Positions 1-64,000 of a DNA stretch of 64,000 bases are shown piece by piece. This stretch comes from an uncultured delta proteobacterium (lineage in GTDB: Bacteria > Desulfobacterota > Binatia > Binatales > Binataceae), in assembly GCA_963724765.1 (NCBI GenBank), contig CAVRVY010000003.1:1504001-1568000 (forward strand), read 5' to 3'. Both the position numbers and the translations under genes were made by a program. Positions within the stretch are counted from its first letter, which is position 1. Each line of letters opens with the position of its first letter. The notes below the pieces were generated by a model that had not been told where the DNA came from, searched no databases, and saw only the letters and a list, made by a program, of their open reading frames with translations.

Positions 1-394
1 TCACGCCTGGCGCGCCCGCTGCGGTCGGCGTATCGGGACGGGGCGCCGCGGCGCCGGGCTTGGCGCTAAGCGCGTGTTCGAGTCCGACTTCGCGGATGTA
101 TTTTTTCGCGCCCTCGATGGTGAAGCGCTCCTGGTGAAGGAGGCGCTTGATTAGCCGCAGCGCCTGCAGATCCTGCGCGGCGTAAGAGCGATGCTTGGAG
201 TGAGCGTGGCGCGGACGCAGGAACGGAAACTGGGTCTCCCAGAAACGCAGCACATAGGCTTCGACGCCGAGCAGCTTGGCCGCCTCACCGATCTTGAGCA
301 GTTGCTCGCTGCCGCCGCCGGCCTCGGCCCCGCCGCCTTGCGAGCGTGGGTTCTTGCGCGGCGAGGGGCGCGCTGTGCGCGCGGCGGAAGTCAT
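1..394 (-). CDS. MerR-family HTH regulator (partial; runs off window start)
   Basis: Not in ORF track. ATG at 394 reads MTSAART...LLKIGEAAKLLGVEAYVLRFWETQFPFLRP...HRSY...LIKRLLHQERFTIEGAKK; usual position after ihfA. Confidence 0.88.
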   Translation of the reverse strand, partial: MTSAARTARPSPRKNPRSQGGGAEAGGGSEQLLKIGEAAKLLGVEAYVLRFWETQFPFLRPRHAHSKHRSYAAQDLQALRLIKRLLHQERFTIEGAKKYIREVGLEHALSAKPGAAAPRPDTPTAAGAPGV

Positions 395-483
395 GCTGCG
401 AAACTCATGCGGCGAAGGTTATGCGGCGGAGCTCATACGACGAAAGTTATGCGGCGCAAGTTATGCTGCAAGTTATGCCGATC
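388..483. repeat. Degenerate ~14-bp tandem repeat x7 spanning the ihfA-merR junction
   Basis: aagtcatgctgcga / aactcatgcggcga / aggttatgcggcgg / agctcatacgacga / aagttatgcggcgc / aagttatgctgc / aagttatgccgatc. Confidence 0.75.
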
Positions 484-766
484 GTTTGGCGCCGTTGGCT
501 ACCAGTCCCTTTAGCACCTGGCTGGGTTTAAAGGATAGCACGCGGCGCGAGTCGATGGTGATAGTGATTCCGGTTTGCGGATTGCGTCCCCGGCGGGCGC
601 GTTTATGGTTGACCGTGAAGCTGCCGAAGCCGGAGATCTTGACCTTCTCGCCCCGCTGCAGACTGTCTTCGATTATTTTGAAGACCGCCTCTACGATCTC
701 GCAGGCCTCCTTTTTGGATGAGCCTATGCGCTCGTAGATTAGATCCACGAGATCGGCCTTGGTCAT
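473..766 (-). CDS. ihfA: Integration host factor alpha subunit
   Basis: MTKADLVDLIYERIG...VKISGFGSF...GRNPQTG; follows pheT; ATG at 766 (alternative TTG at 790). Confidence 0.92.
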   Translation of the reverse strand: MTKADLVDLIYERIGSSKKEACEIVEAVFKIIEDSLQRGEKVKISGFGSFTVNHKRARRGRNPQTGITITIDSRRVLSFKPSQVLKGLVANGAKRSA

Positions 767-813
767 ATTCTGCGGAGTATCGTCCCCCAAACCGCTTCCC
801 CGGAGCGGGATTT

Positions 814-3306
814 CTACTGCCGCAACTCTGCACCCAGCCGCTTCCGCACCCCTTCGATCAATTCCCCGTGGGTGCGGTTCACCTCCTCATCCGTGAGTGT
901 GCGATCTTTCCCGCGGTAACGGCACGCCAGCGCCATGCTTTTTTTGCCCGGCGCTATCGATCCTCCCTCGTACACGTCGAACACTTCCACACTTTCAAGC
1001 AACGGCGACGCGCTTTCGCGGATCGCCGCGATTACCCGGGCCGCCGAAATGTCACGATCCACCACCAGAGCGAGGTCGCGCCGGATAGCAGGGTATCTCG
1101 GTGGAGCAGTGATCGCTTGGCGCGGCAGGAAACCATAAGCGATGAGATGTACCAAGTCAAGTTCAGTAAGCACGCAAGGGCTACTCAACTCGACTCTTAT
1201 CGCTTCCGCTGGATGCAGTTCGCCGAGGTATCCAATCGGTTTTCCGTCGAGCAGCACCCGCGCCGCGCGCCCCGGATGCAGAAAGCGATACTCCGTTTCA
1301 CCGGCTGCGTCGAACCCTACGAACTCGACTTGCGCCGCCACGCCCAGCGCGATGAACCATTGCTCGAGCACTCCCTTGAGCGTGAAGAAGCTCGCCGCCA
1401 CCGCCGGCTGTCCCACCGCGCCCAGCGCGTAATCGCCATAGCTTATCGCGGCGAGCCGCTCATGCTCGACCGGCGCGCCGTCATGCATCGAGAAGACCTT
1501 GCCGATCTCGAAGGCGTGCAACGCGGCCGCCTCGCGATTGAGATTGAAGCGCAGTGCGCCGAGCAGTCCAGGCGCCAGGCTCAGGCGCAATTCGCTCAGT
1601 TCCGCCGACAGCGGATTGGTGACCCGCACCGGCTCACCGCGCATGCCCGGGTAGCGCTGATTATCGGCCGGCGCGATAAACGCGATCGTCCTGAGCTCGG
1701 TCAGGCCCGCACCGACCATCACTTCGCGTGCCGCGCCGATGAAGCTCCGATAATCGTTGGGCGCCGCGGGTGTAGCGGCGCGCTCAGGCACCGTGGCCGG
1801 AATTTCGGCCAGCCCCTTGAGCCGCGCGATCTCCTCGGCGAGGTCCGCGGCTTCGTTGAGATCGGGACGAAACGAAGGCGGCGTCACTATCAGGCGCTGC
1901 GCGCCGGCCGATTTGACCGCCGCGCCCAGCGCGCGCAGCCGTTCGCGGACGTCGGCGCCCGGAACCGTAACGCCCAGAATCGAATTCACCGCGCCCAGAT
2001 CCAGCATCACCTGGCGCTCGGAGGCCGGCCGCGGCTCGGCATCAACCGCCGCCGCCGAGATCTTGCCGCTGGCGCTCTTGACTATCAGCTCGGCGACGCG
2101 CGCCAGCGCCCGTAGCTGGCCGCCGCGATCGATCGCGCGCTCGAAACGGTAGCTCGCCTCGCTGCGAAGCCCGAGCCGGCGCGCCGTGCGCGCGATCGTC
2201 ATTGGCTCGAAATAGGCGCTCTCGAGCACCAGGCCGGTGGTGGCGGCGCTGACCTCCGAGTTCAGCCCGCCCATGATGCCGGCGATCGCCAGGGGCTTCT
2301 CCGGGTCCGCAATCAGCAGGTCGGCCGGCTCGAGCGTGCGCCGCACGTTATCGAGCGTGACGAACTCGCGGTCCAATGCGCCGCCCGGCGCCTGGTCGGC
2401 GCGCCGCACCACTATCCGGCGCGCGGCGATTTGCGCGCTATCGAAGGCGTGCAGCGGCTGTCCCAACTCCAGCATCACGTAATTGGTCGCGTCGACCACG
2501 TTGTTCAGCGCGCGCATCCCGCACGATTCCAGCCGCCGGCGCATCCAGAGCGGCGACGGGCCAATCTTGAGTCCGTCAATCGGGAGCCCCGCGTAGTGCG
2601 GGCACAGTTCAGGCGCGAGTATTTCAACACCGAGCGCGTTGCCGACGGACTCCGCTTGCCCGCCGCGCGGCTTGAGCATCGCGGACTTGACGGCGGGCTG
2701 CTTGAGTTTCAATCCGAACAGCGCTGCCACCTCGCGCGCGAGGCCCAGGATCGACAAACAATCGCCGCGGTTCGGCGTGATCGCGATATCAAGCACCGTG
2801 TCGTCGGAACGCAAATACGCGGCCAGCTCGACTCCGATCGGCGCGTCGTCCGGCAGCGCCACGATACCCGCGTGATCCTCGGAAAAACCAAGCTCGCGCT
2901 CCGAGCACAGCATCCCCTCCGAGCGCACGCCGCGGATAACTGCTGCCTGAAGAGGCGGCGCCTCCTGCAGGCTGTCGGGGCGATGGCCGCCACCGTGTCC
3001 GCTGCCGATCAGTCGCGCACCCAGCCGCGCGAGGGGCGCGATCATCCCGACCCGCACGTTGGGAGCGCCGCAGACCACGCTGAAGCGGCCGATTGCGCCG
3101 GCGTCGACGTCGCACAGGTTGAGGCGGTCGGCATTGGGATGGCGCTCGACCTTGAGCACGCGAGCCACGAAGACATCACTGAACCCGGGAGCGCTGCGCT
3201 CGACGTTCTCGACCTCCAGCCCGGCCAGCGTCAGGCGGCGGCACAACTCGTCGACATCGGCTCCGAGCGCGACGAACTCGGCGAGCCAACTAAGCGGCAG
3301 CTTCAT
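814..3306 (-). CDS. pheT: Phenylalanine--tRNA ligase beta subunit
   Basis: MKLPLSWLAEFV, HPNADRL, ITPNRGDCLS, TNYVMLELGQPLHAFD, C-terminal RDLALVV; ATG overlaps pheS stop. Confidence 0.97.
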   Translation of the reverse strand: MKLPLSWLAEFVALGADVDELCRRLTLAGLEVENVERSAPGFSDVFVARVLKVERHPNADRLNLCDVDAGAIGRFSVVCGAPNVRVGMIAPLARLGARLIGSGHGGGHRPDSLQEAPPLQAAVIRGVRSEGMLCSERELGFSEDHAGIVALPDDAPIGVELAAYLRSDDTVLDIAITPNRGDCLSILGLAREVAALFGLKLKQPAVKSAMLKPRGGQAESVGNALGVEILAPELCPHYAGLPIDGLKIGPSPLWMRRRLESCGMRALNNVVDATNYVMLELGQPLHAFDSAQIAARRIVVRRADQAPGGALDREFVTLDNVRRTLEPADLLIADPEKPLAIAGIMGGLNSEVSAATTGLVLESAYFEPMTIARTARRLGLRSEASYRFERAIDRGGQLRALARVAELIVKSASGKISAAAVDAEPRPASERQVMLDLGAVNSILGVTVPGADVRERLRALGAAVKSAGAQRLIVTPPSFRPDLNEAADLAEEIARLKGLAEIPATVPERAATPAAPNDYRSFIGAAREVMVGAGLTELRTIAFIAPADNQRYPGMRGEPVRVTNPLSAELSELRLSLAPGLLGALRFNLNREAAALHAFEIGKVFSMHDGAPVEHERLAAISYGDYALGAVGQPAVAASFFTLKGVLEQWFIALGVAAQVEFVGFDAAGETEYRFLHPGRAARVLLDGKPIGYLGELHPAEAIRVELSSPCVLTELDLVHLIAYGFLPRQAITAPPRYPAIRRDLALVVDRDISAARVIAAIRESASPLLESVEVFDVYEGGSIAPGKKSMALACRYRGKDRTLTDEEVNRTHGELIEGVRKRLGAELRQ

Positions 3307-4397
3307 GACGATGATCTCGTGGAATTGCTCGTGGAGGGAGTGTTCGCGGCAGAAGATCTCGCGACAAACGACGGGAACTGCCCAAGGAAGCGCAGATCGT
3401 TCTCGAAGAATAGCCGCATGTCGTCGACCCCGAGCTTGAGCAGCGCCTGCCGCTCCACGCCCATCCCGAACGCGAAACCCTGGTACTCTGCCGGATCGTA
3501 ACCGACCTTGCGCAGCACGTTGGGATGGATCATCCCGGAGCCCAGAATTTCGGTCCATCCGCTCTGCTTGCACACGCGGCATCCCGCGCCTGCGCAGAGC
3601 AGGCAGCTAATATCGAGTTCGGCGCTGGGCTCGGTGAATGGAAAAAAGCTCGCACGGAAGCGCACCGCGGTTTGCGGCCCATAGAAGGCGCGCGCGAATT
3701 CACTTAGCACGCCCTTCAGATGCGCCATCGTGACCCGCCCGGCGCGGTCGACCATGAAACCCTCGATCTGGCCGAACATCGGAGAGGCACGCACGCTAAG
3801 CTCGTCGCGCCGGTAGCAGTTGCCGGGGCAGACCACCGCCAGCGGCGGCTTGCGGCGCTGCATCACGCGAATCTGGCCGTTGGAGGTATGCGTGCGCAGC
3901 AGCATCCCGCCGGGCAGGAAAAACGTGTCCTGCATCTCGCGCGCCGGATGGTCGGGCGGAAAGTTGAGCGCCTCGAAGTTGTGGAAATCGTCCTCGACGT
4001 CCTGGGTCGCGGCGACCTCGAAGCCCATCGAGGCGAAGATGTCGAGCATCTGCTCCATCACCAGGGTCAGCGGATGGAGCCGGCCGCGTGGGATGCGCGC
4101 GCCGGGAAGGGTCACGTCCAGGCGCGCCTCGCCGAGCGAGCGCTCCAAGGCGGCGGCGCGCAGCCGCTCCTGGAGCGCCTCGATACGGGTTTCGATCTCG
4201 CGCTTTATCTGGTTGACGAGCTGGCCGATGGCGGGACGTTCTTCGGCCGCGACCTCGCGCATGCGGCGCATCACGTCGGTCAGTTCGCCGCCGCGCCCGA
4301 GCACGCGCACGCGTACCGCTTCGATTTGCTCGGCGCTGGCGCCGTCGCCCAGCTCCGCCATCGCCGCGGCCCGAAGGGCCTCCAGCTGTTCTCTCAT
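3303..4397 (-). CDS. pheS: Phenylalanine--tRNA ligase alpha subunit
   Basis: HPAREMQDTF, LRTHTS, FFPFTEPS, GFAFGMGVER. Confidence 0.97.
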   Translation of the reverse strand: MREQLEALRAAAMAELGDGASAEQIEAVRVRVLGRGGELTDVMRRMREVAAEERPAIGQLVNQIKREIETRIEALQERLRAAALERSLGEARLDVTLPGARIPRGRLHPLTLVMEQMLDIFASMGFEVAATQDVEDDFHNFEALNFPPDHPAREMQDTFFLPGGMLLRTHTSNGQIRVMQRRKPPLAVVCPGNCYRRDELSVRASPMFGQIEGFMVDRAGRVTMAHLKGVLSEFARAFYGPQTAVRFRASFFPFTEPSAELDISCLLCAGAGCRVCKQSGWTEILGSGMIHPNVLRKVGYDPAEYQGFAFGMGVERQALLKLGVDDMRLFFENDLRFLGQFPSFVARSSAANTPSTSNSTRSSS

Positions 4398-4480
4398 CCC
4401 GACCTCAAGAAGTCTGTATGCGCGTCATCGAGTCCGCGTGCGCGCACGCCGCAAGGGCGCGCCAAAACACAAAAGACATC

Positions 4481-4517
4481 AAATGAAAGACCATGTGGAC
4501 GCGCGCGCCACATGGTC
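4481..4517 (-). terminator. Probable intrinsic terminator after rplT
   Basis: Minus strand GACCATGTGG-N9-CCACATGGTC then TTTCATTT. Confidence 0.65.
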
Positions 4518-4553
4518 CTGTGAGCCGCGATGAGTCGCGCAGGGCGGCTCGCC

Positions 4554-4931
4554 CTAAGCGGCTGCGGCTTCGGCGGCTGCGTCGAGCGCTTTTTTGGCCG
4601 TGTCGGCCAATTCGGCGAAGAGCCGGTCGCGCTCCAGCGCGAGCACGGCGAGCTGCTTGCGGTCGATTTCGACGCCGGCCTTCTTGAGCCCGTCCATCAT
4701 GCGGCTGTAACTCAGCCCATACTCGCGGGCCAGAGCGTTGATCCGTGTGATCCAGAGCGAGCGGAAGTCACGCTTCTTTTGCTTGCGATCGCGATAGGCG
4801 TAAGTCAGCCCCTTCTCCAGCGTGTTGCGGGCCTGGCGATAGAGCTTGCGGCCGCCGACGAAGCCGGAGGCGAGCTTGAGCTGTCGTTTATGGCGGCGGC
4901 GTGTTTTGGGGCCACCTTTGGCGCGAGGCAT
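4554..4931 (-). CDS. rplT: 50S ribosomal protein L20
   Basis: MPRAKGG...[23 protein letters not shown]. Confidence 0.97.
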
Positions 4932-4999
4932 CGGCGATCAGTCCTTCCTTAATTTTGCCTTAATCTTGATTTAAGCGCTTTCGGGCTTTCGGCGCGTCG

Positions 5000-5197
5000 C
5001 TACAGGTATGGGACCAATTTGCGCGTATTGCGGGCGTCGGCGGCATTGAGGATGCCGGGATGACGCAGTTGCCGTTTGCGCGCGCGGCCCTTGGACGAGA
5101 GCAGATGGCGCAGGTAAGCCTTCTTATGTTTGACCTTGCCGGTCTTGCTCACGGAGAAGCGCTTGGCGGCGCTGCGATTGGTCTTCAGTTTGCCCAT
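5000..5197 (-). CDS. rpmI: 50S ribosomal protein L35
   Basis: MGKLKTNRSAAKRF...HLL; between infC and rplT. Confidence 0.96.
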   Translation of the reverse strand: MGKLKTNRSAAKRFSVSKTGKVKHKKAYLRHLLSSKGRARKRQLRHPGILNAADARNTRKLVPYL

Positions 5198-5257
5198 CGG
5201 TTACGGCCCTTGCTCCAGGTCACTTAGTGCGATCGCCAGTTGGGCGAATCATTGCGC

Positions 5258-5794
5258 TCAGCGCGGCGTCAGCAGGATCGACATGTTGCGCCCCTCCATC
5301 CGGGGCAGGCCGTCGGCCTGTGCGATGTCCTGCACTTGCGCGACGATCGAATCGAGCAACGTACGTCCCAGTTCGGGATGGGTTATCTCCCGGCCGCGAA
5401 ACGAAATCGAGAGCTTAACACGCTGGCCTTCGCCGACAAAGCGCCGGATGTGCTTGATTTTGAACTCGACGTCGTGTTTTTCGGTCCGCGCGCCCATCTT
5501 GACTTCCTTGATCGCCGTGGCGGTCGAATGGCGCTTGGAGTCATGGGTCTTTTTCTTTTGCGCGTAACGGTATTTGTCGAAATCGGTGACGCGGCAAACC
5601 GGGGGCTGGGCGGTGGGTGCGACCTCGACCAAATCCAGGCCGCGGCTTTCAGCCACGCGGATCGCTTCGCGGGTGCTCAGGATTCCGACCTGGCGGCCGT
5701 CGACATCGATTACCCGGACTTCCGGGACGCGGATCTGGTTGTTCACCCTTATCGCCGGCTCGCGCGGGGGCGGGGTACGAAAATCTCTACGAAT
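5258..5794 (-). CDS. infC: Translation initiation factor IF-3 (ATT start)
   Basis: NNQIRVPEVRVID, LDLVEVAP, FRGREITHPELG; in-frame ATT at 5794 preceded by GGAGGTG. Confidence 0.95.
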   Translation of the reverse strand: MRRDFRTPPPREPAIRVNNQIRVPEVRVIDVDGRQVGILSTREAIRVAESRGLDLVEVAPTAQPPVCRVTDFDKYRYAQKKKTHDSKRHSTATAIKEVKMGARTEKHDVEFKIKHIRRFVGEGQRVKLSISFRGREITHPELGRTLLDSIVAQVQDIAQADGLPRMEGRNMSILLTPR

Positions 5795-5904
5795 AAATCA
5801 CCTCCGTCGGCTGAGATGCCGACTTGCCGCTGAATTGGCAGTTCCTCCCATCAATTAACGGCAATTCTGTTTGAATCGTTTCCCCCCGCCTCCGGCGCTA
5901 CCGA

Positions 5905-7848
5905 TTAACCCGGCAACGGTTCACTTTTTAGCAGCTCCACAAGTTTTTCAAGCGCCATGACCTCGCTCTTGGCCCCGCGCAAAAGCCGCAGCGACACGCT
6001 GCGCGCGGCCGCCTCGCGCTCGCCCACGACAATCATGTACGGCACCTTGGCCAGTTCGGCCTCGCGCACCTTGAAGCCGAGCTTCTCATTACGCAGGTCG
6101 GCGGCCGCGCGCAGGCCCTCGCGCTTAAGGATGCGGGCGATCTCGGCCGCATAGTCCTCGACCTTTTCACTCAGCGAAAGCACGCGCGCCTGTTCGGGCG
6201 CTAGCCAAAATGGGAGCACTCCGTCCGTATGCTCGAGCAGCACCCCGATAAAGCGCTCGAGCGAGCCCAGGATCGCGCGATGGATCATCACCGGGCGCTC
6301 CTCGGCGCTGGCCGCGTTGGTGAACGTCAGGCCAAAGTTTTCGGGCATGTTGTAGTCGAGCTGGATGGTCGCGAGCTGCCAGCGCCGCTTGAGCGCGTCG
6401 GGCACGTAGATTTCGATCTTGGGCCCGTAAAACGCGCCCTCGCCCGGGTTGATCTCGTACGCAAGGCCATTGCGGGTGAGCGCCTCGCACAAAATCGCCT
6501 CGCTGGTGCGCCACAGTTCCTCGGTACCGAGATGCTTGTCGGGCATCGTGGCGACCTTGGACTCCAGCCGCTCGAAGCCCAGCGCCTGGTAGACGTCGCG
6601 CACCATCTGCAAGTTGAGATCGATCTCGCCGGCGATCTGCGCCGAGGTGCAGAAGACGTGCGCGTCATCCTGCGCCATCGTGCGCACGCGCGTCAGCCCG
6701 TGCAGCGTGCCCGAGCGCTCGGCGCGATGCAGCCGGCCGAAGTCGGCGATGCGCAGCGGCAGGTCGCGGTACGAACGCTTCTCGGCGCGGTAGACGAACG
6801 TGTGTCCCGGACAGTTCATCGGCTTGAACGCGTAGCCTTTGCGCCATCCCTCGGCACTCGAATCGATCTGGTCCGTTTCGCCGCCCTCGCGATCGGTGGT
6901 CAGGAACATGTTCTCGCGAAAATTGTCCCAGTGGCCCGAGGTATGCCACAGCTCGTTCTTGTAGACCTGCGGCGTGATCACTTCCTCGAAGCCATAGCGG
7001 CGGTACAGACGGCGCACGTAGTCGACGAGCGCGTTGTAGATGATTGCGCCCTTGGGCAGGAAAAACGGCGAGCCGGGCGAGATCGGGTCGAACACGAACA
7101 GGCCCATCTCGCGACCGAGCTTGCGATGGTCGCGCGAGCGCGCCAGCTCGAGCAGCTTCAGATGCTCCTCCAGCGCCTCCTTGCTTGCGAACGAGGTCCC
7201 GTAAATCCGCGATAGCATCGCGTTATGCTCGTCGCCGCGCCAGTACGCACCAGCCACGCTGGTCAGTTTGAAAGCGCGGATATAGCCGGTCGCCGGGACG
7301 TGCGGCCCGCGGCACAGATCCATCCAATCGCCCTGGCGATAAATCGATACGCGGTCGTCGGGGATGCCGTCCAGGATTTCGACCTTGTAGTGCTCACCCA
7401 TCGCGCCGAACCGCTCGATCGCCTCGGCCCGAGTGACCTCGACTCGCTCGACCTTGAGGTTGGCCTTCGCCAGCTCGCGCATCTTCGCTTCGATCTTCGG
7501 CAGGTCGTCGACCGTGAACGGCGTGGGCGGCGCGAAGTCATAGAAGAACCCGTCCTCGATAGTCGGGCCGATCGTCACTTGCGTGCCGGGGTAGAGGCTC
7601 TGCACCGCCTGGGCCATCAGATGGGCGGTTGAATGGCGCAGCACGTCGAGTCCTTCGGGACTGTCGGCCTTTACCGGCTCGATCGTGGCGTGATCCTCGA
7701 TCGGGTGGCTTAGATCGACCAGCTTGCCGTTGAGGCGCGCGGCGACGACCTCGCGCCCGCGCGCGCCGTCGAGCACCTCGCTGACCGTGGTCCCGCGCGG
7801 CACGCTGCGGCGCTGCCCGTCGAGCGATACGGTGACTTGCGCGCTCAT
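5905..7848 (-). CDS. thrS: Threonine--tRNA ligase
   Basis: TGS domain, RHSTAHLMAQA, DLCRGPH, RDHRKLG, KPMNCP, GEGAFYGPK, HRAILGSLERF. Confidence 0.98.
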   Translation of the reverse strand: MSAQVTVSLDGQRRSVPRGTTVSEVLDGARGREVVAARLNGKLVDLSHPIEDHATIEPVKADSPEGLDVLRHSTAHLMAQAVQSLYPGTQVTIGPTIEDGFFYDFAPPTPFTVDDLPKIEAKMRELAKANLKVERVEVTRAEAIERFGAMGEHYKVEILDGIPDDRVSIYRQGDWMDLCRGPHVPATGYIRAFKLTSVAGAYWRGDEHNAMLSRIYGTSFASKEALEEHLKLLELARSRDHRKLGREMGLFVFDPISPGSPFFLPKGAIIYNALVDYVRRLYRRYGFEEVITPQVYKNELWHTSGHWDNFRENMFLTTDREGGETDQIDSSAEGWRKGYAFKPMNCPGHTFVYRAEKRSYRDLPLRIADFGRLHRAERSGTLHGLTRVRTMAQDDAHVFCTSAQIAGEIDLNLQMVRDVYQALGFERLESKVATMPDKHLGTEELWRTSEAILCEALTRNGLAYEINPGEGAFYGPKIEIYVPDALKRRWQLATIQLDYNMPENFGLTFTNAASAEERPVMIHRAILGSLERFIGVLLEHTDGVLPFWLAPEQARVLSLSEKVEDYAAEIARILKREGLRAAADLRNEKLGFKVREAELAKVPYMIVVGEREAAARSVSLRLLRGAKSEVMALEKLVELLKSEPLPG

Positions 7849-8046
7849 CTAATTGGGGGACTTCGCCGCGGAGAACTTCGCCGAGGCGAACGTGGCGGCA
7901 GCGAACGCCGGCATCAGCGGCGTGATGGCGGCGGCGGTCGGCCAGTGATGGGCGATCATGAACGGACGCATGAATTCATGAGACGGACGCGCGCGCGTAG
8001 CAGGCGGTCGGGGAAATTCATGACGCCAGTATAGCGAAAGACAGGC

Positions 8047-8121
8047 TGGTAGGCACGGGCGGGTTTGAACCGCCGACCCCTTCCGTGTCAGGGAAGTGCT
8101 CTACCACTGAGCTACGTGCCT
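8047..8121 (-). tRNA. tRNA-Val(GAC)
   Basis: AGGCACG acceptor stem, TAGCTCAGTGGTAGAGC D-arm, CTTCC-CTGACAC-GGAAG anticodon arm, GGTTCAAAC T-loop, encoded CCA. Confidence 0.96.
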
Positions 8122-8256
8122 TCTTTGCAAATCCGGGCGGCCTTAAGCGGCCGCAGCTCCGATCCGGTAACAAATATCAGCCTCGCGGGCAACCAAGGCT
8201 TCCGCGAGCGACCGCCGAGGGCCTATCTGCTAAGCTCTGCCGCCAATGGCGGCGTG

Positions 8257-9324
8257 ATGGATCGCGAACGAATCGCACATATTTTCTTTTTCGGCTTCCT
8301 GGCCGTCATGGGCTACGAACTTTATCTCCTGTTCAGTCCTTTCCTGGTGCCGATCGCGTGGGCGATGCTGCTGGCCTTCATCGCTCATCCGGCGCTCCTG
8401 CAACTGCAGCGCTTCATCCGCCACCGCACTACCGCCGCGCTGCTAATTACCGCGATCCTGGCGCTTTTGATTGCGGTTCCCACCGCGTGGCTCTCGAGCG
8501 AACTTGCACTGGAGGCCACCAAGGTCTCGCTGGGCCAGTTCGTCCACCAGGGCGGATTCGCGCAGGCCGGCCGCCAGGCGCTCCGTTCCGACACGATCAC
8601 TTCGATCGAGCTCTGGCTCGAACAACAGGGCTTGCGCATCGAAGACATACGCCACTGGATGGAGAAGTCCAGTACCTATCTGAGCGGCTACTTCACCGCC
8701 AACGTCACGACCCTGGCGCGCAACCTGGTCGCGTTCGTCATCGATGTCATCATCATGCTGTTCAGCTTCTTTTACCTGTTGCGCGACGGCGAGGACTATT
8801 TCGAATTCGTCCGCACGCTCACGCCGCTTCCCGATGAAGACAAGGCGATGGTCTTCGAGACCTTGAGCACGATGCTTTCCTCGACGATGCGTGGGTTGCT
8901 GTTGACCGCGCTGCTCGAAGGAACGCTGCTCTGCCTGGGCTACCTGGTCACTGGCGTGCCCGACGCGCTGCTGCTCGGCGCGGCCTCCGGCGCCGCGGGG
9001 CTGCTGCCGCTAGGCGGCACCGCCTTCATCTGGGTTCCGGCCGTAGTTTATCTATGGATCACGGCGGGATGGGGCTGGGCGGTGGCGCTGCTGGTATGGG
9101 GCGTGATCGTGGTCGGCGTAATCGACAACCTGCTCAAGCCGCTTACGATCGGACAGGGCAGCGGATTGCCCGCAGTCGCACTCTTCTTCGGTATCACTGG
9201 CGGACTGGAAGTCTACGGGCCGCTGGGCCTGTTCGCCGGCCCCGCTGTGATCGCAGTCTTCGCCGCACTCATCCGCGTCTACCGCCGCAGCTACGCCACG
9301 CGTCCCCCATCGTCATTTGTCTGA
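8257..9324 (+). CDS. AI-2E family transporter
   Basis: Multi-TM; FFYLLRDG, IDNLLKP, GGLEVYGPLGLFAGP; ATG at 8257 (the longer ORF overlaps the tRNA). Confidence 0.88.
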   Translation: MDRERIAHIFFFGFLAVMGYELYLLFSPFLVPIAWAMLLAFIAHPALLQLQRFIRHRTTAALLITAILALLIAVPTAWLSSELALEATKVSLGQFVHQGGFAQAGRQALRSDTITSIELWLEQQGLRIEDIRHWMEKSSTYLSGYFTANVTTLARNLVAFVIDVIIMLFSFFYLLRDGEDYFEFVRTLTPLPDEDKAMVFETLSTMLSSTMRGLLLTALLEGTLLCLGYLVTGVPDALLLGAASGAAGLLPLGGTAFIWVPAVVYLWITAGWGWAVALLVWGVIVVGVIDNLLKPLTIGQGSGLPAVALFFGITGGLEVYGPLGLFAGPAVIAVFAALIRVYRRSYATRPPSSFV

Positions 9325-9414
9325 GAAGGTCGCCGTTCGTCTGAAACGCCGCCGCGCGCGCCCCCGTGGCCGCGCGCCGCGCGCGAAGCTAGATTAAACC
9401 GCATCGGACGGACC

Positions 9415-10743
9415 ATGAGCGTCGAGAAGGAAAACAAGGCACTGGCGATAATCAAGCGCCTGCGCGAGGCTGGCTTCGTCGCCTACCTCGCCGGCGGATG
9501 CGTGCGCGACCGCGTGCTCGGCGTCGCGGCGAAGGACTACGACATCGCCACCGACGCGCGCCCCGAGGTCGTGCAGGAATTGTTCGACAACACGATCGCC
9601 GTCGGCGCGCGCTTCGGCGTGATCGTCGTGATCATCGACGGCGACACCTTCGAGGTCGCCACCTTCCGCGCCGACGCACCCTACGTCGACGGGCGCCGTC
9701 CCTCGGCGGTGCGCTTCGGCACGGTCGCGGAGGACGCGCGCCGGCGCGACTTCACCATCGGCGGGATGTATTTCGATCCATCAAGCGGGCGGATCATCGA
9801 CCTGGTGGGCGGGATGCGCGATCTGCGCGTCGGCGTGATCCGCGCGATCGGCAACGCCGCCGAGCGCTTCGAGGAGGACCATCTGCGGGTGCTGCGCGCG
9901 ATACGCTTTGCCACCCGGCTCAACTTCGAGATCGATGCCGCGACGTGGGCCGCGATGCGCCGGGCCGCGCCCAAGGTCGCCAATATCGCCGCCGAGCGCG
10001 TCGGCGAGGAAGTCGTGGCGATCATGACCGGCGGCCGCGCCGGGCGCGGGCTGGAGCTGATGCGCGAGAGCGGATTGCTCGAAGTCGTGATGCCCGAAGT
10101 GCTGCCGATGGTCGGATGCGGACAGCCGCAAAACTTTCATCCCGAGGGCGACGTCTACCGCCATACCTGGCTTGCGCTCTCGATGCTGGAGGCGGGATGC
10201 GCCGAGACGCTCGCGTTCGGCGTCCTGCTGCACGACGTCGCCAAGCCCCAGTGTCGCGCGGAGGCCGACGACAAGGTCACCTTCTACGGGCATACCGAAC
10301 AGGGCGCCGCGCTGGCGGAAGAGATCCTGCGGCGGATGCGGCGCTCGCGCTTCGTGCAGGAGCGCGTCGCCTACCTGGTGCGCAATCATCTGCGTCTGGT
10401 GATGGCGCCACGGATGCGCCGGGCCACGCTCAAGCGGATGCTCGCCGAGGACGGCTTCGGCGAGTTGCTCGAGCTCTCGCGCCTGGACGCGCTTGCCTCC
10501 AGCTCCAACCTCGGCTTCTACCATTTCTGCGCGCGCGCGATCGGCGCGATGGGCCGCGAGGAGATTCGCCCGCCGCGCCTGCTCGGCGGCGACGACCTGA
10601 TCGCGATGGGCTTCGCGCCCGGGCCGCATTTCAAATCGATCCTCAAGGACGTCGAGGACCAGCAACTCGACGGCGCGCTGGCCTCGCGCGACGAAGCCGT
10701 CGATTACGTGCGCGCGCGCTACGGTCCTCCGCCGCCCGCCTGA
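9415..10743 (+). CDS. cca: CCA tRNA nucleotidyltransferase with HD domain
   Basis: GGCVRD...DYDIAT, EDARRRDFT, EDHLRVLRAIRF, HPEGDV...LLHD. Confidence 0.88.
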   Translation: MSVEKENKALAIIKRLREAGFVAYLAGGCVRDRVLGVAAKDYDIATDARPEVVQELFDNTIAVGARFGVIVVIIDGDTFEVATFRADAPYVDGRRPSAVRFGTVAEDARRRDFTIGGMYFDPSSGRIIDLVGGMRDLRVGVIRAIGNAAERFEEDHLRVLRAIRFATRLNFEIDAATWAAMRRAAPKVANIAAERVGEEVVAIMTGGRAGRGLELMRESGLLEVVMPEVLPMVGCGQPQNFHPEGDVYRHTWLALSMLEAGCAETLAFGVLLHDVAKPQCRAEADDKVTFYGHTEQGAALAEEILRRMRRSRFVQERVAYLVRNHLRLVMAPRMRRATLKRMLAEDGFGELLELSRLDALASSSNLGFYHFCARAIGAMGREEIRPPRLLGGDDLIAMGFAPGPHFKSILKDVEDQQLDGALASRDEAVDYVRARYGPPPPA

Positions 10744-10756
10744 GCGCGTCGCGCCG

Positions 10757-12283
10757 ATGCTCGCCGCCCGCCACATCACGCGCCGCTTTGGCCCGCTGCT
10801 CGCGCTCGACGGCGTCGACTTCGACGCCGGCCCGGGCGAGATCGTGGCGCTGCTCGGCGAAAACGGTGCCGGCAAGACCACGCTGATGAACATCCTGGCC
10901 GGCCGTCTCCGCCCCGACGCGGGTTCGATCGAGCTGTTCGGCCGGGCGCTGCGCCCGGGCTCGCCAGCCGCCGCGCTGGCGGCCGGCATCGCCGCGGTGC
11001 ATCAGAGCCCGATGCTGTTCGAGCGGATGACGTGGGAGGAAAATCTCGCGCTTGGCGGTTTCGGCGCGGGCGCCGCCCGCTCCGGAGGCACTGAATTCAC
11101 AATAGATATGGCGGAAGTTGCGGCGCGCGCAGACGCGATGGCGGCGCGACTGGGCTTCGCGCTGCCGGCGCCGGGAGTGCGGATGGAGCAGCGCTCGATG
11201 GCCGAGCGGGTGCGGATGGAAGTGCTGCGCGCGCTCAGCTTCGAGCCGCGCGTACTTATTCTCGACGAGCCCACCGGACTGCTCGCGCCGGGCGAGCTGG
11301 CTGCGTTCCTCGACGTGCTGCGGCGTCTGCGCGGTGAGGGCCGTATCGTAATACTGGTCACCCATAAGCTCGCCGAGGCGCTCGCCGTCGCCGACCGGAT
11401 AACCGTACTCCGCCGCGGTCGCGTCGTGGCGCGCCGCGCCCGCGGCGAAGTCACCGAGGACGAGCTGGCGATCCTGATGATTGGCGAGCTCGCCCCGCCG
11501 TCCCAGGGCGCGCGCACGCGGGGTGCCGTCGGCGCGGTCGCGCTCGAAGTAAGGGATCTGGTCATCGAGCGGGGCGGATGGCGCGCGCTCGACGGCATCA
11601 ATCTCGAGGTCGCCGCCGGCGAGATCGTCGGGATCGCGGGCGTCGACGGCAACGGCCAGAGCGAGTTGGTTGAAGCGATGGCCGGGGTGCGCCGTCCCTT
11701 AAGCGGACTGATTCGCGCAAGCGCGGCGGGCGCGAACTATCTCGACCGCGCTCGCGGCAGCGGCCGCGGCGGCGCGATCGCGGTGATTCCGGAGAACCGC
11801 GACCTCGATGGCCTGGTCCTCGAAATGCCGCTTTGGGAGAACCTGCTGCTCGCGCGGCCGTTGCTCGCGCGAGCGTGCGGGCGTTTCGGATGGCTCAGCG
11901 CGTCGCGCGCCTGCGTGCGATGCGCGGAGCTGCTCGAGCGCTTTCACATCCGCGCCGCCGGCCCGCAGGCGCTCGCGGCCGAACTTTCCGGCGGCAACCG
12001 CCAGCGGTTATGCGTGGCGCGCGCGCTGGAGAGCCGCCCGCGCGTGCTGGTCGCGCACAACGTCACCCGCGGGCTCGACCTTGCCGCCACCGCCGAGGTG
12101 CGCCGGATGCTGGCCGCGTTCGCCGCCGAAGGCGGAGCGGTGCTACTAATCTCGAGCGATCTCGACGAGTTGATCGCGCTATGCGGCCGGCTCTGCGTGA
12201 TCAGCCGCGGACGCCTGCGCGCGGTGGGAGCCGATGAGCGCGATCCGGCGCGGCTGGGATTACTGATGGCGGGTGCGTGGTAG
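10757..12283 (+). CDS. Sugar/nucleoside-type ABC ATP-binding protein (two NBDs)
   Basis: GENGAGKT, LILDEPT, GVDGNGQSEL, LSGGNRQR, LLISSDLDE. Confidence 0.88.
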   Translation: MLAARHITRRFGPLLALDGVDFDAGPGEIVALLGENGAGKTTLMNILAGRLRPDAGSIELFGRALRPGSPAAALAAGIAAVHQSPMLFERMTWEENLALGGFGAGAARSGGTEFTIDMAEVAARADAMAARLGFALPAPGVRMEQRSMAERVRMEVLRALSFEPRVLILDEPTGLLAPGELAAFLDVLRRLRGEGRIVILVTHKLAEALAVADRITVLRRGRVVARRARGEVTEDELAILMIGELAPPSQGARTRGAVGAVALEVRDLVIERGGWRALDGINLEVAAGEIVGIAGVDGNGQSELVEAMAGVRRPLSGLIRASAAGANYLDRARGSGRGGAIAVIPENRDLDGLVLEMPLWENLLLARPLLARACGRFGWLSASRACVRCAELLERFHIRAAGPQALAAELSGGNRQRLCVARALESRPRVLVAHNVTRGLDLAATAEVRRMLAAFAAEGGAVLLISSDLDELIALCGRLCVISRGRLRAVGADERDPARLGLLMAGAW

Positions 12284-12307
12284 CCCGGCCAACGAGCGGT
12301 ACAGCGT

Positions 12308-13891
12308 TTGATGGGCGAACGGCACGGCCGTTTCTGTGATAGCGCGGAGGCGAGCTATGTATTTTGCGTCGGGGGCGTTAAAGCGGAAATTCCGAATAAA
12401 AGGCCGGCGCGGATTCCCGGACTCCTGGACGAAGGGGCGTGGCGCAGGGCGCTTTGCATAGCCGGCTGCTGCCTGAGGCTCCTGACACTGATCGGCGTTG
12501 CCACGGTTTTTTCCCTCAAGAGCGAGACTCAAGCTCAGACCCAGCCGCCGGTTCAATCCGTACCAGCAGCTAGTCCATCCGCATCGGTAGCGCCCGCATC
12601 GGTGACGCCCGCACCTTCGGTGCCATCCGGCGTCACCCCGCTTGGCCTCGAGGACGCTCCTGGCGCCGCGAGCGTCGTCGATTCCTTAAGCGGTCTTCAC
12701 AGCCGCCTTCAGGAGGCCGTCGGACTTCAGCTTCACGGGATGCTGGTGGGCACCTATGAATACAACTTCGACCGGCCCAGCACCGGCAACAACACCACGC
12801 GGGTTTACGATTTCTTCGGGAGCAACAGCCCCGAGCTTGCGCAAGGCGAGCTATATATCGAGCGCGCCGTGCCGAACCAGGTTGGCTTCGTGCTCGATCT
12901 GAACACCGCGAACGTGGCGCAGGTGCAGTACGGCCTCTCGACGGTCTATTGGAAGGTCCCGGGGAAGGCCGGCGCATGTCCGCAAAGTCCGTGCGGATGG
13001 CTCGATCCGACGCGCGCCTATCTCGATTACACGCTGCCGGTCGGAACTGGAGTTTTGCTAACCGCAGGCACGCAATTCCCCCTGATTGGCAACGAGGCGA
13101 TACCGAGCTGGCAAAACTACAACCTGTTCCAGTCGATCGGTTACGTTTTCCACGCGAGCCCTTTCAACGTCACCGGTCTGCGGGCCCATTACACCTTCAA
13201 CGACTACTTCGGCCTGACGCTCGGGCTCAATAACGGATGGAACTCGCTTGCCTCGAGCTATCCGCTGCAGACCTTCGAAGGGCAGCTAAGCCTGAACCCG
13301 GCCCGTGAACTCGCTTTCCTGGTAAACGGCATGTATGGGCCGCAGGGACCTACCGGCGGCAATCTGCCGTCGAAGGCCGGCGTGCTCGATCTAATCGCAA
13401 CCTGGACGCCGCCGATCGACGGGTTGAGCATCACCCAGGAGGCGATCGTCGGTCATCAGGACACCAACGCTCTCGCGCCGACACCCATAATCGAGGGACC
13501 GGGAAATCCGTCGAATCCGATTCTCGATGAGTTCCCCAACGGCCGCACCGTCCATCCAAGCGACTGGTATGGTGAGGGCACATGGGTGGCGTATCAGGTC
13601 ACCCCCCGCCTTCAGCTCGGCCTGCGCGGCGAAGTTCTGAAAGATGTCGACGGTTTCGATACCGGTCTGCCCCAGACGCTGTGGGACATAACGGCAGGAT
13701 TCAATTTCAAGCTCGCTGAATGGCTGGTCGGCCGGTTCGAGTACCGTCACGACGAATCCAGCCAGAAACCATTTCCGAGCAGCAAGCCGTTGGTCTTCTT
13801 CCCATGCCCGGGGCTCGGCACGTGCGCGGCGAGCGCGTCGACCTATCACGGGATGGATACCATCCTCGCGACGCTGATGTTTATCTTCTGA
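12308..13891 (+). CDS. Outer membrane beta-barrel porin-like protein (start uncertain, probably further downstream)
   Basis: Signal-like segment, Pro/Ala linker, amphipathic strands, GLNNGWN, RFEYRHD, C-terminal Phe. Confidence 0.7.
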   Translation: MMGERHGRFCDSAEASYVFCVGGVKAEIPNKRPARIPGLLDEGAWRRALCIAGCCLRLLTLIGVATVFSLKSETQAQTQPPVQSVPAASPSASVAPASVTPAPSVPSGVTPLGLEDAPGAASVVDSLSGLHSRLQEAVGLQLHGMLVGTYEYNFDRPSTGNNTTRVYDFFGSNSPELAQGELYIERAVPNQVGFVLDLNTANVAQVQYGLSTVYWKVPGKAGACPQSPCGWLDPTRAYLDYTLPVGTGVLLTAGTQFPLIGNEAIPSWQNYNLFQSIGYVFHASPFNVTGLRAHYTFNDYFGLTLGLNNGWNSLASSYPLQTFEGQLSLNPARELAFLVNGMYGPQGPTGGNLPSKAGVLDLIATWTPPIDGLSITQEAIVGHQDTNALAPTPIIEGPGNPSNPILDEFPNGRTVHPSDWYGEGTWVAYQVTPRLQLGLRGEVLKDVDGFDTGLPQTLWDITAGFNFKLAEWLVGRFEYRHDESSQKPFPSSKPLVFFPCPGLGTCAASASTYHGMDTILATLMFIF

Positions 13892-13894
13892 CGC

Positions 13895-14668
13895 CTACCG
13901 CTTCAGGTGCTCCAACTCCAGGGTGAAGCCGAGTGACTGGGCCGTCGCGCCCTCGCCCCGGCTCTCCTGATGCGTCGCCTTGACCGGACCGACGCCGGGC
14001 GCGAGCCAGTAATAGTCCTCGATGCTTACGTCCTCATCGGCCACCAGCCGCAGGCCGGCAGCCTTGCCCGGCGCGCGTGCGTTGCCTTTCATCGCTGAGG
14101 CTAGGCCGGTGCTCCGGATGCGAATGCATCCGCTGAAAGTCCCGGCCGGCACGGAAACGTTGTCGTTGACGCTCTCGATCTTCGTGGTCGCGTCGTACAC
14201 GGTGCCATCAAAGGTGCGATCTATTTCGCGCCAGCTGGTGCCGGCGCTGATCGGCAGTTTGATCACGTAGGAATGATCGTTCAGCCGCGACTGGAGCCCT
14301 TCGCTTTCGTCGATCGCGACGTGGCGGATTCCCTGGCCGTCGTCGGCGTAAAACTCGGTGTAGGTTTTGTCGCCACCCGTGTTCTGCTGCGGGACCGTGG
14401 TAAAGCCGAAAACTTTGCGTGGCGCCTGATTGGCCGTGGTCAGTTCGCCGGTGGCCCCGGTCGAGCCGCTGAAACGAAAGGTCCAGGCCATCCCGGGCTT
14501 GAGCGGAAAGTATCGAGCGAGGTCCGTTGGCGCGCGAGTGCATCCACTCGCGGCCATTGCCGCGCATATCATTCCCGCCGATAGCGCGCCCACCGATAGC
14601 GCACCCAGCAACACCGCGCCTGCCAATCCTGCATCCGCCAATCCCGCGATCGCAAATCTTCTCTGCAT
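13895..14668 (-). CDS. Hypothetical exported/lipoprotein
   Basis: Hydrophobic N-terminus ending ASGC; YFPLKPGMAW, VSVPAGTFSGC, YWLAPGVGPVK. Confidence 0.65.
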   Translation of the reverse strand: MQRRFAIAGLADAGLAGAVLLGALSVGALSAGMICAAMAASGCTRAPTDLARYFPLKPGMAWTFRFSGSTGATGELTTANQAPRKVFGFTTVPQQNTGGDKTYTEFYADDGQGIRHVAIDESEGLQSRLNDHSYVIKLPISAGTSWREIDRTFDGTVYDATTKIESVNDNVSVPAGTFSGCIRIRSTGLASAMKGNARAPGKAAGLRLVADEDVSIEDYYWLAPGVGPVKATHQESRGEGATAQSLGFTLELEHLKR

Positions 14669-14825
14669 ATTGTCTCCCGGGTCTGAACAAGTTCTGACGC
14701 GCGCTGCGGCACGGGTCAATCGCTCGCGCGAGTCCCGCGCGTGTGGCAGGCGAGTCGCACCTTGACTGCCAGTGACTCGCAAGCCTAGCCTAAATTCGAC
14801 CGGCACTTGGAGAGGCGGCGAGATT

Positions 14826-15719
14826 ATGAATGGCGTTCACGACCTGGGCGGGATGCATGGTTTCGGGCCGGTAGTCCGCGAACAGAACGAGCCCGTCTTC
14901 CACTCCGACTGGGAAAAGCGCGTGTTCGGGATGACGCTGACCGCGATGGGGCGCCGCGTGTACAACGTCGATGAGTTCCGCCGCGCGATCGAGCGCATGC
15001 CGCCGGCGCGCTACCTTGGAGCTACTTATTACGAGAAATGGCTCTACGCACTGGAATCGCTGCTGGTCGAGAAAGGCGTCGCCACGCGCGAGGAAATCGC
15101 CGGCGGACATGCTGCGGCGCCCACGGCGGCCAAGGCGACCGGATTGCTCGACGGCGGCGGCGGAGTCGAGTCGTTCGATAGTTCCGCGGTCAAGCTGCGC
15201 TTCGATAAGAGCTTCAAACCCAGCTTCAAGGTTGGCGACCGCGTGGTCGCGCGCAATTTCAATCCCGAGCATCACACGCGCCTGCCGCGCTATGCGCGCG
15301 GCAAACGCGGCGTCATCCGTTACGACCAGGGCGTCTTCGTTTTTCCCGATACGCACGCCCACGGGCAGGGCGGCAAGCCGCAGCACGTTTATACCGTTGC
15401 CTTCGACGCGAAGGAGCTGTGGGGTGCCGATCACAACGAGCGCGCGCCGGTGTATCTCGATTGCTGGGAGGACTACCTCGATCGCGACCGCATGGCCGCC
15501 AAACCTGCCATCAAGTCCGCCACCAAGGCCGCCGGCAAGCCCTCCGGCAAATCTTCCGGCAAGTCTTCCGGCAAGACACGAACGGCAAAATTCGCTGCTA
15601 AAGCGCTCGCGTCCAAGCCCGCCGCCAAGCGTGCCGTCAAGTCGGAAGCAACATCACGCGCCGCCGCGGCGAAGCGACCTGCCAAGAAGGGACCTGCCAG
15701 GAAGGGACATAGACGATGA
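14826..15719 (+). CDS. nthB: Nitrile hydratase beta subunit with Lys/Ala-rich C-terminal tail
   Basis: [44 protein letters not shown]. Confidence 0.93.
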
Positions 15720-16360
15720 GCGAGGAACACGATCATCACGACGGACACGACCATCATAATGCTCCGTTGTCCGAGCCGGCTCAACGCGTAAAGGCGCTCG
15801 AACAGTTGCTGATCGAGAAGGGATTGGTCAATCCGGAGGCGCTCGACGAGCTGATTGACACTTATGAATGGCGCGTCGGTCCGCGCAATGGCGCTCGCGT
15901 GGTCGCGCGCGCATGGGTTGACCCTGCGTACCGTAAGCGTCTGCTTGACAACGCCGCCCGGGCGATCGAGGAACTCGGCTTTCCGCCGGGTCCGCAGGGC
16001 GAGCACATGATGGTGGTCGAAAATACGCCACGCGTACACAACCTCGTAGTCTGCACGCTCTGCTCGTGCTACCCGTGGTCGGTCCTGGGGTTGCCGCCGG
16101 TGTGGTACAAGAGCACGGCCTACCGGGCGAGCGCGGTCAACAATCCGCGCGGGCTGCTCAAAGAGTTCGGGGTCGACGTGGGAGAGAAGGAAGTCCGCGT
16201 GTGGGACTCGAGCTCCGAGATGCGCTATTTCGTGATTCCCGAGCGGCCTGCCGGCACCGAGAGCCTAAGCGAGGACGAGCTTGCCGATCTGGTCACGCGC
16301 GATTCCATGATCGGCACGGGTCTGCCGCAGCACGCCCGTGAGAGTCGCTCGGCCAGGTAG
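15716..16360 (+). CDS. nthA: Nitrile hydratase alpha subunit, cobalt type
   Basis: [10 protein letters not shown] metal motif (Thr and Tyr typical of Co-type); His-rich N-terminus. Confidence 0.95.
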
Positions 16361-16385
16361 CCTGCACAGCGAAGGGGCATATCGA

Positions 16386-16736
16386 GTGTCCGTTAAAACC
16401 GCCGAAAATTTGATCGCGGCCGCCCGCGCGATAGCTCCCGAAGCCGTCTTCAGCGAGCCGTGGGAGGCGCATGCCTTCGCCGTCGCGGTGGCCCTCAGCG
16501 AAGCGGGACAGTTCCAGTGGGCAGAATTCCAGCAGAGCCTGATCGACGAGATCGGCGCGGCAGAGAAGACCGGCCGCACCATCAGCGGCGGCGCCGACTA
16601 CTACCGTCACTGGCTTAGCGCGCTGACCCGGCTGCTCAACGCCAAGGGTATCGTCGGCGGCGCTGAGCTGGAGGCCCGTATCGCGGGCGTCGGCCCGCCG
16701 CCGCCTGCGCAAGACCCGCACGGGCGGCATAAGTAA
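16386..16736 (+). CDS. Nitrile hydratase accessory protein (P14K/NhlE-like)
   Basis: FSEPWEAHAFAVAVAL, YYRHWLSAL; directly after nthA; GTG start inferred. Confidence 0.85.
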   Translation: MSVKTAENLIAAARAIAPEAVFSEPWEAHAFAVAVALSEAGQFQWAEFQQSLIDEIGAAEKTGRTISGGADYYRHWLSALTRLLNAKGIVGGAELEARIAGVGPPPPAQDPHGRHK

Positions 16737-16778
16737 GGAGGCGGCACGCGCCTTGGGCCGCGCGGCAGGCTATACGCG

Positions 16779-17072
16779 ATGTATCGTTATCTGATCGGCG
16801 CGATTGTCGTGGCGGTGATTGCCGCGGCGATCGGATGGAAGTGGTATCAACAGGAGCAGGCTGAACATCAGCGCGAGCAGGCGCAAATCGGAGAGCTGTC
16901 GGGGCGTATCGGGCAACTGCAGGACCAGAACAACCAGCTCAACGCGGCGCTCGCCAAGGTGCAAACGGAGGAGCAGCGCCAGGTCACCGAGAACGACCTC
17001 CTGGCCAAGACCCTCGAGCAGGCAAAACTGACCGGCAAGATTCCCGATAAGCTTCCATATCCACCGAAGTGA
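16779..17072 (+). CDS. Hypothetical membrane-anchored coiled-coil protein
   Basis: N-terminal TM helix, then Gln/Glu-rich heptads. Confidence 0.6.
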   Translation: MYRYLIGAIVVAVIAAAIGWKWYQQEQAEHQREQAQIGELSGRIGQLQDQNNQLNAALAKVQTEEQRQVTENDLLAKTLEQAKLTGKIPDKLPYPPK

Positions 17073-17242
17073 ACGCCGAGCGCGCGGTTCACGACGTTCA
17101 TTCTTCGCGTACCTCGCGACATGCCGAGCCGCTCCTTTACACCCGTCCGCGCAGGCGGTAAATCAGCCTCCATCAAGCGCTTCGGCCGCGCCCGGCGTGA
17201 TGAGGGCGGGCCAGATTCACGCGGCTTGAAAGGTGACGTTCG

Positions 17243-18409
17243 ATGTTGAATGCGACGCGAGACAAGAAACTGGCGACCGCGATGGTCGGATCCTTCCCTA
17301 AGCCCGCCTGGTTCAGCGAGAGCCTCCATGGGAGGCCGTTCAAAATCGCGATGGGCGATTCGCTCTATCGCGAGCAATACGTTGACGCGGTCGCCTGTTA
17401 CGTGAATGAGCAGGAACGCGCCGGACTCGACATCCTGACCGACGGCGACACCCGCTTTGACCTCGAGGTGGGCGGGCGTTCGTGGTTTTTCTACGTCATC
17501 GAGCGCCTCGGTGGAATCTCCGGCTCTCGCGACACCTCGCATTTCCTGGAGTACGCCGACATCAAGCCCGGCCACATCCTCTACGAGGTGCAGGAGGCAT
17601 ATCATCCGCCGGCCGTGACCGGAAAAATCACCCGCGGGCCGCTCCACTACAGCGCGATCTGGAAGACCGCGCAGAAGATGACCAGCAAGCCGGTGAAGTT
17701 CGGCGCGATCAGCGCGACCTGCCTGCCGATGATGCTGTGGAACGAGCACTACAAGAACGACCAGGAGCTGACGATGGACCTCGCGGCGGTGCTCAACGAG
17801 GAGCTGCGCGAACTGGCGGCCGCGGGATGCCCGGTGATCCAGGTTGAGGAGCCGCCCCATCACTTCGCCTGCTGCACGACTCCGCCGGCGACGGAGAAGG
17901 ACCTCGACTTTTACACACGGGCCTTCAATCGCGAAGTCGAGGGCGTGAATACGGAAATCTGGGCGCACATCTGCTGGGGAAATCCGAATCAGCAGAGCTT
18001 CTACTGGGAGCGCCCGAGCTACGAGCGGTCGCTGCCGTACCTGATGGCGCTCAATGCCGACGTGGTGGGGCTGGAATGCGCGAGCAGCAATGGGCGCGAC
18101 CTGCCGCTGCTCAAGCATCACAAGACCGCCAAGAAGATCGCGATCGGCGTGATCAATCATACCGCCACCACCGTCGAGCCTCCCGCGCTCGTCGCCAACC
18201 TGATCCGCAAGGCGCTCGAATACGTCCCGCCCGAGCGACTGATCATCGGTGCGGATTGCGGCTTCGGGCGTGAAGGGCTCTCGCGCCGGATCGCCTTCTA
18301 CAAGTGCGTCTCGCTGGTGCTGGGGACGAATATCGTGCGCAAGGAATTGGGGCTACCCGAGGTCGAGGTTCGCGCCGCCGACCCGCGATTCGCATTCAGG
18401 GAGGCGTAA
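17243..18409 (+). CDS. Single-barrel MetE-family Zn enzyme (cobalamin-independent methionine synthase II family)
   Basis: VGSFPKP, QERAGLDILTDG, HICWGN, LECAS, ADCGF (His/Cys/Glu/Cys Zn ligands). Confidence 0.85.
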   Translation: MLNATRDKKLATAMVGSFPKPAWFSESLHGRPFKIAMGDSLYREQYVDAVACYVNEQERAGLDILTDGDTRFDLEVGGRSWFFYVIERLGGISGSRDTSHFLEYADIKPGHILYEVQEAYHPPAVTGKITRGPLHYSAIWKTAQKMTSKPVKFGAISATCLPMMLWNEHYKNDQELTMDLAAVLNEELRELAAAGCPVIQVEEPPHHFACCTTPPATEKDLDFYTRAFNREVEGVNTEIWAHICWGNPNQQSFYWERPSYERSLPYLMALNADVVGLECASSNGRDLPLLKHHKTAKKIAIGVINHTATTVEPPALVANLIRKALEYVPPERLIIGADCGFGREGLSRRIAFYKCVSLVLGTNIVRKELGLPEVEVRAADPRFAFREA

Positions 18410-18520
18410 AGTCCGCCGGGCCGTTGGCGAAAAACTCGACTTGGTATCGCGCGCGAGAATGCTCAAACTCGGCCCAGGTGTTATAACGCGATTTGCATCC
18501 CAAGCCCCGTGAGAGGAACC

Positions 18521-19522
18521 ATGAGCCCGGCTAGGCAAACGGTCGGCGGTCCGTTCTTTGACGATCTTCACGTTGGACTCGTCGCCGACAGCGCCCCGTC
18601 GCTGACCCTGACCGAAGGAGTCGCGGCCGCGCACGGTGCGATCGTGGGCGACCGGATGCGGCTTGCGCTCGATGCGGAGTTGAGCCGCCGCGTGCTCGGT
18701 TCCGCGCTCGCCCATCCGGCGCTGGTGTGGGACGTGGCGAACGGACAATCCACGTTATTTACCCAGCGCGTAATCGCGAATCTGTTTTATCGCGGCTTCA
18801 TGTTTCGCCGCGCGCCGTCAATTGGTGACACTCTGTACACGACGACCGAAGTGGTGGGCCTGCGGCAGAACCGCCCGCGCCTGGGCCGCGCCGCGACCGG
18901 CCTCGCCGCCTTGCACGTGCGCACGATCGATCAGAAGGGCCGCGCCGTGCTCGACTACACACGCTGCGCGATGTTGCCGCTGCGCAGTCCCGAGGGCGAG
19001 ACTGGACACAACGCCGACCTCGAAAAGGTCGGGGCGGAACTCGACCCGAGCGCATTGCCCGTGCCGATCGCGGGTTGGGACTTGAAGGCATTTCGCGACT
19101 CCGCTCGGGGCGTGCACTTCGCCGATCTTGCCGTGGGGACGATCTGGGAAGTTACGGGCGGCGACGTCGTATCGGCGGCGCCCGAACTGGCGCGGCTTAC
19201 GTTGAATATCGCGATGGCGCATCACGACGCCGCCTCAAGCTCGGCGGGGCGGCTGGTCTATGGCGGCCATACGATCGGCTTGGCGGCGGCGCAGGCGACG
19301 CGCGCGCTGCCGAACCTGGTGACGATCGTCGCATGGCACGGATGCGATCATCTGGCGCCGGTCCGCGAGGGCGACACGTTGCGCAGCACGCTCGAACTCG
19401 AACGCGCCGAACCGCTTGCGGGCGGCGGCGGACTGGTGCATCTGCGCTCGCGCGTATGCGCCGACCGCGAGGGCGGTTCACAGGACGTGCTGGACTGGCG
19501 TTTCATAGGAGTAATGGCATGA
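18521..19522 (+). CDS. Double MaoC hot-dog dehydratase, Mch-like
   Basis: GPFFDDL, ANLFY, GDTLYTTTEVVGLRQN, YGGHTIG, HLAPVREGDTL; overlaps the mct start. Confidence 0.75.
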   Translation: MSPARQTVGGPFFDDLHVGLVADSAPSLTLTEGVAAAHGAIVGDRMRLALDAELSRRVLGSALAHPALVWDVANGQSTLFTQRVIANLFYRGFMFRRAPSIGDTLYTTTEVVGLRQNRPRLGRAATGLAALHVRTIDQKGRAVLDYTRCAMLPLRSPEGETGHNADLEKVGAELDPSALPVPIAGWDLKAFRDSARGVHFADLAVGTIWEVTGGDVVSAAPELARLTLNIAMAHHDAASSSAGRLVYGGHTIGLAAAQATRALPNLVTIVAWHGCDHLAPVREGDTLRSTLELERAEPLAGGGGLVHLRSRVCADREGGSQDVLDWRFIGVMA

Positions 19523-20745
19523 GCGGAATCCTCTCAGGCCTGCGTGTGGTCGAAGGCTCCGCGTTCGTGGCAGCGCCGCTCGGCGGCATGACGCTCGCTC
19601 AACTCGGCGCCGATGTTATCCGCTTCGACCAGATTGGCGGCGGACTCGACTACCGTCGATGGCCGCTGGCGGCTGACGGCCAGAGCCTTTTCTGGGCCGG
19701 GATGAACAAGGGCAAGCGCTCGATCCAGATCGACGTGCGCACGCCCCAGGGGCGCGAGCTGGTGGCGGCGCTGGTCGCTGCGCCGGGCGAGCAGGGCGGC
19801 ATCTTCCTGACCAATTTTCCTGCCCGCGGATGGCTCGAATACGACGCGCTGCGCAAGCGCCGCGCCGATTTGGTGATGGTCGCGCTCACCGGCAATCCCG
19901 ACGGCACCAGCGAGGTCGATTACACGGTCAATCCCGCGACCGGCTTTCCGTGGGCGACCGGGCCGCGCAATCTCGCTGAGCCGCTCAACAGCATCCTGCC
20001 CGCCTGGGACATCGCGCTCGGCTCGCTTGCGACCGTCGGGCTGCTGGCCGCCGAGCGCCATCGCCGCCTGACCGGCGCCGGGCAACTGGTGAATCTTTCG
20101 CTCTCGGACGTGGCCTTTGCGATGGTCGGGAATCTCGGCCGTATCGCGGAGGCGCAACTCGGCGGTCGCGATCAGCAGAAGGACGGCAACTACCTGTATG
20201 GCGCCTTCGGCCACGACTTCGAGACGCGCGACGGACGGCGCGTGATGGTGGTCGCGCTCACCGCGCGCCAGTGGACCGCGCTGAAGGACGCAACCGGGAT
20301 TGGCGAGGCGTGTTCCAGCGTCGAACATGCGACCGGCCACGACCTCGACACCGAGAGCGGGCGCTTCCAGGCCCGCGACCTGATCGCCGCGCTGCTGCGC
20401 CCGTGGTTCGCCTCGCGCGACCTTGCGGTGATCCGCGAGACCTTTGCCGGCACCAATGTTTCATGGGGTCCCTATCAGACCTTCCGCCAACTGGTTAAGG
20501 AGGACCCGCGTTGCTCGACGGCGAATCCGATATTTGCCGAGGTCGAACATCCGGGCGTCGGCACCTACCTGATGCCCGGTTCGCCGCTGGACTTTTCCGC
20601 CGGATCACGCGTGCCGGTGCGGCGTGCGCCGCTGCTCGGCGAGAACACCGATGAAGTGCTGGCCGACGTGCTGGGGATGAGTTCGCGCGACATCGCGGCG
20701 CTGCACGATAAAGGCGTGGTGGCGGGGCCGAAACTCAAACGCTGA
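19519..20745 (+). CDS. mct: Mesaconyl-CoA C1-C4 CoA transferase-like (family III)
   Basis: GILSGLRVVEGSAFVAAPLGGMTLAQLGADVIRFD, SEVDYTVNP, LPAWD, GNYLYGAFG match my recollection of Chloroflexus Mct. Confidence 0.8.
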   Translation: MSGILSGLRVVEGSAFVAAPLGGMTLAQLGADVIRFDQIGGGLDYRRWPLAADGQSLFWAGMNKGKRSIQIDVRTPQGRELVAALVAAPGEQGGIFLTNFPARGWLEYDALRKRRADLVMVALTGNPDGTSEVDYTVNPATGFPWATGPRNLAEPLNSILPAWDIALGSLATVGLLAAERHRRLTGAGQLVNLSLSDVAFAMVGNLGRIAEAQLGGRDQQKDGNYLYGAFGHDFETRDGRRVMVVALTARQWTALKDATGIGEACSSVEHATGHDLDTESGRFQARDLIAALLRPWFASRDLAVIRETFAGTNVSWGPYQTFRQLVKEDPRCSTANPIFAEVEHPGVGTYLMPGSPLDFSAGSRVPVRRAPLLGENTDEVLADVLGMSSRDIAALHDKGVVAGPKLKR

Positions 20746-20790
20746 GAGATCTGGTGTGGTGCCCGATTCACGAGTTTCGTAAAAGTTTGA

Positions 20791-20828
20791 GTCATCCTTT
20801 GACTCCGGCAGCCTTCGCTCAGGATGAC
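20791..20828. repeat. REP-like palindrome between convergent genes
   Basis: GTCATCCT...AGGATGAC inverted ends; minus strand reads GTCATCCTGAGCGAAGG. Confidence 0.55.
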
Positions 20829-20883
20829 CCGCAGTTTCACGCGGGCCTTGTGCAAAGCAACTAACCAAACTGGTGCGGGCGGC

Positions 20884-22107
20884 TCAAACGATGCCCGCCT
20901 TGCGCAGTCGCGCGATATCAGCGGGCGTGGCGCCGAGCATATCGCGCAGGATTTCGTCAGTGTCCGCACCGAGCATCGGCGGCGCCGAGCGGTAAGAGAG
21001 CGGCGTTGCCGAGTATTTGATCGGATTTGCGACGGAGGGCACCGAGCCGATCGCCGGATGGGGCAGGTCCAGCCTCAGACCACGCGCCTGGACCTGCGGA
21101 TCGGCGAACACGTCCGCGATGGTGTTGATGGGCCCGCATGGAACTCCGACGCGCTCCAACGCGTCGAGCCAATCGCGCATCGTTCGCGTCACGAAAATCG
21201 ACTGCATAATGGCGACCAGCTCGTCGCGATGGTTCACCCGCGACGCGTTGGTCGCAAAGCGCGCGTCGCTCGCGAGGTCGGGGCGCCCAATCACCTCGCA
21301 CATCCGCGCGTACTGGTTCTCGTTGCCCACGGCCACGATGATATGACCGTCACTCGCGCCAAAAACCTGGTAGGGCACGATGTTGGGATGGGCGTTGCCG
21401 AGGCGCTGCGGTGCGGCGCCGGTGACCAGATAATTCATCGCCTGGTTGGCGAGCACCGCCACCTGCGTGTCGAGCAGCGCGAGGTCGATGTGCTGCCCCG
21501 CGCCGGTGCGGTCGCGATGAGCCAGCGCGCCGAGAATCGCGATCGTCGCGTACAGCCCGGTGAAAATGTCGGCCACCGCGACGCCGACTTTTACGGGACC
21601 ACCGCCGGGACGCTGGTCGGGCTCGCCGGTGATGCTCATCAGGCCGCCGATGCCCTGGATCATGAAATCGTAACCGGGCTTATGGCGGTAGGGCCCGGTC
21701 TGGCCGAAGCCGGTGATCGAACAATAGACCACGCCGGGATTGAGCGACTGGAGTGAGGCATAGTCGAGGCCATATTTCGCGAGCCCATCGACCTTGAAAT
21801 TTTCGATCACGACGTCGCTCTTCGCCGCGAGCGCCTGGACCAGTTTCTGGCCTTCGGGATGGATGAAATCGATCGTCACCGAGCGCTTGCCGCGGTTGGT
21901 CGAAAGAAAATACGCCGACTCGCCGCTCGGAGCGCCGTCGCTGGTGCGCGCATACGGCGGAGCGTAGCTGCGGGTGTCGTCGCCGGCGCCGGGCTTTTCC
22001 ACCTTGATGACGCTGGCGCCAAGATCGGCCAGCGTCTGCGCCGCCCACGGCCCGGCGAGCACGCGCGAGAGTTCCAAAACCCGGACATGGCCCAATGGAC
22101 CCGCCAT
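20884..22107 (-). CDS. CaiB/BaiF family CoA-transferase
   Basis: LELSRVLAGP, NRGKRS, GFGQTGP, PGYD, GVAVAD. Confidence 0.9.
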   Translation of the reverse strand: MAGPLGHVRVLELSRVLAGPWAAQTLADLGASVIKVEKPGAGDDTRSYAPPYARTSDGAPSGESAYFLSTNRGKRSVTIDFIHPEGQKLVQALAAKSDVVIENFKVDGLAKYGLDYASLQSLNPGVVYCSITGFGQTGPYRHKPGYDFMIQGIGGLMSITGEPDQRPGGGPVKVGVAVADIFTGLYATIAILGALAHRDRTGAGQHIDLALLDTQVAVLANQAMNYLVTGAAPQRLGNAHPNIVPYQVFGASDGHIIVAVGNENQYARMCEVIGRPDLASDARFATNASRVNHRDELVAIMQSIFVTRTMRDWLDALERVGVPCGPINTIADVFADPQVQARGLRLDLPHPAIGSVPSVANPIKYSATPLSYRSAPPMLGADTDEILRDMLGATPADIARLRKAGIV

Positions 22108-22145
22108 CAGCTACTCCTCTGCCTGTTCAAATCGAGTGCATCGGG

Positions 22146-23835
22146 CTATGACGCCTTCGCCTTGGCCGCCAGCGATGTCTCCCTGATTTTGCTGAGCGTG
22201 GTGCGCGTCGAAATCGCCTCGGGATCGAGCCGCAACTCGATGAGCGCGGCGCGTCCGGACCTGCGCGCGCGCTCGAAGGCGGGCGCGAAATCGGCGGTGC
22301 GTTCGCAAGTCTCGCCGTGCAGTCCGTAGGCGCGAGCGAGCGCCGCGAAATCCGGATTGGTCAACGCGGTGCCACTCACCCGCCCCGGATACTCGCGCTC
22401 CTGATGCATGCGGATCGTGCCGTACATGCCGTTATTGACCACGAAAAAGATCGGCGCGGCGCCGTACTGGATCGCGGTCGCGATCTCCTGGCCGTTCATC
22501 AGGAAGCAGCCGTCGCCCGAGAATGACAGCACGCGTGCGCTCCGGATGCGCGAGCGCCGCGGCCACGCCGGCCGGAACGCCATAGCCCATCGAGCCGCTG
22601 GTCGGCCCCAGTTGCGTACCGAATTCGCGATAGCGCCAGAAGCGATGCACCCAGCCGGCAAAGTTGCCTCCGCCGTTGGCGACGATCGTATCGGGTGGCA
22701 ACTGATCGCGCAGGCTCGAGACGATTTCCGCCAGTTGCAGCGCGCCTGGGTTGGATACCGGCAAGCTGTATTCGAGGTATTCGTTGTGCGCAGCTTCGGT
22801 CGGACGCTGCCCAGGCCGAGGAATCGACCGGCTTAAGCGCCTTGGCCGCGGCCGCGAATTGCACCATGCCGGCGACGATTGGCAACTCCGCCTGGTACAC
22901 GCGGCCGAGTTCTTCCACTCCCATGTGGACGTGCACGAGCGTCTGTTTGGGACGTGGGACGTCGAACAGCGTATAGCCAGAGCTCGACTATCTCGCTCAG
23001 GCGCGAGCCGACGGCGATGACCAGGTCCGCCTCACGAACGCGCTCCGCCAGCTTCGGACTTGGTCCGATTGCCGAGATCGCCGGCGTAGCAGGGATGGAG
23101 ATTGTCGATGCGGTCCTGGCGGCGAAACGTGCTGGCGGTTGCGAGCCGGTTAGCCTGCGCAAACGCGGTGATGTCGCCGACCGCTTGCGCCGTCCAGGTG
23201 CTGCCGCCAAGCAGCATGATCGGCCGCTGCGAAGCCGCCAGCATCTCGCGCAGCCGCGCCATCGCGGCCGCATCCGGACTGGCCTGCACTGCCCGGTAGG
23301 GCCCCGCGTCGACCACCACTGCAGGCTCGCGCAGCATGTCTTCGGGCAGCGCGATCACCACTGGTCCGGGCCGTCCAGAAGTCGCGAGCGTAAACGCGCG
23401 GGCCAGCAGTTCAGGGATGCGGCCCGGATCGTCGATCCGCACCACCCACTTGGCCATCTGGCCGTACATCCGCTCGAAATCGAGTTCCTGGAACGCTCCG
23501 CGCTCGAGGAAGGGGCGCGCAACCTGGCCGATGAAGAGAATCATCGGCGTCGAATCCTGGTAAGCGGTGTGCACGCCCACGCTCGCGTTGGTCGCGCCGG
23601 GGCCGCGCGTCACCAAGCAGATGCCCGGACGGCCGGTGAGTTTGCCGTAGGCGTCGGCCATGTAGGCCGCGCCGCCTTCCTGCCGGCATACGATCAGGCG
23701 GACTTGCTCGCGCGTGTCATAGAGCGCGTCGAGCACGGCAAGATAACTCTCGCCCGGCACACAGTAGGCGGTGTCGACGCCGTGGATGATGAGCTGATCG
23801 ACCAGGATTTGCGCGCCGGTGCGCGGTCGTGTCAT
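22146..23835 (-). pseudogene. TPP-dependent acetolactate synthase-like gene split by four +1 frameshifts (pseudogene or sequence error)
   Basis: VPGESYL, TRGPGATN, GSMGYG and SGDGCFLMNGQE...NNGMYG lie in successive frames; extra bases near 23070, 22989, 22802, 22533. Confidence 0.85.
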
Positions 23836-24068
23836 GCGCCTGTCCACGATAATCGATATCGGATTATTGCCAGGCTTGTTGCCAAGCTTATGGCCAAGCT
23901 TATGGTCAGTTTTGTTGTCAGCCATGGTCGTGACCTTTCCCGTGACGCTTTCATTGACCGCAGTATCGCGGTCCAGCGCGCCGGCCCGGTGCTCTCGGGA
24001 ACTATACCTATCCCTTCTACTTGCCCGCCATGCTATCTTCAGATGGGTACGCTTTGAACAGAGTCGGC

Positions 24069-25220
24069 ATGCGAGCTGAGCCCTCAGCGCTCCGCTCCTC
24101 ACAGCTTTCCTTCGGCCGCGCCGCGGGCGACACTTTGGTGCTCGCGCTGGCCGGCGATTGGCATCTCAGGCGAGGGTTCACCTCGGGCGCGGCGCTGGAG
24201 CGCGAGCTCATGCGGCCTCCCGTAGCACGACGCGTCGCATTCGACGCCGCGGGATTGGGTGAGTGGGATAGCAGCCTTGTCGCTTTCGTCGCGGAGGTCC
24301 TGGAACTTTGTCACACGCGTGACCTGGCGGTCGATCCGGCGGGTCTTCCCAGCGGACTCAGGCGGCTGGTCGAACTGGCCGAAACCGTTCCCGAAACCAA
24401 GGACGCTCGCTTCGTTGCGGCTCGTAAGCCGCTGGTCGAACGGGTAGGCGCCGCGACCATCGCCTACGCCGAATCGATCGGCGGGTTCGTGGCGTTCCTC
24501 GGGGGGGTGACGATCGCGCTTGGCCGGTTCATGGTCGGCCGCGCGCGTTACCGGCGCGTTGATCTGATGGTCGCGATCCAGGATTGCGGCGCCAATGCTT
24601 TCGGGATTGTCACGCTCATCAGTTTCCTGGTCGGCACCATCCTCGCCTTCATGGGCGCCGTGCAGCTCGAGCAATTCGGCGCGTCAATCTTCGTCGCCGA
24701 CCTGGTCGGCATCGGCATGGCGCGTGACATGGGCGCGATGATGACCGCGATCATCATGGCGGGCCGCACCGGCGCCGCGTTCGCGGCGCAGCTTGGCACG
24801 ATGAAGGTGACGCAGGAGATCGACGCGCTCAGCACGATGGGCATTTCGCCGATGGAATTCCTGGTGTTGCCGCGGGTGCTCGCGCTCATCCTGATGATGC
24901 CGCTTTTGTGCTTCTACTCCGACCTGATGGGCGTGCTGGGCGGCGCGGCGGTTGGATCGGGGGTGTTGGGGCTCTCGTTTACGACATACTTCAGGGAGAC
25001 TTTGCACGCGGTCACGCTGAGCGACATTCTCGGCGGGGTGTTCAAGAGTTCCGTGTACGGAGTGATCATCGCGATCTCGGGATGCCTGCGCGGCTTCCAG
25101 TGCGGCAACAGCTCATCCGCGGTTGGCGATGCGGCGACCTCGGCGGTGGTGACCGGGATCGTCTTTATCGTGGTCGCGTGCGGAGCCTTCGCGCTGGTCT
25201 TCAACATCATAGGAATCTGA
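24069..25220 (+). CDS. mlaE: MlaE-family ABC permease with N-terminal STAS-like domain
   Basis: WDSSLVA, AGRTGAAFAAQLGTMKVTQEIDAL, SSAVGDAATSAVV. Confidence 0.9.
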   Translation: MRAEPSALRSSQLSFGRAAGDTLVLALAGDWHLRRGFTSGAALERELMRPPVARRVAFDAAGLGEWDSSLVAFVAEVLELCHTRDLAVDPAGLPSGLRRLVELAETVPETKDARFVAARKPLVERVGAATIAYAESIGGFVAFLGGVTIALGRFMVGRARYRRVDLMVAIQDCGANAFGIVTLISFLVGTILAFMGAVQLEQFGASIFVADLVGIGMARDMGAMMTAIIMAGRTGAAFAAQLGTMKVTQEIDALSTMGISPMEFLVLPRVLALILMMPLLCFYSDLMGVLGGAAVGSGVLGLSFTTYFRETLHAVTLSDILGGVFKSSVYGVIIAISGCLRGFQCGNSSSAVGDAATSAVVTGIVFIVVACGAFALVFNIIGI

Positions 25221-25235
25221 ATCGAGAAGTTTGAG

Positions 25236-25267
25236 CTGAGCGGTAATTTGACTGAGCGGTAATTTGA
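25236..25267. repeat. Perfect 16-bp tandem duplication between mlaE and mlaF
   Basis: CTGAGCGGTAATTTGA x2. Confidence 0.85.
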
Positions 25268-25271
25268 ATTG

Positions 25272-26081
25272 ATGAGCGAATCCACGGCAGCAGTAACGGG
25301 CGCGACTTTGCCGGCCGAACGGCCGGTGCGCATCACCGTGCGCGACCTGACGATGGCGTTTGGCAGCTTCGTCGTGATGCGGGACCTGAACTTCACGGTT
25401 CGCCGCGGCGACGTCTTTATCATCATGGGCGGCAGCGGATGCGGCAAGAGTACGCTGCTGCGCCACATGATCGGATTGCTCGAACCCGCGGCCGGCGAGA
25501 TTTGCTACGGCGATTTCAACTTTACCAAGGCCGGCCCGCAGGAGCGCGAGCGGATGCTGCGCCGGTTCGGCGTGCTCTACCAGACGGGCGCGCTGTGGGG
25601 CTCGATGACGCTGGCGGAAAACGTCGGTCTGCCATTGGAGGAATTCACCGATCTGTCGGGGCGGGAGATCCGCCAGATCGCGGCGCTCAAGCTTGCGCTG
25701 GTCGGGCTCAAGGGCTTCGAGGATTTCTACCCGAACCAGATAAGCGGCGGGATGCAGAAGCGGGCCGGGCTCGCGCGCGCGATGGCGCTCGATCCGGAGA
25801 TCCTGTTCTGCGACGAGCCGTCGTCGGGATTGGATCCGCTGAGCTCGCGCCTGCTCGACAACCTGATTCTCGACCTGCGCGACAATCTCGGCGCGACCGT
25901 GGTGGTGGTCTCGCACGAGCTGGCGAGCATCTTCGCGATTGGCGACAACAGCATCTTCATGGACGGGGAATCGCGAACCATGATTGCGAGCGGAGACCCC
26001 AAGGAGCTGCTGGCGCACTGCGCCGATCCGCGCGTGCATCGCTTCCTGACCCGCGACGAGGAACAACGCCGGACGGCGTAA
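25272..26081 (+). CDS. mlaF: MlaF-family ABC ATPase
   Basis: GGSGCGKS, ISGGMQKRAGLARA, FCDEPSSGLDP. Confidence 0.9.
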   Translation: MSESTAAVTGATLPAERPVRITVRDLTMAFGSFVVMRDLNFTVRRGDVFIIMGGSGCGKSTLLRHMIGLLEPAAGEICYGDFNFTKAGPQERERMLRRFGVLYQTGALWGSMTLAENVGLPLEEFTDLSGREIRQIAALKLALVGLKGFEDFYPNQISGGMQKRAGLARAMALDPEILFCDEPSSGLDPLSSRLLDNLILDLRDNLGATVVVVSHELASIFAIGDNSIFMDGESRTMIASGDPKELLAHCADPRVHRFLTRDEEQRRTA

Positions 26082-26086
26082 CGACG

Positions 26087-27070
26087 ATGGGAAAAAAAAT
26101 CAGCCCGACGCTGGTTGGAACCTTCGTGCTGGGCGCGCTCACCCTGGCGATCGCCGCCGTCATAATCCTCGGCTCCGGCCGCCTCTTCACGCACCAACAT
26201 CTGTTCGTGCTGTACTTCGCCAGCGACGTGAACGGTCTCAAGGTGGGTGCGCCGGTGAAGTTCCGTGGCGTGGAGATCGGTTCGGTTACCGCCATCCTGT
26301 TGAGTGTTGGGACCCCTCGTCAAAACGAGAACGCCGAGAACGCGGCCGATCAGTTCCGAATTCCGGTCATCATCGACCTCGAGACCGAAAAGCTAATCAA
26401 GCGCGGCGTGACCGCGAACCTGGACCAGCCGGATAGGGTCGCACAGGCAGTCAAAAGAGGCCTGCGCGCGCAGCTCAACGTGGAAAGCCTGGTAACCGGG
26501 CTGCTTTACGTCGACCTCGACTTTCGCCCCGACATGCCGGCGACATACTATATGGGCGCCGATTCGCCTTACCCTGAGATTCCGACCGCTCCAACCAAGC
26601 TCGAGCAGGCGGCGACCACACTTTCGAAGATGATGACCCAGCTCGAGAAGATTAATTTCGACGAGCTGATCAGATCGCTGACCAACACCGCGATCGCAAT
26701 AACCGCCCTGGCGAATTCGCCGAAGATCCAGACCGCGGTGAATTCGCTGAACCTCGCCGCGCGCAGCATGGGACAGGCCTCCGCCAGCGTGAATCGCCTG
26801 GCCGCCAGCCTCGATCGTGAGATCGGGCCAATGGGCGACGCCCTGCGCCTCACCACCGAACAAACCCGCGCCACGCTCAAGCAAACCCAGGAGACGCTGG
26901 CCGCCGTTCAAATGACGCTCGGGCCGAATGCGCCGCTCAACTATGAACTCGCGCAGACGCTGGAGCAGACCTCCTCGGCCGCGCGCTCGCTGCGCGAACT
27001 TTCCGACTACCTGCGGCGCAACCCCAGCTCGGTAGTGCGCGGGCGTTACACATCGGATCAGGGCAAGTGA
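26087..27070 (+). CDS. mlaD: MlaD/MCE domain protein
   Basis: N-terminal TM, GLKVGAPVKFRGVEIGSV, SLVTGLLYV, helical C-terminus. Confidence 0.88.
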   Translation: MGKKISPTLVGTFVLGALTLAIAAVIILGSGRLFTHQHLFVLYFASDVNGLKVGAPVKFRGVEIGSVTAILLSVGTPRQNENAENAADQFRIPVIIDLETEKLIKRGVTANLDQPDRVAQAVKRGLRAQLNVESLVTGLLYVDLDFRPDMPATYYMGADSPYPEIPTAPTKLEQAATTLSKMMTQLEKINFDELIRSLTNTAIAITALANSPKIQTAVNSLNLAARSMGQASASVNRLAASLDREIGPMGDALRLTTEQTRATLKQTQETLAAVQMTLGPNAPLNYELAQTLEQTSSAARSLRELSDYLRRNPSSVVRGRYTSDQGK

Positions 27071-27717
27071 TGCGCCGGCCTCCGTCAGCGACCGTCGCGG
27101 CGGCTATCCTAGGGGCGTTGGCCGGCTTGTTGGTCGCTGGCGGATGCTTTTCGCCGCGGCCGGATTCGTCGAAGTTCTTCGTGCTCGCACCGGTCGGAGC
27201 GGCGGCGGCCAATTCGATGGCGCCTGCCGGACTGGCCGCTTCCTCCGGTTCGACGGTTGGGATTGGCCCGATCAAGCTGCCCGAATATCTCGACCGCGAC
27301 GAGGTGGTGACGCGGGTGGGGCCGAACCGGCTCAAACTGTCCGACAAGGATCAGTGGGCCGAACCGCTCGACAACAATTTCAAGCAGGTTTTCGCGCAAG
27401 ACCTGACGCAGTCGCTGGGTACTCATTCGATCACCTTTTACCCGTGGCCCGGAACCACCCGCGTTGCTTACCAGGTACGCATCGACGTCTATCGCTTCGA
27501 GACCGATCTCAGCGCTAATGCCCAACTCGTCGCGCACTGGCAGGTGCTCGACGGATCCGGCAAGCTGCTGTACGCCAGCGATTCCAACCTTAGCGAGCAG
27601 ACCCAGCCGGGCGAGTCGGTCGCGGCCGCTCTGAGCCGGACCGTGGATGGCCTTGCGCGTCAGATCGCGTCCGCGATTCAGTCGCTACCAAACCCCAGAC
27701 AAGCTGGGCAAGTGTAA
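27067..27717 (+). CDS. PqiC-like ABC auxiliary lipoprotein
   Basis: Lipobox-like AGGC, LPEYLDR, WAEPLD. Confidence 0.82.
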   Translation: MMRRPPSATVAAAILGALAGLLVAGGCFSPRPDSSKFFVLAPVGAAAANSMAPAGLAASSGSTVGIGPIKLPEYLDRDEVVTRVGPNRLKLSDKDQWAEPLDNNFKQVFAQDLTQSLGTHSITFYPWPGTTRVAYQVRIDVYRFETDLSANAQLVAHWQVLDGSGKLLYASDSNLSEQTQPGESVAAALSRTVDGLARQIASAIQSLPNPRQAGQV

Positions 27718-27885
27718 CCTGGGACACACGATTACGCGGCGCAGGTGACTTGCCTCCGAACTCGCGTTGATGGAGTATCATCATCTGAGTTCGGCTTCCT
27801 TCAGATTTTCAATAGATTTGCTTGCTAAAACGGTTTAATCTGCCCGCAAAACCCGAAAACGGGGTCACTTCGGACAGATAAAGCA

Positions 27886-29673
27886 TTGGGTTGGGATATT
27901 TTGCACAACACGACGACCGCAGGAAGAAAGAACTTTCTGGTCGAGCTGATCAAGCCTTCGCACTACGACGACCAGGGCTACATAATTCAATGGTGGCGCG
28001 GCTTCATCCCGTCGAACTCACTTTCATGCCTGTACGGGCTCGCGCTCGACGTGAGTGAGCGGCGGGCGCTGGGCGGCGATGTCGAAATCGATATCGAGGT
28101 CCGCGACGAGACCAACGTCTTCATCCCGATAAAGAAGATTATCCAGCGCTTCGCGGAGAATGGGAACTGCGGACTCGTATGCCTGGTCGGAGTGCAGACC
28201 AACCAGTTCGCGCGCGCGGTCGATATCGCGCGTGAGTTGCGCGCGGCGGGAATCCAGGTCGCGATCGGCGGCTTTCATGTGAGCGGTTGCCTTGCGATGC
28301 TTCCCGAGTTGACACCCGAACTCAAGGAAGCGCAGGCGCTCGGCATTACGCTCTTCGCGGGCGAGGCCGAGGGGCGGCTGGAGGAGATTTTCCGCGCCGC
28401 CTACGAGCATCGTCTTGCGCCGCTATACAATTTCATGAAAGACATGCCGGACCTCGAGAATCGGCCCCTGCCGTTCCTGCCGGAGCGCTACGTTGCGCGC
28501 TATGCGGGAAAGCTTGGATGTTTCGACGCCGGGCGCGGCTGCCCTTATGCCTGCAGCTTCTGCAGCATCATCAATGTGCAGGGTCGCAAATCCCGCTACC
28601 GGACCGCCGATGACATCGAGCGCATGATTCGCGCCGGTTATGCGCAGGGAGTGCGCAGCTATTTCATTACCGACGACGATTTCGCCCGCAACAGGAACTG
28701 GGAAGCCATCCTCGATCGCATCATCGAGCTCAGGGAAAAAGACGGCTTCAAGATCAACATCATCATGCAGGTCGATACGGTCAGCTATAAAATTCCCAAT
28801 TTCGTGAAGAAAGCGGCGGCCGCGGGTTGCCGCAAAGTTTTCATCGGGCTGGAGAATATCAATCCCGACAGCCTCAAGGGCGCTTCAAAAGGCCAGAACC
28901 ACATCAGCGAATACCGCACCATGTTGCAGGCCTGGCGCAATGTCAGGGTGCTCACCTACGCAGGCTATATTCTCGGCTTCCCGGCCGACACGCCCGAGAG
29001 CATCGCGCGCGACATCGGCATCATCCAGCGCGAATTGCCGATCGACATCATGGAATTCTTCATGCTCACCCCGGGGCCCGGCTCCCAGGATCACCAGGAG
29101 TTGTACCTTAAAGGCGTCGCGATGTCCGCTGATACCAACCAATATGATTCCGAGCACGCGGTGACGGCGCATGCGCGGATGACGGCCGAGGAGTGGGAGG
29201 GTATCTACAAAAAAGCCTGGCATCTCTACTATTCGCCCCAGCACGTTGAAACCCTGCTCAGGCGCGCCGCGGCAACCAAGCTCAACACCGGCCGTGTCGC
29301 CTCGATGATCTTTTATTTCTACGCGAGCCACGCCTTCGAGGGCGTGCATCCACTGCAGTCCGGAGTGTTCCGGCGCAAACGCCGCTCGCAGCGCCGTCCG
29401 GGCCTTCCTCGTGAAAGCGCGATGATTTTTTATCCGCGGCGAATCGTCGAGATTTTCGGCACCTACATTCCGGCGCTATCGTACCTGGCCCGGCTGGAAC
29501 TGCTGCGCTGGCGAATCCGGCGCGATCCCGAGGCGAAGAACTATAGCGACATCGCGATCTCGCCGGCCGCGCAGGATGACAATAACCTTTTTGAGTTGTA
29601 TCGCCGTCCCGACGCAGGGCAAGCGCCCGGCAACGCCGCCCGAAATCCGCTACCGGAATCCGCTGCTCTCTGA
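27886..29673 (+). CDS. B12-binding-domain radical SAM protein
   Basis: IGGFHVSG and GEAE in N-terminal domain; GRGCPYACSFC; DDDF; IGLEN. Confidence 0.85.
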   Translation: MGWDILHNTTTAGRKNFLVELIKPSHYDDQGYIIQWWRGFIPSNSLSCLYGLALDVSERRALGGDVEIDIEVRDETNVFIPIKKIIQRFAENGNCGLVCLVGVQTNQFARAVDIARELRAAGIQVAIGGFHVSGCLAMLPELTPELKEAQALGITLFAGEAEGRLEEIFRAAYEHRLAPLYNFMKDMPDLENRPLPFLPERYVARYAGKLGCFDAGRGCPYACSFCSIINVQGRKSRYRTADDIERMIRAGYAQGVRSYFITDDDFARNRNWEAILDRIIELREKDGFKINIIMQVDTVSYKIPNFVKKAAAAGCRKVFIGLENINPDSLKGASKGQNHISEYRTMLQAWRNVRVLTYAGYILGFPADTPESIARDIGIIQRELPIDIMEFFMLTPGPGSQDHQELYLKGVAMSADTNQYDSEHAVTAHARMTAEEWEGIYKKAWHLYYSPQHVETLLRRAAATKLNTGRVASMIFYFYASHAFEGVHPLQSGVFRRKRRSQRRPGLPRESAMIFYPRRIVEIFGTYIPALSYLARLELLRWRIRRDPEAKNYSDIAISPAAQDDNNLFELYRRPDAGQAPGNAARNPLPESAAL

Positions 29674-29774
29674 TAAGAGGCAACTGCAAGATATCCGGGA
29701 CGGTCCCGGCTAAGGTTTCGGTGGAAGCCAAACGTTGCGACCGCTGACCGCACAACATTGGGGGTCGATACATC

Positions 29775-32237
29775 ATGGCGACCGAGCAAGCGCACCCAAC
29801 CGCCCGCGCGGCGTCGGGCAATGAGCATGACTCCGAGCCCGCGATGGGCAGCCGCATCCCCGCGCTCAACAGCAGAGCCCTGGTTGCCGGACGCGGAACT
29901 TATGTCGGTGACGTCACGCTTCCCGGCATGCTGCACATGGCGCTCGTGCGCAGCATGTACGCTCACGCGCTGGTCAAGTCGATCGATATAAGCGCCGCTC
30001 AGGCCCTGCCCGCAGTGGTCTGCGTGGTGACCGGCGATGAGATCCGCCGCAACACCAAGCCGATTCCTCAGCCCTACAACAAAGCGGGAATTGGAGTGCA
30101 TGCCTACGACTGGTATGCGCTCGCCCACGACAAGGTGCGCTACGTGGGCGAGGCCGTGGCCGTGGTGGTAGCGGAGGACAAGTACACCGCGCGCAAGGCT
30201 GCGGAAATGGTCGAAGTCGAGTACGAGGAGTTGCCCGTGGTCGCCGACGCCGAGCGCGGGATGGCTCCTGGAGCGCCACTGGTCGAACCTTCGTGGGGTA
30301 CCAACCTGGTGATGGAGCGGACCACCGAGACCGGCGATGTCGCGGGCGCCTTCGCCGCCGCCGACGGTGTGATCAAAGGATGCCTTTCGACGCAGCGCTA
30401 CTCGGCCTCGCCGATGGAGCCACGCGGATACGCCGCCAGCTACGACACCTTCCGCGACCAGCTCACGGTGTGGGCCTCGACGCAGTGTCCGCATCCGTTG
30501 CGCACTTACATCGCGCACATCATCGGCATGGATGAAAACCGCGTGCGCGTGATACAGCCCAACGTGGGCGGCGCTTTCGGCTCCAAAATTCCCACTTACC
30601 AGGAAGAGCCGCTCACCGCTTATCTAGCGCGCAAGCTGGGGCGGCCGGTGAAATGGATCGAGGAGCGCAGCGAAAATCTGCTGACCGGCGGCCACGCTCG
30701 GGAGCAGAAGGTGCATTTCGAGGCCGCGTACAAGCGCGACGGCCAGGTCACCGGGCTCAAGGCCAAGATCGTCGCCGACGTCGGCGCGCCCTCCGCGCTC
30801 GCGGGATGGGAGATGAGTCTCGTCACCACTTTTTGCCTCCCTACCGTCTACAAGGTTCCCAACTGCCGCGTCGAGCTGTATCCAGTTGCGACCAACAAGT
30901 GTCCATGGAATGCGTACCGCGGCTTCGGCAAAGAGACCGCGTCATTCCTGATGGACCGGATCATGGACGGGGTCGCGCAAGCGACCGGAATCGATCGGGC
31001 GGCGGTGCGAATGCGCAATTACATCCAGCCGCACGAGTTTCCCTATCAACAGGTGAGCGGGGTGATTCTCGATAGCGGCAATTATCCGGGCGCTCTGAGC
31101 AAGCTGCTCGACCTCGTCGGCTACGCGGACTTTCCCAAACTGCAGGCCGAGGCGCGCCGCGAGGGCCGCCGCATCGGCCTGGGACTTGGCCAGGAACTGG
31201 TCGCCGAGGGCTGCTCGCTTCCGACCTCGCTGCTCGTCGCGGGCTACGACGGCGCCACCGTGCGAGTCAACCCCTCGGGCCAGGTGACGGTGCTGACGGG
31301 AGTAACTTCCCCTGGCAGCGGCAATGAAACCGCGATCGCGCAGGTGGCCGCGGACACGCTGGGCGTGGACGTAAACACGGTGCGCGTGATCCAGGGCGAC
31401 ACTGAGACTTGTCCCTGGGGGCTGGGCAACTACAGCTCACGCGCGGTCATCATGGGCGGCTCCGCCACTTTCGTGGCGGCTGGCGATATCAGACAAAAAA
31501 TTCTCAAGGTTGCGGGCCATATGCTCGAAGTTCTGCCCGCCGACCTGGAATGCCGCGGCGGCAAAATTTTTCCCAAGGACACGCCCGCGCGTTACGTCGC
31601 CTTCAACGAGGTTGTCCACACCATCTACAACGACACCTTCGGGATTCACGCCAAGGAGATCGAACCGGGGCTCGAGGCGACGCGTTACTTCCGTCATCCC
31701 AACATCTACCAGGAGGGCGATCCCGAGGGCCGTTCTTCGGCTTATCCTTCGTGGCCCAATGCGGTGGTCGGCGCGATCGTCGAGGTCGATCCTGCCACCG
31801 GCGGCCTCAAACTCCTGCGCGTCTGTATGGTTCACGACAGCGGCGTCGTGGTTAACCCTATGCTGGCCGAGGGCAACGTCCACGGGGGCATCGCGCAAGG
31901 CATCGGCGGAGCGATTTACGAGCATCTGGTCTACGACGAGAACGGCCAGTTCAAGACCGGCACCTTCATGGATTACACGCTGCCCACTGCGGTCGAAGTT
32001 CCGCCGCTCGAACTCGCGCATCAGGAGACCCGCTCGCCGTTCACGCCGTTGGGGACCAAGGGAGTCGGGGAATCGGGTGTGGCAGGCATCCTGGGCGCTA
32101 TCTGCGGCGCGGTCGAAAACGCCTTGCCGGAACTCGATCTCCGGCTGCTCGAGATGCCACTTGCCCCCGAGCGTCTGTGGCGCGCGATCCAGGCTGCGCC
32201 GAAGCGCGCAGCCAACGGCGGAGGCACCGTTCGATGA
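29775..32237 (+). CDS. Xanthine dehydrogenase-family molybdopterin subunit (CoxL/CutL-like, not form I CODH)
   Basis: VGGAFGSK, AYRGFG, GGIAQGIG, KGVGESG. Confidence 0.9.
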   Translation: MATEQAHPTARAASGNEHDSEPAMGSRIPALNSRALVAGRGTYVGDVTLPGMLHMALVRSMYAHALVKSIDISAAQALPAVVCVVTGDEIRRNTKPIPQPYNKAGIGVHAYDWYALAHDKVRYVGEAVAVVVAEDKYTARKAAEMVEVEYEELPVVADAERGMAPGAPLVEPSWGTNLVMERTTETGDVAGAFAAADGVIKGCLSTQRYSASPMEPRGYAASYDTFRDQLTVWASTQCPHPLRTYIAHIIGMDENRVRVIQPNVGGAFGSKIPTYQEEPLTAYLARKLGRPVKWIEERSENLLTGGHAREQKVHFEAAYKRDGQVTGLKAKIVADVGAPSALAGWEMSLVTTFCLPTVYKVPNCRVELYPVATNKCPWNAYRGFGKETASFLMDRIMDGVAQATGIDRAAVRMRNYIQPHEFPYQQVSGVILDSGNYPGALSKLLDLVGYADFPKLQAEARREGRRIGLGLGQELVAEGCSLPTSLLVAGYDGATVRVNPSGQVTVLTGVTSPGSGNETAIAQVAADTLGVDVNTVRVIQGDTETCPWGLGNYSSRAVIMGGSATFVAAGDIRQKILKVAGHMLEVLPADLECRGGKIFPKDTPARYVAFNEVVHTIYNDTFGIHAKEIEPGLEATRYFRHPNIYQEGDPEGRSSAYPSWPNAVVGAIVEVDPATGGLKLLRVCMVHDSGVVVNPMLAEGNVHGGIAQGIGGAIYEHLVYDENGQFKTGTFMDYTLPTAVEVPPLELAHQETRSPFTPLGTKGVGESGVAGILGAICGAVENALPELDLRLLEMPLAPERLWRAIQAAPKRAANGGGTVR

Positions 32238-33649
32238 TTACCCAGGAATTCGAGTTTCGCGCGCCGGACAAACTCGACGAGGCGCTAACCCTTCTGGCCG
32301 AGGGCGGCGACGACGTCAAGCTGCTCTCGGGCGGGATGAGCCTGATGCCGATGATGGCGCTCGGGCTGGTGCGGCCGCGCATCGTGCTCAGCCTCAACCG
32401 CATCGACGGCCGCGGCTACGTGCGAGAAGATCGCAACGCGCTGCGAATTGGCGCGGGCACGCGTCACTACGAGATCCTGCGCGATCCGCTTATTGCGCGG
32501 CACTGCGCGCTGCTGGCCGAGGCGGCCGCCTTTATCGGCGACACGCAGGTGCGCAATCGCGGCACCATTGGCGGCAGCATCGCCCATGCCGACCCGGCGG
32601 CGGACTATAGTCCCGTGCTGGTCGCTACCGGGGCGCGCGTGATCGTGCGGAGCCTGCGCGGCGAGCGCGAAATAGCCGCGGACAAGTTTTTTACCAACCT
32701 GATGGAAACGGCGCTTAAGCCCGACGAGATCGTAACGGAAGTCCTGGTCCCCAAGCTGGGGGCGGCGCGCGGCGCGTATACTCGGTTCCATCGCGTCGAG
32801 GGGAACTTCGCGATCGTCAATGCCGCGGCAATTCTGAGCGATGGACACGCGCGAGTCGCGCTGGGCGGCGTCGGATCCACGCCCGTCGCACTCGACGTAA
32901 GCGCGGAACTCTCGCACGGGGTCAACGCTGAGGCGCTCGAAGCCATTGGCCGGCGCGTGCGCGCCGCCTGCACCGACGCGCCCGCGGACCTCAATGCCAG
33001 CGCCGACTATCGCCGCCAGATGGCCGCGGTTTTCGCCGAGCGCGCATTCGCGATCGCGGCCGGACGCACGCCGTCGCAGCAGACGCCCGAGGTCGGGAGA
33101 AAAACCGCCCCGCCCGCATCAACGCCGCGCAAAACCGGCATGGTTGGCGGACCGCTTCGCACCGCAATTGCAGTTTCCGTAAACGGACAGCCGCGGCGCC
33201 TCGAGGCTGATAACCGGATGGTGCTGGCCGATCTGCTGCGCGACGTGATTGGGCTTACCGGCACGCACATCGGCTGCGGCACCGGAAGCTGTGGCGCATG
33301 CACGGTGATGCTCGACGGGCGCACGGTCAAGAGTTGCTCGGTGCTGGCCGCGGACGTCGACGGATGCGCGGTCGAGACGATCGAATCGCTGGCCTCCGAC
33401 ATCCATCATCTGCATCCGCTCCAGGAATCCTTCGTGCGCAACCACGGCCAGCAGTGCGGCTACTGTACGCCCGGGATGGTGATGTCGGCGTTGCAGCTGC
33501 TGCGCGACAATCCCAATCCTGACGAGGCCGCCATCCGGCACGGGATTTCCGGCAACCTTTGCCGATGCACCGGCTATCAGTTCATCGTCAATGCGATTTC
33601 CGACGCGGCGCGCACTCTCGGCGCGGCCAAGTCGCAGCCGCCGACATAG
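32234..33649 (+). CDS. Fused FAD-binding (CoxM-like) and 2x[2Fe-2S] (CoxS-like) subunit
   Basis: LSGGMSL, VRNRGTIGGS; Pro-rich linker; GCGTGSCGAC...C and QCGYC...NLCRCTGY. Confidence 0.88.
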   Translation: MITQEFEFRAPDKLDEALTLLAEGGDDVKLLSGGMSLMPMMALGLVRPRIVLSLNRIDGRGYVREDRNALRIGAGTRHYEILRDPLIARHCALLAEAAAFIGDTQVRNRGTIGGSIAHADPAADYSPVLVATGARVIVRSLRGEREIAADKFFTNLMETALKPDEIVTEVLVPKLGAARGAYTRFHRVEGNFAIVNAAAILSDGHARVALGGVGSTPVALDVSAELSHGVNAEALEAIGRRVRAACTDAPADLNASADYRRQMAAVFAERAFAIAAGRTPSQQTPEVGRKTAPPASTPRKTGMVGGPLRTAIAVSVNGQPRRLEADNRMVLADLLRDVIGLTGTHIGCGTGSCGACTVMLDGRTVKSCSVLAADVDGCAVETIESLASDIHHLHPLQESFVRNHGQQCGYCTPGMVMSALQLLRDNPNPDEAAIRHGISGNLCRCTGYQFIVNAISDAARTLGAAKSQPPT

Positions 33650-33674
33650 CCTCGCACGGCGGCGGCGGCCCCGC

Positions 33675-34427
33675 TCAGCCGCGGCTGACCGCGGGGCTTG
33701 CCGGCTGATGGTTGTCGGCGCGCGCGCCGCCGATGAATACGTCCATCGGAACGAGCGGCGGGCGGCGGCGGCGCTTTAGGTCATCGAGTTCCGCCTGGAC
33801 CTTGGCTTCGGCGTTGCGGCGACGAATTTCTTCGAGCTTTTGATCGATCTCGGAGGCGTGGATCTCGCGGTTTACACCGGACTGCGTCAGCATCTGCTGA
33901 ATTGATTCGCGCACTTCCTGCAGCGCTCGCAAGTCCTCGTCGTAGGAAAGTTCCTCCAGTGCTCGCTCGACTCGCATCCTGGCCTGCGCGTTGCGCAGCC
34001 GCGCCAGCATCCTGACCTTCTCCGTCTTGAGCTTATCGATCTCGCTCTTGAAGCCGACGAGATTCTTCTTCGCGTCCTCCGCTTCGACGGTGAGCTGCGA
34101 AAGCTCCTCTTTCACCCGCGCGCAGTCGGCCTCAAGCTCGTGCTTGCGGCGGATCAGAATCAGCGCGCACTGGTCCTCGTTGAGGTCGGCCGCCTGCCCG
34201 GCCTGCTCCGCGACTTCAGCCAGCTCGGCGGATTTTTGCTTCAGCTCGCGCTCGAGCTTGTTGCGCATGTATATCGCACCGGCGGCCGCGTTCTTGAGCT
34301 GCTGATAGCGCCGGATACGGTCCGAGATCGCGGCTTCGTATACCGCTTCCGGATCGTGCGCTTCGCGCGACTTGAGCCAGCGGCTGAGTTTGCCACTGAC
34401 CAGGTTTTTCAGTCTGGAAATGAACAT
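33675..34427 (-). CDS. pspA: PspA/IM30 family protein
   Basis: Amphipathic N-terminus (FISRLKNLV), DPEAVYEAAI, long coiled coil. Confidence 0.78.
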   Translation of the reverse strand: MFISRLKNLVSGKLSRWLKSREAHDPEAVYEAAISDRIRRYQQLKNAAAGAIYMRNKLERELKQKSAELAEVAEQAGQAADLNEDQCALILIRRKHELEADCARVKEELSQLTVEAEDAKKNLVGFKSEIDKLKTEKVRMLARLRNAQARMRVERALEELSYDEDLRALQEVRESIQQMLTQSGVNREIHASEIDQKLEEIRRRNAEAKVQAELDDLKRRRRPPLVPMDVFIGGARADNHQPASPAVSRG

Positions 34428-34475
34428 CGCGAGTTCTCCTTTTCTGCGGCGAGCGCCACTCGTCTCGTCGCTCCG

Positions 34476-35933
34476 TTATTCGTCTTGCGGTTTCAGTCCG
34501 AGGTTGTCGACGCTGATGCCAAGTTCGCGCATCTTTTGCTGAAAATTCTGCCGGTATATCCCGGCCCGCTCAGCGGCGCGCGAAATATTGCCGCCCGTGG
34601 ACCTGAGCGCATTGATGAAAAAATCGCGTTCCCACTGCCCGACGAATTTTTCCTTGGCCTCGCGGAACTTGACCTCGCCGCTCTCTCCTGGGGTTTCAGC
34701 CGTCACGGCCGCGGCAGGAATCCGCGCCGCGTCGTCATGGCTGGACGCGTCGGCGCCACCGCTTACGGAGCCGCCGAGCAGTTCCGCCGGCGTGATCTCG
34801 GTGCCCGAGGATAGAATCACTGCCTGTTCGATCGCGGCCTTGAGCGAGCGCACGTTGCCGCGCCACGGATTCTCCACGCACGCCCTCATCGTTTCGGGTG
34901 TCAGCGTCTTGTGCGGCGTGGCGAATTGCTTGCAGGCCTCGTCGAGAAAGTGCATCGCGAGCGATGCGATGTCCTCGCGCCGCTCGCGCAGCGGCGGGAC
35001 GCGTACCTCGACCACTTTGATCCGGTAGTAGAGGTCCTCGCGGAAACGCCCATCAGCGGCCATCAGTTCAAGGTTCTGGTTGGTCGCCGCGATTATGCGC
35101 ACGTCGGCCACGAGCGACTGGTTGCCGCCGATTCGTTCGAAACGCTTTTCCTGGATGACGCGCAGCAGCTTGGCCTGGGTCTCGAGGCTCATGTCGCCAA
35201 TCTCATCGAGGAACAGGGTTCCACCGTCGGCCGCCTCGAACTTGCCCTCGCGGCGCGCGACCGCACCGGTGAAGGCGCCCTTTTCATGGCCGAACAGTTC
35301 GCTCTCGACCAACTCGCGCGAAAACGCGGCGCAGTTGACCGGAACGAACGGACCATTGGCGCGCGGGCTGCGGCCGTGTATCGCGCGCGCGACCAGTTCC
35401 TTGCCGGTCCCCGACTCTCCGCGGATGAGCACGGTTACGTCGGTCGGCGCGACTTTTTCGATAGTCTCGAACACGCGCATCATCGCGCGTGACTGCCCGA
35501 TCATCCCGGCAAAGCGTCCGCTCTCGAGGTTCACCTGCTCGACCAGCCGGTTGTAGGCGCGGCGCAGCAGCTGTTTCTCCATCACGTTGCGGACTTTGAT
35601 TCTCAGTTCGTCATTGTCGAATGGCTTGGGCAGATAGTCTTCCGCGCCGGCCTTCATTGCTTCGACCGCGATGCGCTGCGTTCCGTACGCCGTGATCATC
35701 AGCACCGCGCATGCGGGATCGAGATGGCGCACGCTGCGCATCAGGTCGAGCCCGCTCATCCCCTGCATGCTCAAGTCCGTGATAATCACATGGAACAGGC
35801 CGGCCTTGACCTTGGCGAGCGCCTCTTCGCCCGACTCCGCGGTTTCGACCTCGTAGCCCTCCTTGCCGAACAGTCCCTTGAGCGCGACCAGGATGCCGTG
35901 CTCGTCATCGACGATTAAGAGCCTCCCCTTCAT
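34476..35933 (-). CDS. Sigma54-dependent response regulator (REC-AAA+-HTH)
   Basis: [48 protein letters not shown]. Confidence 0.95.
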
Positions 35934-37513
35934 CGGCGTTGCGCGGCCTCGGCATGCTGCTGGGCCGGATTGGCCGGCGTTTGCTTCGCATCGGCGGGCG
36001 AGGCGTGATTGAATCCGGCCACGCCCGGTTGGCCAGGTTGGTCGGCCTGGTCGGCTTGATCGGTCTGGTCTGGCTGGTCGGGCCGGTCGGGTCGGTCGGG
36101 TCGGTCTTGGGCGCGCGCAGCGTCGGCCAGCGGAATCGACAGCCTGAACTCGGTGCCGGTCCCGGCCTTGCTCTGGACCTCGATTCGGCCGCTATGGGCG
36201 TCCATCACTTTCTTCGCGATACCCATCCCGAGTCCGGTGCCGTTTTTCTTGGTGGTATAGAACGGATTGAAAATCTTCGGCAGCTTGTCTTCGGCGATAC
36301 CGCATCCGTTGTCGCGGATCACCACGGTGGCCGTGCCCGGATGGAGGCTTACGATTCCGAATTCCAGGCGCCGCTCGCCCGCGTTCGATTCCATCGCATC
36401 GATCGCGTTGTCGATGACGTTGGTGAAGACCTGGCGCAGCTTGTCGGCGTCAGCGCGGACCGTCGGCCCCCCGATATAGTTGCGCGACACGCTGACCTGG
36501 TTGGCTTCGAGCTTGGCGCGCATCTCCGTGAGCGCGTGGTCGAGCACCGACGCCAGCCCCACGTTTTCGAAACGGTAGTCGGTTTCCTTGGCATACTTGA
36601 GCAGATGAGAGACGCTGCGTTCGACCCGCTCGAGTTCGTCGAGCGCCACTTTGGCGTACTCCACGTTCTCGTTTGAGATCGGATCCTCGCCCATCTGCTG
36701 CACCAGGCTTTTCGCCGCGGCGATGGGATTGCGGATTTCATGTGCGAAGCTGGCGGTAAGCTCATCCAGCGAGGCCTGCTTCTCGGTGCGCAGGGCCTCC
36801 TTCTCGCGCGTGACCTCGCGTTGTACCTCGCGTTGGACGGCGGGTTCGAACACGCGCTCGTGGATCCAGCGCCATCCGTATACGCCGCCGAAATGGCTGG
36901 CGAGCCCGATACCCCATCCGACCGCCGGGAAGATCCACCATTCGAACGAGGGGCTGACGACAAGATTCACAATCAGCATCGATCCGATGACGATCCCGTA
37001 CCACATCAGGTGAACATAAAAGCCGGCCTCGCGCGCGGCGCGCCGGCGGGCGCGCTTGTAGGCCTTGACGTCCTCGTCGCTATCGGGCTGCGATTGGCGG
37101 TCCTGCTTGAACTCACCGCGTCGGTCGGGTCCAGGCGTCCCGCGCGATTGCGAAGCCGCGGCGCCGCCGGGAGCCGCCGTGCCGCCGCGAAGCCTCTCGG
37201 CCTCGCGCCGTAGCTTTGCTTCCGCCATTTCGAGCTTGCTCGCGACCTTGTGCCCGACGTCGGCGGCCTGATGCCGCACGTCGTGGGCCCAGCGCTCCCA
37301 ATCCTGCCACTGGCGGGTCCACTTATCCCACTTGTCGTTTCCGGCTAGCCCGCTCTGGTGGGCGCGGCCGGCTTCGCTCTTGGCGTCTTCGCTGGACTGC
37401 ATTCGTTCCCATCGGCGCGACCACTTGTCGCACTTATCCCCGCTATAGATTCGCCGGTACTTACGCCGTTGGAAGAGGGCGAAAATTATGATCAGTGCAA
37501 TGAGGAAACCCAT
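35930..37513 (-). CDS. Sensor histidine kinase with 2TM-type membrane domain
   Basis: ARRRA...GFYVHL...[16 protein letters not shown]; AHEIRNP; NAIDA; DNGCG; GTGLG; QPD-type repeats at C-terminus. Confidence 0.9.
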
Positions 37514-37575
37514 AACTTAAAGCGCGGCCGCGATGCGCGTTTTCCAAAGTTTATTCTTCATTGAGGCAGATGGGG

Positions 37576-37591
37576 AGCAAGCATGATGCCG
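37576..37591 (-). promoter_or_regulatory. Sigma54 (-24/-12) promoter of the kinase-regulator-pspA operon
   Basis: CGGCATCATGCTTGCT (GG-N10-GC), about 60 bp upstream of the kinase ATG. Confidence 0.72.
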
Positions 37592-37778
37592 TCGCGAACG
37601 TCCTGCAAAAGGCAGAGAAGCGGCAGTTTTTGGCCAGCCAGGTGTGCAGCCGGCGCGGCCGCCGCAGTCGTTGTACTGCATGGCGCGTACTGCATCGCGA
37701 GTTCCCACGGCGGCGGGCGGTTTATCCCGAGCGATGTATCCGACGATCCCGGTCGGGTATTCTTGATCGCAATCCCAT

Positions 37779-40475
37779 ATGGGCAATCCCATCTGTCGGC
37801 GGAGTTCACCGTTGTTTCGTGTAATCCAAATTGCCGCGCTTGCGTTCGTGGCTGCGATCTTCGTGGGAAGCAGCGTTTCGCGCGCCGAATCCGTTTATTC
37901 CCTCGCCACCACGCCGGGCAGGCTGCCGAAAACCGTCATACCGACGCACTACGTGATCGACCTCAAGCCCGACCTCACCACCCGCGCGGTTTCCGGTTCC
38001 GAGGTCGTCGATATCAAGGTTCTCGCGCCGACCGATCGCCTGGTCCTCAATGCGCTCGACATGGTCCTTCGGTCTGCGTCGCTCGAAGGCGAAGCGGGGC
38101 AGGTGGCGACGATTACGTTGCAACCCAAAGCCGAGACCGCGACGCTCGCCTTTCCCCATGCGCTCGCGCCTGGACCGCATAAGCTGCGCATTGCGTTCAC
38201 CGGCCGCATCAACAGTTTCGGCCGCGGACTCTTCGCCGTCGACTATCCAACCGGGCATGGCCGCAAGCGGATGATCGCGACCGAACTTGAGCCCGCCGAT
38301 GCGCGCCGGGTGTTTCCGTGCTGGGATGAGCCGGCTTTCAAAGCGAGCTTCGAGCCCACCGTGACCGTACCGCGAAACTTTCTTGCGCTCTCCAATATGC
38401 CGATTGCGCACGAGGAGCCGGTCGGCGGCGCATCGAAGCGCGTTTCGTTCGCGGCGACGCCACGGATGTCGAGTTATCTTTTCGTGCTCGTCGCAGGCGA
38501 TCTCGAACGGCTGACTGGCGACGCGAACGGGGTCACGGTTGGCGTCGTCACGGTCGCGGGCAAGCGCGAGCAGGGGCGCTATGCGCTCGCCAGCGCGATC
38601 GACCTCTTGCGCTACTACAACGATTATTTCGGGATCAAATATCCGCTTCCCAAGCTTGACCTGATCGCGGTTCCCGGCGGCGTCGGCGGCGCGATGGAGA
38701 ACTGGGGCGGCATCGTCTTCAACGAAAGCATCCTGCTCTTCGACCCGTCTGCGAGTCCCGACGCCCTGCGCCGAGGCATCTTTGTCGTGCTTGCACATGA
38801 GATGGCTCATCAGTGGTTCGGCGATCTGGTCACCATGGGATGGTGGAACGATCTGTGGTTGAACGAAGGCTTCGCCAGTTGGATGCAGAACAAGGCGGCC
38901 GAGCGGCTGCACCCGGATTGGCAGGTGTGGCTCAACAGCGGCGGCGCAAAACAGGCCGCCATGGATGTGGATGCGCGCCACACAGCGCATCCGATTCAGC
39001 AGGCGGTCGCCGATGAGAGCGAGGCGGAATCGGTCTTCGACAGCATCACGTACAGCAAGAGCCAGGCCTTCATACGCGAACTGGAAAATTACCTGGGCGC
39101 CGAACAATTCCTCGATGGCATCCGGCGCTACATGGCCGCCCACGCCTATAGCAATGCGACCACGGCCGACCTCTGGCTGGCGCTTAAGCGCGCCTCCGGC
39201 AAGCAGGTCGCGGCCATCGCGGCGCCCTACACCGAGCAGCCGGGCGTGCCGTTAATCGTAAGCAACGCAAGTTGCGTGAACGATCGGCAGCGGCTCATGA
39301 TCCGCCAAGAGCGTTTCATCAAGGGCACCGCCGCCGCCGACGTTCGTGCGCAACTCTGGCAGGTGCCGATCGCCTTCGGTCCGCCGGGCGCCAAGGAGCC
39401 GAGCGGAGTCGTATTGCTGCAAGGAAAAACCATGGAGATCGCGGCGGGGCGATGCGGAGAGCCGATCAAGCTCAATTTCGGAGACGTGGGATATTATCGC
39501 GTGCAGTACGACTCCGCCACCGACGCCGCGCTGGCCAAGTCGATCGAAACGATGGCGCCGGCCGACCGCGTCAACCTGCTCGCCGACAACTGGGCGCTGG
39601 TCGAAGCCGGCCGCATCACGGCGGACAGGTATTTCAGGCTGGTCGACGCGGTTGTGGACGATCGCAACCGTGCCGTGTGGGAGCGGGTGACGGGCACGAT
39701 CAGCCGCCTCGACGATCTCGAACGCGGCCTGCCCGGCAGGCCGGCGTTTCAAGCCTATGCGCGATCGCGCCTGCGCCCGGCCTTCGACCGGCTCGGATGG
39801 GATCGTGCGGCGGGCGAATCCCGAGGCGATACGGCAGACAATACGATCCTGCGTTCCAGGTTGATCGCAGAGTTAGGCGGCCTGGGCGACGGCGCGGTGA
39901 TCGCCGAGGCGAAGCGGCGGTTCGCCGCGTTCGTGAAGGACCCGCGATCGCTCGACGTGAATTTGCGCGGCCCGGTCATCTTCATCGCCGGCCGCTATGC
40001 CGATGGCGCGACCTACGATGAGCTGCGAGCGCTCGGCCGCAAGGCTACCAGCACTGAGCTACGCGTGCGGTACTACATCGCGCTCGCCGCGGCGGTGAAT
40101 CCCGAGCTGGCGAAGGAGACCCTCGCGCTCACGCTGACCGATGAGGTGCCGGTCGACCTTGCCAACGGCATGATTCTGACGGTGGCGTCGGGGGAACATC
40201 CGGAACTCGCGCTGGCTTTCACCAAGGCGAATTTCGAGGCGCTGGCCGCCAAGCGGGGCCCCACCTTCCGCGCGTTCTTCATGTCCTCGCTGATGACCAA
40301 CTTTGCCGACGACACGCATGCCGTGGAACTGGCCAACTTCGCGCCGGTACACGAGACGGCCGGCGGACGGATAGCAGCCGCGCGCGCCCAGGAGGAGATC
40401 ATCGAAGCGGCGGAGTTCCGCGCGCGACAGATCCCGGCTGTTGACGAGTGGGTGAAGGAGCATCCGGCGCCGTGA
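37779..40475 (+). CDS. pepN: M1 aminopeptidase N, exported
   Basis: Signal peptide, ARRVFPCWDEP, GGAMEN, HEMAH-X18-E, ERAP1-like C-terminus. Confidence 0.92.
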   Translation: MGNPICRRSSPLFRVIQIAALAFVAAIFVGSSVSRAESVYSLATTPGRLPKTVIPTHYVIDLKPDLTTRAVSGSEVVDIKVLAPTDRLVLNALDMVLRSASLEGEAGQVATITLQPKAETATLAFPHALAPGPHKLRIAFTGRINSFGRGLFAVDYPTGHGRKRMIATELEPADARRVFPCWDEPAFKASFEPTVTVPRNFLALSNMPIAHEEPVGGASKRVSFAATPRMSSYLFVLVAGDLERLTGDANGVTVGVVTVAGKREQGRYALASAIDLLRYYNDYFGIKYPLPKLDLIAVPGGVGGAMENWGGIVFNESILLFDPSASPDALRRGIFVVLAHEMAHQWFGDLVTMGWWNDLWLNEGFASWMQNKAAERLHPDWQVWLNSGGAKQAAMDVDARHTAHPIQQAVADESEAESVFDSITYSKSQAFIRELENYLGAEQFLDGIRRYMAAHAYSNATTADLWLALKRASGKQVAAIAAPYTEQPGVPLIVSNASCVNDRQRLMIRQERFIKGTAAADVRAQLWQVPIAFGPPGAKEPSGVVLLQGKTMEIAAGRCGEPIKLNFGDVGYYRVQYDSATDAALAKSIETMAPADRVNLLADNWALVEAGRITADRYFRLVDAVVDDRNRAVWERVTGTISRLDDLERGLPGRPAFQAYARSRLRPAFDRLGWDRAAGESRGDTADNTILRSRLIAELGGLGDGAVIAEAKRRFAAFVKDPRSLDVNLRGPVIFIAGRYADGATYDELRALGRKATSTELRVRYYIALAAAVNPELAKETLALTLTDEVPVDLANGMILTVASGEHPELALAFTKANFEALAAKRGPTFRAFFMSSLMTNFADDTHAVELANFAPVHETAGGRIAAARAQEEIIEAAEFRARQIPAVDEWVKEHPAP

Positions 40476-40481
40476 GCCAAT

Positions 40482-40519
40482 GATTTCCTTGTCTCGGTAA
40501 GATTGCCTAGTCTCAGTAA
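40482..40519. repeat. 19-bp imperfect tandem repeat between convergent genes
   Basis: gatttccttgtctcggtaa / gattgcctagtctcagtaa. Confidence 0.65.
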
Positions 40520-40547
40520 CTGATGGTTGTTTCAGCGGAATTCCCTT

Positions 40548-41069
40548 TCACTTCTGGCCGCGGCCGGATTTGATTCCGATAGTGCGTCCGGCTCTTTCCG
40601 GCCAGGGCAGCGTCTTGTGCGCCGCCGCGAGGAGACCGAGCCGGCGCATCGTCTCGTCAGGCCAGGGCGCAGCTCGCCGCGTCTCATGGTCGACGTTAAT
40701 CATGAGCAGCTCGTTGGTGGCTACCAGCCAGCCCTCATCGGCATGGTACATGATATGAAAAAGATGCACGCGCTTGGCGTCGTGGTCGAGGATCTGCGAA
40801 GTGATTCGCAACGGCGCGCCGAGGCGGACTTCGCGCTCGTAGGTGATGTGGGCCTCGAGCACGAAGACCATGCCGAGGTTGTGCTCGAGGTAGAGAGGGC
40901 CCACTCCGAGCAGATCGCATAGGGTGTCGGTGGCCTGGTCGAAGGCGGTTATGTAAGCCGCGATATTCATGTGGCGGTTGACATCGATCCACTCGGGCCG
41001 CACGGTGGCGCGATGACAGTCCAGCGGCGCGCTTAGGTCAAGCTCAGGAAGAGGATACGGAAAGATCAT
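40548..41069 (-). CDS. Hot-dog thioesterase family protein
   Basis: VRPEWIDVNRHMNIAAY, EAHITYEREV. Confidence 0.85.
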   Translation of the reverse strand: MIFPYPLPELDLSAPLDCHRATVRPEWIDVNRHMNIAAYITAFDQATDTLCDLLGVGPLYLEHNLGMVFVLEAHITYEREVRLGAPLRITSQILDHDAKRVHLFHIMYHADEGWLVATNELLMINVDHETRRAAPWPDETMRRLGLLAAAHKTLPWPERAGRTIGIKSGRGQK

Positions 41070-41211
41070 TTAAGAACGCTCTGGCACTCTGCAGTTTAGA
41101 TAATAGGTGATCCTGACCAATAGTCGCGACGACTTCTCCGGTAAAGAGATAACTTAGGAGGCCTCTCGCTGCGCGCATTAGCGTACCGCACGCGTCGCGG
41201 GGAAAATAACC

Positions 41212-41889
41212 ATGGCTGAGCAGACGACTTACGGCCCGGTCGCGACGCATCTGCGGTTCGAAAACGAGCATGTGCGTGTGTGGGAAATGGATCTTGCCAC
41301 CGGCCAGATCTGCGAACTGCATCGGCATCCGCTCGACTACATTTTGTACATACTCGAAGGCGGCAGGATCGCGGTGGAGTCGCCTGGGATGACCTCGAAT
41401 CGCTTTCCCGGCCAAACCACGTATGAGCTGGAAGTCGGCGCGCGGACAATTTCATACGTCCCGGCGGGCGGCGCCGAAAGCGCTCGCAACGTCAGCGGCG
41501 CGGGCCGTTTTCGTGAAGCCTTGTTCGAGATTCGCCGGCCGCTCCCGCCCGGCATCGCCAACCCGAGCTTCGCCCTGACCGAAGCCGCCGCCGGCAGACC
41601 GCCGGAGCGGGGAGAGGTGATGCTGCTCGAGAACAGCCGCATCCGCGCGCTGGAAGTGACCCTCGCCCCCGGCGACAAAGCCGGGCCGCGAGCGCATCCG
41701 CGCGACACTGCCGTATTCGTGATCCAAGGGGGACGGGTGCGATGGCGCGAGGCGCGCGAAGGCACGGAGCGTTCTCAGGAAACCGAGCTCGCTTCGAGTA
41801 CTGTGCTCTGGCAACCCGGCGGATGCGAGCGCGAGCTGACCAACGTGGGCGCGCGCCTGTACCGCGAGCTGCGCGTCGAGTTGCGCTGA
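41212..41889 (+). CDS. Tandem cupin-domain protein
   Basis: Two repeats: FENEHVRVWE...LHRHPLDY and LENSRIRALE...AHPRD. Confidence 0.75.
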   Translation: MAEQTTYGPVATHLRFENEHVRVWEMDLATGQICELHRHPLDYILYILEGGRIAVESPGMTSNRFPGQTTYELEVGARTISYVPAGGAESARNVSGAGRFREALFEIRRPLPPGIANPSFALTEAAAGRPPERGEVMLLENSRIRALEVTLAPGDKAGPRAHPRDTAVFVIQGGRVRWREAREGTERSQETELASSTVLWQPGGCERELTNVGARLYRELRVELR

Positions 41890-42106
41890 GCCGCGTACAT
41901 AAGTGTCTTTCGTTATTCTCTCCCCTGTGTTTTGGGGGAGCAGGTCAGAAAGTGCTCAACCAGTGATTCGCGAAGTTTCGTGTGCGTAAAGCAATCGGGG
42001 GGGGTCGAGAGGTCTAAGGCCTCGCCTTGCGGCGCTTAATTCTCTGTATTACAGCGTGACTACTGGTCTCCGTTTTTCGATCTCCACTTTTTTGGAGCGA
42101 CACGAC

Positions 42107-43357
42107 ATGCATGACAAAGACAACGGGCACAACACGCGCAGTACAAATGACGGCGGTCTGCTCTCCGGACTTCGGGTGATCGACTGCGGAACCTACGTTG
42201 CCGGCCCAGCGGCCGCCACGATCATGTCCGACTTCGGCGCCGAGGTGATCAAAATCGAGCGCCCCGGTGGCGGCGACCTGTGGCGGCTTTTTTCGAAGCT
42301 CCCCGGCACGGCCAAGTCCGAACTCGATTGGTGCTGGGTCCTCACCAGCCGCAACAAGAAAAGTGTCGCGCTGGATCTGGGACGGCCCGAAGGACGCGAA
42401 GCGCTGCTTCGCCTGGTGGGCACGGCGGATGTCTTCCTCACCAACTACCAGAGAACGCTGCTCGAGAAATTCCACCTGACTTGGGAGGACCTTGCGCCTG
42501 TCAACGACCGGCTAGTCTACGCGCACCTGACCGGCTACGGTGACGCGGGCGACGACGCAGATGACCCGGCGTTCGACGCGCTGGCGTACTGGGCACGCTC
42601 GGGTCTGATGACGAGCGTGACGGGGATCGACGGTTCGCCCAGCGGACCTCGGCCGGGGATGGGCGATCATCCAACCTCGATGTCGCTGTTCGGGGCGATC
42701 ATGCTGGGCCTTTACCGGCGCGAGCGCACCGGGCGCGGATCCAGGGTTAGTACATCTTTGCTGGCGAGCGGGGCGTGGGCCAACGCGTGCGACATTCAGG
42801 CCAAGCTCTTGAACGCGAAATTTCCCGAGCGCGGCGAGGGCAAGCATCCACCCAACCCGCTCACGGCTGTGTACCTCAGCCACGACGGCAAGATGTTTCT
42901 CCTCGTGCTAATCGATCCGGACAACGAGTTTCCGCGCCTGTGCCAAGCTTTCGGCCAGCCTGAACTCGGCACGGGCGAGTTGTTTGGAAGCAACGCCGAC
43001 CGCGATCAAAACGCGGCGGCGCTGTATGCAATCCTGCAGTCGCAGTTCGAATCGCGCGACCTGGCGGAGTGGAAAACGATCTTCAAATGCAACGACATCA
43101 AATGGGCGCCGCTGCCCAGGCTCGACGACGTCGTGCAGGATCCCCAGATGCGCGCGGCCGAGGCGTTCGTGAAGATGGATTATCCCGGGGCCGGTGTGCT
43201 GGAGACGGTGAACAGCCCGCTTTTCGTCTCCGGCGTGGAAAAACGGAAGCCCACGGCGGCGGCGGAGGTCGGCGCGCACACGCGCGAGGTACTGCAGGAA
43301 CTCGGGTATAGCGCGGAGGCAATCGAATCGATAGTGCGCGATGGCGCTCGGCGCTAG
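42107..43357 (+). CDS. CaiB/BaiF family CoA-transferase
   Basis: LRVIDCGTYVAGP, FGAEVIKIE, RNKKSVALDL, GMGDH. Confidence 0.9.
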   Translation: MHDKDNGHNTRSTNDGGLLSGLRVIDCGTYVAGPAAATIMSDFGAEVIKIERPGGGDLWRLFSKLPGTAKSELDWCWVLTSRNKKSVALDLGRPEGREALLRLVGTADVFLTNYQRTLLEKFHLTWEDLAPVNDRLVYAHLTGYGDAGDDADDPAFDALAYWARSGLMTSVTGIDGSPSGPRPGMGDHPTSMSLFGAIMLGLYRRERTGRGSRVSTSLLASGAWANACDIQAKLLNAKFPERGEGKHPPNPLTAVYLSHDGKMFLLVLIDPDNEFPRLCQAFGQPELGTGELFGSNADRDQNAAALYAILQSQFESRDLAEWKTIFKCNDIKWAPLPRLDDVVQDPQMRAAEAFVKMDYPGAGVLETVNSPLFVSGVEKRKPTAAAEVGAHTREVLQELGYSAEAIESIVRDGARR

Positions 43358-43507
43358 GGCAAAATCGTCGCGGTGACGCCATTACCGCCGCGGACGATAG
43401 TGGGATAAGCTGGAAGGTAGGTTTCTCGGCAACTGAGGAACGTAAAGGCTAAGCGAAAGCACAGCGATTCCTTCGCACAAGATCGCTAAAGGAGCGGAAA
43501 AGATAAG

Positions 43508-44860
43508 ATGCATTTCATGTGGTTTACGGAACGGGCGTACCATTATGATCCTGAGGTCGACCCGGCCAAGTATCATGCGCTGGAGAATCAGATCGTTGGA
43601 CTGCGCAGCTTCTTCAACACCCCCAACCGTTTTTTCGAGCGCGAGCACGGAGCGAAACTGCTCAACCAATACCTCGACGAGAAGATTTACACGGACTCCG
43701 AGCTGATGAGCTTCGACGGCGTGATGCTCAACGAGCATCATGGCACGCCGTTTTGCCTCGGTGCCGTGATGGATGTCGAAGCTTCCATCCTCGCCAAGAC
43801 CACCAAGCGGCTGAAGATGGTCCTGCTCGGCAATCCCGTCGCCACCGTCGCCAATCCGCTGCGCCTGGCGGAAGAACTGGCGATGATCGATCTCATCTCG
43901 GGCGGACGCCTGGTCTCCGGATGGGTGCGCGGCGCCGGTTCCGAGCAGTTCGCCAACAACACCAACCCGGCGCTCAACCGCGAACTGTTCGAGGAAGGCG
44001 TCGATTTCATCGTCAAGGCGTGGACCACGCCGGGCCCATTTCGCTACGAGGGCAAGCACTACAACTTCCGCAACGTGAACCCCTGGGTGCTGCCGCTGCA
44101 ACGGCCGCATCCGCCGTTCTGGATCCCGGGCCTGGTGAGTCCCGACACCGCCTTTTGGTGCGCCCGCAAGCGCTATCCGTACGTCGCCCTGGCCACGAGG
44201 CTGCAGCCGACGCTGGAGCTCTGGGACTTCTATGCGAAGGCGGCTGCGCAGGAGGGTTATCAGGCGGGGCCGGAGAATTTCGGCTACTTGCAGCCGGTGG
44301 TGGTGGCCGATACGCAGGAGCGAGCGGAGGAACTGGGCAAACGGATTCTTTTCGGCGGCGCCTTTGCGCACTTTGCTCGGCCGGAATGGATGTTCCCTCC
44401 GGGATACAATTCCAAGGCCGCAACCAAGCGTCTGGCCGAGTCGAATTTCGGCGCCAACGCCGCGGCCAAGTCGCTTTACGGCGAGGGCGGCAACAACGAG
44501 TCCGAAGAACAGATCGAAGCCGTCAAGAAACACATCTATGACGGCTATCCGGACGTCCTGAAGGACTACGTAATGATCGCCGGCACGCCTGACAACGTGA
44601 TTCCCAAGCTCAATAAAGTGCTCGACGTCCTGCGCCCGGGCATCTTTTCGTTCTGGCTCGACGGACCGGTCCCGGCCAAGGACCGGATGCGATGCCTGGA
44701 ATTGCTCAACCGCGACGTGATTCCGGCCATGCGCGACTACGGCAAGACGATCGGATTGGTCGATCCATTCCAGCGCGCTCCGGGTTCGCGCCCGTTGCGT
44801 CCGGGGGTTGCACCAGAGCCGGTGAGCAATGCCGACGCGCTCGCGTCGATGACGGCCTGA
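43508..44860 (+). CDS. Luciferase-like (LLM) flavin-dependent oxidoreductase
   Basis: FDGVMLNEHH, PLRLAEELAMIDLISGGRL, PLQRPHPP. Confidence 0.9.
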   Translation: MHFMWFTERAYHYDPEVDPAKYHALENQIVGLRSFFNTPNRFFEREHGAKLLNQYLDEKIYTDSELMSFDGVMLNEHHGTPFCLGAVMDVEASILAKTTKRLKMVLLGNPVATVANPLRLAEELAMIDLISGGRLVSGWVRGAGSEQFANNTNPALNRELFEEGVDFIVKAWTTPGPFRYEGKHYNFRNVNPWVLPLQRPHPPFWIPGLVSPDTAFWCARKRYPYVALATRLQPTLELWDFYAKAAAQEGYQAGPENFGYLQPVVVADTQERAEELGKRILFGGAFAHFARPEWMFPPGYNSKAATKRLAESNFGANAAAKSLYGEGGNNESEEQIEAVKKHIYDGYPDVLKDYVMIAGTPDNVIPKLNKVLDVLRPGIFSFWLDGPVPAKDRMRCLELLNRDVIPAMRDYGKTIGLVDPFQRAPGSRPLRPGVAPEPVSNADALASMTA

Positions 44861-44992
44861 ACCGGAATTCGCGCAAAACCCTGGGCCGGACTGCCATCCG
44901 GCTCGGCCCAGGGTCCAACCCGTTCGCCCTGCGCTAGCTGCGTAACATCGCCCTCGCGCCTCAAAAAACCCTCGTTCTCCGAGGACTCCGCC

Positions 44993-45045
44993 TGTTGACC
45001 GCGGATGAAAATCGGTCTACACGGGCATAAGTGAAAGTAAACTTT
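44993..45045 (+). promoter_or_regulatory. Candidate promoter/operator of the CuMMO operon
   Basis: TTGACC-N17-TACACG overlapped by TGTTGACCG-N11-CGGTCTACA; AAAGT-AA-ACTTT at 45034-45045. Confidence 0.4.
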
Positions 45046-45061
45046 TCGGCGAGGTCTGCTT

Positions 45062-45862
45062 ATGAGCTCTTCGGAAGAGGTGGCGGCCGGGCGTGCTCCT
45101 ACTGACTGGCTCGTCGGCTGGAAAACTCTATTTGTCGCATGCGGCCTGCTAATGGCCTGCAACGTTTTCCTTTGGGTCTGGGATTACAACTACGCGTTTA
45201 CGGCGGGACTTGATTCCTCGAGCCGCGCCTTCACGCTTCACTACCGCACGCTGTTCTGGGGTGAGCTGCTGAGCGTGGGGGCATTTGCCGGCCTGTGGTA
45301 CGGATGGCTGATGCGGACCGGCCGCAGTCTCGTGGGCGAGGCGGTGGCGCCCGCCGAAGAGGTGCGGCGCGTTGTGGTGCTGTGGGGAATTATCGGAGTT
45401 ACCAGCCTCTCGATCTACATCGAGGCGAGCTTCTGGCCCAACTGGGACGGCGCGTGGCATCAGACGATGGTGCGCGATACCGCGCTCACCCCGACCCACA
45501 TTCCGATGTTCTACTTCTTCTTCCCGATGTCGGTGGTGCTGGCCCTGGGAGCGTACCTGTACGGGCGCTTTCGGATTCCCGCGGTCTACGGCGGCGAGAA
45601 GGGATTCCCGTGGTCTTTCTTTTTGTTGATCGCGGCCGCGGTTCTCGAATTCGTGGAGGTCGCCTTCAACGAATGGGGTCACAGTCTCTGGATGTCAGAG
45701 GAATTCTTCTCGGTGCCCTTCCATTGGCCTTTTGTCATTTATGGATGGCTGGCGGGTGGGATGTTCGCGGTGTGGGGCGAAACCATCCTCTATCTCTTCC
45801 AGATAGAAAAGAGGGCGCGAGCGGTGGAAGAACTCCCGACCCATACGGCTGCCGCCGGCTAA
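45062..45862 (+). CDS. pmoC: Copper membrane monooxygenase subunit C (PmoC/AmoC family)
   Basis: AGLDS, EEVRR, DGAWHQTMVRDT..TPTH (D129/H133/H146), NEWGH...EEFFSVPFH (N203/H207/H221). Confidence 0.93.
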   Translation: MSSSEEVAAGRAPTDWLVGWKTLFVACGLLMACNVFLWVWDYNYAFTAGLDSSSRAFTLHYRTLFWGELLSVGAFAGLWYGWLMRTGRSLVGEAVAPAEEVRRVVVLWGIIGVTSLSIYIEASFWPNWDGAWHQTMVRDTALTPTHIPMFYFFFPMSVVLALGAYLYGRFRIPAVYGGEKGFPWSFFLLIAAAVLEFVEVAFNEWGHSLWMSEEFFSVPFHWPFVIYGWLAGGMFAVWGETILYLFQIEKRARAVEELPTHTAAAG

Positions 45863-45911
45863 GCGGCGCAAACTGCTCTTCTCAAATCCTGGCGTCTCGC
45901 GCGAGGGAAGC

Positions 45912-46709
45912 ATGGCGACAGCACCATCGTTAGCCGCAGCCGCGGCGGCCGAGAAGCAACGCAGGCTCGCGCTGCGCGACCTGCTCAACGCGAAATATCA
46001 ATGGATCGATCGCACCTGGGACGCGGTCTTCTGGATCACGGCCATCTTCGTCGTTGCCGGGGCGGCGGACATCACGCGGCTGCTGTTCGCCGGCGATTGG
46101 GATTTCTGGACTGATTGGAAAGATCCGCAATGGTGGCCGGTGGTGACCGCCTTCGCCACCATCATCATTCCTTCCGCACTCCAATACATTCAGTGGGCCG
46201 CCTGGCGGTTCCCCACCGGCGCGACGTACACGTGCGTGTGCCTTTTCATGGCCTCGTGGATCGGGCGCTACTTCCAATGGCACGTGGCCGAAAGCTATCC
46301 AATGAACTTCATATGGCCGATATCGACGATTCCGGCGGCCATAATTCTTGACTGGCTATTGATGAGAACGAAAAGTTTCGTACTGACATCGCTTTTCGGC
46401 GGAGGGATTTGGGCCGTGATGGTGTGGAGCTTCAACTATATCCCGCTCGCGCCATTCCTTCAGCCGATGCAATTCATGCATCACATTCTCACGGTTGCCG
46501 ACGTCCAGGGCATCGTTTACATCCGCACCCAGACGCCCGAATACATGCGGCATATTGAACGCGGCGCGCTGCGCAGCTTTCTCGGCGAGACCCAGTACGT
46601 GTCGCTGCTGTTTGGCGGCACGATGGCGATGGTCGGTTATTGGATCGGCCAGTTCATCGGGCGATACCTCGCCGTGTGGCCGATTGGCAGATACATCAAG
46701 ACCGTCTGA
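45912..46709 (+). CDS. pmoA: Copper membrane monooxygenase subunit A (PmoA/AmoA family), divergent
   Basis: GDWDFWTDWKD, RFPTGAT, YPMNF, ADVQG, RTQTPEYMRHIERGALRSF. Confidence 0.93.
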   Translation: MATAPSLAAAAAAEKQRRLALRDLLNAKYQWIDRTWDAVFWITAIFVVAGAADITRLLFAGDWDFWTDWKDPQWWPVVTAFATIIIPSALQYIQWAAWRFPTGATYTCVCLFMASWIGRYFQWHVAESYPMNFIWPISTIPAAIILDWLLMRTKSFVLTSLFGGGIWAVMVWSFNYIPLAPFLQPMQFMHHILTVADVQGIVYIRTQTPEYMRHIERGALRSFLGETQYVSLLFGGTMAMVGYWIGQFIGRYLAVWPIGRYIKTV

Positions 46710-46728
46710 GCGAGGCGCGGGCACAGCG

Positions 46729-46965
46729 ATGCGAACCGTCTTTCGTTGCTTACGCGCCGTCGTGGTCGCGCTCCTGTGGACCAGCGTATTTGCCGCCAGC
46801 GCCTATGCGCATGGTGGAATCGCCGGGCCCGACGAGCTTGGCCCGCCGGTAATCACCTCGGCCGTGCTCGGCATCGGTGGCTACTGGTTGATGTTGCTGT
46901 GGCCGTCGCGCCGCCGTCCGGTGGTCAGCAAAAAAAACAAGCCGATGCGTAACGTGATGAAGTAG
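46729..46965 (+). CDS. 78-aa single-pass membrane protein between pmoA and pmoB
   Basis: ATG 19 nt after pmoA stop; signal peptide ending AYA, then HGG; TM VITSAVLGIGGYWLMLLW; basic tail. Confidence 0.72.
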   Translation: MRTVFRCLRAVVVALLWTSVFAASAYAHGGIAGPDELGPPVITSAVLGIGGYWLMLLWPSRRRPVVSKKNKPMRNVMK

Positions 46966-47007
46966 CGGACTTGCAGGCGGATTTTCCACGCCATACGGGG
47001 AGGCGGA

Positions 47008-48258
47008 ATGCGAATGCGATTTCCGGCTGTTCTGTCAGCGGCTCTCTTCCTGCTCACAGCATCCTATGCGCCACGCGCTTTCGCGCACGGCGAAGCGGCG
47101 GACGAGCCGTTCCTCAAGGATCTCACCGTCGCCTTCTATGACGTGCACATCTCGCCTACCACGATCAAAGTAGGTGAGCCGGTCACGATCACTGGAGCGG
47201 TGAAAATTCTCGAGACCTGGCCATATACGCTCGATCCGCCGCAAACCGCGTACATCACGCCGGTCGTTCCGGGCCCGGTCTTCGCGCTCATCAACCGGGA
47301 GATTAATGGGACCGCGGCGCCGGGCTCGATCCTGGTCGACAAGGGCGGCACTTATCATTTCAAAATGGTGATCGAGGGGCGCGACCCCGGAAACTGGCAC
47401 GTGCATCCGGGAATCGCTATACAGGGCACCGGGACTCTCATCGGCCCGGGCGAGTGGGTCACGGTTGAGCGGGGGGCCGCGCCCTTCAAAATGGACGTGA
47501 CGCTGCTCACTGGCCAAACCGTCAATCTGGAGCATTACGGCGGCAGTTTCGTATGGTGGTGGTCATTCGCCGGGTTCCTGATCGGCATGATCTGGATGAT
47601 CTATTGGACCGTTCCCAAACGTACCGTTACCCGTCTCGCGGTGACCACACAAATACCGGTCAACGACGACGCTCCCGACATCGGACTCATCACCCCGCGC
47701 GACCACATGTGGATGGACGTGCTCGCCGGTGCGACGATCGCGATGCTGGTCGTCGGCTGGATCTACATGGCAGTGAAGTTTCCCGTGCGGTTGCCGCAGC
47801 AGACGGTGCGCTTTGCGCCCGAGGTCATCGATTCCACCACTCATTCGGTCCAGGTGATGAAAGCCGATTCCACCTACGACGATCGGACCGATACGCTGTT
47901 GATAAACCTCGCGGTCAGGAATACCGGGACCGTTGCGTTAAGCCTGAAGCAATACATCATGGCGATGGCCACGTTCGTCAATGGCGACAAGAAAGAACAG
48001 GAAAAGGCCGGACCGGCGCACTACGTCGGGCGCATGCAGGTCGAGCCCGACGCTCCGATCGAGCCCGGACAGACCGCGAAGGTGCAATTGAAGATAAGTA
48101 GTCCGCTGTTCGATGAAGAGCGGCTCATCCCGCTGCACGACCCGCAGGAGCGTATCGCGGGGCTGCTGCGCTTTACCGGTCCGCAGGGTCACGAGGACCT
48201 GGTTACCCTGCATACCGATCTCGTGCCAACGGAGTTCCGCCCGCAGTATTTGCCTTAG
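47008..48258 (+). CDS. pmoB: Copper membrane monooxygenase subunit B (PmoB/AmoB family)
   Basis: Signal peptide AFA then HGE; FYD; PGPV; GNWHVH; GPGEW; two TMs; PIEPGQT; IAGLL. Confidence 0.93.
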   Translation: MRMRFPAVLSAALFLLTASYAPRAFAHGEAADEPFLKDLTVAFYDVHISPTTIKVGEPVTITGAVKILETWPYTLDPPQTAYITPVVPGPVFALINREINGTAAPGSILVDKGGTYHFKMVIEGRDPGNWHVHPGIAIQGTGTLIGPGEWVTVERGAAPFKMDVTLLTGQTVNLEHYGGSFVWWWSFAGFLIGMIWMIYWTVPKRTVTRLAVTTQIPVNDDAPDIGLITPRDHMWMDVLAGATIAMLVVGWIYMAVKFPVRLPQQTVRFAPEVIDSTTHSVQVMKADSTYDDRTDTLLINLAVRNTGTVALSLKQYIMAMATFVNGDKKEQEKAGPAHYVGRMQVEPDAPIEPGQTAKVQLKISSPLFDEERLIPLHDPQERIAGLLRFTGPQGHEDLVTLHTDLVPTEFRPQYLP

Positions 48259-48276
48259 TGCTGAACGAGGAGAGAC

Positions 48277-48822
48277 GTGAAGATCAAGCGACGCGAGTTC
48301 CTGCACAAGAGCGCGCTGGTGGTCGCCGGCGTATCGGCAGCGGCCGCTGGTGTTACGGTCACCGGCTTTGCCGCCGAATGGACTTCGAAATTAAAGACCC
48401 TGAATGCACACGAGGCTGAAACGCTGCTCAAGATGGCGCGGCAGATCTTCCCGCACGACCGCCTCGGCGATAGCTACTATATAAAAGTAGTTGATGACCT
48501 CGATGCGGAGGCGGCAAGCAAGCCCGCCACCGCCAGAATGATAAGCGCAGGAGTAGCTAATCTGGATCATTTGGCGAAAGGCGAATTTGCCGCCCAACCC
48601 GCCAGCGATCAAATCGCCGCGCTCAAGAAAATTCAGCATACGCCGTTTTTCGAGAAGGTCCGCAGCACCGAGCTGGTTTCGCTGTACAATAACGAGGACG
48701 TTTGGAAGGTCTTCGGCTACCAGGGCGCCTCCTACCGTTTCGGCGGTTACCTGCATCACGGCTTCAACGACCTGAATTGGCTGCCGGAACCACCCGAAGC
48801 GGCAAGCCCGAAACCGGGCTGA
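48277..48822 (+). CDS. Tat-signal small subunit (gluconate 2-dehydrogenase subunit 3-like)
   Basis: KRREFL twin-arginine motif; IFPHD; LYNNEDVWKVFGYQG; GGYLHHGFNDLNWL. Confidence 0.8.
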   Translation: MKIKRREFLHKSALVVAGVSAAAAGVTVTGFAAEWTSKLKTLNAHEAETLLKMARQIFPHDRLGDSYYIKVVDDLDAEAASKPATARMISAGVANLDHLAKGEFAAQPASDQIAALKKIQHTPFFEKVRSTELVSLYNNEDVWKVFGYQGASYRFGGYLHHGFNDLNWLPEPPEAASPKPG

Positions 48823-48837
48823 ACGGAGAGTTGCATC

Positions 48838-50406
48838 GTGGCTCGATTCGATTCGAATGACGATTCCGTCGTGGTAATCATCGGTTCGGGAGCGGGCGGA
48901 GGCACGCTGGCGAACGAGCTCTGTCACAAGGGCTTCAAGGTGGTGATGCTCGAGGCGGGGCAGCGTCAGTCGCCGCAGACCTTTCACAACGACGAGTGGT
49001 TCGCATTCAAGCAACTAGCCTGGCTCGATAAGCGCACCACCTCGGGGACCTGGCGGGTAGCGAAGGACTTCCCCAACCTGCCGGCCTGGACCTGCAAGAC
49101 GGTTGGTGGAACGACCGTGCACTGGGCGGGCGCGTCGTTGCGCTTTCAGGAGCACGAATTCAAGACCAAGACCACCTATTCAAGTGTCAGCGGTGCGAAC
49201 CTTCTCGACTGGCCGATAAGCCTCGCGGAATTGGCGCCTTACTACGCCAAGGCCGAGGATAAGATGGGCGTGACGCGGACTAATGATATTCCGGGACTCC
49301 CGGGGAATAACAATTTCAAGGTAATGTATAATGGTGCCACGCGTGTAGGGTATAAGACTGTGCACACCGGGCGCATGGCGATTAATAGCCGGCCCCGCGA
49401 CCGCCGTTCGTCCTGCTGGCAACTCGGATTTTGTTTCCAGGGCTGCAAGTCGGGAGCGAAGTGGTCAACTCTCTACACCGAAATTCCGAAGGCCGAGTCC
49501 ACTGGTAAGCTCGATTTGCGGCCCGGGTCCTACGCGCTCCAGATTCAGCATGACGCCAATGGCAAAGCGACCGGCGTGCTGTACGCCGATAAGGACGGCA
49601 AACATGTCGTGCAGAAGGCGCGCATCGTGTGCGTGGCCTGCAATTCGATCGAAAGCGCGCGGCTCCTGCTCAACTCGGCCTCGTCCACGTTCCCGCACGG
49701 GCTCGCCAATTCATCCGGCCAGGTCGGCAGAAACTACATGCGGCATACGACCGGCTCCGTCTACGCCATTTTCGACAAGCCGGTCCATATGTATCGTGGT
49801 ACCGTGATGGCCGGAATCATCACCGACGAAGCCGAGTTGAATACCAAGCGCGGGTTTGCCGGCGGTTTCGAGATGGAGACCATCTCGCTCGGACTGCCGT
49901 TCGCGGCCGCGTTCCTGGATCCGGGAGCCTGGGGACGCGACTATTCGAGCATGCTTGAGCAGTATCCCAACATGGCTGGGTTGTGGATCGTGGGCGAGGA
50001 CATGCCGCAGGCGACCAACGCCGTGACGCTCCATCCGACGGTAAAGGACCAGTGGGGTCTCCCGATTCCGAACGTGCACTACGACGATCATCCCAACGAC
50101 GTCGCCATGCGCAACTACGGATACAAGCAGGGCGCTGCGGTGTACAATGCCGTTGGGGCGATCAAGACCATCGCGGTCCCGCCGTATCCTTCGACGCATA
50201 ACCTGGGCACGTGCCGTATGAGCGAGCGCCCCGGCGACGGCGTCTGCAATAAGTGGGGCCAGACTCACGACGTGAAAAATCTGTTCATTTCCGACGGCAG
50301 CCAGTTCACGTCCAGTGGGGGCGAGAATCCCACGCTCACGATCGTCAGCCTGGCCATCAGGCAAGCCGATCGCATCGCCGCCGAGAGTGCGAAGCGGAAC
50401 CTCTAG
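48838..50406 (+). CDS. GMC family flavin oxidoreductase
   Basis: IIGSGAGGG, VGGTTVHW, CWQLGFCFQGC, GRNYMRH, HNLGTCRM, NPTLTI; no signal peptide. Confidence 0.93.
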   Translation: MARFDSNDDSVVVIIGSGAGGGTLANELCHKGFKVVMLEAGQRQSPQTFHNDEWFAFKQLAWLDKRTTSGTWRVAKDFPNLPAWTCKTVGGTTVHWAGASLRFQEHEFKTKTTYSSVSGANLLDWPISLAELAPYYAKAEDKMGVTRTNDIPGLPGNNNFKVMYNGATRVGYKTVHTGRMAINSRPRDRRSSCWQLGFCFQGCKSGAKWSTLYTEIPKAESTGKLDLRPGSYALQIQHDANGKATGVLYADKDGKHVVQKARIVCVACNSIESARLLLNSASSTFPHGLANSSGQVGRNYMRHTTGSVYAIFDKPVHMYRGTVMAGIITDEAELNTKRGFAGGFEMETISLGLPFAAAFLDPGAWGRDYSSMLEQYPNMAGLWIVGEDMPQATNAVTLHPTVKDQWGLPIPNVHYDDHPNDVAMRNYGYKQGAAVYNAVGAIKTIAVPPYPSTHNLGTCRMSERPGDGVCNKWGQTHDVKNLFISDGSQFTSSGGENPTLTIVSLAIRQADRIAAESAKRNL

Positions 50407-50418
50407 CGGAAGCTCCAG

Positions 50419-51036
50419 ATGACGCGGCGCGTTTTCGGATTTCGCAGCGGCGCGTCGGCAGTTTGGATCGCCTCAGCGGCGATACTCATGCTGGCGCTTC
50501 CGTTCGCGGCGCGGGCTGAACTCGGCAAAGCCGCGGCGCGGGCGGTGGCGAGTCCTGCCGACGGCCTGCCAAAAGTAAGTCTTACAGACCAGAATGGCAG
50601 AGCGATCTCGCTTTCGTCATTGAAGGGCAAGCCGGCACTGGTCGCTTTTATCCACACCTCGTGCGAAGGGCCCTGCGAGCTGATCACTGCCGAGATGAAG
50701 TCGGTCGCGCGGAGCCTGGGGCCCAGCTTCAGGTCCGAAGTCACGATGGTCTCGATCACTACGGACCCCAAGGAGGACGGATCGCGCGAGCTGCTTGCCT
50801 ATGCCAAGGCGCAAGGAGTGGACGCCGACGGATGGGTGTTCCTGACCGGCGCGCCCGCAAAGATTCGCCGGCTCCTGGCCCTTTACGGCGTCTCGGCTGA
50901 AGACGACGACTCGGCCCACGTCCTGGAGCTGTTTCTGCTCAGCGCCGACGGCGTTGGATTACGCCGTTACAATGGTCTCGCGACACGTCCGGAAACGATC
51001 GCCTCGGATATCAGGAAAACCGTCTCGCTTCATTAG
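50419..51036 (+). CDS. SCO1/SenC copper chaperone
   Basis: N-terminal anchor, LTDQNG, TSCEGPC (CxxxC), ITTDP, WVFLTG, distal His (SAH). Confidence 0.88.
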   Translation: MTRRVFGFRSGASAVWIASAAILMLALPFAARAELGKAAARAVASPADGLPKVSLTDQNGRAISLSSLKGKPALVAFIHTSCEGPCELITAEMKSVARSLGPSFRSEVTMVSITTDPKEDGSRELLAYAKAQGVDADGWVFLTGAPAKIRRLLALYGVSAEDDDSAHVLELFLLSADGVGLRRYNGLATRPETIASDIRKTVSLH

Positions 51037-51219
51037 TCGAATCTGCCCGATCGCGCTCACCGCGCGCCGCTACGGCTGAAACAAATCGCCGCCGCCGGCC
51101 GTTTCTATTCCAGCAGGGGCTGTGAAAAGGTACTTGATAGCCGCGCTCGGTTGAGGAACAGGGCGCGCGCATGGCCGGGAAGGGCAGGGACGGGACCGGA
51201 GGGGACCCGGCAGGGCGTC

Positions 51220-52386
51220 ATGCTAAGGGACGGCAAGCGATACGGCGAGCGATTTGGTCTGACGGCGACGGCCGCGATCTGCGTTGCCATATTGCTCGCC
51301 GCAGTCTCGCCGGCAGCGCCGCAGCAGAACGGATTCGGCGCGCCTCCTTCGACAATCCATGATCAGGGCGGCTCGGTGCTCGAAGTGCCGGCGGCGCCGG
51401 CGAGCCAGGGCGGCAAGGAAGCCTCCACGATACCGCCGCTCACGCCGCAGCAGGGCCAGGAACTGGAACTTCCCGCGCGCGCGTTGCGCGCCCAGAGCGG
51501 CTACGAGCAGCTCACGGTGACGGTGACCGATCAGGGCGGCCGTTACGTCACCGGCCTGCAGAAGAGCGATTTCCGCATCTACGTCGACGGCATCCAGCAG
51601 CCGCTCGAGTTCCTGCGCCGCGACACCAACACGCCGGTGTCGATCGGAATCCTTGTTGACACCTCGGGCAGCATGGAACCGAAGATTCCACAGGCGCGCG
51701 CGGCGATTGCGGAGTTCATCCGCGAGCTCAACCCGAGCGACGATATCTTCCTGTATGCGTTCTCAGACCAGCAATTCCTGTTGCAGCCGTTTACGATCAA
51801 TCATGAGCTGGTGATGCGCCGGCTCGGTCTGCTCCATGCCTTTGGTGACACGGCGATCTTCGACACCATCATAGATGGTCTGCACAGGATCAGTCGCGGG
51901 CGCTACGACAAAAAAGCGTTGCTGGTCGTGACCGACGGGATGGACAATGCGAGCCGGGCGACGCTGCCGGAGGTGGTTGGCCGCGCGCGCCGGATGGGCG
52001 TGCTGATCTACTCGATCGGAATCGGCGATCCGAACTCGAGCAAGATCGGTTTCGGCATCGGCTCGCTGCTGTTTGGCGGCAATCTCGACCACGTCGACGC
52101 CGAGATGTTGCGCGAGCTGTCGACCGAGAGCGGCGCGCGTACCTACCTGCTGCGCGAAGTTGGCGACGGTGAACTGCTGCGCCAGGATTGCGTCGCAATC
52201 AGCAACGAGTTGCGAGAACAATATACTGCGGGCTTCGTGGTCCCGGATCCCTCGATGCCGGGTTATCGCAGCCTGCGCGTGGACATCCCGGGAAGGCCCG
52301 AGCTTACGGTACGCACGCGCAAAGGCGTGACCGTTGGCCCGGGCGCGCCGCCAGCATACGCCGGTGCTGGCGTGCCAAATCCGTAG
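51220..52386 (+). CDS. Exported VWA domain protein
   Basis: TVTDQGGRYVTGL, MIDAS DTSGS, TAIFD, VTDG. Confidence 0.85.
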   Translation: MLRDGKRYGERFGLTATAAICVAILLAAVSPAAPQQNGFGAPPSTIHDQGGSVLEVPAAPASQGGKEASTIPPLTPQQGQELELPARALRAQSGYEQLTVTVTDQGGRYVTGLQKSDFRIYVDGIQQPLEFLRRDTNTPVSIGILVDTSGSMEPKIPQARAAIAEFIRELNPSDDIFLYAFSDQQFLLQPFTINHELVMRRLGLLHAFGDTAIFDTIIDGLHRISRGRYDKKALLVVTDGMDNASRATLPEVVGRARRMGVLIYSIGIGDPNSSKIGFGIGSLLFGGNLDHVDAEMLRELSTESGARTYLLREVGDGELLRQDCVAISNELREQYTAGFVVPDPSMPGYRSLRVDIPGRPELTVRTRKGVTVGPGAPPAYAGAGVPNP

Positions 52387-52439
52387 CCGCGTTTGCGCGT
52401 CATCCTGGTATAGGCCGGGCCATGCGAGCGAATAGATAC

Positions 52440-53174
52440 TCACCCGGGGATGGTAGCCGGGTTGATTCCGCACCCCCCTCCAACCTGCTGACTACTGATA
52501 ACTTGCCCGCGGCGACTAGCCAATCCTCCCGCTCTTTTCGGCGCCAATCCCGCACGCACTGGATACGGCTGGTACCGGATTGTCCGGTCGCGCCGAACAG
52601 GTGAATGGCGCACGGTAAGGCTAGAGCCGCCATCATGATCTTCCACGGACAGAGCGACACGGCAGACTCCGCCGGATGTTCCCGTGGACTTGAACCCGCG
52701 TCGGATAAGAAAGCGCATCGCGCCGCGGTTCGACGCCATAACGTCGGCCTCCAATCGATCGAGTCGCACGTGCCGCGCCAGCCCGATGAGGGATTCCAGC
52801 AGGAGCCTGCCAACTCCTCGACGCTGATAGGCATCAACGACGCTTAGCGCCACCTCGGCTACCGACCGGCACTCTTCCAATGCCACGTAGCGGCCGTCGC
52901 TTACAATGGTCTCTGAGTCGCCGCCGTTGATGGTCGTTACCACCAGCGCGACATGGCGCAGGAAGTCCGGCTCCGTAAAAAAGCGTAGCTCGTGAGACGA
53001 GAGTCCATTTTTGATACCGAAGAATCGATGGTAGCGAGAATCAGAACTCAGCCCGTCAAAGTGACGTGCAAGGCGTTGCTTGTCGTTGGGGCGGATTGCG
53101 CGAATCCGTACGGGAGTTCCGTCGTGTAAAGTCGCATTAGCAGAGTAGTCCGATAGCGCGTTGATTGCCCACAT
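52440..53174 (-). CDS. Stand-alone GNAT acetyltransferase (Pat-type GNAT domain)
   Basis: LHDGTPVRIRAIRP, LSSDSRYHRFF, AEVALSVVDAYQRRGVG. Confidence 0.82.
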   Translation of the reverse strand: MWAINALSDYSANATLHDGTPVRIRAIRPNDKQRLARHFDGLSSDSRYHRFFGIKNGLSSHELRFFTEPDFLRHVALVVTTINGGDSETIVSDGRYVALEECRSVAEVALSVVDAYQRRGVGRLLLESLIGLARHVRLDRLEADVMASNRGAMRFLIRRGFKSTGTSGGVCRVALSVEDHDGGSSLTVRHSPVRRDRTIRYQPYPVRAGLAPKRAGGLASRRGQVISSQQVGGGCGINPATIPG

Positions 53175-53193
53175 GCTTTGTCCTTTTCATCCC

Positions 53194-53265
53194 GATGCTC
53201 GGCTCTTCAAGCCGTTTGATGCTCGACTGTTCAAGCCGTCTGATGCCCGGCTCTTGAAGCCGCTC
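53194..53265. repeat. 24-bp tandem repeat x3 with internal palindrome
   Basis: gatgctcggctcttcaagccgttt / gatgctcgactgttcaagccgtct / gatgcccggctcttgaagccgctc; core CGGCT-N5-AGCCG. Confidence 0.85.
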
Positions 53266-53357
53266 GTTTGCAGATTACGGATCGGCGCGAAGCCTTTGGC
53301 CATTCGCGAAACCGCTGTGCGCGTTTAGCGAGGAATGCCACGGGCGTCGCTAATCCA

Positions 53358-53373
53358 AGCAGCATCCGTGCCA
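53358..53373 (-). promoter_or_regulatory. Sigma54 (-24/-12) promoter upstream of the GNAT gene
   Basis: TGGCACGGATGCTGCT (GG-N10-GC). Confidence 0.62.
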
Positions 53374-53624
53374 TCACCTCTCCAGAATTTCCTGGCCATC
53401 AATGTTTCCCCTAACAGAGCATCACGTGCTCATTCCCTGTGCCTGCGCCATTAGCTTGGACAGACAACCTCTGCCGATACTGCGGAAAGCGCAGAGCATA
53501 GGAGATAATTTCGAGAGAGATCGTTACGAACTTGTTATGAATCGGCTGCGATCGCCGATATCAAAAAGCGCTTGCATGGAGGGTCAGGCGTGCGGGACTG
53601 AGACATGGACAGTAAATTAAACGC

Positions 53625-54239
53625 CTAACCTGTTACTTGATCGCTCAGTCCCTCCAGGTCGTGACTCATCACCACAAGATCGCGCGCCCGGCCTTTACGA
53701 TCCACCACCCAATCCTGTAACAGCGCTTCGACACTGAAACCTAACTTCTCGAACGCGGCACGAGCGCCAGCCTGATCGGGCGTCATCATCGCGGCCATCT
53801 TCTTAAGTCCGCGTGCTTGTCCCAGTCGAAAGATTTGCGCCGCAAGTTGTCTGCCGAGGCCCATGCCCCTGTATGGGACGCCGACCTGGACACGAATCTC
53901 GCCGACTCTGCGCGTCCAACGCGCCTGCTCAAGATGCAGGCTCGCGTAGCCAGCTAATTCGCCATCGACTTGCGCCAGCACGGTCATCGTCGCGCCCTTT
54001 TCGAGATTTGCGATCCACTCGTCAACGAGTGCCGGTTCGGTGATGTCGGTGCGCAAAAAGAGCAGATCATCGGGCGGTAGCGATCGTGCAAAGCCCAATA
54101 TTTTTTGCTTGTCCGCCGCTTCCATCAGCCTGAGCGACACTCGCCGGCCGTCGGAAAGTTTCAACTCTCTGGCATAGCCAGAATCTTCGCCCGCTTCCTG
54201 TTTAGCCATGGATGTCTCCCTTGTGGCCTGCACCGCCAT
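53625..54239 (-). CDS. GNAT acetyltransferase
   Basis: LSDGRRVSLR, VGEIRVQVGVPYRGMGLG, AFEKLGF. Confidence 0.82.
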   Translation of the reverse strand: MAVQATRETSMAKQEAGEDSGYARELKLSDGRRVSLRLMEAADKQKILGFARSLPPDDLLFLRTDITEPALVDEWIANLEKGATMTVLAQVDGELAGYASLHLEQARWTRRVGEIRVQVGVPYRGMGLGRQLAAQIFRLGQARGLKKMAAMMTPDQAGARAAFEKLGFSVEALLQDWVVDRKGRARDLVVMSHDLEGLSDQVTG

Positions 54240-54427
54240 GAGCCATCGGATCGGAATCGGAAGAGCGATTACAAGGACAGGATATCAAACCGGTCGAGCC
54301 TTTGTAGAGCAATCTATGCGGTCGAGCGGCCGGATTCGCGTCGCAGTGGAAAGATATTCAATTGACGAAATCAGAGAATTGGCGCATCGTTGAGTGTCTA
54401 AGCTGCAACAAGATCCGGAGCGTCAAA

Positions 54428-55966
54428 ATGGCTGAGGCAAGCAAACTTTCGCGCCGCCTGAGCACCCAGGACGCTTCATTTCTATACAACGAGACGCCCA
54501 ACGGCCCACTGCACATCGGTCTCCTCCAAACCTTCGAAGGCGAGATCGAGTTCGATCGGCTGATAGAGTATTTCGAGCGCCGCATTCATCTTTTGCCGGG
54601 TTACCGGCAGCGCCTGATTTTCGCGCCGTTTAACCTCGCTCACGCGACCCTGGAGGATGATCCGGCGTTCGAGCTGCGCAATCACCTAAAGCGCCACACG
54701 CTCCACAGCGGCGCCGACGACGCTGAAATGGCCGAAATAGCGATGTGCGTCAACGAGCCTCCGTTGGAGCGGAGCCGCCCGCTATGGGAATTGCATCTGT
54801 TCCAGGGCCTCGAGGGCGGCCGTTCAGCGCTGCTGTGGAAAATCCATCACTGCATTGTCGACGGGGTCTCAGCGTTGCAATTGATTGCGACCGCGATGGA
54901 TCTGAGACCTGACGCTCCGGCGCCGGCGCCTGAGCGTGAGCCGTGGGCGCCCGCGAGCCTGCCCGACAGCTCCAAGTCCCTGCTGGACGCGGCGGTAGCG
55001 CTGGTCGAGAACCGGCTCGATGAACTGCATGAGGCCGCAAGACTGCTGAGCTCGCCGGCCGATCTGGCCGAGCGGAGCGCTGCGATGGCCGGCGCGGCCG
55101 CGCAGATGTTCCAGATGATGTCGCGGCCGATCGTTGCGGCGCCATGGAACATGGGGCTCGTCAGCCGGGCCTGCTCGCTAGCGTGGCTTAGGGTCTCTTT
55201 CGGCGACCTTCGCGCAATCCGCAGCGCGCTTGGTGGCACGGTCAATGACGTGGTGCTGACTATCCTGAGCGAGGGCGCCGCGCGCTACCTGAAACACCAC
55301 GAGGTCGCCACAGATGGGCTTGCGCTGCGCGTCGGATGTCCGGTCAACGTGCGGCGCGAGGGCGAGAACGGAGCGATGGGCAACCGGGTATCAATGATGT
55401 TTCCCGAATTGGCGGCGACGCCGATGGACCCAATCGAGCGCTACCGCTCAGTAGTGCGGGAGACCGAGCGAATCAAGGCTGCGCGCGAGCCGCAGGGGAT
55501 GGACTTGCTAACGGCGACCGCTGACTCGGTCTCGCCCGGCTTGCAAGACTTCAACTCGAAGATGACAAATAGCGCGATCGAGGCCGCGACACGGCTCTCC
55601 GAGTTCACAGGCGGTCTGGCCCGAATGATCGCGGGGCCGCCGATGGGGATCAACTTCATCGCTACGAACGTGCCGGGGGCTCAGGTTCCGATGTACCTGG
55701 CGGGGCATCGGATGCTCGATTTCGTCGGCCTCGTTCCACTGGCGGGCACGCTCGGCTATGGCGTGGCGATAGTTAGCTACAATCAGAACCTGTTCTTTGG
55801 ACTGATGGCGGAGCCGCAGATGATGCCCGACGTGGAATTCATGAAGTCGTGCATCGCAGACGCCTTTGAGGAACTCAAGGCCGCAGTGCAAAGAGTAATG
55901 TCCGCGCAAGAGCAATTGATAAAGGCGGCCGGACAAGTACTGAAACGCGATTCAGCGCTGGCGTGA
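54428..55966 (+). CDS. Wax ester synthase/diacylglycerol acyltransferase
   Basis: LSTQDASFLYNE, PLWE, HHCIVDG (HHxxxDG), TVNDV, TNVPG. Confidence 0.92.
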   Translation: MAEASKLSRRLSTQDASFLYNETPNGPLHIGLLQTFEGEIEFDRLIEYFERRIHLLPGYRQRLIFAPFNLAHATLEDDPAFELRNHLKRHTLHSGADDAEMAEIAMCVNEPPLERSRPLWELHLFQGLEGGRSALLWKIHHCIVDGVSALQLIATAMDLRPDAPAPAPEREPWAPASLPDSSKSLLDAAVALVENRLDELHEAARLLSSPADLAERSAAMAGAAAQMFQMMSRPIVAAPWNMGLVSRACSLAWLRVSFGDLRAIRSALGGTVNDVVLTILSEGAARYLKHHEVATDGLALRVGCPVNVRREGENGAMGNRVSMMFPELAATPMDPIERYRSVVRETERIKAAREPQGMDLLTATADSVSPGLQDFNSKMTNSAIEAATRLSEFTGGLARMIAGPPMGINFIATNVPGAQVPMYLAGHRMLDFVGLVPLAGTLGYGVAIVSYNQNLFFGLMAEPQMMPDVEFMKSCIADAFEELKAAVQRVMSAQEQLIKAAGQVLKRDSALA

Positions 55967-56126
55967 TCGCGTCACTGATTGGGCATAGACGCGAGGAGCA
56001 CAAACCGCTCGGTTGCATAGGGGCCAGGCCTTCAAACCGATTTCCTGAAGAGCACCGAAAGCTCCGGCTCAACAAGTTTCCGGCGTCGCCGGCCCCGCAG
56101 GGCCGCAAGGTGTCAGGAGAAAGAGC

Positions 56127-56624
56127 ATGGGACAGCCAGAAAACGATGGCGATATAGCTGCACTCTATCAAGCCCTGGGGGCCGAGGTGCAGGAGGTCCT
56201 GCGCAAGGCGTCAGCGGCGGGAGCCGATCGCGAAGAAGTGCGCGCCGCGGCCTGGAAGGCCTACGAAGCCTGGGTGCGCGCTGCGCATGCTTCAATCGAG
56301 AAGGTGGTGGCGACGCCGGCGGTTGGCGACGCGGCCGCGGGAGTGCTCAATCTCTTCTTGCGCGCGGCGCAAGTCGGCAACTCCGTGGTGGGCTCGCTGT
56401 TCGCGCCGCTGTGGCCGCTGGTCGGACTGACCCCGCTGACCGAGACGCAGGCGTTGTTCGATAGAATCGAGAGCCTGCGGCGCGAGGTGCGACAATTCAC
56501 CGCGCCGGGCATGCCGAAACCGATCGCGCCCGTCGCTGCGCCTCGCGCGGCGGCGCCCCGGAGCCGGCGTGGACAAAATGGAAATGTTTCCCGTGACAAG
56601 AAGCCGGCTGCCATTAGCCAGTAG
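56127..56624 (+). CDS. Short PhaE-like subunit
   Basis: YEAW and GLTPLTETQALFDRIESLRREVR resemble the PhaE C-terminus; directly upstream of phaC. Confidence 0.55.
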   Translation: MGQPENDGDIAALYQALGAEVQEVLRKASAAGADREEVRAAAWKAYEAWVRAAHASIEKVVATPAVGDAAAGVLNLFLRAAQVGNSVVGSLFAPLWPLVGLTPLTETQALFDRIESLRREVRQFTAPGMPKPIAPVAAPRAAAPRSRRGQNGNVSRDKKPAAISQ

Positions 56625-56669
56625 AACGCGACCAGCCGGCGCTGTCGCGCCGTGCAAAAGGCAAGCGCT

Positions 56670-57740
56670 ATGTCACTGATGACCGAACTTCCGATGTACT
56701 GGTTGGATGGCGCGGTGCGAGCGCTCGACGGCAGGCGCCGGGGATTGAGCGACCATTATCCGCTGAGCGAAGATCCTCCGGGAATAACTCCGTACGAGGT
56801 TGTTTACGAAGGCGGGAAAGTCAGGCTGCGGCACTACGCGGCGCAAGGGAATTCGCATCGCACGCCGCTGGTCTTCGTCTATGCGCTGATCAAGAGACCC
56901 TTCATACTCGATCTGTTTCCGGGACGCAGCGTGATGGCGAACCTGACCCGACAAGGCTTCGACGTCTACATGGTTGAATGGATTCCGCCGGCGCGGGCTG
57001 ACAGTTGGCGCGGATTCGACGCCTACGTGAACCATGACCTTGGCGATACGATGCGCGCGGTTCAAAACCTGACCGGCGTGGCGAAAGTTAATTTGCTGGG
57101 CTACTGCTTCGGCGGCCTGCTGACGCTGTTGTACGCGGCGTTGCATCCCGACGACATCAAGAACCTGATCACGCTCACGACGCCGTTCGACACCGCGGTC
57201 GAAGGCAATCCGCTGTTCAATCTCGAGAGCAGATTCAGCGGCCAGACAGTTGACCTGGTCACGTCGGTGTACGGGAATTGCCCGGCGTGGTTTATAAGAG
57301 GACTATTCACTGCGACCGCCGTCGTACATCACGCGATCGACAAGTACGTCGCGCTCTATCGGAACAAGGAGAAGGAGGACTACGCGGAGTTCTTCGACTT
57401 GTTCGAGCAATGGATGGCTGGCGACGTGCCGCTGGCCGGACGGATATTCCGCGAGGTGACGCGGGAAATCTTTCAGAAGAACCTGCTTAAGAAGGGTGAG
57501 TTCAACGTGGGCGGCGAGCACGTGGACCTGGGAAAGATCGTCTGCCCGCTGCTCAACGCGGTCGGCGAGTACGATGACGTGGTGTTTCCGGCCTCCAGTC
57601 TGCCGTTGATAGATTTCGTCGGCAGCGAGGACAAACGCAATCTGACGTTTCCCGCGGGACACATCGGGATGGTGGTGAGCGGCGCGGCGCACAAACAGTT
57701 CTGGCCACAAGTAGGCGCCTGGCTCGCCGAACGTGACTGA
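56670..57740 (+). CDS. phaC: Class III-type PHA synthase
   Basis: TPYEVVY, YALIKRPFILDL, GYCFGG (catalytic Cys), DDVV, GHIG; about 356 aa. Confidence 0.85.
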   Translation: MSLMTELPMYWLDGAVRALDGRRRGLSDHYPLSEDPPGITPYEVVYEGGKVRLRHYAAQGNSHRTPLVFVYALIKRPFILDLFPGRSVMANLTRQGFDVYMVEWIPPARADSWRGFDAYVNHDLGDTMRAVQNLTGVAKVNLLGYCFGGLLTLLYAALHPDDIKNLITLTTPFDTAVEGNPLFNLESRFSGQTVDLVTSVYGNCPAWFIRGLFTATAVVHHAIDKYVALYRNKEKEDYAEFFDLFEQWMAGDVPLAGRIFREVTREIFQKNLLKKGEFNVGGEHVDLGKIVCPLLNAVGEYDDVVFPASSLPLIDFVGSEDKRNLTFPAGHIGMVVSGAAHKQFWPQVGAWLAERD

Positions 57741-57763
57741 GAAGGCGCGCCGCCTGCGCCAGT

Positions 57764-59170
57764 CTACAGCAGGGCGCGGCGCATGTCTGAGAGTATTGCG
57801 CCCAGGTAGGTGACGAAGCGCGCGGCGAGCGCGCCGTCGATCACCCGATGATCGTAGGCGAGCGACAGCGGCAGCATCAGGCGCGGAACGAAAGCGCCGT
57901 CGCGCCATACCGGTTTACGGCTGAGCCGCGAGAGTCCGAGAATAGCCACTTCGGGCGCGTTGATAATCGGCGTGAACGCGGTGCCGCCGATTCCGCCAAG
58001 GCTCGACACGGTGAAGCATCCGCCCTGGATGTCGGCCATCTTGAGCTTTCCCTCGCGCGCCGCCTGCGCAAGCGCCGCGGTGTCGCGCGCGATTTGCAGC
58101 ACGCCCTTTTTATCAACGTCGCGAATCACCGGCACCACCAGGCCCTCGGGCGTGTCAGCGGCAAAGCCGAAGTGGAAATACTTCTTCAGAATGAGGTTGT
58201 CGCCGTCGAGCGACGAGTTGAATTCTGGATACTCAGTCAGCGCGCGGACCAGCGCTTTAAGCACAAAGGCCAGCATCGTGATACGGACGCCGTCGTTTGT
58301 GTGCGCCTCGCCGAGTTCGTGGCGCAAGGCCTCGAGTTCGGTTACGTCGGCCTCGTCGAACTGGGTGACGTGCGGGATCATGACCCAGTTGCGCGCCAGG
58401 TTCCCCTTTGCAATGCGGCGGATGCGCGATAGCGGGAGCGTTTCGATCTCGCCGAATTTGGCGAAGTCGATCTTCGGCCACGAGACCAGCTCCAACGCGG
58501 CGCCCACGCCTGCGCCGGTTGCGCGGCCCGGGGCCGCGATCGCGGATTTCACGAACTTCTGCACGTCGCTTCTGAAGATTCGTCCGTTCAATCCGGTGCC
58601 CTGGACGGCATGCAGATCGACGCCGAGCTCACGCGCGAATTTGCGCACGGACGGGCTCGCGTGCGGTTTGTGATCGGACTCGGTCTCGGTCTCGCCGATT
58701 AGTTCGGTAGATTCGGGCCGGGCCGCCGTGGCCGCATCGGGTTTGCCGGGCGCAGCGGGAGCACTCTGGGAAGTCGCCGTCGGCGCCGCGGCGGCGGAGG
58801 CGGGCTTTGCCCGCTGGGGCGGTTCAGCCTTGGCCGGTGTGGGACTGGTGGCGGCCGGCGCCGCCGCCGGTGCTGGTTTGGCCTCGGCCGAGGGCTTGCC
58901 CGCTGCCGCAGGTTTGCCATCGGCCGCCGCCGCGGTCTCGATCACGACGATTGCCGAGCCCTCCGAAACCTTGTCGCCGACTTTGACCCGGATTTCCTTG
59001 ACTACACCGGCCTCAGTCGACGGCACTTCCATCGAGGCCTTGTCGGATTCGATGGTAATCAGCGAATCGTCAACGCGGACCGGGTCGCCCGGTTTGACCA
59101 TCACTTCGATGACTTCGACGTCGGAGAAATCGCCTATGTCGGGAATCTTGATATCGACCAGCGCGCCCAT
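57764..59170 (-). CDS. aceF: Pyruvate dehydrogenase E2 (single lipoyl domain)
   Basis: IPDIGD, ESDKASMEVP, HASPSVRKFARELG, DHRVIDG. Confidence 0.95.
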   Translation of the reverse strand: MGALVDIKIPDIGDFSDVEVIEVMVKPGDPVRVDDSLITIESDKASMEVPSTEAGVVKEIRVKVGDKVSEGSAIVVIETAAAADGKPAAAGKPSAEAKPAPAAAPAATSPTPAKAEPPQRAKPASAAAAPTATSQSAPAAPGKPDAATAARPESTELIGETETESDHKPHASPSVRKFARELGVDLHAVQGTGLNGRIFRSDVQKFVKSAIAAPGRATGAGVGAALELVSWPKIDFAKFGEIETLPLSRIRRIAKGNLARNWVMIPHVTQFDEADVTELEALRHELGEAHTNDGVRITMLAFVLKALVRALTEYPEFNSSLDGDNLILKKYFHFGFAADTPEGLVVPVIRDVDKKGVLQIARDTAALAQAAREGKLKMADIQGGCFTVSSLGGIGGTAFTPIINAPEVAILGLSRLSRKPVWRDGAFVPRLMLPLSLAYDHRVIDGALAARFVTYLGAILSDMRRALL

Positions 59171-59174
59171 CGCA

Positions 59175-61835
59175 TTACACCGTCGCGGGATTCGGCTTTT
59201 CCGGATCGATGTCGTACTTTTTGATCGCCGCATCGACCCTGGAAGCGGGAATCTGTTCTTCGTCGGCGAGCGAGCGGAGCGCCGCGACCGTGATGTAGTG
59301 CCGGTCGATCTCGAAGAAGCTGCGCAGGCGCGCGCGATAGTCACTGCGGCCGAAGCCGTCGGTGCCGAGCACGCGATATCGGCGCGGAACGTAGGGGCGA
59401 ATCTGATCGGCGAAGGTGCGTATATAGTCAGTCGCCGCCACCACCGGCCCGGGGCGATCGGCGAGGCAAGTCTCGACGTAGCTGCGCCGCTGGGGTTCCA
59501 TCGGATGCAGCATGTTCCAGCGCTCGACGTCGATTCCGTCGCGCCTGAGCTCGGTGAAGCTGGGCACGCTCCACACGTCGGCGGCGACGCCGAAATCGTT
59601 CCGAAGCAAATCAGCCGCGGCGATAGCTTCGCGCAGGATGGTTCCCGAGCCGAGCAACTGCACGCGCGGCCCTTTGCCGTTGGTGGCGCCGTTGGTCAAC
59701 GGATACATGCCCTTGAGAATACCTTCCTGCGCGCCCTCGGGCATCGCGGGATGGACATAATTCTCATTCATCAGAGTGATGTAGTAAAAGACGTCCTGTT
59801 GCTCCGCCAGCATGCGTCGCAGCCCATCGTGAATGATCACCGCAACCTCGTAGGCGAAGGTCGGATCGTAGGCAACGCAATTGGGAATGACCGAGGCCAG
59901 GACGTGACTGTGGCCGTCGGCATGCTGGAGGCCTTCGCCGTTGAGCGTGGTGCGGCCGGAAGTTCCTCCCAGCAAAAAGCCGCGGCACCGCGAGTCGCCC
60001 GCCGCCCATGCAAGGTCGCCGACGCGTTGAAATCCGAACATCGAATAAAAGATGTAGAAAGGGATCATCGGCAGGTTGTGAGTGCTGTATGAAGTGGCCG
60101 CGGCGATCCACGACGACATCGCGCCCGCCTCGTTGATTCCCTCCTGCAGGATTTGGCCGTGCTGATACTCGCGGTAAAACATGAGCTGGCCCGAGTCCTC
60201 GGGTTTGTAGAGCTGACCGACCTGCGAGAAGATCCCGAGCTGGCGGAACATCCCTTCCATGCCGAAGGTGCGCGACTCGTCGGGGACGATTGGCACGACG
60301 CGGTTGCCGATATTCTTGTCGCGCAGCAGGGCCGAAAGGATCCGCACGAACGCCATCGTGGTCGAGACCTCGCGATCGCCGGTACTCTTGAGCTGCGAGT
60401 CGAAGGCCGATAGCGGCGGCACCTCGAGCGGCTGCGAGGTGCGCCGGCGCTGTGGGAGGCTGCCGCTCAACGCCTTGCGGCGCTCACGCAGATACTGAAT
60501 TTCTACGCTGTCCTCGGCCGGCCGATACAACGGCACGTCGGCTATCTGGTCGTCCTGCACTGGAATCTTGAAGCGATCGCGAAAGGCCTTGAGCTCCTCC
60601 AGGCCCATCTTTTTTTGCTGATGGGTGATGTTCATGCCTTCGCCCGCGGCGCCCATTCCGTAACCCTTGATGGTTTTGGCGAGGATGACGGTGGGTTGAT
60701 TGCGATGGCTGACGGCGGCGGCGTAGGCGGCGTAGACCTTGAGCGGGTCGTGGCCGCCGCGGCGGAGCTGCCAGACTTCGTCGTCGGTCATGCCGGAGAC
60801 CATCTCTAGCAGTTCAGGATACTTGGCGAAGAACTCCTTGCGCACGTAAGCGCCATCGCGGGACTTGAAAGCCTGGTATTCGCCGTCGACGCATTCCTCC
60901 ATGCGCTTGCGCAGCAATCCGAGCTTGTCGCGCGCGAGCAAGGCGTCCCAGTTGCTGCCCCAGATGACCTTGATCACGTTCCATCCGGCGCCGCGGAAGT
61001 CGGCCTCGAGTTCCTGGATGATTTTGCCGTTACCGCGCACGGGGCCGTCTAGCCGTTGCAGGTTGCAGTTGATGACAAAGATCAGGTTGTCGAGCTTTTC
61101 GCGCGCGGCGAGCGAGATTGCGCCAAGCGATTCTGGCTCGTCCATCTCGCCGTCGCCCATGAAAGCCCACACCTTACGGTCACCCATCTCGCCTAGGCTG
61201 CGCCCCTCAAGATACTTCATGAAGCGCGCCTGGTAGATCGCCATGATCGGCCCGAGGCCCATCGACACGGTCGGGAACTGCCAGAAATCCGGCATCAGCC
61301 ATGGATGCGGATAGGACGGGAGTCCGTGGCCGTCGACTTCGCGCCGGAAGTTGAGCACCTGCTCCTCGGTCAGACGCCCCTCGACGAATGCGCGTGCGTA
61401 AATTCCCGGGGAAGAGTGGCCCTGAATATAGATAATGTCGCCGCCGTGGTTCTCTGACGGTGCGCGCCAGAAATGGCCGAAGCCGATATCGTACAGGGTC
61501 GCGGCGGACTGAAAGCTCGCGATATGACCGCCTCGCTCGGAGGAGTGCTGATTGGCGCGCACCACCATCGCGAGCGCGTTCCAGCGGATGATCGAGCTGA
61601 TGCGCCGCTCGATCTCGCGGTCGCCAGGGTAGTGCGGCTGGCGATCGGCGGGAATCGTGTTGAGGTACGGCGTATTGGCGTTATAGGGCAGATAGGTGCC
61701 GCGCAGGCGCGCCGTGGTGATCAGTTGTTCGAGCAGAAAATGGGCGCGGTCGACACCCTCGGCATCAATCACCGCCTCCAGGGAATCGAGCCATTCGCGG
61801 GTTTCCTCCGGATCCATGTCCCGAATCGTTTCCAT
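59175..61835 (-). CDS. aceE: Pyruvate dehydrogenase E1, homodimeric type
   Basis: ETREWL, GGHIAS, TVSMGLGP, GDGEMDEPES, NLQRLDGPV, GTDGFGRSD. Confidence 0.97.
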   Translation of the reverse strand: METIRDMDPEETREWLDSLEAVIDAEGVDRAHFLLEQLITTARLRGTYLPYNANTPYLNTIPADRQPHYPGDREIERRISSIIRWNALAMVVRANQHSSERGGHIASFQSAATLYDIGFGHFWRAPSENHGGDIIYIQGHSSPGIYARAFVEGRLTEEQVLNFRREVDGHGLPSYPHPWLMPDFWQFPTVSMGLGPIMAIYQARFMKYLEGRSLGEMGDRKVWAFMGDGEMDEPESLGAISLAAREKLDNLIFVINCNLQRLDGPVRGNGKIIQELEADFRGAGWNVIKVIWGSNWDALLARDKLGLLRKRMEECVDGEYQAFKSRDGAYVRKEFFAKYPELLEMVSGMTDDEVWQLRRGGHDPLKVYAAYAAAVSHRNQPTVILAKTIKGYGMGAAGEGMNITHQQKKMGLEELKAFRDRFKIPVQDDQIADVPLYRPAEDSVEIQYLRERRKALSGSLPQRRRTSQPLEVPPLSAFDSQLKSTGDREVSTTMAFVRILSALLRDKNIGNRVVPIVPDESRTFGMEGMFRQLGIFSQVGQLYKPEDSGQLMFYREYQHGQILQEGINEAGAMSSWIAAATSYSTHNLPMIPFYIFYSMFGFQRVGDLAWAAGDSRCRGFLLGGTSGRTTLNGEGLQHADGHSHVLASVIPNCVAYDPTFAYEVAVIIHDGLRRMLAEQQDVFYYITLMNENYVHPAMPEGAQEGILKGMYPLTNGATNGKGPRVQLLGSGTILREAIAAADLLRNDFGVAADVWSVPSFTELRRDGIDVERWNMLHPMEPQRRSYVETCLADRPGPVVAATDYIRTFADQIRPYVPRRYRVLGTDGFGRSDYRARLRSFFEIDRHYITVAALRSLADEEQIPASRVDAAIKKYDIDPEKPNPATV

Positions 61836-62231
61836 CAGACCGTCCCTGCTTTTTTCGCGATGGGTTTAACTTCGCTGCCGCCGCTTGGCGACACTTCGCC
61901 CATCAAGGTACATTTTGCGCCAACCGCGACGAAAGTGCATCAAGGGTCCGCATCTTTAGGACCGTTTGCCGGGGCACGAACGCGGGAGTGTGGGTTGCCG
62001 CTTCCGGAGATGCGGAGGCGACTGTCTGACTCAGAGATTGCATCGCGCTTACACGATTGTTTCGTGCCGTCGCCTTGAACACTTCGCCGTCAGGAAACCC
62101 GATCGATCGGCGGCGTCAGGTGGCCACCGGGGATGCGGTGCCATACTTCGCCAAGCGGGTCCCGTTCAAGGCCACAAAAAGACGATGACAAGATCCCGTG
62201 AGATGATGCGCGTGAAATCCGATTCAGCGGA

Positions 62232-63581
62232 TCACTGAACGATTTTCATAAGCCCTTCGGGGCTCGCGTACTGGCTCGCGTCGAGGTACTGCGGCTGACA
62301 GTTGGTATTATAGCAGGAGGTTTGGGTCAGACTTATCGAAGCGTGCTTGTCCACAAAATTTATCGACCATCCGGCCTGCGGTCCGTTCGTACCCAACATG
62401 GAGCCGCCGCTGGGAATAGTCATTGGCGTCCAGAATTGGGTGATAAATTTGAAGAGTGCACCCTGGGGGTCGTAGAGCTCGATCGCCAGCGGCAAAAACG
62501 TCTGCTTGTCTATATACAGAACCCTGCGGCTATAGCAGTAACCCTGGCTGTAGGCCGGGAGCCGGGACATGTCAACCACGTAGACGTCTCTTAGCTCCCA
62601 CTTGCCGAGGCTCGGCCTTGCCCACGGCAGAATTCCCTTGGCGGCCGGGTAATAGTAGTCACTCGGCAGTTGTGTCGACGCTCCGCACAGTTTGAGTGCG
62701 GCTGGTTCGGCATGGACCAGCGCGAGTATTCGCTTTTCCCCAAGATACTTTATCTCGAATCGTTGCGGCAGGCCCGGCGGTCCAAGCGCGGCATCTTCCC
62801 AGGTGAAATCGGAGTTCTGAAGCGGAGCGCACCGGGCCGCGTCCGAGGAGCGGATGGGCCTGCGGGCGCTCGGCAGGTAAGTGTAGATGTCGTCGAGCTT
62901 CGTGATGTCTTCGTAGGTAAGATCGAGCGAGGTGGTATATTTCCCCTGCTCAGGAGCGATCTGCTGGATGAATTTGGCGAAGTAGTAGTTGCCCTCCGTC
63001 GGGATAGTTGTGGGCATCGTCGGGTCGCTCAGATGAGTCAACTGGGAGAAAACGACATCCGCCTGTCCGCTGGCCGTAAAGTCGCCGTAAGAATCGTCCG
63101 AATAGTTACAAAAGATGGAACGCTGAAGACGGGGATTGTAGTGGTAGTACAGGTCATAAAAAATCGCATATGGCGCCAGCGCCGACTGGCTAAGCGGATT
63201 GGGAAAGGGTATGCCGGTCACGTATCCCTCCGGTATGTAACCAGCATCGGGAAGCTTCTTGAGGGTTACGCGGCTCGCGTTCTTTTCAGTATCGGCCAGG
63301 TAGGCTGGTGGAAGCGGCATAGATATAGTGGGCCCCACGTTCATCTGGACGTCGGCGGGCATTTTCCAGAAGTATTGGCCGTCGAAGAGCGCTTGCATGG
63401 CGGGCGGCATGAACTGCTTGTACTGCTGCCAGTTGGCGTAAGTGATTTCCGTACCCGGCTGTGGGAAGGCGGCGTTGGAGTGAGCCGCGTCGGCGGGATG
63501 TACCTCGCCGTGCAGCGTGAACAGCAGCGCAACGATAAATCCACCAATGGCCACTGCGTGCGAACGGATGCCTGGTCTCAT
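62232..63581 (-). CDS. Exported DUF1329-like protein
   Basis: Signal peptide, GIPFPNP, YLPSARR, WELRDVYVV, YSRRVLYIDKQ. Confidence 0.7.
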   Translation of the reverse strand: MRPGIRSHAVAIGGFIVALLFTLHGEVHPADAAHSNAAFPQPGTEITYANWQQYKQFMPPAMQALFDGQYFWKMPADVQMNVGPTISMPLPPAYLADTEKNASRVTLKKLPDAGYIPEGYVTGIPFPNPLSQSALAPYAIFYDLYYHYNPRLQRSIFCNYSDDSYGDFTASGQADVVFSQLTHLSDPTMPTTIPTEGNYYFAKFIQQIAPEQGKYTTSLDLTYEDITKLDDIYTYLPSARRPIRSSDAARCAPLQNSDFTWEDAALGPPGLPQRFEIKYLGEKRILALVHAEPAALKLCGASTQLPSDYYYPAAKGILPWARPSLGKWELRDVYVVDMSRLPAYSQGYCYSRRVLYIDKQTFLPLAIELYDPQGALFKFITQFWTPMTIPSGGSMLGTNGPQAGWSINFVDKHASISLTQTSCYNTNCQPQYLDASQYASPEGLMKIVQ

Positions 63582-63809
63582 GCTTTGACCCTCGGATCGG
63601 GCTGGATTGTTTGACTCGCACAGAGCGAGCGCAGCATACAACCGGCCTCGCGCCGGCGTCAAAGCGCTTGCCAAGGCGGCATTTGCAGGTGTTGAATTCG
63701 GCCCGGAGGCGCGGACGATCGCTGCCCGTAAGCGCCGCGCAGGCAGAATTGATTGGGCCCTGCCCGATCAAGCGAAGTTCCGTGGAATATATGTGGTTAC
63801 CGGAACAAA

Positions 63810-64000
63810 ATGAGAATCGCGGCTAAGAGGGTTGCAGGGGCATCCGCCGCGCTGCTCGCCGCCGCGGTCGTTTTCGCGTGCGTCGGATGCGACACGGGAC
63901 GCACGGGGAGGCAGACGTCGCCGACGGCGCATACCGCGCCCGCCATCGCTGCGGCTCCTGTCGGCTACGCTTATATAACCAACAACGGCGAAGGGACGGT
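63810..64000 (+). CDS. Lipoprotein with YVTN-type beta-propeller start (partial)
   Basis: MRIAAKR...VFACVGC lipobox-like; YAYITNNGEGT at the window end. Confidence 0.6.
   Translation, partial: MRIAAKRVAGASAALLAAAVVFACVGCDTGRTGRQTSPTAHTAPAIAAAPVGYAYITNNGEGT

Follow-up and report, generated by a model that had tools for sequence, protein, structure and literature searches.

The GMC dehydrogenase gene pair that follows the copper membrane monooxygenase (CuMMO) genes in the window, the 64-kb stretch of Binataceae DNA analysed here, probably encodes a periplasmic acetol (hydroxyacetone) dehydrogenase, GmcAB, a reading to which we give a probability of roughly 0.7. The CuMMO would convert acetone to acetol, and the GMC enzyme would oxidise acetol to methylglyoxal and deliver the electrons to a cytochrome c. 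The steady place of the pair beside the CuMMO genes in uncultured Binatota suggests that the target of this CuMMO is acetone or propane and not methane. The gene anatomy, the family, the residues and the conserved linkage were observed here, and the activity, the dimer and the cytochrome acceptor are carried over from homologues.

The GMC gene pair and its operon

The intergenic gaps along xmoC-xmoA-x-xmoB-small subunit-GMC-SCO are 49, 19, 42, 18, 15 and 12 bp (Table 1), and a promoter and terminator scan of the window gave no signal exceeding that of shuffles. The CAxB order and the Binataceae host are those of the Binatota CuMMO operons described by Murphy et al. 2021 (PMC8262859), where, in the text available, the CuMMO substrate is left undecided. 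The CAxB CuMMOs of Binatota often appear in listings as putative monooxygenases of methane or butane. The named homologues of both XmoB and GMC were from Candidatus Binataceae, and H27, H131 and H133 of XmoB were invariant in an alignment of its relatives. The x gene had no NCBIfam match. Its counterparts were found by tblastn at the equivalent position in most related loci, and its top Atlas cluster is labelled hypothetical, with Binatota as the commonest taxon. The SCO gene, which was present at 38 of the 41 GMC-bearing xmoB loci described below, probably has the CuMMO as its client.

Table 1 Genes of the CuMMO operon in the window.
Feature	Position	Strand	Evidence
xmoC, CuMMO subunit C	45062..45862	+	Pfam AmoC, E 3e-44; alignment to PmoC; site census
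xmoA, CuMMO subunit A	45912..46709	+	Pfam AMO, E 3.5e-59
x gene of the CAxB operon, 78 aa, small, conserved, without family	46729..46965	+	
xmoB, CuMMO subunit B, Binataceae type	47008..48258	+	Pfam Monooxygenase_B, E 8e-83; homologue names; alignment
beta (GmcB-like) small subunit of the putative acetol dehydrogenase, Tat signal	48277..48822	+	
alpha (GmcA-like) GMC flavoprotein of the putative acetol dehydrogenase	48838..50406	+	
SCO1/SenC copper chaperone with CxxxC	50419..51036	+	Pfam SCO1-SenC, E 5e-19

The GMC gene encodes 522 aa with the Pfam domains GMC_oxred_N and GMC_oxred_C. The protein starts at once with the FAD-binding GxGxxG region, with no signal peptide visible in its sequence, and it carries the motif C193-x5-C199-x3-C203. 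This motif lines up with the fructose dehydrogenase (FDH) Cys triad and was kept in all 120 GMC homologues among the matches listed. The large subunits of FDH and glucose dehydrogenase (GDH) were the nearest solved structures, matched by the structural model (pLDDT 92.9) with a TM of 0.85 at 25-27% identity. The small-subunit gene begins with GTG and encodes 181 aa, with an N-terminal K-R-R-E-F-L-H-K followed by a hydrophobic stretch. The twin-arginine small subunit and the signal-less GMC protein with CxxxxxCxxxC noted in the preliminary description are thus real by reading frames, Pfam domains and Cys motif. Their combination is not a chance arrangement, since the motif recurs in all the matches listed and the pair in dozens of genomes.

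The small subunit itself matched only a weak Tat-signal model in Pfam (E 0.007), whereas the Gluconate_2-dh3 family was matched at E<=1 by 26 of its 34 aligned relatives (best 5.5e-7). Searching the PDB with the small subunit, by sequence and by profile, returned Tat-signal matches only. The best Foldseek rows were FDH small subunits, but at E 1.0-2.0, and VIA-align reached a best Z of 4.5; the GDH gamma subunit scored Z 4.0 there (rmsd 4.8, 85 aligned), which did not exceed background. The earlier proposal that the GMC protein is exported by Tat piggy-back on the small subunit is supported by inference, and the same has been proposed for the homologue GmcB in the acetol dehydrogenase (AceDH) preprint (bioRxiv 10.64898/2026.06.11.731722).

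Relationship to known acetol dehydrogenases

AceDH of Methylacidiphilum fumariolicum SolV consists of GmcA and GmcB (Mfumv2_1610 and Mfumv2_1609). It was purified and crystallised as an alpha-beta dimer, has a Km of 2.3 uM for acetol, is inactive on methanol, 1- and 2-propanol and 1,2-propanediol, and reduces cytochrome cGJ, which is encoded elsewhere (bioRxiv 10.64898/2026.06.11.731722). Its genes lie in the pmoCAB3 acetone-monooxygenase cluster, according to the available sections of two papers (PMC8630023; PMC12235487). The window pair resembles AceDH in that a Tat small subunit and a signal-less GMC protein adjoin a CuMMO, that the cluster has no cytochrome gene, and that the motif ends in GFCFQGC. 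The SolV residues were placed on the window GMC by motif and by spacing from the preprint text, not by alignment. His91, Cys187/193/197 and Phe194 of SolV fall on H95, C193/199/203 and F200, and His297, Met318, His458, Glu500 and Asn501 fall on H303, M324, H454, E496 and N497, with equal internal distances. In an alignment of the window with 36 Binatota GMCs (the other 5 of 41 had frameshifts or were cut) and 15 plasmid GMCs, H95, C193, C199, C203, H303, M324, H454 and N497 were invariant in 36/36 and 15/15, respectively. The FAD His, the Cys triad and equivalents of H303, H454 and N497 are also found in FDH, so the matched residues are not diagnostic for acetol.

The two enzymes differ at the metal cluster. 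In SolV, the copper of a [Cu-4Fe-4S] cluster is bound by Asp188, Cys190 and beta-Met144, a motif that is absent from the Methylocella enzymes too (bioRxiv 10.64898/2026.06.11.731722). The two alpha sites are Trp194 and Leu196 in the window, neither Asp nor Cys was found at them in any of the 36 Binatota GMCs, and the small subunit has no Met beyond residue 88. From these replacements we infer a three-Cys cluster of the 3Fe-4S type, as in FDH and GDH, and the Cys-bound Fe-S relay suggested earlier is supported. A further difference is SolV Thr451, which is Val447 in the window. This position varies within the family, being Val in 29 and Thr in 7 of the 36 Binatota GMCs and Thr in 13 of the 15 plasmid GMCs, and the Val may indicate a shift in specificity. 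Unlike the SolV cluster, the window operon has no glyoxalase, lactate dehydrogenase, PEP synthase or pmoD, and the SCO gene comes next.

Closer relatives were found in proteobacteria. The window GMC is 71% identical to that of Methylocella tundrae over 516 aa without gaps, and the small subunit is 40% identical over 172 aa. The M. tundrae cluster runs in the order monooxygenase subunits, regulator genes, cytochrome c, glyoxalase, small subunit and GMC. When locus tags are counted from the alpha subunit of the monooxygenase, the glyoxalase and GMC of this cluster take the positions of Msil_1643 and Msil_1641. Synteny thus points, indirectly, to the M. tundrae GMC as the counterpart of Msil_1641, and links the window pair to the Msil_1641/1642 cassette. 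Deletion of Msil_1641 in M. silvestris leads to a build-up of acetol and to the loss of growth on acetone and 2-propanol, as described in the accessible text (PMC7364539). Proteobacterial plasmids carry GMC homologues with 66-74% identity among the best 40 of 729 records. From these 40 we hand-picked 15 loci, mostly one per genus. The small subunit was present in all 15, as was, within 7 kb, a glyoxalase-type VOC gene; 7 had a small cytochrome c, 6 a di-iron monooxygenase and 2 a D-lactate dehydrogenase. The Methylocella and other proteobacterial cassettes share with the window a three-Cys motif without the copper ligands, and a monohaem cytochrome often adjoins them. They differ in having a soluble di-iron propane/acetone monooxygenase upstream, or none, in place of a copper membrane monooxygenase. 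The neighbouring cytochrome of Binataceae relatives had no BLAST match in the plasmid loci. The window pair is most likely orthologous to the acetol dehydrogenases, as judged from synteny and residue spacing.

Gluconobacter FDH and Burkholderia cepacia GDH share with the window pair the alpha fold, the Cys triad and the family of the small hitch-hiker subunit, but they are far lower in identity and act on sugars. FDH and GDH have a membrane-bound multihaem subunit, and the PDB title of the FDH/GDH-type match names haem 1c. The preliminary description had seen in the pair a glucose/fructose-type dehydrogenase minus its multihaem subunit. This framing was not upheld, as the family is that of acetol dehydrogenase, whose characterised member is a dimer with a separately encoded cytochrome, and as the cytochrome, where one adjoins the pair in Binatota, is monohaem.

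Linkage to CuMMO genes across Binatota

We scanned genomes with an alignment of XmoB and found 83 relatives, of which 80 loci, each centred on xmoB, were kept. GMC genes, scored at a minimum of 60% identity, were present at 41 of the 80 loci, and PQQ alcohol dehydrogenase genes were present at 26, none of them alongside GMC. When only loci with flanks of no less than 6 kb each were counted, 61 remained, 33 with GMC, 26 with PQQ dehydrogenase, none with both and 2 with neither. The PQQ loci fell mostly on one branch of the XmoB tree, a quick tree that omits 5 of the 80 loci and whose outgroup branch was too long for rooting, so the mutual exclusion amounts to about one event and not 26. With this weighting, the idea that the GMC enzyme stands in for a PQQ dehydrogenase was supported.

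Three gene orders were observed at the GMC loci: xmoCAxB-small-GMC-SCO in the window and 10 other loci, xmoCAxB-Zn-ADH-cytochrome-small-GMC-SCO, and cytochrome-small-GMC-pmoD-SCO-xmoCAxB (PmoD match E 4e-10). The presence of GMC at about half of the loci in three arrangements supports the functional link to the CuMMO that had been suspected from the window. A cytochrome with a single CxxCH (~130-190 aa) was encoded at 28 of the 41 GMC loci, in 27 directly before the small subunit. The 13 GMC loci without it comprised 10 of the window's clade, 2 cut by contig ends and one further locus, L041. In the window and its 10 closest loci, the small subunit starts ~20-50 bp after xmoB and the cytochrome gene is absent. 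Eight C-x2..4-CH strings turned up when the 64 kb were scanned in six frames, every one of them in a short or shadow frame. An HMM built on the relatives' neighbouring cytochrome had zero matches in the window and recovered the control locus L016 at 1.7e-52. The reported absence of a CxxCH cytochrome gene near the pair was thereby confirmed.

In a quick tree of GMC, the window and 9 cytochrome-less loci formed a clade (SH-aLRT 98) nested in 36 CuMMO-linked sequences (SH-aLRT 96), the others mostly with cytochrome. Given this nesting, the best reading of the missing cytochrome is that the operon lost it secondarily, along with the Zn-dependent alcohol dehydrogenase (Zn-ADH). The tree also hinted at an independent recruitment of GMC at L041. 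The AU test did not reject a single origin (p 0.082), and independent recruitment is not claimed.

The gene contexts also hold clues to the pathway. Glyoxalase I (TIGR00068 above cut-off) directly follows xmoB in 3 of the 80 loci, and another VOC gene is present at 4 GMC loci. Zn-ADH was found at 18 of the 41 GMC loci and in none of the operons of the window's clade. It shares 63% identity with a Zn-ADH of a Bradyrhizobium monooxygenase-GMC cluster, and among five contexts of its close plasmid homologues that were viewed, three had a di-iron monooxygenase in the neighbourhood and two did not. At 25 of the 26 PQQ loci a GldA-type glycerol/propanediol dehydrogenase was encoded, which agrees with the alternative route in which acetol is reduced to 1,2-propanediol, as published in the sections available to us (PMC7176365). 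Homologues of glyoxalase, D-lactate dehydrogenase, Zn-ADH and PmoD, of those tested, were absent from the 64-kb window. Nitrile hydratase and TPP-enzyme genes were considered as an acetone supply and dropped. The TPP gene of the window is frameshifted, lies ~21 kb away and best matches PRK08199 and acetolactate-synthase models.

Predicted reaction, alternatives and implications

In the proposed mechanism, the twin-arginine signal of the beta subunit would carry the folded alpha-beta dimer into the periplasm. There, FAD, which is probably attached covalently to His95, would oxidise acetol to methylglyoxal, with His454 and His303 as candidate base and relay. Electrons would leave FAD through the near-surface three-Cys cluster of the 3Fe-4S type, reach a soluble monohaem cytochrome c and enter respiration. 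For the clade of the window, this cytochrome may be encoded elsewhere or replaced by a shared one. The acetol would come from acetone hydroxylation by the co-transcribed CuMMO, in relatives with Zn-ADH possibly along a route from propane or 2-propanol, and the methylglyoxal would be removed by glyoxalase to lactate. The preliminary description had taken the alcohol product of the monooxygenase as the substrate. The hydroxyketone acetol is likelier than a primary alcohol, as the SolV enzyme does not act on the alcohols listed above.

The CuMMO sequence bears on the substrate as well. According to the accessible text of PMC8630023, the site equivalent to HmoC151 is a marker that is Ala in the alkane enzyme HMO, Asp in methane enzymes and Glu in the acetone enzyme PMO3. 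The window XmoC has Ala at this site (RDTA versus RDTD in methanotroph PmoC), as have all 74 XmoC sequences surveyed, none of which has the Glu of PMO3. HmoC of M. chubuense NBB4 carries the identical RDTA at an overall identity of just 35%. The Ala speaks against methane and leaves alkane versus ketone undecided.

An unlikely alternative is that the enzyme belongs to the same family and acts at the same location with a shifted specificity, oxidising a secondary alcohol, a diol or a C4 hydroxyketone after CuMMO attack on a gaseous alkane, which is the task of the PQQ dehydrogenase in the sister loci. The HMO-like Ala of XmoC, the Val at the Thr451 position, the mutual exclusion of GMC and PQQ dehydrogenase at all 80 loci and the operons without Zn-ADH in the window's clade are in its favour, and a 2-propanol activity of GmcAB was proposed by Awala et al. 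in the text available (PMC8630023).

It is very improbable that, in the cytochrome-less clade, the surface Fe-S cluster reduces the CuMMO directly, which would make the dehydrogenase the physiological reductant of the monooxygenase. The tight spacing after xmoB and the missing cytochrome gene would fit such a role, and, according to the sections available, whole cells of strain IT6 grown on acetone were given acetol as a source of reducing equivalents, although the path of these is not revealed thereby (PMC8630023). However, the spacing is explained by a nested clade having lost the ADH and cytochrome genes, and an adjoining cytochrome is also absent from 8 of the 15 plasmid loci and from the SolV cluster, whose enzyme reduces the separately encoded cytochrome cGJ. 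The same enzyme moreover serves cytoplasmic di-iron monooxygenases, which would be beyond its reach. The return of electrons to the monooxygenase, as envisaged at the outset, is unsupported. Least probable of all is an FDH/GDH-type sugar or sugar-acid dehydrogenase that is a mere bystander of the CuMMO operon, because the solved structures nearest to the large subunit and the top Foldseek rows of the small one (yet at E ~1) stand against a far higher identity to the glyoxalase-linked family, an xmoCAB linkage retained across three gene orders, and neighbouring cytochromes with a single CxxCH where present, with no multihaem gene in the window.

Both the GMC acetol dehydrogenase family and the pairing of such an enzyme with a CuMMO are already in print, the adjoining GMC pair having been published for Methylacidiphilum pmoCAB3 (PMC8630023, available sections). 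Our literature search, whose scope excluded figures, most subscription papers and bioRxiv supplements, found no paper joining the Binatota CuMMO with GMC or acetol. The figures of the AceDH preprint (a 101-sequence tree and alignments) fall outside this scope and may include Binatota sequences. The accessible text of Murphy et al. 2021, in the main paper and nine supplements, contains 0 mentions of GMC or acetol (PMC8262859), and in the parts available of a 2024 and a 2026 study the substrate of the Binatota CuMMO is called unclear and GMC is unmentioned. Reasoning on substrates from GMC is itself established, as a 2025 paper, in its accessible part, already took the absence of this GMC to speak against acetone oxidation by another lineage.

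A broader and more tentative idea, to which we give rather less than even odds, is that the whole Binatota CAxB family consists of acetone (short-ketone) monooxygenases with two interchangeable modules for acetol disposal, namely acetol dehydrogenase with glyoxalase, or GldA with PQQ dehydrogenase. If true, CAxB Binatota would be an unrecognised acetone sink, not a methane sink, and ketone activity would have been reached in the Binatota CuMMO without the Glu marker of PMO3.

For the acetol dehydrogenase reading of the window pair, an operon partner with a narrow substrate yields a concrete prediction, namely that acetone is converted into acetol, with propane or 2-propanol as possible starting points. 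The Binatota enzyme may also serve as a copper-free counterpart for probing the role of copper in the SolV cluster. These results give a CuMMO family that is widespread and often mis-counted a substrate that can be tested and, if the prediction is borne out, pmoA-like reads of Binatales would be counted differently in methane-sink surveys.

Variants of the operon in related loci

In the sister CuMMO operons of the PQQ type (among L051-L088, for example L053 and L060), the place of the small subunit and GMC pair was taken by two pmoD-like genes and by genes for a multicopper oxidase, a GldA-type dehydrogenase and a PQQ-dependent alcohol dehydrogenase. PmoD and SCO appeared to be encoded by a single fused ORF in several related loci, namely L034 and, upstream of xmoC, L040, L046 and L078; the two were separate genes in L038. 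Downstream of the operon, five loci, including L016, L017 and L020, contained genes that, judged by the look of their sequences, resemble those of NAD(P) transhydrogenase subunits. The xmoB gene of L048, with neither xmoC nor xmoA nearby, was fused at its start to an apparent insertion sequence and is probably a dead copy.

Five of the related loci (L018, L036, L057, L086 and L033) were labelled Deltaproteobacteria, Enterobacteriaceae or Proteobacteria and were placed among Binatota sequences in the trees. These non-Binatota labels may be outdated or result from mis-binning.

Genes surrounding the operon in the window

Genes for a cupin, a CoA-transferase III and a luciferase-like monooxygenase lay before xmoC in an order conserved across the clade of the window, within which the luciferase-like monooxygenase was 87-98% identical. 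The broken reading frame of the TPP-dependent enzyme gene marks either a pseudogene or assembly errors.

Coordinates of features in the window and in related loci
Feature	Sequence	Position	Strand	Remark
Nitrile hydratase beta, alpha and accessory genes	window	14772-16736		ordinary
TPP-dependent enzyme gene, PRK08199-like	window	22146-24102	-	broken across several frames
Molybdopterin hydroxylase	window	29775-33649		ordinary
Cupin, CoA-transferase III, luciferase-like monooxygenase genes	window	41212-44860		upstream of xmoC
xmoC	window	45062-45862
x gene	window	46729-46965
Wax-ester synthase and PhaC-like gene	window	54362-57740		ordinary
Fused PmoD-SCO ORF	L034	6579-7799		apparent
Transhydrogenase-like subunit genes	L016	16117-18934
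xmoB	L048	9383-11221

The x gene and a possible substrate-pocket stretch of xmoC

The x gene, located between xmoA and xmoB, was assigned to no family by family searches. Its product opens with a signal-like segment, after which comes a conserved N-terminus of His-Gly-Gly that, judged from the sequence, is reminiscent of an N-terminal copper ligand.

Alignment of XmoC to PmoC and HmoC revealed a PNWD stretch ahead of the conserved Asp, whereas the methanotroph PmoC has TEQD and HmoC of the NBB4 alkane enzyme has AEED at this site. The site census showed that PNWD was identical in all Binatota XmoC sequences (74/74), and this stretch may have a role in shaping the substrate pocket.
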